NCBI GenBank assembly: GCA_002269645.1
Contig: NIVC01000162.1
Span: 310,001-374,000, forward strand
Source of the DNA: Macrostomum lignano
Taxonomy: Eukaryota
Length of the DNA stretch: 64,000 nt
Direction: 5' to 3'
This document shows, in pieces, positions 1 through 64,000 of the stretch. Position numbers and translations under genes: made by a program. The notes below the pieces were generated by a model. The model was not told the DNA's origin, made no database searches, and worked only from the letters and a program-made list of their open reading frames with translations. How positions within the stretch are numbered: position 1 is the stretch's first letter; every line of letters begins with the position of its first letter.

Positions 1-170
1 TTGCTCTATCGATATTCATAAAGCTTTTCGTTCATAAAATTAGGATTATATGTTAATTTTTTATTCTACGTACATTTCCTGTACCTTACAATCATAAAAA
101 ATGCATGGCACAGTTCCAATCTTTCGTTTTATGAATCTATTTTATCATCTCTGTTAAAAATCGTACACGT
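1..170. mobile_element. Partial copy of an AT-rich dispersed repeat (MITE-like family)
   Basis: attcataaagcttttcgttcataaaattaggattatatgttaatttt...ctacgtac closely matches 54237-54300 and, more loosely, 61819-61871. The left end is cut by the window edge. Confidence 0.55.
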
Positions 171-1262
171 CCTGTGTCTAATAATCATGACCAATTCATT
201 CATCATTCATTTCATTGATATTTTTTACTGCAATTGCAACACAGCATAACAAAAATTAAGAAAACATCATACAGGTTTCAAACATCGTTTGTTCTTCTTT
301 CTACGTTTTCTGTCTTCTTCTTTACGTCTTCTTTCTACGTCTACCGCGTGCGTCTGTCTTACTTAGAAAACGGAAAGTATGCATAATTGATATATAATGC
401 ATACCGTATAGTATATTTTGGTCTGGGAAAAAGTGTATTGATTTTAGAAACTATATAGCTGGACACAACTTATGCAAAACAAAAAATAGCCAAAGTGCAG
501 CTATACATGTACAATTGTATCAAGGCAAGCACTAGCTTTACAACTGCTGGTCTTTCGCATTTCGCAAATTCGTTACAGGTGCTGGACAAATACAATCTTC
601 GTATAAATTTACATACAGTACATGCATGATCCCTGTGCCCATGTATTTGCATTTATTTGCTATCTACTGATGGAAGCCACCCGCCATTTTGGCTCATTTT
701 AATTGCTATTGCTTATTTTGTAAGTAAATTTTTGCAATAAGATTGATTCCCAAAAACTTTTCCCACAGTACCATGATTCCTTTATGAGTACTTGAATATC
801 AGATTTACTACTTGTGAAGCTTTTTTATTTCACGCGGACACAAAAATGGAAGCACACAGAAATGCTGTGCCAGGAAACTGCTAGAAAATGATATGTTATT
901 GCAAAAACGACTAAATTGGCGTAAAGAAAGTAACAATTTAAATAAAGGAACAAAAATGCCACCAAAACAGTAGTAGTTTAAAACAAAAAAGCCACCCAAA
1001 AAGATCTGCAATCTGAACGAAACTAAGAATTAAACTGTTTTTAACCAAAGGATGTCGAAGATAAACTTCTCGGCCAAATTCTTCTCTGACTCTACTGCGA
1101 AATGAATCAAGAAGCCAATCAAACACAAAATGTAAACAAAACGAAAAAAATGTTTGAAAACGAACTCCATGCACTACCAAAAAGTTGTTGCTGCGAAAAC
1201 AAAAAGTGTGTTAGGCTGGAGCACGCGGGACAAACTGCTGTCAGCTGGTAGACTGGGAGACT

Positions 1263-4200
1263 TCAGCCCTCGTAGGACAGTCGCGGCTGCTTGACAGACG
1301 AAGTAGGTCCTGCCTCGTCGGCGTTGTCGGCATGGCGGCGCTTACAGCCTGCTGGCCTAGCAGAAGGGGGTACGACTAGGGGTGTTCAGGGTTCGGGGTC
1401 GGGTCGGGTTTCGGGTCGGGTTTTGGTACCGGGTTCGGGGTTCGGGGTAGGTGTTCCGGGTCGGGTTCGGGGTTCGGGGTAGGGGTACCGGGTTCGGGGT
1501 TCGGGTCGGGTTTGGCCACCGGGTTTTCGGGGTTTTCGGGGTTTTGAACAATTATCATTCTCAAGAGTATTTTCAAGCACTTTTTACTCCTTATGCAAAA
1601 TCCACAATGCGAAAGATATGCATTGAGTTTCAGGTACAACTTAAGTTATATTTTACATACAATTTGAAACGGAAATAGCAGATAGAACCATGGATTCATT
1701 TACACTTTCTGGTAAATAACGATTGTCGTTTTTCGACCCATTCAGTCTTGCAGTTGATGATTTAAAAAATTACGTTCAGTAATAATTTTACATGTGCTAC
1801 GTGTAACATGGTCTGAACTTCTGGATTGGATGAGGAAGCTTAAAATTTATAAATACACTAATATTCTCCACGCATCAGTCGCCAATAATCAATTATCACA
1901 ATGATTACCTACTCATATCAGCATACAATTTTATGTAAAGACGTCACTTTAGTTTTTACAAAGCAATTCTGTTATACCACTACTGACTTACTGTTAACTG
2001 TAGTCAAAAGTAAAAATAAATATATATTTGTGATTAACTCTCCTGTTTCATTGTATCATTGTTTTATCTGTGCTATCTCTTTATCGCTCTAGTTCTATCT
2101 CTACTGATATCTACACTACAGGGTATAATCTAATTTTATTGTACTCTATTTTTGCAGCTTAAATAAACTCATAGATGTAATATTACTATGAAAGCGATTT
2201 CGTTGTAAGTATAGGTACGAAATGGTCCTGATTTTAGTTGTGACCTTTCATGTATCTTACTATTAGATCTTGGGTCTTGGTAATCCTTCCATCTCAATCC
2301 CAATCCCATTGCAAGAAGTGTTTCATATTTCTTTTCCTAGTTGTAGAGTAGCTAAGGGAAATAAAACCACAAGGCTAAGTGGTTGAAGCTGTTAAGGCAC
2401 ATCTCAATATATAAAACTGAATTTAAAACTGAAATTCAAAACTGAAAACTGAAAAATTGAAAACTGAAAACTGAATTTATTAAAATGATTGACCAAAATA
2501 AGCGTGAAAATGTTCGGGGTTACGTTCGGGGTCGGGTCGGGTTTTGGTACCGGGTTCGGGGTTCGGGGTTGGAAGAAATGTTCGGGACGGGGTTCGGGGT
2601 TCGGGGTAGGGGTACCGGGTTCGGGGTAAACCCCGAACCCCGAAAAAATGGCCGACCCGAACACCCCTAGGTACGACTGCATTCGGCTTCTGAGTCTGCA
2701 GCTTGCTGGCCGTGGCGATGGCTGTCGACTGCGAGGCTGTGGAGGCGGCGGCGTTGTCGGCAACAACGGTAGCGACGTCTTTGTCCGGATCGATCAGGCG
2801 CAGCTGGAAGTCGGCAAATAGACGACGGGAATAGCTGAGCGTGTCGATGGCGAACTGGCGTACGGCGCCGGTTGGTGGCCGGTCGCGGCTGGGGGCAGGT
2901 CGAAGGCCGCCGGGTCGGACGCAGCAGGACGGGTAGGTCATGGGCTCGGCAGAGAGCATCCTGAACAGCACTTGAACGTAGAATATGTCCGATTCGCTGC
3001 TGGGCAGCTTGTAGCCGTACTGGTTTGTGTGGGGGGGAGGCAGGTGATGATCTTCATAAATTAATATGGGTTGAATACATGTACATGTATGAGTAGGTAA
3101 TGAGTAATGACAAACTTAATGACTCTGGATTTGAGTTAAGTGATGACCAACTCAATGATTCTGGATTTGAGTGAGTGATGACCAACTCAATGACTCTGGA
3201 TTTGAGTTGAGTGATGACCAACTCAATGATTCTGGATTTGAGTGGGTGATGACCAACTCAATGACTCTGGATTTGAGTTGAGTGATGACCAACTCAATGA
3301 TTCTGGATTTGAGTTGAGTGATGACCAACTCAATGATTTAGGATTTGAGTGGGTGATGACCAACTCAATGATTCTGGATTTGAGTTGAGTGATGACCAAC
3401 TCAATGATTTTGGATTTGAGTGAGTGATGACCAACTCAATGACTCTGGATTTGAGTGAGTGATGACCAACTTAATGACTCTGGATTTGAGTGAGTGATGA
3501 CCAACTCAATGATTTTGGATTTGAGTGAGTGATGACCAACTTAATGACTCTGGATTTGAGTGGGTGATGACAAACTTTCACCGCAAAAGTCTCACTAGAT
3601 TAAGCCAGTAGATCTTAAGTTCTTCGAACGAATTAAATGGCGAGTCGATTGGTAGGTCCTTGCGGATTTCGACTACTTCACCCTTCTTCATCCTGAAAAT
3701 GGTTTAGCGTTGCAACGTTGGGTTCTGGGCTTTTGAATGAATGAATGAGAGGCTTAGAAAAGTATAAAAGACAGCAAATAACTAACGAAGGCAGAACGTA
3801 AACCCATCTGTTGGGAATAAAGTCCTCAGTGATGAAGCTGCCGTCTGTACGCAAAAAACTTGTGGACACCTCTGCAGGCACGCCGAGGCCATCCAGCTAT
3901 AACAGAAGGAAAGTAAAATTGCAGATTATCTGTGATCAGCCACAGTGGTCTTTAGGTTCCAATAATTTACTTACAGAAAAAAGCGGAAGAATGGAGCTCA
4001 CAGGCTTCAGTGTCATATCCAGACTACTGTTAGTAGCGCAGAAATTTACCTCTAAAGAATATTAATAAAATAACTACATGTAGTTGTGAAATTATTCTTG
4101 TAGCCAAATAAAGTACTTGTGATGGACATGTTGGACAACTTACTGACACTCAGAATTGATGAATTGTTCCTTGAGTCCAGGAAGTCTTGACCTGAAAATT

Positions 4201-5464
4201 ATAAATAATTTTTTACTTGTCACGTCAATTACTAATATTATTGATAGTAAAGATTATTACTGTACTTTTAAATGTATTACGAGTATCTAGCACTAGCAGT
4301 AAATGTCAGTGCTTTATATAAACTTGCCCTGAATCAGCAGGTCAGCACATGGAGCCCAGTTTTTGCTCAACCTGGTTTGGATTGTAAACTTCAGGGCCTT
4401 CTCCAGATCACCAGAGCAAGTTTTTCCTGTGACTAAAATCTGAAAAATATCACATCATTTAAATACTGATTAGGCGCTAACTACTGGCTGTTCAATGAAA
4501 CAATTAGAATATACTTACAGTCAACTTCAGTCTGGTGATTCGACTAGTTATTTCCTTCTGCTTCATGTAATCGGACTAAAATATAAATGTGTATAATTTA
4601 TTTTAAAATTACTTCAAGTTGTGCACATGATACACCAGGCCTATTTTTAAGGCAGCACTGAAATCAGTTAAATAGTATAACATAATTTATGAAGTGAGAC
4701 AGACTATTTTAGCCAGTTAGTTATAGAAGGAATAAAGCTAAAGTAGTTTTAACAACTGTTATATTTATAAATTATGGATAGATAATTTAAGTATGGGCAT
4801 ATACTGGCATACCATAAATACATGTATATATTATTACAAGTTATATATAATGTAAATTGAAATAGGAAAATTGATCATAGTGTAATGTCAGCTTAGATAG
4901 GCTTAAACCTAATATTTTTATTTCATGCAATTTTGATTGTATAGATATAATATGCTGTATGGTTTATCTAAATTTCATAGCTAGTGTAAAATTAAAGAAA
5001 AAATTACCAGTGGACAAGTTACAAATTAAGTTGCTAAATAAAATTTTATAATACATGCTGGAAATTTTAATGCAGTTATATTTTTAGGCATCAAAGCATT
5101 AAGCCGAAGCAATAGCACATCCTCAGGTATAAATTAAACAGTGAAATATAACAGACAAAAGCATTACCTTGCCAATAATCACCAAGTGAGTGCAGCTAGG
5201 GTCTGTGCTAGGTGCAACAAGAATGTGTTCGTTCGTTAGGATTAGTTTCCTACAATAATGAGGAGATTGCATTGATGGTTTAAAAATAATTTTAGGATAA
5301 TTTTGGCACACTAGTTCAAATTGTGAAAAAGTTTGATTTGACATGTCAAAACAGTACGAGTATAAAGCACACATTCTATAAAAAAATCAGGAAAAAATAA
5401 ATACTTGCCTAGCAATGAACACGTGAGGTAGATTAAACACCATCTGGCTGCCTCCCCTGGTCAT
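1263..5464 (-). CDS. C18orf63: C18orf63-like / DUF4708 protein, 9 exons; last exon interrupted by a hAT insertion (406 aa if the insertion is removed)
   Basis: Hand-built phase-consistent model: complement join 5464-5409, 5375-5168, 4575-4519, 4439-4328, 4191-4144, 4051-3975, 3896-3787, 3692-3596, 3019-2670 + 1368-1263 = 1221 nt. Peptides LIQGQDFL, RWVYVLPSMKKG, PFNSFEELKIYWLNLYGYKLP and FRMLSAEPMTYPSCCVR match the human C18orf63 motifs as I recall them (LIQGRDFL, WCYVLPSMKMG, HWDALYGYKLP, TYPLSCIR). Exon 1 is the least certain. Confidence 0.85.
1377..2669. mobile_element. Non-autonomous hAT-superfamily DNA transposon, 1293 bp
   Basis: Perfect 11-bp TIR TAGGGGTGTTC (1377-1387 / 2659-2669), exact 8-bp TSD GGTACGAC (1369-1376 and 2670-2677), clustered subterminal (T)TCGGG(G) motifs at both ends, AT-rich non-coding interior. 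Confidence 0.93.
3103..3570. repeat. 35-36-bp minisatellite, ~13 copies, in the last intron of C18orf63
   Basis: Unit gatgaccaactcaatgattctggatttgagt(t)gagt. Confidence 0.95.
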
Positions 5465-6888
5465 AGGGTCTTGTCGATCAGCTTTCACTAGAATCGAAAC
5501 TAAATCATCAGTACAGATAGGTTCGAAATTAAAATGAAACGACATTTTGCAGACAACCAATCAATTGCGAAATAAATTGTTTTTACTTAATGAAGCAATA
5601 TTCACCGTTAATCTACAATACGTTCCAGCACTAGCGCAAAAGACAACAAGCCTAGTTGTGTTTGGCTGTTGAACGCGGTGCGCGACCGACGCGCGCGTGC
5701 ACACTTTGAAAATAATTTTTAAATTTTATCGCTGGAATAAAGGTTTAACACAACAGCACTGTTGCCAATTTTCTGTGTAAAAACTAAAATTTATGATAAG
5801 TAAATTGTAGAGGCAAATAGTTTTTATCGAAATGGTTGGCAAGTTTTCATAAGAGAAATTTATATATTAAGTTGTGTACATATTTAATTTCAATTTCACT
5901 AAAGCGTCAATTTCAAACAAGGCCTTTTTTTATACAGTCAGTAACTCACTCAATTGAGCCAGTTAGTTCATTGAAGCCCTTTAGGCTTTAGTTATCTGGT
6001 CATATAATATAGAATTATTTATGTGAATCTTTCCTTTGAATAAATTTGCGTCATTTGGTATAAAGTTTTAATAAATATTTAATTTATTGAAATAATAAAA
6101 TATGCGCCGCTCTGACAGACACGGCGGCCGTGTTGTGTCTATAATGCAAAAACTTAAGACACGGTGGCCGTGTCTCTAATAGTAACTAGGTCTATACTTA
6201 TCTAGTTACTGTCTGTAACATAGCTACATCACATGTAGAATGCATTTCACTTCCACTGGAGATACAGCGGCCGTGTCAATGAAGCCTGCATATAGTATCG
6301 TAATATAATATTGAATGATTTCGCACTTAAAAACACTGCGGTCATCTCTTTAATGCAAAAAATTAGACCAGCCATGGTACATGCATGCCTGAACATTATA
6401 AACATAACATGGCAGCTGTGCCTATAAGCTTCTGGGAGAATTTGTACAGTATTTGAGCACTATTACATTATTATAATAAATACATAATGTTGCATTTTCT
6501 TTTCATTTTTGTTGGAAAAGAGACAATCAGCTTGAAAATTTTTATGTTAATTTTGCTCCAATGTTGATATTATGCCTCTTGGTATTGCTTTGTTGAGTAG
6601 TCTATATAGCAAGATTATAAAAAATACTGTTTTTGGTTATAGCAATTCATTGGCTAAATTATTAGCTAACCTCAAAAGCTTATACTTTTTCTCCAAAGAT
6701 GCTTTCAGGTATATTATCTGTATATAAAATGAAATTATTTTTTCTATTGAAGTAGGGCCTATTAAAATAAAGTAGACTAGAGCTAAAATAAAACTGCATT
6801 GCTATTCATCTATAGTGTGACACTAATGTCTTAGCAAAATCAATGTGGATTAACAAATATAAAATATTCTCAAATTCATGCCATTCCA

Positions 6889-7455
6889 ATGGAATTGCCT
6901 CACCGATTCGAGCCAGTCCTGTCAGCCTGCCATCACCTGCCAGTGGCAAGATTTGCTCAGCTCTGTAGCACTGCCTGCCGCATCTGCTTGCCATCTGCAG
7001 CCAATGCAGGAGGCAGCGCGCCGCAGTTGCCAGCCGACCCAGCTGAGAAGGAGGCGACCGCGGTGCTGGCCGGCGCCATGGCCGAGTCGCTGAGCCGCGG
7101 CCTGCCGATGTCCGCCCTGCTAGCTGCGCTGGAGGAGCGCGGCCTTTCTGGCGAGCACCTGGCCGCCTTCGCCAGCGTGGCAGCCGAATTCGCTGATGCC
7201 GGAGCGTCGCGCCAGAGTCCCGGCCAGCTGCCGCATGTTGTTGGCGTCGACTGGCGCCTCGACTACCTGCTTGGCCGGGAACAGCAACTGCAGCAGCAGC
7301 AGCCGCATCTTGAGTACCACCTGGACATTCTCACCGACTGTCCGGCCAAGCCTCGCCTTCGCTGCAGCCGGCACCAGCTGCAGGACCTGCTGGCTCAGCT
7401 GCGCGAAGCCCTGGCAGCGGTGGAATCTGTGGCCTCCACTGCTGACAGCTCATGA
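6889..7455 (+). CDS. COMMD3: COMM domain-containing protein 3, intronless, 188 aa
   Basis: Starts MEL. C-terminal COMM domain LPHVVGVDWRLDY...CSRHQLQDLLAQLREA resembles COMMD3 (LPHITDVSWRLEY...CSMEQLQDLVGKLKDA, from memory). GC-rich ORF in AT-rich flanks. Confidence 0.8.
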   Translation: MELPHRFEPVLSACHHLPVARFAQLCSTACRICLPSAANAGGSAPQLPADPAEKEATAVLAGAMAESLSRGLPMSALLAALEERGLSGEHLAAFASVAAEFADAGASRQSPGQLPHVVGVDWRLDYLLGREQQLQQQQPHLEYHLDILTDCPAKPRLRCSRHQLQDLLAQLREALAAVESVASTADSS

Positions 7456-7765
7456 ATTTTGCTGTTGGCTAAAATTGGTGAATCTGGACACTGATTGAAT
7501 TGTAATGCATTTGCAGACAATTTTTGTTATTCTGCATTACTTGTGTAGCGCATCTACAGCTACTTCGAATAGTAACAGCTGCGGGCCCAATTTTATAATT
7601 ATATATTACAACGGTTTAAATATGAATTTTAGTTTGCCGTTAGGAAATTAAAGTGCTTTCTTTACTACTTGTTGCTTAGGTTATTACAGTAATCAACTGC
7701 AACAGTTCTTGCCATTTAGAGTTTTCGTTTTTTAAAGAATGAAGTATTTTATCGCGATTGAGCTC

Positions 7766-9822
7766 AAAGAGGACAGTGAACATGAAGAGAAGACAGTGAA
7801 CATGAAGTGAGGACAGCTAGTGAACATGAAGAGAGGACAGTGAACATGAAGAGAGGACAGTGAACATGAAGAGAGGACAATGAAAATGAAGAGAGGGCAG
7901 TGAACATGAAGTGAGGACAGCTAGTGAACATGAAGAGAGGGCAGTGAACATGAAGAGAGGACAGTGAACATGAAGAGAGGACAGTGAACATGAAGAGAGG
8001 ACAGTGAACATGAAGAGAGGGCAGTGAACATGAAGAGAGGACAGTGAACATGAAGAGAATACAATGAACATGAAGAGAGGATAATGAACATGAAGAGAGG
8101 ACAGTGAACATGAAGAGAGGGCAGTGAACATGAAGACAGGACAGTGAACATGAAGAGAGGACGTGAACATGAAGAGAGGACAGTGAACATGAAGAGAGGA
8201 CAGTGAACATGAAGAGAGGGCAGTGAACATGAAGTGAGGACAGTGAACATGAAGAGAGGGCAGTGAACATGAAGAGAGGACAGTGAACATGAAGAGAGGG
8301 CAGTGAACATGAAGAGAGGACAGTGAACATGAAGAGAGGACAGTGAACATGAAGAGAGGACAGTGAACATGAAGAGAGGACAGTGAACATGAAGAGAGGA
8401 CAGTGAACATGAAGAGAGGACAATGAAAATGAAGAGAGGGCAGTGAACATGAAGTGAGGACAGCTAGTGAACATGAAGAGAGGGCAGTGAACATGAAGAG
8501 AGGACAGTGAACATGAAGAGAGGACAGTGAACATGAAGAGAGGACAGTGAACATGAAGAGAGGACAGTGAACATGAAGAGAGGACAGTGAACATGAAGAG
8601 AATACAATGAACATGAAGAGAGGATAATGAACATGAAGAGAGGACAGTGAACATGAAGAGAGGGCAGTGAACATGAAGACAGGACAGTGAACATGAAGAG
8701 AGGACGTGAACATGAAGAGAGGACAGTGAACATGAAGAGAGGACAGTGAACATGAAGAGAGGGCAGTGAACATGAAGTGAGGACAGTGAACATGAAGAGA
8801 GGGCAGTGAACATGAAGAGAGGACAGTGAACATGAAAAGAGGGCAGTGAACATGAAGAGAGGACAGTGAACATGAAGAGAGGGCAGTGAACATGAAGAGA
8901 GGACAGTGAACATGAAGAGAGGACAGTGAACATGAAGAGAGGACAGTGAACATGAAGAGAGGACAGTGAACATGAAGAGAGGACAGTGAACATGAAGAGA
9001 GGGCAGTGAACATGAAGAGAGGACAGTGAACATGAAGAGAGGACGTGAACTTGAAGAGAGGATAATGAACATGAAGAGAGGACAATGAACATGAAGAGAG
9101 GGCAGTGAACATGAAGAGAGGGCAGTGAACATGAAGACAGGACAGTGAACATGAAGAGAGGACGTGAACATGAAGAGAGGACAGTGAACATGAAGAGAGG
9201 ACAGTGAACATGAAGAGAGGACAGTGAACATGAAGAGAGGGCAGTGAACATGAAGACAGGACAGTGAACATGAAGAGAGGACGTGAACATGAAGAGAGGA
9301 CAGTGAACATGAAGAGAGGACAGTGAACATGAAGAGAGGACAGTGAACATGAAGAGAGGACAGTGAACATGAAGAGAGGGCAGTGAACATGAAGAGAGGA
9401 CAGTGAACATGAAGAGAGGACAGTGAACATGAAGAGAGGACGTGAACTTGAAGAGAGGATAATGAACATGAAGAGAGGACAATGAACATGAAGAGAGGGC
9501 AGTGAACATGAAGAGAGGGCAGTGAACATGAAGACAGGACAGTGAACATGAAGAGAGGACAGTGAACATGAAGAGAGGACAGTGAACATGAAGAGAGGGC
9601 AGTGAACATGAAGAGAGGGCAGTGAACATGAAGAGAGGACAGTGAACATGAAGAGAGGACAGTGAACATGAAGAGAGGACGTGAACTTGAAGAGAGGACA
9701 ATGAACATGAAGAGAGGACAGTGACCATGAAGAGACGACAGTGAACATGAAGTGAGGACAGTGAACATCAAGAGAGGACGTGAACATGAAGAGAGGACAA
9801 TGAACATGAAGAGAGGACAGTG
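7766..9822. repeat. 20-bp minisatellite, ~100 copies
   Basis: Unit cagtgaacatgaagagagga; it explains the 500-650 aa spurious ORFs. Confidence 0.98.
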
Positions 9823-10182
9823 CATCTGCAAAGGCGCATGGTGTACAGTGAGGAAGTCAGCTAATCCATAAGAAAGTTTTCCCCAGTTTGCCCGGGAAGA
9901 AGTGGCCTGACCTGACCGACGGCAGCGCACCACTCGATACACCTGCTGGCACACTTGTGCATAATGCCGATTCACTGTAGTTGATTGCTTTCAATAAACA
10001 TTTCCTAATCAGTCTCAGCTGGTTGCTGTTGATCTGTTGATGCCAATTGTCAAGGTCAAGTTCGGGTCAGCAGCTGCTATCGGTTTTAGCTCGTAGCAGA
10101 ATTTTTGTAACGTCAAACTTCATTCGGTCCTTGTTCGGGGATTTCTAGAGGAGGGAACTTTTGCTTCTGCGAAATTCAGGGG

Positions 10183-10620
10183 AGCGGTGGTAGCGGAGAG
10201 GCAGATTCAGGGGCTGAGGTGGGAGCGGAGAGGCAGATTCAGGGGCTGAGGTGGGAGCGGAGAGGCAGATTCAGGGGCTGAGGTGGGAGCGGAGAGGCAG
10301 ATTCAGGGGCTGAGGTGGGAGCGGAGGGGCAGATTCAGGGGCTGAGGTGGTAGCAGAGAGGCAGATTCAGGGGCTGAGATGGGAGCGGAGAGGCAGATTC
10401 AGGGGCTGATGTGGGAGCGGAGGGGCAGATTCAGGGGCTGAGATGAGAGCGGAGAGGCAGATTCAGGGCTGAGATGGGAGCGGAGGGGCAGATTCAGGGG
10501 CTGAGATGGGAGCGGAGGGGCAGATTCAGGGGCTGAGGTGGGAGCGGAGGGGCAGATTCAGGGGCTGAGGTGGGAGCGGAGGGGCAGATTCAGGGGCTGA
10601 GGTGGTAGCGGAGGGGCAGA
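10183..10620. repeat. 32-bp G-rich minisatellite, ~13 copies
   Basis: Unit gggagcggagaggcagattcaggggctgaggt. Confidence 0.95.
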
Positions 10621-11097
10621 TTTAAGCACTGACGAACATAGGTGGCTGAGACTGCTCTGTACTTATTCGGCGGTGTGAATCTGGTTGTAGTGGAGAATCT
10701 GGGGGGGGGGGGGCACGTATTGATAGCAAGCGCCATTCAAAGGAAAAAGGAGATACACCCCCATGAAAGAGTCTGCAGATGATTAAGAAGATGTTGAAGG
10801 CAAAAGGGAATATGGAAGATTATATTGTAGCCAGTTTTCCCTTTCATCTTTAACTGATTCTGCAGCATCCCGAGAGTCCGCCGCATCTCTGAGAGCATTC
10901 CCCTAGGGCGGATTAGACTTTGGGAATATCTGAGTGCTGCTTTGCCGTGCCCTGTGTCCATAGGGATCGGGGCGATTCCCTGTGCCTAAGATTTACTAAT
11001 GCTGGCCTATGCGAGCAGTGGGTAGCTGCTCATGGAGAGAGACGGGGTTTGAGAGCTGAGTCTTAATTAAACGGAAAATGATATCAGATCTCCGCAT

Positions 11098-12277
11098 ATC
11101 TCAGGTGAATGCACCTCATCTATCTCAGGTGGATCTGAATTCCCTTCATCTATCTCAGGTGGATCTGAATTCCCTTCATCTATCTCAGGTGGATCTGAAT
11201 TCCCTTCATCTATCTCAGGTGGATCTGAATTCCCTTCATCTATCTCAGGTGGATCTGAATTCCCTTCATCTATCTCAGGTGGATCTGAATTCCCTTCATC
11301 TATCTCAGGTGAATGCACCTCATCTATCTCAGGTGGATCTGAACTCCCTTCATCTATCTCCAGATGGATCTGAATTCCCTTCATCTATCTCCAGATGGAT
11401 CTGAATTCCCTTCATCTATCTCAGGTGGATCTGAATTCCCTTCATCTATCTCCAGATGGATCTGAATTCCCTTCATCTATCTCAGGTAGATCTGAATTCC
11501 CTTCATCTATCTCAGGTAGATCTGAATTCCCTTCATCTATCTCAGGTGGATCTGAATTCCCTTCATCTATCTCAGGTAGATCTGAATTCCCTTCATCTAT
11601 CTCAGGTGGATCTGAATTTCCTTTATCTATCTCAGGTAGATCTGAATTCCCTTCATCTATCTCAGGTGGATCTGAAGTCCCTTCATCTATCTCAGGTGGA
11701 TCTGAATTCCCTTCATCTATCTCAGGTGGATCTGAATTCCCTTCATCTATCTCAGGTGGATCTGAATTCCCTTCATCTATCTCAGGTGGATCTGAATTCC
11801 CTTCATCTATCTCAGGTGAATGCACCTCATCTATCTCAGGTGGATCTGAATTCCCTTCATCTATCTCCAGATGGATCTGAATTCCCTTCATCTATCTCAG
11901 GTGGATCTGAATTCCCTTCATCTATCTCAGGTGAATGCACCTCATCTATCTCAGGTGGATCTGAATTCCCTTCATCTATCTCCAGATGGATCTGAATTCC
12001 CTTCATCTATCTCCAGATGGATCTGAATTCCCTTCATCTATCTCCAGATGGATCTGAATTCCCTTCATCTATCTCCAGATGGATCTGAATTCCCTTCATC
12101 TATCTCCAGATGGATCTGAATTCCCTTCATCTATCTCCAGATGGATCTGAATTCCCTTCATCTATCTCAGGTAGATCTGAATTCCCTTCATCTATCTCAG
12201 GTGGATCTGAATTCCCTTCATCTATCTCAGGTGGATCTGAATTCCCTTCATCTATCTCCAGATGGATCTGAATTCCC
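11098..12277. repeat. 30/31-bp minisatellite, ~39 copies
   Basis: Unit ggatctgaattcccttcatctatctcaggt, with ctccagat and shorter gaatgcacc variants. Confidence 0.97.
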
Positions 12278-12404
12278 CAGGCACATATCTCATGTGAAAT
12301 TGCATCCATTCTATTCGCTGTACTAAGTTGACCTAAAATAGCTTAAGGAAACTATTAAATCTTTTACTAGCACCCCATTCACCTGCCGCTTTACCTACGC
12401 GAAA

Positions 12405-12720
12405 GCGTTCTATTGGCTGACTAACGTGTAGCATTTGTGTTTCTGCAGGCCGCTCCTCATTGGCTGACAGACAGCGGCTCAGGCTCGAAGGCAATCATAA
12501 AGAGAACTGTTTTTAGCCCCGCTATTAATCCCACTTCTGCAGCATAGTTGATCGATTTTTTTCGAGCTAACTCGCAGAAGTTTTTTCCACTTTGAAAGCG
12601 CTCCCGCAAAGCAATGCTAATACAGGTGTGAAATCAATGCGAATGTGAAGCAATAACGCTTCTGCTGGCTTCCGCAAGCAACTACTGAACTGCATCGAGT
12701 GGATCAGTGTGAGTTCCTAT
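12405..12720 (+). promoter_or_regulatory. Possible promoter and non-coding first exon
   Basis: Two attggctga (reverse CCAAT) motifs at ~12413 and ~12459 and a donor-like gtgagt at ~12709; no linked ORF. Confidence 0.25.
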
Positions 12721-12837
12721 CGGACTTTCTGTAGACACTGGGGATTTCACCGTGTGAAAAGTACAGTTTTTGTAGAGTGACTAAAAGAAGTGAAAAGTTG
12801 TTATATTCGGGTGTCAAACAAGTGATCTACTACACCA

Positions 12838-13260
12838 ATCTTCACTCCTCCTTGTCACTCTCCTGACCCCCGTTGTCCCTAATTGATAACCACTATAATC
12901 ACTCTTCACTCCCCCTTGTCACTCTCTTGACTCCCGTTGTCCCTAATTGATAACCACTATAATCACTCTTCACTCCTCCTTGCCACTCTCTTGACTCCCG
13001 TTGTCCCTAATTGATAACCACTATAATCACTTTTCACTCCTTCTTGTCACTCTCTTGACCCCTTGTCACAATTTAAAACCACTATAATCACTCTTCACTC
13101 CTCCTTGTCACTCTCTTGACCCAGAGTGTCGCTAGTGACAAATGGAGGTCAGGAGAGTGAGTGACAAGCAGGAGTGAAGAATGACTAGTGGTTGTCAATA
13201 GTGACAATGGGGGTCAAGAGAGTGATAAGCAGGAGTGAGAGAGTGACTATACGGTTAGTG
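12838..13260. repeat. ~64-bp tandem array followed by inverted copies (foldback structure)
   Basis: About 4.5 forward units (cttcactcc..ttgtcactctcttgac..ccgttgtccctaattgataaccactataatca), then about 2 reverse-complement units from ~13135 (gggggtcaagagagtga..aagcaggagtga). Confidence 0.8.
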
Positions 13261-13985
13261 CTTACTAGTGCGAGGAAGCCTGCAAGTATCCAACAGTTAC
13301 GAGCCAGCAGCCCTGGGATTCAAAATGCACTAAAAAAGACTGCAAATTGTAATCGACAATACAGTGGGACAAACGCATTAGAGTGATTGAACAATCTTCC
13401 ACCGCTCTGCCAGGCCTCTCCTCCTCCTCTGTATAACCCATGATCGGTGCTTGATACACGGTGTGGGAATCTCCCTCTCGCTAATCCCAACTGAACTGCA
13501 CATAACTGAGCTTGAGCAAGTCATTCAAAGCTCGTCTGAAGAAGGTGAAAACGCAATACGAAACGCACAAGCACACTGAAGGAACTGAACGGAGCCACCC
13601 CCCTTAGCTCGTACTCGCTCTCTGTCTGCCTGACCGCCTCCTTACTCTATATGACTACTTCCTTACCTTTCTGTATAACTCGCCCTTGCCTCTAATCAGG
13701 GTCTGAGTCAGGAATCTCTAAGCCGAAGGAATTTCTTTGCTCTTCAACGTTGCGCCGTTTTTTCTCTTCTCAATCTCTCTCCCTTTGCGTCTGCGTGGGT
13801 ACCGAACGGGAGAGCTGGGGGGAGGGGATTGACAGCTTCGAGGAGCGTACTTTACAGCTAATGCCGGCCTGTAAACGCCACTTGTCTCTCCTAACTTTAC
13901 TGTGTGGTAACCGACTGCCCATTTTAAAAGTCTGTGATATCCAGTTTCAGCGACCCTGAAGTTGTTTGGCCTTCAAAGTGACCGT

Positions 13986-14155
13986 TCCTGAAGTTGTCTG
14001 TACTTCGAGGTTATCCTGAAGTTGTTTGTCTGTACTTCGAGGTTATCCTGAAGTTGTTTGTCTGTACTTCGAGGTTATCCTGAAGTTGTTTGTCTGTACT
14101 TCGAGGTTATCCCGAAGTTGTTTGTCTGTACTTGAGACTGTTCTGAAGTTGTTTG
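13986..14155. repeat. 32-bp minisatellite, ~5 copies
   Basis: Unit ctgaagttgtttgtctgtacttcgaggttatc. Confidence 0.9.
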
Positions 14156-14695
14156 TTTCTGAAAATATCTGTATTTGAGGATGTCTGTACCTGAATTTCC
14201 CCAGCCTGAAGTACATGATTAAATCAGCTCAAACTAAGTCAGCTTTTCAACATCAATGAATAATTTTCGCCCTTTCCCTTATGCTTTCTATTAAATCTTG
14301 AAGATGTTTGTCCTGGATATGTACAATGTCTGATTCGCCTTGAGTAGATAGACTCAAGCCCAAAGTAGACGCAGTTCGTGCAGCATTTATCAAAGCAGAC
14401 GGGTATATAAATTTTGTAATTAGCTGAGACAAAATTGCTGCGGTAGGCAGCAGAGAACAGTATCCATGCCCCCCCGTGCTCTGCGAGATTTTGATTGACC
14501 ATCTTGGTTTGTTGTTGCAGAAGAAGAGATGGCCTGGGGAGGTAAGCTGAGCACAGATGAGCACAGATGCTCACTTAAGTTAAGCGAATGCGAGCCACCC
14601 ACTGCGATTTGTTGTAGCCAAACTGGGCTCCGGGGAACTGGTAAAATTGCAGTAAATTTCATTGCGCTTTGAGGCTAAACTTTTCAGTCTGTCAT

Positions 14696-14993
14696 AATCT
14701 GACAACAGACAATCTGACAACAGACAATCTGACAACAGACAATCTGACAACAGACAATCTGACAACAGACAATCTGACAACAGACAATCTGACAACAGAC
14801 AATCTGACAACAGACAATCTGACAACAGACAATCTGACAACTGACAATCTGACAACTGACAATCTGACAACTGACAATCTGACAACAGACAATCTAACAA
14901 CAGACAATCTGACAACTGACAATCTGACAACTGACAATCTGACAACAGACAATCTGACAGCTGACAATCTGACAACAGACAATCTGACAGCTG
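14696..14993. repeat. 15-bp minisatellite, ~20 copies
   Basis: Unit tctgacaacagacaa. Confidence 0.97.
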
Positions 14994-15585
14994 ATGTTGC
15001 TAATCAGATATTGCAGATTAAAACTAAACAAATATCTAAGAATAACATCGAAGCACTATCGATTAGGATATTGAACTGATTAATTTCCAAGAAAACCTTT
15101 ACAGGAAATCCGCGCAGTTTAAATTTCAAAAGATTACACGCGAAACTCGATGCCCGAAGCGGATGGGGCGGGGCGGGAAGGGCGGGCTCGAATGAAAAAT
15201 ATTGAATTCAATTTGCGCTGGGGCAGCGATAAGGCTTCCCGCTGCGCGTGCCCGATAGCAGACTCCGAGTTGGTGAAGCAGGATAAAAAGAAACATGTGG
15301 CTTCGTTGCTCCTTCATTCCTGCCGGCTGAGGGGGAGGCCCGATGCTAAGGAACAGCTGAAGAGGATCATTCTCCCCACGATCCAGAGCCTCAGCCAGCT
15401 ATAGGACTTCCCTTCACTAGCGGCTAATGGCAACTTAATCCGCAACCGCCGGGTGCTTCCGCCTGTTGAGTCGCCTGCTCTCCACCTCTCTCCCGCTTTC
15501 ACTCTCAGCAGGTTGCCTCCTTGAGCCTTACACAGATTAAAACTGAATTCACTAGGCCTCTCTGCAGTAATCTCGATCCTCACTC

Positions 15586-16650
15586 GTCTGTCACCCTCTC
15601 CACTGCCTGTCACCTCTCCACTGCCTGTCACCTCTCCACTGCCTGTCACCTCTCCACTGCCTGTCACCCTCTCCACTGCCTGTCACCTCTCCACTGCCTG
15701 TCACCCTCTCCACTGCCTGTCACCTCTCCACTGCCTGTCACCCTCTCCACTGCCTGTCACCCTCTCCACTGCCTGTCACCCTCTCCACTGCCTGTCACCT
15801 CTCCACTGCCTGTCACCCTCTCCACTGCCTGTCACCTCTCCACTGCCTGTCACCCTCTCCACTGCCTGTCACCCTCTCCACTGCCTGTCACCCTCTCCAC
15901 TGCCTGTCACCCTCTCCACTGCCTGTCACCCTCTCCACTGCCTGTCACCTCTCCACTGCCTGTCACACTCTCCACTGCCTGTCACCCTCTCCACTGCCTG
16001 TCACCCTCTCCACTGCCTGTCACCCTCTCCACTGCCTGTCACCCTCTCCACTGCCTGTCACCCTCTCCACTGCCTGTCACCCACTCCACTGCCTGTCACC
16101 TCTCCACTGCCTGTCACCCTCTCCACTGCCTGTCACCCTCTCCACTGCCTGTCACCCTCTCCACTGCCTGTCACCTCTCCACTGCCTGTCACCTCTCCAC
16201 TGCCTGTCACCTCTCCACTGCCTGTCACCCTCTCCACTGCCTGTCACCTCTCCACTGCCTGTCACCCTCTCCACTGCCTGTCACCCTCTCCACTGCCTGT
16301 CACCTCTCCACTGCCTGTCACACTCTCCACTGCCTGTCACCCTCTCCACTGCCTGTCACCCTCTCCACTGCCTGTCACCCTCTCCACTGCCTGTCACCCT
16401 CTCCACTGCCTGTCACCCACTCCACTGCCTGTCACCCTCTCCACTGCCTGTCACCCTCTCCACTGCCTGTCACCCTCTCCACTGCCTGTCACCCTCTCCA
16501 CTGCCTGTCACCTCTCCACTGCCTGTCACCTCTCCACTGCCTGTCACCCTCTCCACTGCCTGTCACCTCTCCACTGCCTGTCACCTCTCCACTGCCTGTC
16601 ACCCTCTCCACTGCCTGTCACCTTCTCCACTGCCTGTCACCCTCCCTCCA
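15586..16650. repeat. 18/19-bp minisatellite, ~57 copies
   Basis: Unit cacc(c)tctccactgcctgt. Confidence 0.97.
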
Positions 16651-17263
16651 TTGCCTGTCATCCTCTCCTCTTCTCTGCCATTCATTTTTGTGACTTTTGT
16701 ATCACAGATTTAACTCAAACGCTAGCGAACTTTATTTGTCAATCAAGTTATAGTTTAATACCCGCTATATACTACTTAGTAGAGACGTAATCAACTTCGT
16801 TATTGTAATCTTTAGCAATGTAATCACCCGTTGCCATGCAGTTGGGGTAAATAAAAAATGGATGTATCCAATTTAAGCATATGAAGAGGTGCTTTGTGTA
16901 AATCTTAAGCCGGTTGATCATCGCTTTTAATATCGCGATAGTTTACTAGAAATACCCCACCTATATTGCTTTGCGCGGCCAAATCAAATTTCCCAAGTTC
17001 TTAAAAGTGGCTTTACGAAAAAATTAAGTTTAGAAGGTGGAAGCTGGGCCTTTTTAATTTAATATTGTCTCCCAGACTGGGCCAGCCCTCCCATGGAGAT
17101 GCCATCTTCTCATCAGTCACGCCCGGAAAGATGCAGAATGCAATGTGCTGGGCTGCTTTCATTGTGCCGTCACGGACTGCAGAGTCAGAATAGGGAGCCT
17201 GGGTGATAAAGGGTGATGGTGGGAGTCAGTGCAACTTGCTTTGCTTCTCTAAAGCCGCTGAGT

Positions 17264-18539
<1,276 letters not shown>

Positions 18540-18949
18540 GTTCAATCTTGCCCTCTCCCCACCCACTCATCCTGCCCAGGTGGGGTGGAGAGCACAGATG
18601 AAGAGGAAGCTGCCTAGTCCACTTCCTGTCAAGGCCCCAGAACCGCAGCCATTTATTGCCCGCTGTTCCCATAGAACATCCACTTAGCCAGGGATTTGCG
18701 GGCTAACTGGTTAATTATCGAGACTCAGCAGTTCCCCAGGCCTGAGCTGGAGTCCTCCTGGCAAATGGAAATCAGCAGATTAATATTGATTCGCCAAAAT
18801 GCATCACATAGTATAATGCCTACATGCTTTCCCGGCTGGAATACGACAGAGAGAGCACAGTAATAATTTTAATGATTGCTAAAGCACTGCTTTGCTTTGT
18901 AACATTTGGAAACAGAGTCAAAGTAATAAGCATAGTCAATGATTGATGA

Positions 18950-19495
18950 TGTCAATAGCGCCAAGCTGATATCAGTGGCGCCAAATGGCTGTCAATAGCG
19001 CCAAGCTGATATCAGTGGCGCCAAATGGCTGTCAATAGCGCCAAGCTGATATCAGTGGTGCCAATTGGCTGTCAATAGCGCCAAGCTGATATCAGTGGTG
19101 CCAATTGGCTATCAATAGCGCGAGATGGCTGTCGATGGCGCCAAGCTGATATCAGTGGCGCCAAATGGCTGTCGATGGCGCCAAGCTGATATCAGTGGTG
19201 CCAATTGGCTATCAATAGCGCGAGATGGCTGTCGATGGCGCCAAGCTGATATAAGTGGCGCCAAATGGCTGTCGATGGCGCCCAATGGTTGTCAATAGCG
19301 CCAAATGGCTGTAGATGGCACCAAGCTGATATCAGTGGCGCCAAATGGCTGTCAATAGCGCCCAGCTGATATCAGCGGCGCCAAATGGCTGTCAATAGCG
19401 CCCAGCTGATATCAGCGGCGCCAAATGGCTGTCAATAGCGCCCAGCTGATATCAGCGGCGCCAAATGGCTGTCAATAGCGCCCAGCTGATATCAG
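18950..19495. repeat. ~40-bp minisatellite with truncated variants
   Basis: Unit gtcaatagcgccaagctgatatcagtggcgccaaatggct. Confidence 0.93.
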
Positions 19496-21519
19496 CTCGT
19501 AGTGCCGATTATCCAGGCTAACATCATGGCATTTATGAGCAAAGCCAGTAGCAGTGGACAAACAGCAGGACAAAGTCCAATTCAATCCCATGATTAACAG
19601 GACACAATAGCGCCTGACATTCGCATCGCATATTGTCCAGCCCGTGACCCGCCATCCAGCGCCACATATTGAATTGAATCACACAGAGAGACAGGACCGC
19701 AGAGGCAAAATGTCAGCCTCTAGAAGAAGAGTATTGAAGCCATGCTGTGGGGCCGCAGCTGTGCTCAATAGGATTAAGCAGAAATCCTAGCTGGCAGTTT
19801 ATTCTCATAATCTCAAGTCAAGAGAGGAACTCAATTCCCGCCGCATCCTGCCCGAGCAAACAGGCAGGCCTGTCTCACCTCAGTCTCATATCTCCTGTTT
19901 TCGAGTCAGCAGATAAAACACATCCCTAAATATTTGATCTGCTTCGCCACCTCTTGTAGGTCAGACCCTACTCAGACTCCTTGCAGCCATTGGGACTACT
20001 TCAGCTTCCATTGGAGCAGTTGATTTTTTTGCCCAGCTAGTAATAATCAGGGTTCCTGTCACGCTTCGCGTCCCGCATGAAGCATCCCGACAACAATAAA
20101 GCCACCACCCCCCTACTGGATGCCTAGCAGAGGATGCTGGTTGAGATTGGGCTCAATTTGAACAGATGAGGAGGCCTGCTATAGAAAGATGTGAGTGACT
20201 TTTTTCTCTTTGAGTAGCAGCAGCAGCAGCAGCAGCAGGACACGCCACTTCCTGCACTTTGGGAGCGTGCCTTCCGGTTGCCAGGCGGGCTAGAGAGAGA
20301 GGAGGGCAGGTGGGGCTGAGAGGCGAGGCCATAGGTGGGGTAACCCTGCCAGCCTCATCCGGAGCTGCAGCTTCCGTTTCTCGAGGCCATTCAGCTGAGC
20401 TCAAGAGCCCCCGGCCTTGGAGTTGGGGATGCTGAGCAGCAGTGCTCATGGCGCAATTTCGAAAGAAGGCTCAACTCAAACTCAGACTGAAAAAGCTTCT
20501 GGAGCCAACGGGGCTTTACTATCAATATAGCTTGCGGGGGGGGGCGGCTTTCCCCTCATGCTTCAAGAACTTCCTGGCTCCCCAGCCCCGTGACAGCGCT
20601 AATGAGGCCGGGCCACTGACTGAGGGGGAGGCAGGGGGGGGGAGATCGTAAAGACTGCGCTCTCGCCAAGAATCTCATCTCCAGAATCCCCCATCATATC
20701 TTTTCAATCCCCTCTGCCCCCGCCAGCACCGCCGTGATGTCACATCCCATCACTGCGGATAGTGGCTTCCCAGCGTCTCGTTCGCCCAGCCTCCGCTCTT
20801 CATCGAGAGCGCGGAGATTTCCGAGGGATTTCTGGCCAGCTACGGGGGAAAATAAAGAGTGGAGAAGACAGGCGGAGAGCTCGGGGCCCGGCGATAAAAT
20901 CTGCTAATTCCAGCGGCCACGATATGGGGAGGAAGGAGGAGTTTTCTCTTTTTGTTTATTCTTGCCTCCCCAGTCTCTAAATCCCCATCCCGCGGCGGCA
21001 GGGCGAATGAGGGAGACTTTTTTGATCCGTGGGATTATAAAGGCTTCACTGCTGCTCCCACCCCAATCCCTCATTTCTGTCTCTTCAATTCATTTCCCCA
21101 TTATAAATCAGGAACTGCGGCTAGCAAATGAAGTTAGTGAAAGCTCCGCGCTGCGCTCAAAAAGGAAGTTGCCATGGCGGTTGGAGGGGGGGGCACGGGG
21201 GGCTCTAAGCCGGTTGTTTCTGAGTCGCTCAGCATCCGGCTGCTGCATCGCTTCTGAGATTGTCCCGTTTCTTTTTTATTTGGGAAGACTTCGGAGCCAG
21301 GGCGATTCGATTCCTCGCGTGGCCGCATCAATTTGAGGCTTGGGCTTACCTGGCCTGGGGGTTTGCGTGCGACTCACAGCCGTGAGGGCCAACCTGTGAA
21401 GTGTACATGCCTGATGATTAGAAAGACAGGACCGATGTACACCCTGTGTGAGCGTGTGTGTGAGTGCGTGGCTGCGTACGAATCCGTGTGGGTGCTCACT
21501 GGCTGCGGTTCCACTGTCG

Positions 21520-22515
21520 TCAGATTTGGCTATTTAGAGTCAGATTTGGCTATTTAGAGTCAGATTTGGCTATTTAGAGTCAGATTTGGCTATTTAGAGT
21601 CAGATTTGGCTATTTAGAGTCAGATTTGGCTATTTAGAGTCAGATTTGGCTATTTAGAGTCAGATTTGGCTATTTAGAGTCAGATTTGGCTATTTAGAGT
21701 CAGATTTGGCTATTTAGAGTCAGATTTGGCTATTTAGAGTCAGATTTGGCTATTTAGAGTCAGATTTGGCTATTTAGAGTCAGATTTGGCTATTTAGAGT
21801 CAGATTTGGCTATTTAGAGTCAGATTTGGCTATTTAGAGTCAGATTTAGGTATTTAGAGTCAGATTTGGCTATTTAGAGTCAGATTTAGGTATTTAGAGT
21901 CAGATTTGGCTATTTAGAGTCAGATTTTAGGTGTTTAGAGTCAGATTTTGGTGTTTAGAGTCAGATTTGGGTGTTTAGAGTCAGATTTGGGTATTTAGAG
22001 TCAGATTTGGCTATTTAGAGTCAGATTTAGGTATTTAGAGTCAGATTTGGCTATTTAGAGTCAGATTTAGGTATTTAGAGACAGATTTGGCTATTTAGAG
22101 TCAGATTTAGGTATTTAGAGTCAGATTTGGCTATTTAGAGTCAGATTTAGGTATTTAGAGTCAGATTTGGCTATTTAGAGTCAGATTTTGGGTGTTTAGA
22201 GTCAGATTTTGGTGTTTAGAGTCAGATTTGGGTGTTTAGAGTCAGATTTGGGTATTTAGAGTCAGATTTGGGTATTTAGAGTCAGATTTAGGTATTTAGA
22301 GACAGATTTTGGGTATTTAGAGTCAGATTTAGGTATTTAGAGACAGATTTGGGGTATTTAGAGTCAGATTTAGGTATTTAGAGTCAGATTTGGGTATTTA
22401 GAGACAGATTTTGGGTATTTAGAGTCAGATTTAGGTATTTAGAGTCAGATTTAGGTATTTAGAGTCAGATTTGGGTGTTTAGATTCAGATTTGGGTATTT
22501 AGAGTCATATTTAGG
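21520..22515. repeat. 20-bp minisatellite, ~50 copies, homogeneous 5' half and degenerate 3' half
   Basis: Unit cagatttggctatttagagt. Confidence 0.97.
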
Positions 22516-23263
22516 TATTTGAGGTCAGATACTGGCATTTCGTAGATTCAGATATGTTTTTATATTAGAGTTTGTCATTTAGTTTCAGCTTCCTGCATTT
22601 TCATGTCCAAACCAAACAGGCTCTAAAAGCAGTATAAAAAGGTCCCCCGTTACCAGAAAAGTTTTTTTCCCAGAAAAATCAGGAGAGAAGCGCATCAAAA
22701 AGCAGCAGTTTGCAATGACAGCTACAACAGGCCACCCTGGGCCCTACCCTAATCTACCTACCCTGAATAGCAGTCATCGCAGTGGATTTCGGGTCAGGAA
22801 AGGCCCGCTGTTCACTTCGCACCGTCAGGCCGTGTATGGGTGTGGGGTGGGGGACATGCGTCCTGGCGATATTGGGATTCGGGATCTTGCGTCGCCCCCT
22901 GTCCTGGTTGGTCGTCGCCCGGATCCCCTATGCCGAAGCAGACTCGTTGGTGCGATCTTGCGGGGAAGCCCCCGTCCGCCATTCATTCATCCATCCCGCA
23001 TCCCCCTTGTGCTTTGCGTCCCCCTCTTCAACTCCGCAACTCCCTTCCCCTAGAAGCAGCAGATTTACCTTAATAACCGAGAAACTCCCGATCCCCCGTC
23101 CACCGCAGCTCTGGCCCCGCCTCCATACCGAACGAAGCCGCGCACATCTGCAGACCCTGACGGACACCATCAGCTGCTGTTCAAGAAGTTTCTATCGGCA
23201 AGAGAGAGAGAGAGAGAAAGCGAGAGAAATCTGCAACGTTAGCCGCAACAGGCTTGTCTGCTT

Positions 23264-30454
<7,191 letters not shown>

Positions 30455-31121
30455 TTGGAGAGAAATTTTCGGCGCAATAGTCAATGGCTAGCTAACCATT
30501 TTACTGCTTTTCCCGTTCAATGCCTGAATGATTTTTTTCTCGAACCAAGGCTCCCACCGTTTTCCGTGCAGTGAATACAGCTGTAACACTTGCTTGCCTG
30601 TGTTTTGTCCAACTAAATGCAAGAACTTGTTTGTGGCCCTTCATCTATTAAATCTGAGTTAGCTAACAATGCTAATATTACTACTCAATGTTTGTTAACA
30701 AAGTAGCAATGCTTGCATTTTAATCGCCTCCATACACTGTATATCAGCAGTGCAGAGGAACAGCTTTTCATGCTGGAATTCTATATCGATTTGTAAGCGA
30801 AATTAGGATTCTGAAATTTGGAATTTCAGAATGAGTCGAGAGCTGCTGCTGAGCCACCGACGTCCCCTGCTCATTCTCTAGCGAGTCGGAGGCAACTTCT
30901 ACAGATCTCTTTTTGTGCGGGCGATGTCGGTCTTGCCATTCTGCACAGGAAATGAACTTTATTTGCTTGATCTGCTTCGCTTGCATTAGTGTAGACTGCT
31001 TGCTAATTTTGCTTGCCCTACTTTCTGAGCCACAGATGCTTGGACTTAGGACTCTCTACTCGTTTGACAAAATCGTTTCCCAAGCTTCTATTCAGTACTC
31101 AGTGAAGAATGCGGTTCTGTG

Positions 31122-31551
31122 TGGGTGAGGAAGGGCAATAAAACTGGGCTAAAACAGACTGGGTGAGGAAGGGCAATAAAACTGGGTTAAAACGGACTGT
31201 TTGGGTGAGGAAGGGCAATAAAACTGGGCTAAAACAGACTGTTTGGGTGAGGAAGGGCAATAAAACTGGGCTAAAACAGACTGTATGGGTGAGGAAGGGC
31301 AATAAAACTGGGCTAAAACGGACTGTTTGGGTGAGGAAGGGCAATAAAACTGGGCTAAAACGGACTGTTTGAGTGAGGAAGGGCAATAAAACTGGGCTAA
31401 AACGGACTGTTTGAGTGAGGAAGGGCAATAAAACTGGGCTAAAACAGACTGGGTGAGGAAGGGCAATAAAACTGGGCTAAAACAGACTGTTTGGGTGAGG
31501 AAGGGCAATAAAACTGGGCTTAAAACAGACTGTTTGGGTGAGGAAGGGCAA
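31122..31551. repeat. 42-bp minisatellite, ~10 copies
   Basis: Unit gggtgaggaagggcaataaaactgggctaaaacagactgttt. Confidence 0.95.
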
Positions 31552-32157
31552 TTATATATTTGGTAAAATCGATTTTTTCCAAGAGACTATCACGTGACAA
31601 ATTTTGTGACCAGTGTTGCAATAATGTACATTTCGTGGCCGCGACAGGATGAATGTACGCGGCTTGACCTTAAAGCTGTTTAGATGGGCAATAAAAAGGG
31701 GGTTTGCTCGCGCAAAAGCAATTAAATACAGAGTACTATGGGGTGACGTATTTATTTATAATGGCTAGGTTTGATGCTAGTCAGGATAAAGTTGATCAAA
31801 ACAGAAAACAGTCATTTACAGGATCGGAGAAATTTTTGGCGAATCGATTTTCAACTTATTACAGTCATTAACTGCTTCGCTCCCGACGATGTACATAACT
31901 TGGCTATCGCGTCAACGATGCTCTGTATTAGGTTATTTTTTGCTATTGAATATTATTAGGACTCTAAACGTTTAAATTAAAAAATACAGAGATTTATGTC
32001 ATTAAAATCATTTTTCGAATTCTAGTCTGTTTGATTTATAGTTTAATAAATTAAACTAATTGTATCCAGCCGCAGCACGTTTGTCGGCCCCACAATCATA
32101 TCCGTCACTTTTTGTCTTGTCTTACCTTTTACTGTCACTTTCACGAACACTCCAGCC

Positions 32158-32580
32158 AGGGGCGTCGCCACCGGGGGGGGGGCAGGGGGGATATATCCCC
32201 CGCTAGTTAAAGCTATGGGGGGACATGCCAATGTTTTTTTCCCTCCTTCCCACCTTGTGACCCGTTGTGGAAATCAATAATTTTGCTGCAGGGCGACAAA
32301 TTAGCGCCTGCGGCTCCAAATTGAATGCCTGCGGCGCCAGAATGAGTGCCTGTGGCGCCAGAATGAGTGCCTGCGGCGCCAGAATGAGTGCCTGCGGCGC
32401 CAGAATGAGTGCCTGCGGCGCCAGAATGAGTGCCTGCGGCGCCAGAATGAGTGCCTGCGGCGCCAGAATGAGTGCCTGCGGCGCCAGAATGAGTGCCTGT
32501 GGCGCCAGAATGAGTGCCTGCGGCACCAGAATGAGTGCCTGTGGCGCCAAAATGAGTGCCTGTGGCGCCAGAATGAGCGC
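32158..32580. mobile_element. hAT-like MITE terminus followed by a 21-bp minisatellite
   Basis: caggggcgtcgcc terminus-like motif at 32158; array gcctgcggcgccagaatgagt at 32325-32580. No matching right TIR found. Confidence 0.4.
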
Positions 32581-32642
32581 TGACAACACAGATTCTGAAA
32601 ATATGTACATGTACAAATTCAGTCATGTACATGTACATGTAG

Positions 32643-32803
32643 GACTATGGGGTCGCCACACACCCTCAATTAACCCAGCTTATGCTGGCTGAATTTTACA
32701 GCTGGGTGAACTGAAGCAATGCAGAGTTAGGTGTCTTGCTCAATTACACAAATTGTTCCGAGTGGATCGAGAATCGAACCCTGGACCTTTCAGTCGTGAG
32801 GTG
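32643..32803 (-). mobile_element. tRNA-derived SINE, partial copy
   Basis: Reverse complement of 33465-33620 (B box, gcaagacac.taactctgcattgcttcagttcacccagctgtaaaat). Confidence 0.85.
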
Positions 32804-33428
32804 CGCGTGCACTTTAAAATGTCGGGCACAGTTTCGGCTTAGGCCATTATCAGCTTGAAGGGCACTGATAGACAAGCAACGTGAGAAAAGCATCAATAAA
32901 TTAAGGCGTGTGTATCTCTTATAGACAGATCGATTGCTGTGGGGAATTTCTGAATCTCAAGTGTGGCTTCGAGGGGAGGTGGCGGGGCTGACGACAAGCA
33001 TCTCTCTAAAGGTACACGGGAAGCAGAGCATTCTAAGAAATGATAATTCTAGAATTCTAACGAGGCAGCCGCGTGATTCCAGCATAAATAGATGAGCTGC
33101 CATTAGACTAAAAGTCTGAGCGTAAACTTGCCGGGAAATTTCTCCCGCCACTGAGAATTTCTCAAAGTGTGACTTTTATCTTTATTCACAAACATAATGA
33201 GCACTTGCTCTAACTCTGAGAATAATCTCATGATTTAGCAAATTCTCCTGCTCAGAGTCTCAGGCTTTTGAGCAAACAACTCACTTTACTCAGGAGCCTT
33301 CCACCGTGCCTGATATTTCATAGATTGAAATGCTTTCAACTTTAGACCAAACATTTTCTGATATTTTCCGTGTTTCTAGTCCAATTTCTTTATGAAGAAA
33401 TCATTTAACTGCATGCATTGAGTTCAAT

Positions 33429-33727
33429 GGGGTTGTAGCCTAGTGGTTAGAGCGTCGGACTCACGACTGGAAGGTCGGAGGTTCGATTCCCGATCCACTC
33501 GGAAAAATTTGTGTCCTTAAGCAAGACACTTAACTCTGCATTGCTTCAGTTCGCCCAGCTGTAAAATGGGTGCCAGCATTAACTGGGGTAATTGAGGGTG
33601 TGTGTGGCGACCCCCAGTCCTTGGACTGAACAGCCGTACGCAGCCTTCAGATGCGCCGCGCAATGGCTGCGGCTGAGCTGTCGGTTGCACATCTGCCCAT
33701 TGGGCCAGGTGTAATCAATTATTATTA
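33429..33727 (+). mobile_element. tRNA-derived SINE, full length (~300 bp), CORE-like central domain
   Basis: Pol III A box (tagcctagtgg) and B box (ggttcgattcc); central gtgtccttaagcaagacacttaac...ctgtaaaatggg; GC-rich 3' body; (ATT)n tail. Three copies in the window. Confidence 0.88.
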
Positions 33728-34238
33728 ATCATTATTGTTGAACTCAAAGAATTTCGTGCCAAAAAGTCAAGGGAGCCTGAGACTGTAGCCTCATCTGCTC
33801 ATCAGTGAGCATCACGTCAGCTGCGCGAAAAATTCGAATGACAATTAATAATTGAGCAGGACCGAATGGCAATGGCGACGGTGAATAAAAGATTTTGGGC
33901 TGATATCCTGAGCTCGGCTGAGCTGCCAGTCACGAACTTGGAAGCCATAAAAACACATGTAGATGAGTTCGGTGGAAATTGAATTGCTAAAATTACCTGA
34001 TCCCTCTAAGGATTAAAAACCTTGGCGGTGATTACGGAATTGAAATTGCATTGCTCAGTCTGTCGTGACAGTCTCTTCAATTATTTACGGGCTTCATCTT
34101 TACGGAAATTTCAAGCCGGAAAACAAATCTATGAAAAGATGATTGGCAACAGTTGAATACTCGTAAACTTAGTCAATTTTAACAAAACATTTTATCATTG
34201 AATTTTTAGAAATAAGCATTGCTTCTAACGATAAAACT

Positions 34239-34765
34239 TAGATTAGCTTTGAGTCTGAGAAAGTGCTCAGTGAGATTAGCTTTGAGTCTGAGCAAGTGCT
34301 CAGTGAGATTAGCTTTGAGTCTGAGCAAGTGCTCAGTGAGATTAGCTTTGAGTCTGAGCAAGTGCTCAGTGAGATTAGCTTTGAGTCTGAGCAAGTGCTC
34401 AGTGAGATTAGCTTTGAGTCTGAGCAAGTGCTCAGTGAGATTAGCTTTGAGTCTGAGCAAGTGCTCAGTGAGATTAGCTTTGAGTCTGAGCAAGTGCTCA
34501 GTGAGATTAGCTTTGAGTCTGAGCAAGTGCTCAGTGAGATTAGCTTTGAGTCTGAGCAAGTGCTCAGTGAGATTAGCTTTGAGTCTGAGCAAGTGCTCAG
34601 TGAGATTAGCTTTGAGTCTGAGCAAGTGCTCAGTGAGATTAGCCTTGAGTCTGAGCAAGTGCACAGTGAGATTAGCTTTGAGTCTGAGCAAGTGTTCAGT
34701 GAGATTAGCTTTGAGTCTGAGCAAGTGCTCAGTGAGATTAGCTTTGAGTTTGAGCAAGTTCTCAG
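34239..34765. repeat. 33-bp minisatellite, ~16 copies, upstream of GPCR-1
   Basis: Unit gagattagctttgagtctgagcaagtgctcagt (ctgagca-ag-tgctcag palindrome). Confidence 0.97.
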
Positions 34766-35087
34766 TTAGATTAATTGACGGCGAGCAAGTTCTTGGTCAG
34801 TTGAGTATGATTGTGATTGAGTTAAAGTTCACAATGAATTTCCAGAGAGGAATAATGGGAGCAAGGAGATGTTTCTCTCTCTCTCAATATGTGCAGGTTC
34901 GGGAAAAGGATTCTCAAGGCAAATACCTGATTGGCTTCCCAAACGGCTGCTATGGCAATAAAAAACTCGAATGAATTCTTCCAGGTAATATTATCCCCAG
35001 CTAGGATAATAGCTTATTGTGACCGGCAGCTCAAATAACGAATTCAGTCCTCAGTCCTCAGTGCTCAGGCGAAACCAAACACCCGCT

Positions 35088-36230
35088 ATGAACAACCTGA
35101 CCTTGAAAGCGGTGAAAATCGGGTACGTGGAGAGTGCCATGCAGATTGTCAGGGACTGCCAGAGCGGAGACCCGTCCAGGTACCTCTTCTGCGTCATGTC
35201 TCACGTTATCGGCTCCGTGTCGGCCGTCCTGCTGCCAATCGTCGTTGTAGTCGGCACGCTGGGAAACATGATCGTGGCCCACGTCATGCTGAACCGCCTG
35301 AAGCCCCTCACCCGCCAGAATCTGTACCTGGGCTGCATCGCGATCGCCGATATTCTCAGCCTCGTCGTGATCGGAGTCTTCAACGGGTTTCTCACTAAGG
35401 GCCTGCCCTGGCTTACCAGAGGCCAATTCGGATTTTTCAGCTACAACCTGAGCGACGCCATGTGCAAGGTGTCTCGATACGCTCTGAACTTCTGCCACGT
35501 GCTGTCCTGCATGTGGATGCTGGTGCTGGTCACTGACCGAGTGCTGGTTGTACACCGACCGCTAGCCATGAAGAAGGTCGGGCTGCGCTGGGCGGCGAGG
35601 GCTCTGGCTGGAACACTCGTTCTGTCCGCTGTGATCGCCCTGCCGAACGGCATTCTGGTGGGTCACCAGACAGTCACCATGCATGACGGCACCATCCTCA
35701 TCTTCTGCTACCACCTGCACGAGACGCAGCTGTTCATGCTCGGCTACACGACATCGATGTCGAATCCGCCTCTGGTGTTCATCCTGCTGATGCTGGGCCT
35801 CAACTGCTTCCTGCTATCGCGGGTGGTTGCCGCAGTCCGGAAGCGTCGCATTCTGCAGAATCGCTCCGGCATCAACGCGCAGGACAGCAGCAGGAAGGAG
35901 TTATCAGGCACGGTGATCGTGCTTATCTTGGCCATTCTCTATCTCCTACTGCACACTCCTCTGCTGGTGAGTCGGCCCGCCATTGAAGTGTCGCTTTTCC
36001 TCCTGGACATGGCGGACAATTTGGACTTCCTCACTCTGCTGGCCAACCTCTTCTACTCCAGCTTGGTGATCAGTCTGATCAACCAGAGTCTCAACTTTTT
36101 TGTGCTTATGCGTCGCAGCCAACCGTTCAAGCAGTGCGTGTCGGCGGCGCTCTGCTGCGCCAGGAACAAAAGACCGAGGCGGTCAACATCTGAAATTGAG
36201 ATGGGCACCGTCACTGCTAGTGCGCTGTGA
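35088..36230 (+). CDS. Intronless class A (rhodopsin-like) orphan GPCR, paralog 1, 380 aa; peptide-receptor/srw-like
   Basis: Seven hydrophobic segments; TM1 GxLGN, TM2 LxxxAIAD, ECL1/TM3 Cys (MCK), DRY-equivalent VTDRV, TM5 NPP, TM6 LLHTP, TM7 NQSLNFFV. First ATG in the ORF is at 35088. Confidence 0.9.
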   Translation: MNNLTLKAVKIGYVESAMQIVRDCQSGDPSRYLFCVMSHVIGSVSAVLLPIVVVVGTLGNMIVAHVMLNRLKPLTRQNLYLGCIAIADILSLVVIGVFNGFLTKGLPWLTRGQFGFFSYNLSDAMCKVSRYALNFCHVLSCMWMLVLVTDRVLVVHRPLAMKKVGLRWAARALAGTLVLSAVIALPNGILVGHQTVTMHDGTILIFCYHLHETQLFMLGYTTSMSNPPLVFILLMLGLNCFLLSRVVAAVRKRRILQNRSGINAQDSSRKELSGTVIVLILAILYLLLHTPLLVSRPAIEVSLFLLDMADNLDFLTLLANLFYSSLVISLINQSLNFFVLMRRSQPFKQCVSAALCCARNKRPRRSTSEIEMGTVTASAL

Positions 36231-36271
36231 GCACGTGACGCATAGGGTAGCGGAGGAAGCATTGACCGATC

Positions 36272-37365
36272 CAGGGCCGCCTTAACTGTCGGGGCAGAAA
36301 GTCTGATGGCGGGTCATTACTGGCCTGATTTCTAGTGTAACACTGGACGCTACTTTCTAATTCCCGGATGTTGTAGCAAGCTGCCCTAAAATTCCCGGAT
36401 GTTGTATCACTGGCCGCTGCCCTAAAATTCCCGGATGTTGTATCACTGGCCGCTGCCCGAAAATTCCCGGATGTTTTATCACTGGACGCTACTTTCTAAT
36501 TCCCGATCCCCGGATGTTGTATCACTGGACGCTACTTTCTAATTCCCGGATTTTGTAACACTGGCCGCTACTTTCTAATTCCCGGATGTTGTATCACTGA
36601 CCGCTAATTTCTAATTCCCGGATGTTGTGACACTGGACGCTACTTTCTAATTCCCGGATGTTGTAACATTTGCCGCTGCCCTCCAATTCCCGGATGTTGT
36701 AACATTTGCCGCTGCCCTCCAATTCCCGGATGTTGTATCACTGGCCGCTGCCCTAAAATTCCCGGATGTTGTATCACTGACCGCTAATTTCTAATTCCCG
36801 GATGTTGTGACACTGGACGCTACTTTCTAATTCCCGGATGTTGTAACATTTGCCGCTGCCCTCCAATTCCCGGATGTTGTAACATTTGCCGCTGCCCTCC
36901 AATTCCCGGATGTTGTAACATTTGCCGCTGTAATTCCCGGATGTTGTAACACTGGACGCTACTTTCTAATTCCCGGATGTTGTAACACTGGACGCTACCA
37001 GTACTTTCTAATTCCCGGATGTTGTAACACTGGACGCTGCCCTAAAATTCCCGGATGTTGTATCACTGACCGCTAATTTCTAATTCCCGGATGTTGTGAC
37101 ACTGGACGCTACTTTCTAATTCCCGGATGTTGTAACATTTGCCGCTGCCCTCCAATTCCCGGATGTTGTAACATTTGCCGCTGCCCTCCAATTCCCGGAT
37201 GTTGTAACATTTGCCGCTGTAATTCCCGGATGTTGTAATACTGGACGCTGCTTTCTAATTCCCGGATTTTGTATCACTGGCCGCTGCCCTAAAATTTCCG
37301 GATGTTGTCACACTGGACGCTACTTTCTAATTCCCGGATGTTGTAACACTGGACGCTGCCCCCTA
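36272..37365. mobile_element. hAT-like MITE terminus followed by a 30-36-bp minisatellite with higher-order blocks
   Basis: cagggccgccttaac at 36272; array aattcccggatgttgtaacactggacgctactttct over ~36330-37365, with a 180-bp block repeated at 36601 and 36781. The array is certain; the MITE origin is inferred. Confidence 0.5.
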
Positions 37366-37986
37366 ATTACCAGATATAACACTGGTCGAAATTAGTAGCT
37401 AAAATGTTCCTAAAGGTTTGTGAAGCAAACTCCGGTTAAAAAGTAAAGCTGATTTTTTTTGGCAAAGCTGCTCCTAGCATAGAGATTGGACAACTGATTC
37501 AACAAATTGTTTTGCAAGAATAGAAATCGGCAGACATCAAAAGGGGCTCGCTTTTATTTTCAATAACCATTGTTTTTTTTGAATGAAAGGAGACTAAATT
37601 TTTTGCTCCTAGAAACATTTTTTATTAGAAAAAAACTAAAATCGGTTTTGAACAAGACCCTTGTTTAGCCCCTCAGTGCCTGTCGCCTTTGTCTGCTGAT
37701 CAGAGGCAGGTCTCTCCGCCTACCGCCCGCCACACGAAGGAGATGGTCCGCCATTTTTAGCAGCTACATCTAAACGCTCACACGATTGCCATCATGGATT
37801 TGAGTGGTTTTCAGATTCGCAGGTTTTTTATCGAATATTTGCATTCCACCCAACCCCCACCTGTGTGTACTTTAAAGCAGATCTCTGACACGAACACGGA
37901 CAACTCAAGCGCTGCACTCGCGAGTTGTGCAAATTTCGCTGAGCTCCATTTTTCCTTAAATAGTAATAATATTAATACGAGCTAAC

Positions 37987-38276
37987 AATAATAATTGATT
38001 ACACCTGCCCTAATCGGCAGATCTGCAAGCGACCGCTCAGCCGCAGCTATTGCGCGGCGCATCTGAAGGCTGCGTACGGCTGTTCAGTCCAGGGACTGGG
38101 GGGTCACCACATACACACTCAATTACCCCAGCTTATGCTGGCACCCATTTTACAGCTGGGTGAACTGAAGCAATGCAGAGTTAAGTGTCTTGCTCAACAA
38201 ATTGTTCCGAGTGGATCGAGAATCGAACCTCCGACCTTTCAGTCGACAGTGGGGAGTCTCTAACCACTAGAGCCAT
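37987..38276 (-). mobile_element. tRNA-derived SINE, near full-length copy
   Basis: Reverse complement of the 33429-33727 element, including tail, body and A/B boxes. Confidence 0.88.
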
Positions 38277-38514
38277 AATCATGGACAACTCTAGTTGTCC
38301 ATGGCCATAATAACCCTGTGAGATATGAGATAAATCTCAGTTCTGTCTCTCTAGGGAATTTTAATTCAAACGAATTTGTCTATGGCTAAACCCCATTCAG
38401 CGCTGTGCAAAAGAAGAAAATGTTTGCAAAATCCGTTTAGAAAACACAAATTCTGTATTTTAAGCTTTGTCCTTCTTCAATAATACTTTTTCAACTTTTC
38501 GACTACAGACTAAA

Positions 38515-39135
38515 ACTGTAACATGAAAACTTGAGACTGTAACATGCAGATTTCAGCCTGTAAACTTGAGACTGTAATCTGTAGATTTTAGCCTGTAAGC
38601 TTGAGACTGTAACCTGTAGATTTTAGCCTGCAAGCTTGAGACTGTAACCTGTAGATTTTAGCCTGTAAGCTTGAGACTGTAACCTGTAGATTTTAGCCTG
38701 TAAGCTTGAGACTGTAACCTGTAGATTTTAGCCTGTAAGCTTGAGACTGTAACCTGTAGATTTTAGCCTGTAAGCTTGAGACTGTAACCTGTAGATTTTA
38801 GCCTGTAAGCTTGAGACTGTAACCTGTAGATTTTAGCCTGTAAGCTTGAGACTGTAATCTGTAGATTTTAGCCTGTAAGCTTGAGACTGTAACCTGTAGA
38901 TTTTAGCCTGTAAGCTTGAGACTGTAACCTGTAGATTTTAGCCTGTAAGCTTGAGACTGTAACCTGTAGATTTTAGCCTGTAAGCTTGAGACTGTAACCT
39001 GTAGATTTTAGCCTGTAAGCTTGAGACTGTAATCTGTAGATTTTAGCCTGTAAGCTTGAGACTGTAATTTGTAGATTTTAGCCTGTAAACTTGAGACTGT
39101 AATCTGTATATTTTAGCCTATAAACTTTAGAGTGT
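38515..39135. repeat. 35-bp minisatellite, ~16 copies
   Basis: Unit gcctgtaagcttgagactgtaacctgtagatttta. Confidence 0.97.
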
Positions 39136-40632
39136 AGCTTGTAAACTTTAGAGTGTTTACTTAATACAGCCTCAGACTGTATCTTGTATCAGACCAACTG
39201 AAGCATGTAAATGGTCGAGCTTGTGTACTGTGAGCTACATTTCACACATTGAAGAATTTCTAATTCGGACAATATCCCACTTACAAACTAGTCAGCGCTT
39301 TTAGTCTGCACATTTTCTAAGCACATGATTACCGGCTGAGACTTATTGACTTTGCCAGCAAAGAGTTGCCAGTTTACTTAGGGAACTTGCCATGATGGCC
39401 TCTAATGTTACAAAAAGTGATTCTGTTTGCTAAAAATACACAGCCTCTGCCACTTGCTGAACACATTGCTAGGTGATTTACAAATTGCCTTTCCTGCAAC
39501 TTTCTAATGCAATAATGGCTGCATCAAATATAATTTTACAATTGGTTCGGCTCTGCTCTGCTCTTAGCAAACATTTAATGAATGTAGGAGTGCGTGCACA
39601 CTGCAGCCAAACAGGTCCTGAATCGTTGTTCATCATCTGAGCGACGGAGATGATGATGGTGATTACCTGGCAGGTGGAGGATGGGCCACTAGAAGAGAAG
39701 CACGAACTTCTTCATGTCGACTTAAAGGTCAGTGGCTGCTGAGACCGATTCCAGCGTTTTGTGCTTTTATATCCTAAATTTTACGGGCTCGTAGCTCTTG
39801 AGCAATGGAGCATTCCATCTGGTTTATTAGGAAAGTGGTTTGAGTATTTTGATGTAATCTACTTTTCACTCTGAAGAAATGTGCCCATGGTCCATCAACT
39901 GCATGAGACGTGGCATGCACTGATATTGCAATATTTCAAACAGTATATATTCCTCTCAAAGAGATGTTCTCAACTACTTTAACGTAGAATAAAATTGTGC
40001 TCAAATTAAACCGAAACTGCAAGTGCGACCGCTCCACTGCCTGTGTGTTTATTGCGGGTGCATGTAAAAAAACCATGCCTTACATGGGCTACGAAATGTA
40101 TGCAGATTAATAACTGTCTAAACTGGCAGAGTGACTTGATTGTCGACAGATTAGCGAATATCGGCGAGCAGATGGAGCTACTAAATCACAGACTAAACAG
40201 GTGCGGTTCAGGTTGGGATAATTTTTTTTAAATATTGTTAGTTAGCTTTGAAAAATCTCAAATTTTTAGAAAAAATCCTTTATAAAATTATTTGAATTCG
40301 TGCATCCATAAAGGTAATCAAGCGACTCAAGTGTGACAATAGAAAGCAGTAGTACGATCTCACAGTGCGATAAAATAGTTGAAAATATACGCGAATGGTG
40401 ACATAACAACACAAAACTACGGCCTAATAGCGTGTAACCTGACTCTCAATATAGTCAAAACAAAACTATCAGTAATATGTTCGTGCAAACTCATGTCCAA
40501 TAAAAATTCACTCATTTTTAGTCTTTCAAATATCTCATCAATGTCGTACACTCGTCCTTTCACAGAACACAACATCCTCAGTAGCGGGAAGTCCGCCAGT
40601 CTTCTCCGCCCTCCTGTCGCAACCTCATATCA

Positions 40633-41778
40633 TCAGTTTACCGTTCCACTGGCCGTCGGCTGGTCTGTGTCGGACCTGGACTGCAAGTCTTTGCCAGCAG
40701 AGCAGCAGAACATGGCGAGAACGCATCTCTTGAAGGACTGGCTGCGGCGCATCAGCACGAAGAAGGTGAGGCTCTGGCTGACTACGCTGAACACGAGGGT
40801 CATGAAGAACAGGTCGGCCAGCAGTATAATGTAGTCCAGGTGAGTGGCCGTGTCCAGCACGAACTGGGAAATCTCCAGCAGCATCCGGCAGGCCAGCAGC
40901 GGGGCGTGCAGCGCCAGGTAGATTACGGCCAGGATCACCACAATGATGGTGCCGGAGATCTCCTTCGGATATTTCTGCTTCTGCGACTCTCCGCCGCCGG
41001 CGCCGAGAGACGACATGCTGCGGCGTTTGCGCACCGCGGCAGCCACGCGGGTGAGCAGGAAGCAGTCCAGAGCCAGGATCAACAGGATGATCAGCAGCGG
41101 CGGGTTGGACATCGCCGAGGTGTACACCATCATGAACAGCTGGTAATCTGGCAGGTGCGAGCACAGGATCACAGTCACCCCGTCTGGCCGGTACAGCAGG
41201 TGGTGCCCGGTAAGAAAACCGTTCGGCAGGGCGATCGCAGCGGACAGAACGAGTGTTCCAGCCAGAGCCCTCGCCGCCCAGCGCAGCCCGACCTTCTTCA
41301 TGGCCAGCGGTCGGTGAACAACCAGCACTCGGTCAGTGACCAGCACCAGCATCCACATACAGGACAGCACGTGGCAGAAGTTCAGAGCGTATCGAGACAC
41401 CTTGCACATGGCGTCGCTCAGGTTGTAGCTGAAAAATCCGAATTGGCCTCTAGTGAGCCAGGGCAGGCCCTTGACAAGGAACCCGTTGAAGACTCCGATC
41501 ACGACGAGGCTGAGAATATCGGCGATCGCGTTGCAGCCCAGGTACAGATTCTGGCGAGTGAGCGGTCGCTGGCGCTTCAGCATGACGTGGGCGATGACGA
41601 TGTTGCCCAGAACTCCAATGAAAAATATGATGGGGAGCAGTACGCCCGATACGGAGCCCGTGATGTTTGACTGGATGCACTGCATGTACCTTGATGGGTC
41701 ACCACTTAGGCAGTCTTGGACCATCCGGAATGCATTGGCTGAGTAGACAATTCGCGCCTCTTTGCCAGTGCCGTTCAT
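40633..41778 (-). CDS. Intronless class A orphan GPCR, paralog 2, 381 aa
   Basis: Same motifs as paralog 1; ATG (MNGTGKE) at 41778. Confidence 0.9.
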   Translation of the reverse strand: MNGTGKEARIVYSANAFRMVQDCLSGDPSRYMQCIQSNITGSVSGVLLPIIFFIGVLGNIVIAHVMLKRQRPLTRQNLYLGCNAIADILSLVVIGVFNGFLVKGLPWLTRGQFGFFSYNLSDAMCKVSRYALNFCHVLSCMWMLVLVTDRVLVVHRPLAMKKVGLRWAARALAGTLVLSAAIALPNGFLTGHHLLYRPDGVTVILCSHLPDYQLFMMVYTSAMSNPPLLIILLILALDCFLLTRVAAAVRKRRSMSSLGAGGGESQKQKYPKEISGTIIVVILAVIYLALHAPLLACRMLLEISQFVLDTATHLDYIILLADLFFMTLVFSVVSQSLTFFVLMRRSQSFKRCVLAMFCCSAGKDLQSRSDTDQPTASGTVN

Positions 41779-41865
41779 GATGGCTGTTTCTGGGACCAAA
41801 CAGGTGGGGCAAGTGACGTTTTCTGATGATTTTCATATGGTCTTTCTTGGAGCTTCTAGTATCAA

Positions 41866-42215
41866 ATTGTAGCTTCCACTGCCTCATCTTGTAGCTTACA
41901 CTGCCTCATCTTGTAGCTTCCACTGCCTCATCTTGTAGTTTCCACTGCCTCATCTTGTAGCTTACACTGCCTCATCTTGTAGCTTCCACTGCCTCATCTT
42001 GTAGCTTACACTGCCTCATCTTGTAGCTTCCACTGCCTCATCTTGTAGTTTCCACTGCCTCATCTTGTAGCTTACACTGCCTCATCTTGTAGCTTCCACT
42101 GCCTCATCTTGTAGCTTACACTGCCTCATCTTGTAGCTTACACTGCCTCATCTTGTAGCTTCCACTGCCTCATCTTGTAGCTTACACTGCCTCATCTTGT
42201 AGCTTACACTGCCTC
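41866..42215. repeat. 22-bp minisatellite just upstream of GPCR-2
   Basis: Unit ttgtagcttccactgcctcatc. Confidence 0.96.
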
Positions 42216-43029
42216 CATCGAACCTGGACAGCAAACCTTTGTCTCTGTCATCAGAACTTGGATTTCTCAGGAGTTCATTAACTACATGTAAGACAATTCA
42301 ATGAGTGCAAAAATAGCGAGAATGGGACTCACTTTGTCGCGCGCTGCTCAGGGTCCTGCGATACTTTTTAGCGCTCGGGAAATATTCGAGCGGTCCATTA
42401 GCAATAGATGCTCGGAATTTAAATAGGCCTGCATCTTGACTGGGGATTTGTCACCTGAGAGCAGCTCGCTTGTCACACCTCATCTCTCTCCAATCAGTTT
42501 GAATCAAAGAGGAGAAGTCTACATGTGAGCGCTAATCGCTTCAAAATAAAAGCTTTTATCATCACTCCTAAGCCTGTAAAAATAAATATCCTTCTTAACG
42601 TCAGCGCAAGCTTGAGTGGTTGCTTTTTGATTGACAGTGGATGTCTTAACTAACCGGGCTGGTGTTATTGTTCGATTCGGTTTTTCTGTTAGCAACAATG
42701 CAGTTGTTGGGCATCAATGCTTGAAAAATTATCGAGTTAAAGCGACGCTCGGATACCGATACTCTAAAAAGTATGGACGATAGGTGATCGATGGTAGGAT
42801 TTGAACATTTGAGTATCGATCGATACTTTAGTCCGATATTAACATGGTTGGCTACGGGGCGGGCAGCTGGCTCAGTTTCTCTCTCCCCCGCGCGGTGTGA
42901 TTGGCTGTTATGGGGTAGAGCCCGTCGGAAGGGGTTGTGGTGGGCTGGAGCTGCCTTGCAGCCCTATCTCTCTCTCCCCTCCGCGTGTGCCGGGCCGGCT
43001 GTTTAGGCAGTCGCGCCGCACTCTGGGTC

Positions 43030-45300
43030 TGTGTTTACAGACTTTCTAGCTCATGCTTCGTCTAATTCTGGTTGCCAACTTGCCCTCGGCCTTGACGACT
43101 TTTTCGTCAAGCGCGACCGCTGTTTTTCGTTACTTGTACGAAAAAAAGCCGACATAGGTTGCTTAAATTGCTACAACCTCAGCTACAACCATTGCTGGTT
43201 GCCAGAGAGCCTCCTGCTCTTACCCCCACATCTACAAAGTGAAGGGCTGTGGGCGGCAGCATCCTGCCCATCAGCACCAACATCCTGCTCAACTGCTCCA
43301 GCGCGGTCCTGATGACTCGCAGCCAATGCAGGAGACAAAAAACTGAGTGAATCTTATAGTGCTTTTAATCCTCCGCGTCAACCAAATTTTAACTCCTCTG
43401 CTGGTGATTTGAAGGCTTCCGCTTGGGAGAAACTGTTGCATAACGACCCCGACAAGCAGTATTTGATGAATGGTATTGTTCACGGCTTTCGTCTGGTTAA
43501 TAATAAGCAGCCTAATATTACTACTCTGAGAGATAATTACGCATCCGCTAGCCAGAATGCCGCCAAGGTGGAAGCTCAGCTTCTGGATGAGCTTCGGCTA
43601 GGCCGCTACACCATTACTCAGGAGCCTGTAAAAGTGAACCCAATTGGTGCCTTGCCTAAAGCCAACGGGAAAGTCCGCCCCATTCACGATCTGTCTGCTC
43701 CGCTCGGCGACTCTGTTAATGACTACTATCAGCAGGAGAAAGGCATCCGTTTTGGCTCCGTTCGAGAATTCAAAAAGCATTTAAAGCCCGGTTCCTTCAT
43801 GGACAAAGTGGATTTGAAAGATGCCTACAGGTCCGTCGCCATCAGTCCTGATGACCATTGTCTCACTGGTTTGAAGTGGCGCTTTCTAAGCCAGGACTGC
43901 GAGACTGCGATGTTCGACACCAGGCTGCCTTTCGGTTCGCGCGCCTCCTGTGAGATTTTTCACCGGCTCTCATCAGCGGTGAGACGCCACATGGTGCGGT
44001 GCGATTTTCATGCCACCGTCAACTACCTGGACGATTGGGCCATCGCAGCTGACACGGAGAGCGGGGCCCGGCGGGCCTATTGATTTTCTGACTAGTCTGC
44101 TGCAGTCGCTGGGGTTCACTATTAACTGGGATAAGTCGACTCAACCTGTGCAACAGTTGGTTTTCTGGGAATAAGCATCGATACGCGCAAGGGCACGATG
44201 AGTCTTCCTGCTGACAAAGCCAGTGAGATCGACAGCCTGCTGAGGGACTGCGGCCGCATGCAGACCATTCGCCTCAAGACTATGCAGAAGCTGGTGGGAA
44301 AGCTCGGCTGGCTGTGTCAAATCAATGGCGGCCTTTCCTTGGGCCGCTGATTGCCTCCATGGACTATGACTGCAAGGCTACAATTTTAGTTACGTCCGAG
44401 CTGAAAATGCATCTGGATTGGTGGCGGGAAGCGCTGGACTGGTTGCCGCCTAGTAGTCTATGGCCAAACTACCAGCAGCTCGCAGCGATCGAGTCTGGCA
44501 GCTGCACCAAAGGTGCGGCAGGCATTCTGAGGACCTCAACTGTCACTGACTGGGTCTACATCAACTGGGAGAGAGACTTTAATGACCAGTTCATGAATTT
44601 ACACATCAACTTCAAGGAAGCCATGGCTCTGCTGTTGACTGTTTTAAAGTTTCGCTCGACTCTGGTCAACACCAGGGTTGTGGTGTACTCTGATAGTACC
44701 GCCGCTGTCGGCATGATAAAGCGCCTGTCCTGCAGTCATCCCGATCTCCTTCGGATCTATCAAACTGTGGCTTTGTTGTCCATTCGTGATGGTATTTGTA
44801 TTGAAGCTTATCACCTGCCGGGTCGTATGCAAATTTCTAGTGACGCTGCGTCTCGTATGCTCGGTTCACGTGCTGAATTGCTCAACTTTTGCTTTCGTTT
44901 TTATGGTCACATCTGCCTTTTGCCTGACAATTTTGCCATGCACGCGCTCTCAGTGTCTTCTCGCGCCGCCCTCCGCTTTCAGGTCGCCTCCGCTCTCGGG
45001 ACGGGCCGCCCCAGAAGGCAGTCTCCGCCGGTCTGCTCTGCCGCCTCGCCCTCGCAGATAGTTCCTGGAAATCCTACTGCAGCCAATTCAAGGCCTGGCG
45101 TGCGTTCTGTGATCAGGCGGGCATCGGTCCGACCACCGCCAGCGAGAGCGACCTGTGCCAGTACGTCGTCCACCTGGTGCAATCACGAATTAGCGCCTTC
45201 TCAGCCCTGCGGTCCTACATCAATGTCGTCTCGGTGCTCCACCAGCTGGCCGGCTCGCCAGACCCAGCTGCAGTGCATTTTGCAGCGAAAACTATGTAGC
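43030..45300 (+). mobile_element. Decayed Ngaro/DIRS-type tyrosine-recombinase retrotransposon (gag remnant, RT, RNase H, truncated YR)
   Basis: RT: WEKLLHNDPDKQYLMNGIVHGFRL...RPIHDLS...KVDLKDAYRSV...RLPFG...NYLDDW (43409-44083). It continues through frameshifts (LGFTINWDKS..P, LGISIDT, KLVGKLGW). DIRS-type RNase H: HINFKEAMA...VYSDSTAAV...HLPG...DAASR (44314-44860). Overlapping YR N-terminus: LADSSWKSY...WRAFC...ALRSYINVVSVLHQLAGSPDP (45045-45265), then abrupt loss. Confidence 0.88.
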
Positions 45301-45516
45301 AGTCTCCAGTGAAATTTGCAGGATTTGAAAGCGCAAGCGTCCTTATAATGTAGTTCTCCAAGCCTCATATTCGTGTGCTTGTGTCTGTACAGTGGGTATC
45401 GCTGACTGCAAACTGACTGTCGTCCTGATTTGCCCTAAGTGCCCAAAAGCATCTCAGCAAACCATGCTACTACAAGTAGTGCAGTGTAACCTAATTTCAT
45501 CACTCTCTGAACTTAC

Positions 45517-45837
45517 CTCTGCGGCTCATGGAGGTTTGCTGAGATGTCAAGGTTCATGAGTAGATTGCTGAAATGCTGCGGCTCATGGAGGTTTGCTGAG
45601 ATGGCAAGGTTCATGAGTAGATTGCTGAAATGCTGCGGCTCATGGGGGTTTGCTGATATGTCAAGGTTCATGAGTAGATTGCTGAAATGCTGCGGCTCAT
45701 GGGGGTTTGCTGATATGTCAAGGTTCATGAGTAGATTGCTGAAATGCTGCGGCTCATGGGGGTTTGCTGATATGTCAAGGTTCATGAGTAGATTGCTGAA
45801 ATGCTGTGGCTCATGGGGGTTTGCTGATATGTCAAGA
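45517..45837. repeat. 57-bp minisatellite, ~5.5 copies
   Basis: Unit ctgcggctcatgggggtttgctgatatgtcaaggttcatgagtagattgctgaaatg. Confidence 0.95.
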
Positions 45838-47283
45838 TTAATTGGGAGTTTTTGGTAGGCCATCATCAAAGAGACAGTTAGGGTTAAGCCTAAAGGGTTA
45901 AACCCATGGCTTAAAGGGAGGCTTTGATCCCAAAGCTCACGTGGTGCTGATATTTTCGGCTAGATTGCTGGCTTTCGGGGCCTGATACTGTTTTTGCTTT
46001 AAGCATCATTTTCCCTAAGATACTAACAATTACAAAACCTACATTTAGTTTATAAAAAATGCTTTTATTCCTTTCTTTCTTGCTTCCCCACGGGGGCGTA
46101 GATTGCTAGTTCCATCTAAAATTTCGATAATGCATCAAAACAGCAAAGGAAATGAAGCATCTCTCAGCGGTAAAAGGTGTGAAAATGGTTAAATTCCTGG
46201 ATTCAGCTAAAGACGCCAAATCAACGTTTTTCTTTTTCTATCGATTCCGCACGTCAATAGAAGAATGAAGCTTTTGTTTCGAAAACAAACAGGCTTTTCT
46301 GAACAATTGACGTGTTGGTGATGCGCCATGCGTTTTACAATAGGGCAACAGCTCAATTTGAATGGGGCAACTCAATAGGTTTTCCTTCTCGAAAAGGCTG
46401 CACGAATGATCAGGCGCACTGGATATTTAAGAAATAAAATTTTCAGAATCTTTAAAACCCTTCAGTGCTTTTGTTTACATATGGGAAAAGTGAACAGTTT
46501 TTTTGCATGCTTTCCATGCATGTTCTTTTCCGGTCGCGATTGCGTAACACAAGCGTAACATTATTCTTTTCAATTTCAGCAGCCGTAAGATTATCATAAG
46601 ACTGCTGGCTTCAGGATATTTCAGAATCTGAACCACCGGTGATCTGCATCAAAATGGAACAGTAACTCTTTGGTCTGATGGGACTATAGACAATCTGTGA
46701 CAAAAAGTATGAAGTAAAATCTAGGTTGCATCATAGATAGGAACTTCAAAGGATAAAACCAGTGATAAGACCAGTTCTAAGCCATCCTAAGTCTTAAAGA
46801 CAAAAAATTGTCTACACGAGCTTGCAGAAGAAGCTTTACTAACTCGTATGTTTCAAAGCAGACTTAATCTTCTTACTAAGTGCTGTTTCCAGATGCGTAG
46901 ATAAATACAAAATATATTAATATGGGCTGCATAAGGCAGTAATACACCAATATGGAAGGCTTGCGGAGGCTGAAACCAGCTGAAACGTCGAGACACATAG
47001 AGCCACTCCCTGCTCTCCGGCTGCTGAAGTCAGTGCCTCAACTGGTAACCCATTATATTCTTTCATTCATGCAAAAAACAGCTTTCTGTCACTTCTGCTT
47101 TGTCTACAACTCATTAACATGCAGCAGCCAAAGGAACCCGAAAATTTCTGAGCATCAGGGCGGCTGCCTTTCAACCTTTTGACTCCCCAGACCTAATGAC
47201 AGAAGACTGCGAGCGTATTTCATCTGCCCAACAATCAGGAAAAAATCTGACAGCATTTCCACCCAGATGGAGTGGGATAAAGC

Positions 47284-47999
47284 CTGCCTCCTCCTTCATC
47301 CGGGTGCCTCAGCCTTCATCCGGGTGCCTCTACCTTCATCCGGGTGCCTCCTCCTTCATCCGGGTGCCTCTACCTTCATCCGGGTGCCTCCTCCTTCATC
47401 CGGGTGCCTCCTCCTTCATCCGGGTGCCTCAGCCTTCATCCGGATGCCTCTACCTTCATCCGGGTGCCTCCTCCTTCATCCGGGTGCCTCTACCTTCATC
47501 CGGGTGCCTCTGCCTTCATCCGGGTGCCTCAGCCTTCATCAGAGTGCCTCCTCCTTCATCCGGGTGCCTCTGCCTTCATCTGGGTGCCTCTACCTTCATC
47601 CGGGTGCCTCCTCCTTCATCCGGGTGCCTCAGCCTTCATCCGGATGCCTCTACCTTCATCCGGGTGCCTCCTCCTTCATCCGGGTGCCTCCTCCTTCATC
47701 CGGGTGCCTCTACCTTCATCCGGGTGCCTCTGCCTTCATCCGGGTGCCTCAGCCTTCATCAGAGTGCCTCCTTCTTCATCCGGGTGCCTCTGCCTTCATC
47801 CGGGTGCCTCTACCTTCATCCGGGTGCCTCCTCCTTCATCCGGGTGCCTCAGCCTTCATCCGGATGCCTCTACCTTCATCCGGGTGCCTCCTCCTTCATC
47901 CGGGTGCCTCTGCCTTCATCTGGGTGCCTCTACCTTCATCCAGGTGCCTCTGCCTTCATCCGGGTGCCTCAGCCTTCATCCGGGTGCCTCTGCCTTCAT
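47284..47999. repeat. 20-bp minisatellite, ~36 copies, two variable positions per unit
   Basis: Unit ccttcatccgggtgcctcNN. Confidence 0.97.
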
Positions 48000-48318
48000 G
48001 CCGCAGCAGATGACTAGGATAGGGCCATGTGGGTGCTGAAATAAGAAATGAAGAAAATGCCAAGAACATATGAAAGAAATTTCTAGGCTTTAAGCATTTG
48101 CTTTTGTATTTTTTAACCTGCCAACTGAGAAAGCGTACTGATGTTGCATGTTTTTCGAGCTTTGAGTTATTTCAATCTTTTCGATTTCTGCGGATTGTTG
48201 AATGAAATGACAACAAAAACAGGTATCAGTAGCCATTAGGTAAAGTTGCCCTTGTCAGTCAGAAACCTCATGAAGTCCATTTTGTTCTAAGTCAAGCCTG
48301 CAGCTTCAGTCTTGTAAC

Positions 48319-49398
48319 TCAAGGTCGATAGTCAGCACTGCGACGCAACAGCACGGCTCTTCGAAACTGACGATTTCGGCGTAGCAGCACGAAGAAGCCG
48401 GTGCACTGGTTGAAGAGGCCAGTCACCGAGCTGCAAAACAGCATATTCACCACCAGGGATATGTAGTCCATGTTTTCAGCCACGTTCACTAGGCGGGCCG
48501 CCAGCTCAGCCCAGAGGCGGAACACAAGCATCGGAACGTTGAGAACCAGGTAGATAACGCTCATAATCATGACCACTAGAACTCCAGAGATCTCCGAGGT
48601 AGTCAGCTGTTGCTGCTGCTGTTGAGCCGCCGACAAAGACCGACGATTTCGGATTGATTGGATAACCCGCCGGAGCAGGAAACAGTTGAGAGCCAGGATA
48701 GTCAGGATGAGCAGCAGTGGCGGGTTGGTGAGCAAGATGGTGTACGGCATCATGAACAGCTGCGAGTTGGCGATTCGGTAGCAGTAGATGGCTGCCACCC
48801 CATTGCCCAGCGGCACTTGCAAGTAGCCCATCAGGAAAACGTTCGGCAGGGCGATCACAGCGGACAGAACGAATGTTCCAGCCAGAGCCCTCGCCGCCCA
48901 GCGCAGCCCGACCTTCTTCATGGCCAGCGGTCGGTGTACAACCAGCACTCGGTCAGTGACCAGCACCAGCAGCCACATGCAGGACAGCACGTGGCAGAAG
49001 TTCAGAGCGTATCGAGACACCTTGCACATGGCGTCGCTCAGGTTGTAGCTGAAAAATCCGAATTGGCCTCTGGTAAGCCAGGGTAGCCCCTTAGTGAGAA
49101 ACCCGTTGAAGACTCCGATCACGACGAGGCTGAGAATGTCAGCGATAGCGTTGAAGCTCAGGTACAGATTCTGGCGAGTGAGGTGCCTCAGACGGTTCAA
49201 CATGACGTGGACCACGATGATGTTGCCCACGAGTCCAGTGACGAAGATCGCTGGCAGTAGGATGCCAGACAGGATGCCCATCACGTTTGACACGGCGCAG
49301 TACAGTTTCCGGGACGGATCGCCGCTCATACAATCCCTTACCATCAACATGGCGTTGTCACCGAATACAACTCGCCTCACTTTTTGAGTGGCATTCAT
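48319..49398 (-). CDS. Intronless class A orphan GPCR, paralog 3, 359 aa
   Basis: Same 7TM motifs; short poly-Q in ICL3. Confidence 0.9.
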   Translation of the reverse strand: MNATQKVRRVVFGDNAMLMVRDCMSGDPSRKLYCAVSNVMGILSGILLPAIFVTGLVGNIIVVHVMLNRLRHLTRQNLYLSFNAIADILSLVVIGVFNGFLTKGLPWLTRGQFGFFSYNLSDAMCKVSRYALNFCHVLSCMWLLVLVTDRVLVVHRPLAMKKVGLRWAARALAGTFVLSAVIALPNVFLMGYLQVPLGNGVAAIYCYRIANSQLFMMPYTILLTNPPLLLILTILALNCFLLRRVIQSIRNRRSLSAAQQQQQQLTTSEISGVLVVMIMSVIYLVLNVPMLVFRLWAELAARLVNVAENMDYISLVVNMLFCSSVTGLFNQCTGFFVLLRRNRQFRRAVLLRRSADYRP

Positions 49399-50825
49399 CG
49401 CTAAGATATCTCTTTTGGGTTGCGTTTGGTGTTTAATGCTTGTGATACCTTGCTATGTAATTTAAAAGAGTATTGAACAGAATTCCGCAAACAGCTTACT
49501 GGAGTAAATTTTACGCAAAATTACTGGTCGATTTTAATTGGTCTGAAATTCTGATTGGTTCTTGCTTTGAATTGTCATTTGCCTGCAACTTACTCTCTTA
49601 TACATGTAAATGACACTTTTTCATCAGCGAAAGGGTGGTTTATATTTCTTGTGTATTATCCACATCTAAAACTTGCTGTTCAGTGCTAACAGGAATTTTC
49701 CCGAATTTTTTATATCGTCAGGTCAGACAAACATCACAGAAAGACATGCATTGCATTGCATTTCCATGGAAACATTTTGGGTTTTGACGTGAAATTATTT
49801 CCACGAAATTATTAGTTAACCTCTGGTTCCATGGTTTTCTTTTTTGTCCATTAATCTGGAAGTTTTCGGGCGAAGATAGGCGTACGAACTTTTTAGAAGA
49901 TAGGAGGATGTGAGGCCGTTGTCACCAGGGCGTTCTTATAAAGTAATACTAAGATTTTTTACCATTTTCTAAAGAGCTACGTATAAAAATTTATAAACGA
50001 TAAACAAAAACTAATTGTTAGTCAGTCGTGAATAAAATTACCTTTTTGAATAAAATTATTCAATTCAACAAAAAAATCTAAATCTTTTGTTTAAACCAGA
50101 GATAAATAAAATTTGTATCGAATCCCGGAGACTCTTTTTACTACTACTACATTATATCCGAAGTAGCCTAGGCCCTACCAAAACTTCCATAGGATAGTCT
50201 GAATTTTTCCAAAATTGTGTCTTCGCTGTATATCAGGAGGAACCGTTAATTAAAAAATATAACATCTCTAGGCTAAGGCTTGGCTGTGTTAATGTATGTT
50301 GGCAAATTTCTGTTTGCAGAAAAAGTAGGTCTAGTCTAGGGCTAGCCGGCTAGGCCTAGCTAGGGCCGGGGGCCTATATTTATAATTTATCTTATGCTCA
50401 AATTAGCGACTCTACATCTAGAAAGTTCAGAAGTTTCTAAATATTGAAGCTTATTTTAGATTAAGCCTGTACTTATACAGTGGCATGTTATTTGTTATTT
50501 TTTATTGTTTACTTTATTGGGCAAGTAAAAAAATAGTAAGAATATAGTTAAGTAAAAGTTCTTGTTAAAGCAAATTAACTTTTAACTAATAATAGAAATT
50601 TTAAAAGTAACTTTTGTAATTTATAAAATAACTTTATATAACTTTATATTATAACTTTAAAGCAGCCTTTAGGCCTATAAAGAGTTATAAAGACTTAGGC
50701 ATAGTCTTTGTTTTTTTAAATGCAGAAAACCAAATTAGGCCCCAGGGCCCTAGGGCCTAAGTAAATTTGTTCTTTTCCTTATTTACTTTTTTAAGCCTAG
50801 CCCTAGCTATCCCAATTGTCAATGA

Positions 50826-51244
50826 GGCGCATGACCAAGACCGCCACATACCAAGACCGCCACAGCTCTTACTGACTATTGGAATTGAGAGGAAGCTACC
50901 AATCTTTCAGCATTGCTATTGGTTATGATGGGTTGTGGAGTTAGATAAGGAGGAAGTGTCCTAAGATTGGTCACTAATAAGATGAATAAGTGGCCCAAAA
51001 TGATTGCAAGTCAACCAGGGCAATTTTAACAATTCAAATTAAATGAAAAAAACAAGGAGCCTGGCTCACTCACCTACCTAGCCAGGCTAGCCTGCTCACC
51101 AGTTCTTCTCTCGTGGCCTTGTCTTGCTGGCTCTCCCTATCTTACCCCTCCTTAGCCCCATCCAATAACATGGCGAGCCAAATTCCTCCCTCCTAGCTCC
51201 CCCAAGTGTGGCGGTCTTGGTGTGTGGCGGTCTTGGTCCTACAC
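50826..51244. mobile_element. 419-bp MITE with 9-bp TSD (Mutator/MULE-like)
   Basis: TSD TGTCAATGA at 50817-50825 and 51245-51253; TIRs built from doubled accaagaccgccaca motifs, imperfect at the extreme ends. Confidence 0.85.
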
Positions 51245-51478
51245 TGTCAATGATCCTATCATAAGTATAAAGACATTAACCCATTCTATAAAACTTTTTA
51301 AAGTCACATTGTATGATCTAACTTATGTATAAAAGTTGAAAACCATCTTGATTCTCAAAATGTTTTAAGTACATTCAATGAAACTTTTGTAGATGCATTG
51401 TAACTTACAAAGTAACTATTAATCAATCAAACTTGAGTTTGAGAATTCAGGCTTGACTTTTCCTGTGCCTTGTTGGAA

Positions 51479-51747
51479 CCCCTATTGCAGCCAAGGTCTG
51501 AACCGCGCCGGACGCCCCCCTTTCCCGCGCCAGACATCTACCCGTACTGCGCCAGGGCCAGTCCCCAGGATCAGTGATTTGGTTCAATTAGTCAGTCAAT
51601 GGCTCGCCGCGCGCTGCGCGCCGCCGCCACACACCACGCCACTGCGCGCCGCCGCCACGCGCCGCGCCGCCGCCGCGCGCCGCGCCGCCACCAGTCCAAT
51701 CCGCGCCGGACGCCGTCCACGAAAATGGCCATTGGCTGCAATAGGGG
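51479..51747. mobile_element. 269-bp GC-rich MITE, 16-bp perfect TIR
   Basis: CCCCTATTGCAGCCAA (51479-51494) / TTGGCTGCAATAGGGG (51732-51747), flanked on both sides by TTGGAA. Confidence 0.85.
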
Positions 51748-52023
51748 TTGGAACTGATTTTTATTTAAACTTATTTGTAAAGATTCACATTGTACTTATA
51801 AATTAAAATAAGACAAAATCCTCCTTATTTATCAATAGGCCTAGCATCAGCAATATAAGTTATAACCCATGGCAATTTTGTCCGCTAATATACAATATAT
51901 ATATAATTTTTATCTAATACACACCCTTTGATTTCCCATTAATGCCCTTAAAGCATGGGTATTACTATTATTGTGCCATAGACATTTGTGTCCTTGACAA
52001 AGTGGGACAAAATTAGCAGGTAG

Positions 52024-52192
52024 TTAATGACATTAACTGCCCGCTAATTTGCATTAAAGTAAGTTTGGCAAAGATAATCGGGCGTTTAATGTCATTAACT
52101 GCCCGCTAATTTGCATTAAAGTAAGTTTGGCAAAGATAATCGGGCGTTTAATGTCATTAACTGCCCGCTAATTTGCATTAAAGTAAGTTTGA
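52024..52192. repeat. 62-bp tandem repeat, ~2.7 copies, each with octamer ATTTGCAT
   Basis: Unit ttaatgtcattaactgcccgctaatttgcattaaagtaagtttggcaaagataatcgggcgt. Confidence 0.9.
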
Positions 52193-52890
52193 CTCTTGTA
52201 AGCAGGCTTAAATGTATTCTATGGCATTAAAAGGCAAGAATAAGTGCCCAGCAGGCACAAAGGTCATGGTACAATTGGCACTTTCACCCATATTAGTGCC
52301 TTTAATGCTGTTTTATCAGTGTCCAGAGTTGTGACTAAAGTTTGCCTTTTGCTTCAGGACATGGTACCCATTTTTTGAAAAGGCATTTTTTGACATTTCT
52401 GGAATGCTTCAGGTGCTTCAAGCCATAGACTGCATGCATATCTGTATCTGGCACCCTAACAATGATAGTGGAATCTTCATTAATAGAAAGAGATATCACT
52501 TAATCAATGTTCAGTTGCTGAGAGTTGCTGAGATGCCATGGCTCAAGGGGAGTTGCTGAGATGCCATTGCTCAATTAGGGAGATGCTGAGATGCCATGGC
52601 TCAATGGGGATGCTAATATCTAGATATCTTAAACTAGAAAATGCTGTCAAGTGCAATGCCTTTTGTATTAGACATCTAAATACAATTATCAACTGTATTG
52701 TTGTTGAAAAATTTAAACTGTTCGAATTAAAGTGAAAAGAAATTGCTTCTTTTATTGAGTAGAGTAGGCCTATAAATGTCTTTTGGGTATAAGAAAGTTG
52801 TAATGCAGTTGATCTAAGCATATATGCAGTAAAAAATCTTGTTGCTAGTGTGTTTGCAAGAAATCCAATCCAAACTGCCACATCTTGCAG

Positions 52891-54054
52891 ACTGACCAAC
52901 CGCCACCCAGTCCGCCCTCATCGGGTGTCGGCAGCGGCGACCTCCAGCGTCGACCAGCCGGCAGCTCCGACAGTTTCCAGCATCCGTTTTTACCGCCGCA
53001 GCCGCCAGCTGCAGGGCTGGCCAGCGGCGGCATCGGCGGCTCTTCCGACCCCCTGCTGGGCCCCCTGCCGCCGCCCGTGCCGCCGCGGTCTGCCGCCGCC
53101 GCCAGTCCCGCCCTAGCAACCGGCTACTCGCCATTCGGCTATGGCGGCTTTGGCGCCGCCTCGGCCATGCCTTTCCTGCACAGTGGCTTCGGCGGTCTTG
53201 GCGGCGGCGGCGGCTTCGGCGGTCTTGGCGGCGGCGGCGGCGTCGGCGGTCTCGCTGGAGCGGCTGGCGGCGTCGGCCTGACCCAGCAGATGGAGGCCAG
53301 CCTCCGGCCGGCCTTCGAATCGCTGCACGCGGTCGTGTCCACCGTGTCGTCGGTGGCCGTCATGCTGGAGAGCTGCTACTTTGCCCTCAGCCAGTCTGTG
53401 CGCGCCCTGGCCGCGCTGGGCGACCAGTTTGGCCGGGCCGGTGCCGCTGTGCGCGCCCTGCTTGGTAGCGGCGTGCGGCGCCTGTGGCGTCTCATCAGCT
53501 TGGCGCTGTACGCGGCCGGCCTGACGGAGCGTCTGCCCGCGGCTCCGATCGCCTCGTCGGTCGGCGCTGCCGCCTCTCCCTCCGTTGCTGCCGCCGGACA
53601 GTCTGCAGGCGGCAGCGTCGGCGGCGGCAGCGGCGGCCGGACTCTGCTGTTCCTGGCCGCGGCCATGGCCGGCCCGCTGCTGCTGCTCCGCTTGGCCGCT
53701 GGCGCCAGCAGCCAGACATTGGCGGCGGCGGCTTTGGCCGACAACAATGACCCGTCGACTGCGTGGAGTCGCGGCGAAGGCGAGCACTACACGGCTAGGG
53801 CCCTGTACAGCTTCAACAGGACCGCCGCTGACGAGCTGACTGTTCAGGCCGGCGACCGATTGCTGGTGGCGCCGAAGCGGCTGCAGCCGGACGTGCCAAA
53901 CTGGCTGCTGGCCGCCTGCCCGGCTACCCGCGCCTCCGGCCTGGTGCCCGCCGCCTACGTCAAGGTGCTGTCCGCTGTGCGGCCTGCACCGCCGCCGCCG
54001 CCTCAGTCGAAGCCACCCTCAGATTGCGAAGACAAGGACGCCAAGATTGTGTAG
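52891..54054 (+). CDS. PEX13: Peroxin-13 (peroxisomal docking/translocon protein); 5' start not encoded locally
   Basis: Pro/Gly-rich N-terminus; Peroxin-13_N-like AFESLHAVVSTVSSVAVMLESCYFALSQSVRA; TM segment; C-terminal SH3 ARALYSF...DEL...GDRL..APK.LQP...WLLA...GLVPAAYVKVL. Acceptor ttgcag at 52885-52890; in-frame stop at 52846-52848; first in-frame ATG at 53167. Confidence 0.9.
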   Translation, partial: TDQPPPSPPSSGVGSGDLQRRPAGSSDSFQHPFLPPQPPAAGLASGGIGGSSDPLLGPLPPPVPPRSAAAASPALATGYSPFGYGGFGAASAMPFLHSGFGGLGGGGGFGGLGGGGGVGGLAGAAGGVGLTQQMEASLRPAFESLHAVVSTVSSVAVMLESCYFALSQSVRALAALGDQFGRAGAAVRALLGSGVRRLWRLISLALYAAGLTERLPAAPIASSVGAAASPSVAAAGQSAGGSVGGGSGGRTLLFLAAAMAGPLLLLRLAAGASSQTLAAAALADNNDPSTAWSRGEGEHYTARALYSFNRTAADELTVQAGDRLLVAPKRLQPDVPNWLLAACPATRASGLVPAAYVKVLSAVRPAPPPPPQSKPPSDCEDKDAKIV

Positions 54055-54231
54055 ATTCTCCCTAATAACTCTTCCCCTTTTGATTCTCTTCTCTGTTTGA
54101 TTCCCCAATATTTTCTTCTCTCATGTTCTGATTGGCTTCGTTAGTTTTTTTATTAATTGACTTAATTCACAAAAGGAGGGAGATCCAATATGCATATTTA
54201 GGTATATGTCCTTTCCTATACTCGTAGCTCT

Positions 54232-54474
54232 ATTGCTATTCATAAAGCTTTTCGTTTAGTAAATTAGGATTCTTTTGTTAATTTTATAGCCTACGTACAA
54301 TTGCGCATGTCTTGTGCCTAAAGATCATATAAATGTATGGAACAGCTTGACTTATTGGCTTCCGTATGAATCTGTTTTATGATTGTTAGGCACAGGACAT
54401 GTGCAATTGTACGTAGGCTATAAAATTAACAAAAATACTAATTTTCTAAACATAAAGCTCTAATGAATATCAAT
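54232..54474. mobile_element. Palindromic AT-rich MITE-like element with ~90-bp arms
   Basis: gttaattttatagcctacgtacaattgcgcatgtcttgtgcctaa (54277-54321) is inverted at 54386-54430 with 2 mismatches, and similarity extends outward. Same family as the copy at 1-170. Confidence 0.75.
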
Positions 54475-56066
54475 TTGTCTCCCGCTGATCAATACTGATA
54501 ATGGATCTTCAAAGTTCTGTTAAACCTTTCATATTTTAATCTTTAAGTCCACGAGATTGTGTAATTTTTATTTTCTATAATCTGTGTGGCTCCTGCCCGC
54601 TTTTATCATAATTCCATATCCGTCATTGCATGGCGCTTGCCTGAAGCATTATGATAACACGAGCTATGCGTGTTCCTGTCTATCGCTTAGTGAATAAAGT
54701 GAGACCAAAACCGTGTAATGCATTGACATTGCTATTCGATTACTGAATATAGTAATCAAATATAACATTGAATATTCACTGTTGAGTTATTTTACTGCTC
54801 TAATGAGCTTAAAATCTTCTTGGAAAGTGTTTTGGATTCTGTTTTTAAAGTCAGTTTTTTTTACTTATTATATGTATTGTAACGATATTTTAATATACAT
54901 GTATAAAACTATATACGCTGCTTTGGGAAGATCTATTTATGAAAAAAATTACTTTACATTTACCTAAAGGTAGTAGATGCTATTCGTACGGCAGTCTTGT
55001 TTAAAAATGGAAAATTCAGATTTAAAACATTCACATAGTTTTTACGAGCGTATTTTATAATTACGAACTACTTCGAGAAACTATAGGGAACTTCTCGGTG
55101 TTAAAAAGCTCACCTTTATTAGACAAGCGGGTTTAACGATATACTTGATGCATGATGGAGGATAATGATGGAGGAGTGAAGATGGACTGTTTGAGAGACT
55201 AGCTGAGGATGTCCAGCAGTTGAAGTTTTGCTGACCATCGAGAGGCTTGATCAGCGAAACTCTAGAAATTTGCAACAGGGTGTCCATAGTCACCTTGTGC
55301 CACAGTTTTAGAAGGTTCAGAAGTTCCGTCAGGGTGAAGGCCAGTAACTATCGAAGTCTCAACGAAGTCAGCTGGTGCAGACGCGTGGTAGAATCTTTGA
55401 ATATCTCGACGGTCCGGAGCGCTGACGACTTGATTCTTGTTTGAGAAGGTGCACATGTACACAAAGCTAGCCCCTGTTCTGGAATTCCAGCGCAGCAAAA
55501 ATATATTAGTTCCTTGTTAATATTCTTTATCAACGTAATGTACGCTTAAAAGAAGAAAAATAATACTCGTCAAGCAAAAATTTAATCCAGAGGGCTTTTT
55601 ACAAAATAGAGTATAACACTTAGCAGAGCTGATGTGACAAATCGTCACCATAGGCACTATTAAAAGTTATTATAAATTATTAAATTCAATAATAAGAATA
55701 ATTATTATTATTATAAATAAGAATTTATCATCATTGTTAATATTATTATTAATATTAATAATAATTTAATTTATTATTACACTTATTATATTCGATGGTC
55801 TTTTTACACTGCAATCAAGATACTTGTTTAAAAGTTCCCATTCCAAGTTTCAATTTAATTTTGTCTTTCAAGCGTTCATCAAGAGAAAAGTCAAGGTAAT
55901 ACTATTATTGCATTTATATAATTTATGGTTACAGAGTTGACGGGTTTTGTATTTTACGTTTTCGTAAAATTCCAAGGAGATATTTACAAACAGTAGATTT
56001 AACGTGTGATTTTTCTTTATTTTCGACATCTAGCTTTTTTATTTGAAATGCGTGTTCTGAGTAGAC

Positions 56067-56783
56067 ATGGCGGATTCTGATGATGACGACTATAAGCCCA
56101 GTGTGCAATTGAAGATTGTTGTCGTTGGCGATGGATCTTCAGGAAAGACATCACTGACTTGCAGATATGCGCAGGATTTGTTCGGTAAAGACTATCGTCA
56201 AACGATAGGTGTTGACTTTTTCATGAAAAAAATCGTTCTACCTGGAAATACCGAAGTAACACTCCAAGTTTGGGACATCGGAGGCCAAACACTCGGTGGC
56301 AGTATGCTAGATAAGTACTTATACAACGCAGATGGAGTCGTCCTGGTGTACGACATTACAAACTTTTCCAGTTTCGAAAACCTGGAGGATTGGCTCACCT
56401 CTGCAAAGAAAATGATTGACCCGTCAAAAAATCCACACTTTGCTCTGGTCGGCAATAAAATGGACTTGGAGCATCTGCGAACAGTCAAAGCGGATCGGCA
56501 CGAGAAGCTCTGCCAAGAAAAGAATCTGTCTAGTCATTTCACATCTGCCAAGACCGGCGACTCTGTCAACGCCATGTTTATGAAGGTGGCCGCTGCAATC
56601 CTGAAGATCACCCTGCGTCAGAACGACATCGATCAGCAGAAGGGAGTTGTCAAAGCCGAAATTGGAAACGCGGCGTCGCGCAGCTCAGCTGGACAAGGCG
56701 CCACTCCAAGTCGCCCTTCTAACTCGCAATTGTCTAACACTAATGCGAATCAAGTGCAGACCAAAGCTTGCACATTGCTATGA
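56067..56783 (+). CDS. RAB28: Ras-related protein Rab-28, intronless, 238 aa
   Basis: [31 protein letters not shown] (the GGQ in G3 is typical of Rab28), GNKMDL, SAKTG, VVKAEI; C-terminal CaaX (CTLL). Confidence 0.95.
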
Positions 56784-58297
56784 CCTGCAGCCTGCACAGC
56801 CAAAACAATTGTGCTATTAACAGGGCTGGCTTTCATGTTGTCCCTTCAGTCTGTGCGAATTTGATTTTATAGTCTTGCATGCTTTCTTTTTCTGTGTTCT
56901 ATTTCATAATTATATTGGTATTTATCAAGTTATGGGCCAATTGATTTTTTTGGAATTCAAATCTAAGCAAAATGCTTTCAACATTGATTCACAATGCCAC
57001 AAATGCTTGTATGTGCATTTTAGTGCATTATTTTTTCCTGTAACTGTTCACAAATATCTGCACTAAAAATTCCAGCAACTCCTGATGGTAAGCAAAGCTC
57101 TGAAGAATGGAACAGAAAGCTTATTATTTTTTTAATTAAAATCCAATTGAAATCCAATAAATTTAGTTCCAGTGTCATTAAAAATTGTACTAACAGTCAA
57201 TACTAAGTCAAATTTCAGCCAAAGCTCACATGATTGGAATTCAATTTAATTAATTTCCTGCAAGTTATTTTTATTTATCTGTATTATACTAGAGCAGGCC
57301 AAATTCAATGTAGAAAAATGGCAAATAGATTTTACATTCCAAACTTAGAAGTTTGAACATATTCTTATGCCTTTGTAATTGTAGTAATATTTTTATGTAA
57401 TTAGAATGCATAAAATATTTATACAAATTTATGGTTGTCGCTTGATTTGCTAGATAAAAAAGAATTATAATATTTTAAAACTTTTACAGACAAATATTGA
57501 TTCTATGTATTGATTTAATAAGGTTAATCCTGCATGTGGTTTGTACTACGTTAAACTGGTGTTGATTGCATAAATAAATTTTGTACAATCTGATGGGTGT
57601 AATAATTGCAATACCTACTCAACTGCATAAAAAGATTAACAAAGCAACAAATTTGCAGTTTTTTTTATTCGTTTAGTTATTTGATCCGGTAAAAAAGCAA
57701 TAACTATCCAAAGATTAATTTAAATGTATATTTTTCTAACTGTGGTTTGGTTTTTTCAACAAAAACCACAGGTGACCACCCAGCTGAGGCGCAGGCAGTC
57801 AAGCATGGCGCATGATTGGTAAAGAAATTAATAAATTCATGTCACTAGACGGTGGAGAGTGCAGGAGCCACTGTCGACAATGACGATGGACTTTATGGGG
57901 AAAAACAAGGTTAGTCGTGCGGACAGGCGCATGCAAATATTAATATCTGAGGCTAAAAGTTTGAAGAAATAAAATAATACTAGCAAACAGTTTCTAAAGA
58001 GGCTCGCAATTAATAAATAAATTAACAGGTGAAAACAATGCATCTGTGTACAAAATCAGCTCTTGTGTGGGCGCTCTGTGTGTACATCCAAATGTACATT
58101 ACATTGTATACGAGTCCAATGCATCTCAAGATGTAGCGTTTAACAGTGCAGTCAAATGTAACTTTGGTAACGCACAATACAATGTACAAATCAGAGTCGA
58201 GGTAAGGTGCATCGTTTGATAAAAGCCAGAAGAATGAAAGCGAAAACGAACATTCGCATGCTTTTCTTTAATAATACCAAATTGCAAATTTATTAAT

Positions 58298-58346
58298 CTT
58301 TGCGCGACGTGTTTCGCCGAACAATTGGCATCTTCAGGCAACAATA
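58298..58346 (-). ncRNA. Minimal type I hammerhead ribozyme motif with intact core
   Basis: Minus strand reads uauuguugc-CUGAAGA-U-GCC-aauuguuc-GGC-GAAAC-AC-GUC-gcgcaaag: conserved core, extra U after A9, 3-bp helix II, palindromic ACGU helix III. Predicted cleavage between 58306 and 58305. Helix I is weak. Confidence 0.7.
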
Positions 58347-58409
58347 GGTGCAGAGAGATGGAAGCCAAATATGATGCAAGTATGCAAAATTACCATCTCT
58401 CTGCATCTA

Positions 58410-58458
58410 TTATTGCCCCTGAAGATGCCAATTGTTGGGCGAAACACTTCGCGCAAAG
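58410..58458 (+). ncRNA. Second, mutated hammerhead motif (mirror copy)
   Basis: CUGAAGA-U-GCC-aauuguug-GGC-GAAAC-AC-UUC: the G16.2 to U change breaks helix III and the ACGU palindrome. Confidence 0.55.
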
Positions 58459-58554
58459 ATTAATAAATTTGCAATTTGGTATTATTAAAGAAAAGCATGC
58501 GAATATTTGTTTACGCTTTCGTTCTTCTGGCTTTATTGTACAAATCAGTGCGTA

Positions 58555-58815
58555 TGTAATGTACATCTAATTTGCAGATCAATGTACATCCACATTGTAC
58601 ATCTAATGTACATATCAATGTACATCCACATTGTACATCTAATGTACATATCAATGTACATCCACATTGTACATCTAATGTACATCCACATTGTACATCT
58701 AATGTACATATCAATGTACATCCACATTGTACATCTAATGTACATATCAAGTGTACATCTAATGTACCTATCAATATCAATTTATTTAGATTAGATGTAC
58801 ATTAAAAACATATCA
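58555..58815. repeat. TGTACA-based 12/24/36-bp repeat
   Basis: aatgtacatatc / aatgtacatccacattgtacatct units. Confidence 0.9.
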
Positions 58816-59394
58816 ATGTACATTAAGGTAACTGTAACTTGTACTTGTAAACCTGGAAAACTCGGTTAAAAAGCGTTCCATCCCAAGCAAAAAGAGTGTA
58901 CAACTAACAGTGTACATACTTGAGCGAATATTACAGATATTGTGAAAGAAGAGAAAGTTCAAATTGAGTGAACCCATCTACGGCTAATTTGTGAAGCACA
59001 AAAAATGTAACAGCACACCCAAGGGAAGTGTGCACTAAAAGCAAGGAAAGGTTACCATAGAGCATACGCAGCAGACAGGTAACACATTGAAAAAAATAAT
59101 TACAAGACAGGTTTGAGATAGCTTTAACCTTCTCACATGAATTCAAGAGACAAAATAATTATAAAAAGTAAATTATTCGATTTTTTAAATTCCGCACTAA
59201 AAATCACAAAATACAAATAGATAAGAATAATACAAAGCTGTCTGCTTTTATCGATCTGCTTTAATTAGCTATATCTAGCTACTTCACAAAAAACGCAAAA
59301 ATGACCCACAGGTAGGCGCTGATCAAATAATAGTTGATTTTCTATAATAAACTAATTAACTTAAATTTTATTGATAAATGATCACAGTCTCGTC

Positions 59395-59520
59395 TGTGAT
59401 TGGCTGGCACACCCGCCGGGCAGAGAGCGGGATCGGGGCGGTTGGCCTAAAATGACGTGGCCGGCGCTGATTGGCCTGAGGAGAAGAGGCTGACGAGAAA
59501 CGAGAAGCGGCTAGGTGAGA
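59395..59520 (+). promoter_or_regulatory. GC-rich promoter-like island with a possible first-exon donor
   Basis: gattggc twice, GC box ggggcgg, TGACGTGG at 59453-59460, ag|gtgaga at 59514/59515. Confidence 0.35.
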
Positions 59521-60469
59521 CGCCTTAAAGTTGAACTATAAAGTATAGAATTTAAAGTACAAACAAATAGAATTGTCATGTTAAAAGCAGGGAGCAAAGG
59601 TAAAAAGATGTATCAATTGACTGTTAGAGAGAATAATTCAGAAGAAGCAATAAGGATATTAAAAATCGCTAAACAAAGGATACCAGCTCCGACCAAAACA
59701 GTTGCTGGTTTCAATTTGATCTTCAGAGATCACGTTGGGAGAGGAAATTGAAAAATAAGTGCTAAAATGTTTCTTTTGAAACGAACTTCGGCCTTCAAAT
59801 ATACTTACGATATTTTAGTGTTAATGTATTACTACAGAATATTAAATAGGAGCGCCCCAGGTATTTAACAGGCAGCTCAAGACGTAGCACAAAGTACACT
59901 TCGAACAGACTGAACAGATAGCCTCAGCGTATCGCCACTAGCACTGAAGTCAACGAATGAGACGCTGGTTAAACGCCGAGGCACTGACACAGTTAGTTGC
60001 TTCCTTCAAATTTACTTTCGATCAAGGGTTGGCAAACTGCGGCCTCTATATAATAGCCTCTCTATTCGGCCCTCGTGTTCTTTTAAACTTCACAATAGTA
60101 ATCCATCCGACCCGCTCAAGGTCTCTTCTAAGCTCTTTCATATACCTTCTTTCTCCCTCTCTTCTCTGGATCCTTTCTCCACTCGTTTTTCTCCTCTATC
60201 CTCTCATCATCTCTTATCTCTTTTCTCGTCTCGCATCTTCCAGTGGACGACCGAAGAGCCCTATCCTCCAGCTTATTATCTTCCCAATGACCATATGCGG
60301 GTCGCATGAATCTAAGGCACAAAAACAAGTTGTCTATGGTTAAAACACCGACTTAGGCAGAAATCAATGGCCAAATCGTTCAGTTTTGCATTCTCTATGC
60401 CTACAGTGATGCGCTTCTAGAAATGAAAGAAAACAAGTTTCTCTTATGCCAAATACATGGTGGAGAAAG

Positions 60470-63400
60470 CTACTGCACTGGGCATTCCAATCCCAGCATC
60501 CCGTCTTCATCCTCGGGCAGCTGCACCACATCCGGCAGGGCACGCAGCAGGTAGGTGAGGGTGCCGAACCGGCCGCTAGGCGCCGTGTCGTAGAAATGCG
60601 CGCAGACGCCGCAGGCGCCGCCGCAGACAAGCGCCGGGTAGGTGGCGCCGGCGCCGCGGCGCCAGTCTTCGTGCCGCAACAGCTGGTCGATCTGGTCGGG
60701 CACAGCGCAGCAGGCGCAGGCGTCACCGCCCAGGCTGAGCTGGTCGCTCAGAAAGGTGTAGTTGGCCCTGTGCACCAGCTGCTCGGCGGGCAGGATCCTG
60801 TGCAGATCCACTCGCTGCAGCTGGTCACAGTCCGGCAGGCGGACCAGCAGGCTCAGAGCTTCAACAACCAGCTGGCGGTACTCCGGCACTGGCACGGCCG
60901 TGATCATCGCCTCAACGTGCAGAGCAAACTTTACTTCGCCAGCCGTCATCTCCCTGGTGAGGTACTGGCCGATGATTTGGCCGTAGATGCTCACGCCCTC
61001 CGTGTACTCCAGCAGGCGCCACATCCGCCTGTAGAAGCCGGCCGGCACCCGGTTCAAAGCGCCGTCGATTCGTCGGCGCCGAAGCCACTGGCCGCGCCGG
61101 TCGGAGCTCATGGTCTGGCCGAGCCGCTCCTCCGCCCACTGGCCCGGTCGCTGGCCGGGGCCGTCCGACGGCGCAAGGCTGCGCGGCCGGAAGTCGAGCA
61201 CGCGCGAGTCCGACTGGGGATTGGGAGAGGAGGGGAAGATTTTTGGCAGTGGATTTGCCTTCTCTCTAGAATTCTATTCCCATGCTCTGGACTATTCTAA
61301 ATGGGATATTTAGAAGATCAGAATCAGAATTGGCTTGATGAACTTTGGCGGCTCAAAGGTGTCGGTTTGAAGAATCGCAGCTCCAGATCACAAAGGCGTT
61401 ACATAGACACTGCTCGATGGGTTCGAGAGCTGGACTCGGGGGCAGAAAAGTATGGAGACTCAAGGCGTTTAAAGAAAAGTTAAGGAGATATTAGGAAAGG
61501 AACCAGAATCTGTGGAGATCATCAAGAGGAGAAAGCCCAAATATTACGGACATCAGACGAGGAAGGGAGCCATGGCAAATTTCTGTATTCAAGGAGAAAT
61601 AGATAGTGAAAGAAGAAGAGGAAGACTGAGAAAAGGCTTCCTAAAGGAATGAACCGGATGGACAAATGGAGAGAGAGGCTAAGAAGAGAGCATCGAAGGA
61701 CAGGGAGGCAGTGGTGGCAGGATTTTTTGCATGAATGGGTGCGCCCACCGTCATGAAAGAATATTAAGGCTGGTTTTCGCTACGGAGATAGGTAGTGTAT
61801 TATAGAAGATTGATAGCCATAAAGCTTTCGTTCAGAAAATTAAGATTCTATGTTAATTTCTTTTTCTACGTAGAATTGTATATGTTATGTGCCTAAAAAC
61901 CATTAAAACGGCATGAGTCGAGCTGTGCCCTGCATTTTATTATTTTAGGTACAGGGAATGTTTAATATTAATTGATATTAATATGAAAAAAGTGGAAATT
62001 TTCCTATCTCCGTAGTGTATTTTCCGGCAAAAGTCTATGGTTCTTCTCTGCTTGACTGTCCATTTTCTATAGTCTATGGCCAAGCCAGTCCTTTAACCAT
62101 TTGTCCGGATGAACAATAAAAATCGAAAGTTGAAGCACTGCAAGCGATGCACCAAACAACGTTGGGTAGCAAATAAAAAGTCACAACAATAAATAGCAAA
62201 GCATTTGACTATTGGCTAAGACAGAATAATTGCCAAAAGCTAATAATCTTCTTCAGGCAGACACTATGCCCCTCAACCAAGAGTTAGCAGACCATACTAG
62301 AGTTGTTAAAATCGTCATTCATCATTATAGATCAATTTAACCGCATGCATTTCGTTAGCAACTAACTAGACTCTATATAATAGACAATAAATGCTTCATC
62401 ACAGTGCGAGCACAACAGCTATTAGCAGAGAATAGTCAGTTTTACTGAGGCCTCACCTCCAACGAGATCTGCTCGTCCTCCGCTGAATAAGGAACATAAA
62501 GCTTAACGTTAGCATGTAAGATAATAATAGCTGAACATCTCAAAGTCTTAATTAATAGCTCCCGACTACTAAAATAATAATAATGAGTGGAAAAGTCAGT
62601 CAAGTTAGCTGTGCACAGGGCAGCTTTGAGCACACGCGCGCTTCTGATTAGAAACACGGCCGGTCTGAGCTAAAATTAGACTCCCGCAATTAGTCCACGC
62701 GTGCTTCTCCCTCACTCCCTTACTCCCACCTGCAGGGGATAGCTCTTGTTGCTAGGGAAACGGATTAGGCCTAGCAGGTGTAGATAGCACAACAAACAGT
62801 GGCGAGGGAATAGTACGAGAGAGTAGCACTGAACCCGAGATGAGGGGTAAGAGAGGCAAGCTGTACACAAGCTGTTTTGCTAAGTAAAATAATACAGTAA
62901 AATTCGCACTCAACTACTCACAGTATTCCGCGTGGAATTCTTTGCCGCTGAGAATGTGATGCAGCAGTGTTTTCATCTTGTACGGACTCAGGCCTAGCAG
63001 GTGCTCGGTGGCCTCTTCAGCTGCGGGGGGGGGGGTTACTTGGCTAGTTCAGGATATTTATAGGCTGTTAATTTGGTTGGAATCTGGACTCGCTGACTAG
63101 CAGCAGTCGCAGGGACCTCTGGTGCTGCTCCTCTGTAGCGTTTGAAGAAACAGAGCTGCCCCCCTCTTTAGCTGCCCCCTCTTTAACTGCCCCCATCTTT
63201 AGCTGCCCCCTGTAGCTGCCCTCTGTAGCTGCCCCCTGTAGCTGCCCTCTGTAGCTGCCCACTGTAGCTGCCCCCTCTGTACATGTAGCTGCCCCCTGTA
63301 GCTGCCCTCTGTAGCTGCCCCCCTGTAGCTGCCCCCTCTGTAGCTGCCCTCTGTAGCTGCCCCCTCTGTAGCTGCCCTCTGTAGCTGTCCTCTGTAGCTG

Positions 63401-63815
63401 CCCACTGTAGCTGCCCTCTGTAGCTGCCCCCTGTAGCTGCCCCCTCTGTACATGTAGCTGCCCCCTGTAGCTGCCCTCTGTAGCTGCCCTCTGTAGCTGC
63501 CCCCTCTGTAGCTGCCCCCATCTTTAGCTGCCCTCTGTAGCTGCCCCCTGCAGACCTACCGGAGATATTCAGCGCCCTGGCCATCTCGGAGCCCATGACC
63601 TGGATGACCAGGCCCACCCGGATCCTGTACATGCTGGCCAGCAGCTGCGGCTCAGTCCTAGCCAGCATGCTCAGGTACACCAGCAGCTCCTGGGTGAGCA
63701 CGCCAAGTGTTGGATCGCTGTCGCTGGCTGTCCGAATCAGCTGAGCGAGGGCGGCGCCTCCGCGCGGCGAGCTGATCACTGTCTCGCGCGGCTCCGGCGG
63801 CAAGCCGACAGTCAC
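60470..63815 (-). CDS. PHKA: Phosphorylase b kinase regulatory subunit alpha, 3' exons (gene continues beyond the window)
   Basis: Complement join 63815-63560, 63020-62922, 62482-62457 (26-nt microexon), 61213-60470, phase-consistent. Motifs [90 protein letters not shown]; CaaX end CPVQ. Confidence 0.93.
61330..61725 (+). mobile_element. Decayed RTE-clade LINE 3' fragment, antisense in the last PHKA intron
   Basis: Broken frames give LLDGFESWT (cf. LLYGxESWT) and [17 protein letters not shown]...[15 protein letters not shown]...GWT, typical of the RTE ORF C-terminus. Confidence 0.7.
61783..62012. mobile_element. 230-bp MITE with 10-bp TIR and TA target duplication (Tc1/mariner-like)
   Basis: TA|CGGAGATAGG ... 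CCTATCTCCG|TA; interior related to the repeats at 1-170 and 54232-54330. Confidence 0.6.
63155..63550. repeat. 13-16-bp minisatellite in a PHKA intron
   Basis: Unit gtagctgccc(c)n(tct). Confidence 0.95.
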
Positions 63816-63869
63816 CTGGGCGTATCGATTGTCGGGGACAATTAAGGACGCGTACTTCAGCTATGGCAG

Positions 63870-64000
63870 ATTCGAACCCCTGACCCTACGAGTATGATAT
63901 TCGAACCCCTGACCCTACGAGTATAAGATTCGAACCTCTGACCCTACGAGTATAAGATTCGAACCCCTGACCCTACGAGTATGATATTCGAACCCCTGAC
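63870..64000 (-). repeat. 29-bp tandem repeat containing a tRNA T-loop/B-box; runs off the window end
   Basis: Plus unit attcgaacccctgaccctacgagtatgat; the minus strand reads ...ctcgtagggtcaggGGTTCGAAT. Confidence 0.85.

What the first reader, a model, noticed from the sequence alone, without database searches (positions are those of the whole stretch)
58183..58548. Mirror-image pair of hammerhead ribozymes in a TSD-flanked palindrome
Seen: two ~145-bp inverted arms diverge from a ~30-nt spacer. Each arm reads outward as CUGAAGA-U-GCC-loop-GGC-GAAAC-AC-NUC, then ...AATAAA. The left arm (minus strand) keeps GUC and the ACGU palindrome; the right arm has UUC. The 342-bp unit is bracketed by TGTACAAATCAG. 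Established: minimal type I hammerheads lacking a stable helix III occur in Penelope-like element terminal repeats and are thought to cleave as dimers, and PLEs often carry inverted terminal-repeat copies. Inference: this is an ORF-less, ribozyme-only insertion. A transcript through it from either strand contains one sense hammerhead and its near-perfect antisense, so it would fold into a long dsRNA hairpin that silences the ribozyme or feeds small-RNA pathways. If similar units are dispersed, they would be a non-autonomous palindromic ribozyme retroelement family distinct from tandem retrozymes.
Basis: partly seen in the sequence, partly recalled or inferred. Interest (0 to 1): 0.8.

Follow-up and report, generated by a model that had tools for sequence, protein, structure and literature searches.

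The report
Relic Penelope-element hammerhead pair, head-to-head
This 342-bp palindrome in the flatworm Macrostomum lignano is best read as an old, ORF-less leftover of a Penelope-like retrotransposon insertion, made of two inverted copies of the element's 3' end that each carry a minimal hammerhead ribozyme motif; this layout is already known for these elements.

Summary
Arms of 143 and 144 bp (58219-58361 on the minus strand, 58393-58536 on the plus strand) flank a 31-nt spacer. Each reads outward as CUGAAGA-U-GCC..GGC-GAAAC-AC-(G/U)UC. An exact 12-bp direct repeat brackets the 342-bp unit and occurs nowhere else in the window.

Rfam finds no hammerhead here. It also finds none in 12 control loci that hold ORF-linked Penelope-like element (PLE) hammerheads, so that negative is uninformative. 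A covariance model built only from 24 ORF-linked PLE hammerheads ranks the two arms first and second in the 64 kb (22.4 and 21.7 bits, E about 0.002; next hit 12.2 bits).

The layout matches published PLE insertions:
- head-to-head, 5'-truncated copies with their 3' ends outward;
- a 24-nt one-sided "tail";
- a short target-site duplication (TSD);
- a satellite target.

A metagenomic PLE (L014) shows the same anatomy with its ORF still present.

The arms differ by about 8%. The plus-strand motif is damaged and the minus-strand motif is weak. No PLE ORF lies in the window. A duplicated contig carries the same insertion, so it is not an assembly artefact, but no empty site was found.

The reading as a new palindromic ribozyme retroelement family is not supported. 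Genome-wide copy number could not be tested.

The parts
58183..58194 (+). Left copy of the 12-bp target-site duplication TGTACAAATCAG
   Evidence: Exact 12-mer. It is one of only two matches in the window at up to 1 mismatch, both at the element's boundaries.
58195..58218 (-). One-sided 24-nt extension (candidate PLE 'tail') between the TSD and the left arm. In the sense of the left copy it reads CAAACGATGCACCTTACCTCGACT.
   Evidence: It has no counterpart at the right end, where the arm abuts the TSD. A one-sided 30-40-bp tail is a published PLE hallmark. Comparator L014 has a tail of about 29 nt at one end only, and that tail is shared with the related copy L013.
58219..58361 (-). Left arm: a 5'-truncated copy of the PLE 3' terminus (pLTR fragment), with its sense on the minus strand and its 3' end outward
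   Evidence: Inverted repeats I1 and I2, the arm alignment and the orientation of the R1 hit.
58300..58343 (-). Minimal type I hammerhead motif, the better-preserved copy. C3 is at 58337 and C17 at 58306, so the predicted cut lies between 58306 and 58305.
   Evidence: It scores 21.7 bits, E 0.0024, with model R1 built from ORF-linked PLE hammerheads. It is the only full-descriptor hit in the window.
58362..58392 (.). 31-nt non-palindromic junction between the two copies
   Evidence: The stretches inward of the two arms do not align with each other. In the predicted hairpin this segment is the loop.
58393..58536 (+). Right arm: a second 5'-truncated copy of the same 3' terminus, with its sense on the plus strand and its 3' end abutting the TSD
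58413..58456 (+). Degenerate hammerhead motif. C3 is at 58419 and C17 at 58450. Position 16.2 is U instead of G, and two extra C lie before C3.
   Evidence: It scores 22.4 bits, E 0.0015, with R1. It fails the strict descriptor on helix I. The differences from the left arm are listed.
58537..58548 (+). Right copy of the 12-bp target-site duplication
58558..58767 (.). TGTACAT satellite (12/36-nt period), the insertion target context and not part of the element
   Evidence: TRF rows and direct-repeat family D1. With the element and one TSD copy removed, the TSD continues the 12-nt periodicity of the satellite.

Best explanation
The palindrome is a decayed, ORF-less product of one integration event of a Penelope-like retroelement (PLE) in the Macrostomum lignano genome.

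Proposed origin (inferred from published PLE biology, not shown here):
1. The PLE GIY-YIG endonuclease made a staggered double-strand cut at the edge of a TGTACAT satellite. The stagger later became the 12-bp TSD.
2. Reverse transcription of the 3' end of PLE RNA produced two short cDNA copies with their 3' ends facing outward. These cover the pLTR region that carries the minimal hammerhead.
3. The two copies arose either because both cleaved strands primed synthesis (as the Anolis Poseidon protein PAc does in vitro) or because one cDNA snapped back and primed on itself.
4. One copy started at the distal of the two adjacent internal start sites and so keeps a 24-nt tail. The other started at the proximal site.
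5. The copies were joined head-to-head across 31 nt.

A second route gives the same end product: loss of the ORF by recombination between the two direct pLTRs of a full insertion that also had an inverted pLTR.

In active PLEs the hammerhead is thought to process multimeric element RNA as a dimer. Here it is most likely inactive. Any read-through transcript would fold into a hairpin of about 143 bp rather than a ribozyme.
For: Shown here:
- Model R1, built only from 24 hammerheads lying next to PLE RT/GIY-YIG ORFs (23 from metagenomic loci, one from Poseidon_Ac), puts the two arms at ranks 1 and 2 in the window (22.4 and 21.7 bits; next hit 12.2).
- Held-out PLE hammerheads that lie next to ORFs score 18-34 bits with R1, so these two hits fall in that range.
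- The sense strands point outward.
- The TSD 12-mer is unique to the two boundaries.
- There is a one-sided 24-nt extension.
- Comparator L014 has 89-nt inverted hammerhead arms around a 5'-truncated PLE ORF, an 8-9-bp TSD, and a tail of about 29 nt at one end only. The related copy L013 confirms that the tail is element sequence.
- 7 of 80 PLE loci carry an opposite-strand hammerhead just upstream of the ORF.
- The same insertion sits in the duplicated contig NIVC01000127.1 with 1 difference in 366 nt, inside 7.5 kb of flank that is 97.9% identical.

From the literature:
- PLE insertions are 5'-truncated, often have an adjacent inverted copy and a one-sided 30-40-bp tail, and tend to insert into microsatellites (PMC8557442).
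- In Adineta vaga the TSDs are 8-10 bp and a 31-bp tail sits on one inverted pLTR (PMC3846280).
- PAc extends both strands and starts reverse transcription at two adjacent internal sites (PMC11167929).
- Opposite-strand min-hammerhead pairs occur in S. mansoni (PMC4209133).
Against: - No PLE RT or GIY-YIG remnant lies in the 64 kb or in L001. tblastn with 10 PLE proteins gave only noise.
- No second copy of the arm is in the window. Linkage to a Macrostomum PLE family could not be tested, because no tool here searches that genome.
- The ribozyme is weak for its class. Helix II is 3 bp, a bulge, then 2 A-U pairs, against 4-7 bp in nearly all (22 of 24) of the training motifs. Helix I is about 3 bp. 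The helix III insert CACG is not palindromic.
- R1 E-values are rough, and the two arm hits are copies of one another, so they count as one observation.
- The tail is 24 nt, shorter than the published 30-40.
- The motif descriptor used to pick the training set enforces some base pairing, so part of the covariation seen is circular.
Confidence: 0.78

Rival explanations
1. One reading: the unit is a member of a self-propagating, non-autonomous palindromic hammerhead retroelement family, separate from tandem retrozymes. PLE enzymes would mobilise it in trans as a hairpin-forming RNA.
For: - The unit is ORF-less, flanked by a TSD and compact at 342 bp.
- In A. vaga, pLTR sequences alone were enough for trans-mobilisation of unrelated inserts (PMC3846280).
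- A 2026 preprint argues that vertebrate non-LTR retrozymes derive from PLE pLTRs.
Against: - There is no other copy in the 64 kb window.
- The only other copy seen is the same insertion in a duplicated chromosome block.
- The arms differ by about 8%, with changes inside the ribozyme.
- The asymmetry (a tail on one side only) is what a single PLE integration produces, and L014 shows it with its ORF still present.
- A hairpin of about -220 kcal/mol would be a poor template and a poor ribozyme.
Confidence: 0.07
2. It is a foldback or MITE-type DNA transposon, or another palindromic duplication, and its arms contain a hammerhead-like string by chance.
For: - The window holds other inverted-repeat elements: 54273-54434, 32693-33567 and 13095-13238.
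- Rfam reports no hammerhead here, only weak hairpin-type miRNA matches far below threshold.
- A loose CTGANGA..CGAAAC string also occurs by chance at 13536.
Against: - The Rfam negative is uninformative. Rfam also misses every ORF-linked PLE hammerhead in 12 control loci.
- The PLE-trained model separates the arms from background by 10 bits.
- The full descriptor gave 0 hits in 300 shuffles.
- The inverted repeat does not reach the TSD on the left side, which is not what terminal inverted repeats do.
- From general knowledge, a 12-bp TSD is longer than that of the common cut-and-paste superfamilies.
Confidence: 0.09
3. It is a host hairpin-RNA or small-RNA gene, either unrelated to PLEs or derived from one, kept for its double-stranded RNA.
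For: - The predicted hairpin is very stable on both strands.
- It is retained in both duplicated contigs.
- It lies between the 3' ends of two convergent genes, a Rab-like gene ending at 56783 and a phosphorylase-kinase-beta-like gene ending near 60470, so read-through transcription is conceivable.
Against: - Retention in both contigs is expected from the recent duplication: the flanks are 97.9% identical.
- The miRNA model scores are 28-32 bits against gathering scores of 58-100.
- The arms have accumulated mismatches and indels without compensation.
- No expression data were available.
Confidence: 0.04
4. It is an assembly or long-read fold-back artefact.
For: Mlig_3_7 is a PacBio-based assembly of a highly repetitive genome (PMC5730564).
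Against: - The same palindrome sits inside collinear flanks in two separately assembled contigs that differ by about 2%.
- Its arms differ by about 8%, whereas a fold-back read would give identical arms.
- It has a TSD.
Confidence: 0.01

Closest known systems
[quoted passage not shown]
   Same: - The CUGANGA / GAAA / UH core is present.
- There is an unpaired nucleotide between A9 and G10.1.
- G10.1 pairs with C11.1.
- There is almost no helix III, so activity is expected only as a dimer.
- Helix I is short.
- As described for the D. virilis variant, there is a bulge in helix II and a 2-nt insert in helix III.
- The host is a flatworm. Opposite-strand pairs 100-700 bp apart are already described for S. 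mansoni.
   Different: - Helix II is shorter, at 3+2 bp against 6-8 bp.
- The helix III insert CACG is not palindromic. It is one transition away from CGCG or CAUG, both seen in PLE loci L015, L074 and L077.
- No consensus family or ORF linkage could be shown for this genome.
Canonical PLE insertion architecture: inverted 5'-truncated copy or inverted pLTR, one-sided tail, short TSD
   Same: - The copies are head-to-head with their 3' ends outward.
- The tail is on one end only.
- The TSD is about 10 bp.
- The insertion sits in repetitive DNA.
   Different: - Both copies are cut down to about 145-175 nt, so no ORF lies between them.
- The tail is 24 nt, not 30-40.
- The junction is a 31-nt non-palindromic stretch.
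Poseidon_Ac (PAc) hammerhead of Anolis carolinensis (PMC11167929)
   Same: The string is nearly the same: CUGAGGA-U-GCC...GGGC-GAAAC-GUC in PAc against CUGAAGA-U-GCC...GGGC-GAAAC-AC-UUC here. In both, A9-U-G10.1 forms an AUG.
   Different: - In PAc that AUG starts the 846-aa ORF. Here the frame stops after 12 codons, as it does in PLE loci L074 and L077.
- PAc has no insert in helix III.
Metazoan non-LTR retrozymes (Cervera and de la Pena 2020, PMC7229834)
   Same: They are ORF-less, small, carry a type I hammerhead and are probably PLE-dependent.
   Different: Retrozymes are direct tandem repeats of 150-450 bp with canonical hammerheads that have loop-loop contacts, and they give circular RNAs. 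This unit is an inverted pair with minimal motifs and no tandem copy.
Twin-priming inversions of LINE-1 (recalled from general knowledge, not checked here)
   Same: Both strands of a staggered break prime reverse transcription, which gives inverted 5'-truncated segments within one TSD.
   Different: The enzyme family differs, and L1 inversions are not head-to-head copies of the same 3' end. This is offered only as a mechanistic analogy.

Membership tests
PLE-type minimal hammerhead ribozyme | Catalytic core C3-U4-G5-A6-N7-G8-A9 ... G12-A13-A14 ... U16.1-H17 | tested here: met
   Both arms carry CUGAAGA, GAAA and U-C at the right spacing.
PLE-type minimal hammerhead ribozyme | Unpaired nucleotide between A9 and G10.1, and a G10.1-C11.1 pair (hallmarks listed in PMC4209133) | tested here: met
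   There is an extra U at 58330 and at 58426, and helix II is closed by G-C in both arms. All 24 ORF-linked comparators have the extra nucleotide, and 21 of 24 have G-C with the other three G-U.
PLE-type minimal hammerhead ribozyme | Palindromic 15.2-16.2 pair and loop 3, which allow a dimeric helix III | tested here: inconclusive
   - Left arm: A15.1-C-A-C-G-U16.1 keeps C15.2-G16.2, but the inner AC is not self-complementary.
- Right arm: 16.2 is U, so the pair is lost.
- Comparators have CG, CGCG, CAUG or UGCA at this position.
PLE-type minimal hammerhead ribozyme | Helices I (4-5 bp) and II (6-8 bp) of the usual size | tested here: not met
   Helix I is about 3 bp. Helix II is 3 bp, a 1-nt bulge, then 2 A-U pairs. 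This is weaker than all but two of the 24 comparators. A bulged helix II and a 2-bp helix I are, however, described for the D. virilis variant.
PLE-type minimal hammerhead ribozyme | Significant score against a structure-and-sequence profile of ORF-linked PLE hammerheads | tested here: met
   With R1 and filters off the arms score 22.4 and 21.7 bits (E 0.0015 and 0.0024, rough values), and the next hit scores 12.2 bits. Held-out PLE hammerheads score 18-34 bits.
PLE-type minimal hammerhead ribozyme | Membership of a within-genome consensus family with compensatory changes | not testable with these tools
   - No tool here searches the M. lignano assembly by DNA.
- The only other copy seen is the duplicated locus L001.
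- Exact-ORF look-ups found nothing.
- Scans of the prokaryotic-genome and viral collections found nothing.
PLE-type minimal hammerhead ribozyme | Self-cleavage, as a dimer | not testable with these tools
   This needs in vitro transcription. Even confirmed metazoan PLE min-hammerheads cleave poorly in vitro.
Rfam hammerhead families (type I/II/III, HH9, HH10) | A match to the curated covariance models | tested here: not met
   There is no hammerhead match at gathering score on the window or at E<=10 on 58000-58700. The control shows this is uninformative: Rfam reports nothing at E<=1 in 12 loci with ORF-linked PLE hammerheads that score 34-51 bits with R1.
Penelope-like element insertion | Head-to-head inverted 5'-truncated copies or pLTRs with the hammerhead near the outward 3' ends | tested here: met
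   The arm orientation follows from the R1 hits. The same layout appears in L014 and L037, and in five more loci of the 80.
Penelope-like element insertion | An optional 30-40-bp tail at one end only | tested here: met
   A 24-nt extension is present on the left only, a little short of the published range. Whether it is element sequence could not be verified here. It was verified for L014 through L013.
Penelope-like element insertion | A short target-site duplication | tested here: met
   The 12-bp exact repeat is unique to the two boundaries. Published values are 8-10 bp, and L014 has 8-9 bp.
Penelope-like element insertion | An RT plus GIY-YIG ORF in the unit or in related copies | tested here: not met
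   There is no PLE ORF remnant in the window or in L001. Related copies elsewhere in the genome could not be searched. This lowers the claim to a PLE-derived fragment, not a PLE.
Non-LTR retrozyme | Direct tandem repeats of 150-450 bp, each with a canonical type I hammerhead | tested here: not met
   TRF finds no tandem array of the unit. blastn finds only the inverted partner. The motif is minimal, not canonical.
MITE / foldback DNA transposon | Terminal inverted repeats that run right up to the TSD on both sides | tested here: not met
   The left arm stops 24 nt short of the TSD.

The most novel reading that the evidence does not exclude
The inverted hammerhead pair might be more than debris. 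It could be a mobilisable hairpin derivative of a PLE pLTR that amplifies in trans in Macrostomum. It could also be a PLE-derived hairpin-RNA locus whose double-stranded transcript feeds small-RNA silencing of the parent PLE family. Either reading would link ribozyme-bearing retroelement ends to RNA-interference triggers.
Probability: 0.07. Interest if true: 0.6.

Novelty: new member of a known kind. Interest (0 to 1): 0.25.

Why it matters
The gain is mainly in annotation and method.
- It documents PLE-type minimal hammerheads in Macrostomum lignano. The full-text library searched here holds no paper that mentions both hammerhead ribozymes and this genus.
- It gives a compact natural example of the PLE signature of two-sided priming or snap-back synthesis plus a tail, which fits the recent in vitro work on PAc.
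- It shows that Rfam's hammerhead models miss this whole class, and that a small model built from ORF-linked PLE motifs recovers them.

It does not reveal a new kind of element.

Tried and rejected
- Rfam at gathering and at E<=10 gave no hammerhead. I rejected this as evidence after the control.
- Exact look-up of eight ORFs overlapping the element, intended to find other copies through called genes, found none in the collection.
- A protein search with Poseidon_Ac, intended to reach Macrostomum PLE ORFs, listed no Macrostomum protein among the best 120 hits. The GenBank annotation of Mlig_3_7 excluded transcripts that overlap repeats, so this route was probably closed from the start.
- Two further protein searches used window ORFs: an RNase-H-like ORF at 44314-45312 and a 7tm_1 ORF at 48319-49398.
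- Exact-pattern scans of the prokaryotic-genome and viral collections with arm and ribozyme strings found 0 matches.
- tblastn of 10 PLE proteins against the window and L001 gave only noise.
- MFE and cofold predictions of monomer and dimer were not informative, because min-hammerheads, including the confirmed comparators, do not fold into the active shape at minimum free energy.
- The idea that the AUG formed by A9-U-G10.1 marks the ORF start, as in PAc, was dropped. The frame closes after 12 codons here and after 10-25 codons in PLE loci L074 and L077.
- The weak R1 hits at 57094, 13530 and 32813 (10-12 bits, E about 1-3) were treated as background.
Full report
**Source of the window.** The Rab-like protein encoded at 56067-56783 is found on exactly two contigs of assembly GCA_002269645.1. 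One of them, NIVC01000162.1, holds the window as bases 310001-374000. NIVC01000000 is the Mlig_3_7 assembly of the flatworm Macrostomum lignano, line DV1. It is PacBio-based, about 13-15% tandem repeats, and has 180 Mb of non-repetitive duplicated blocks at 95% identity or more because of extra chromosomes (PMC5730564). The window fits that description: 45.7% GC, 76 tandem-repeat rows, and intronless GPCR, Pex13-like, Rab-like and COMM-domain ORFs.

**The observation.** The palindrome is real.
- The repeat finder gives arms 58222-58338/58418-58534 (117 nt, 95%) and 58337-58361/58393-58417 (25 nt, 92%).
- A global alignment extends them to 58219-58361 (sense on the minus strand) and 58393-58536 (sense on the plus strand). 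Identity is about 92%, with a 2-nt and a 1-nt indel, around a 31-nt spacer that does not pair with itself.
- The minus-strand arm reads CUGAAGA-U-GCC-AAUUGUUC-GGC-GAAA-CACG-UC, with C17 at 58306.
- The plus-strand arm reads CUGAAGA-U-GCC-AAUUGUUG-GGC-GAAA-CACU-UC, with C17 at 58450 and two extra C before C3.
- TGTACAAATCAG lies at 58183-58194 and 58537-58548 and nowhere else in the window, even with one mismatch allowed. It is therefore not just a unit of the neighbouring TGTACAT satellite.
The right arm abuts the repeat directly, while the left arm is separated from it by 24 nt (58195-58218).

**Is the motif a hammerhead?**
- Rfam reports nothing at gathering score for the window. At E<=10 on 58000-58700 it gives only weak hairpin-type miRNA matches.
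- To judge that negative I collected 80 metagenomic loci that encode PLE RT/GIY-YIG proteins. A simple descriptor extracted about two dozen distinct hammerheads lying next to those ORFs.
- Rfam finds no hammerhead at E<=1 in twelve of these loci. It does not detect this class, so its silence on the window means nothing.
- The PLE motifs all carry the extra nucleotide after A9. Twenty-one of 24 have G10.1-C11.1. They end in GAAA-CG-UY or GAAA-(CGCG/CAUG/UGCA)-UC.
- Covariance model R1 was built from 23 of them plus the published Poseidon_Ac motif, with nothing from the window.
- Run on the whole window with filters off, R1 ranks the two arms first and second: 22.4 bits (E 0.0015) and 21.7 bits (E 0.0024). 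The next hit scores 12.2 bits.
- PLE hammerheads that were not in the training set score 18-34 bits, so the two arms fall in that range.
- The strict descriptor hits only the minus-strand copy in the real window and nothing in 300 local shuffles. My analytic estimate is about 0.005 chance hits per window.
- Limits: the two arms are copies of each other, so this is one observation. The R1 E-values are rough.
- The motif is at the weak end of the class. Helix I is about 3 bp, helix II is 3 bp, a bulge and two A-U pairs, and the helix III insert CACG is not palindromic.
- CACG is one transition from the CGCG or CAUG seen in loci L015, L074 and L077.
- A bulged helix II, a 2-nt helix III insert and a very short helix I are described for the Drosophila virilis Penelope variant.

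**The anatomy is that of a PLE insertion.** The literature describes PLE insertions as follows.
- They are heavily 5'-truncated, often have an inverted 5'-truncated copy immediately adjacent, and carry a 30-40-bp tail at one end only. The hammerhead lies in the pLTR near the 3' end, and insertion favours microsatellites (PMC8557442).
- In Adineta vaga the TSDs are 8-10 bp, a 31-bp tail sits on one of the inverted pLTRs, and head-to-head is the most frequent inverted arrangement (PMC3846280).
- In Schistosoma mansoni, pairs of min-hammerheads 100-700 bp apart on opposite strands were already noted (PMC4209133).

The window element shows each of these features: 3' ends outward, a 12-bp TSD, a one-sided 24-nt extension, and a satellite target.

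- Locus L014 has 89-nt, 100%-identical inverted arms (2911-2999 and 5037-5125). Each arm starts at its hammerhead, and together they enclose a 5'-truncated PLE ORF.
- L014 also has an 8-9-bp TSD (ATCAACTA) and about 29 nt of extra sequence at the right end only.
- That extra sequence is shared with the related copy L013, so it belongs to the element and is a true tail.
- Seven of the 80 loci carry an opposite-strand hammerhead just upstream of the ORF.

The window element is the same structure with both copies cut down to about 145-175 nt.

**How it most likely arose and what it does.**
- Purified Poseidon protein cleaves and extends both DNA strands. It starts reverse transcription at two adjacent internal sites, and the distance between them corresponds to the tail (PMC11167929).
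- I infer that a staggered cut at the satellite edge was followed by reverse transcription of the PLE RNA 3' end from both sides, or by snap-back self-priming as proposed for A. vaga.
- One copy started at the distal site and the other at the proximal site. The two short cDNAs were then joined across 31 nt.
- Recombination between the direct pLTRs of a once-complete insertion that also had an inverted pLTR would give the same product. I cannot separate these routes.
- The insertion is old. The arms differ by about 8%, and the changes fall inside the ribozyme as often as outside it.
- In contrast, the copy on the duplicated contig differs at one base in 366, within flanks that are 97.9% identical.
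- That second copy rules out an assembly artefact. It also means no empty site is available.
- No PLE ORF remnant is present in the window or in L001.
- A read-through transcript of either strand would fold into a nearly perfect hairpin of about 143 bp (-222.3 and -216.0 kcal/mol; z -26 and -25). The hammerhead fold would lose out to that hairpin.
- The idea that the hairpin could feed small-RNA pathways is reasonable but untested.
- The element lies between the 3' ends of two convergent genes.

**What could not be done.** No tool here searches the M. lignano genome by DNA, so the following remain open: copy number, linkage to a Macrostomum PLE, covariation within a family, and whether the tail is element sequence. 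Several indirect routes were tried and failed: exact ORF look-ups, three protein searches, and scans of the prokaryotic-genome and viral collections.

**Verdict.** The hammerhead and PLE attribution is well supported. The claim of a new palindromic ribozyme retroelement family is not supported. This is a new instance, in a species where it seems not to have been reported, of a known kind of structure. Interest is low to moderate.

Noticed in passing
window 32693-32800 and 33460-33567: An inverted pair of 108-nt arms (90% complementary, 659 nt apart) carries tRNA-like sequence, with a T-arm GGTTCGATTCC preceded by GTAGCCTAGTGGTTAGAGCG. It looks like two tRNA-derived SINE-like copies in opposite orientation. 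ARAGORN calls no tRNA in the window.
   Followed up: partly
window 54273-54434: A 162-bp palindrome (60-nt arms, 92% complementary, 42-nt spacer) has no hammerhead-model hit and no obvious TSD. It is MITE-like.
   Followed up: partly
window 50834-50864 and 51206-51237: The duplicated 16-mer ACCAAGACCGCCACAT (two copies) faces its reverse complement (two copies) about 340 bp away. These may be the ends of a small inverted-repeat element.
   Followed up: no
window 1-64000: Minisatellite density is extreme, with 76 TRF rows. Examples are a 20-mer x102 at 7768-9822, (TAGA)n x319 at 17264-18539 and a 19-mer x58 at 15588-16668. Long ORFs listed across these arrays are repeat artefacts.
   Followed up: no
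window 35019-36230 (+), 40633-41799 (-), 48319-49398 (-): Three intronless rhodopsin-family (7tm_1) ORFs form a local cluster. The large protein collection returned no match to the third one, not even to itself, so these may be unannotated.
   Followed up: partly
window 52885-54054; L001 7151-8320: A single-exon Pex13-like ORF (Peroxin-13_N plus SH3) is called as a gene on the duplicated contig but not on the window's contig. The two copies are only 92% identical here, against about 98% in the neighbouring sequence.
   Followed up: no
window 1384-1545 and 2588-2628: There are G-rich GGGTTCGGG / GGGTTT-type degenerate short repeats, loosely telomere-like.
   Followed up: no
L014 2911-5165; L013 5151-5271: This metagenomic PLE has 89-nt perfect inverted hammerhead arms, an 8-9-bp TSD and a one-sided tail of about 29 nt that a related copy confirms as element sequence. 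It is a clean natural illustration of the PLE tail.
   Followed up: yes
loci L003-L082: Rfam release 15 detects none of the ORF-linked PLE minimal hammerheads in the 12 loci tested. The small model R1 finds 46 hits at E<=0.1 across the 80 loci, nearly all just downstream of the ORF or inverted just upstream of it.
   Followed up: yes
window 58425-58463 and 58293-58331 (minus strand); L074, L077: A9, the extra U and G10.1 form an AUG, as in Poseidon_Ac, where that AUG starts the ORF. Here and in two metagenomic PLE families the frame closes after 10-25 codons, so the overlap is not a general start codon.
   Followed up: yes
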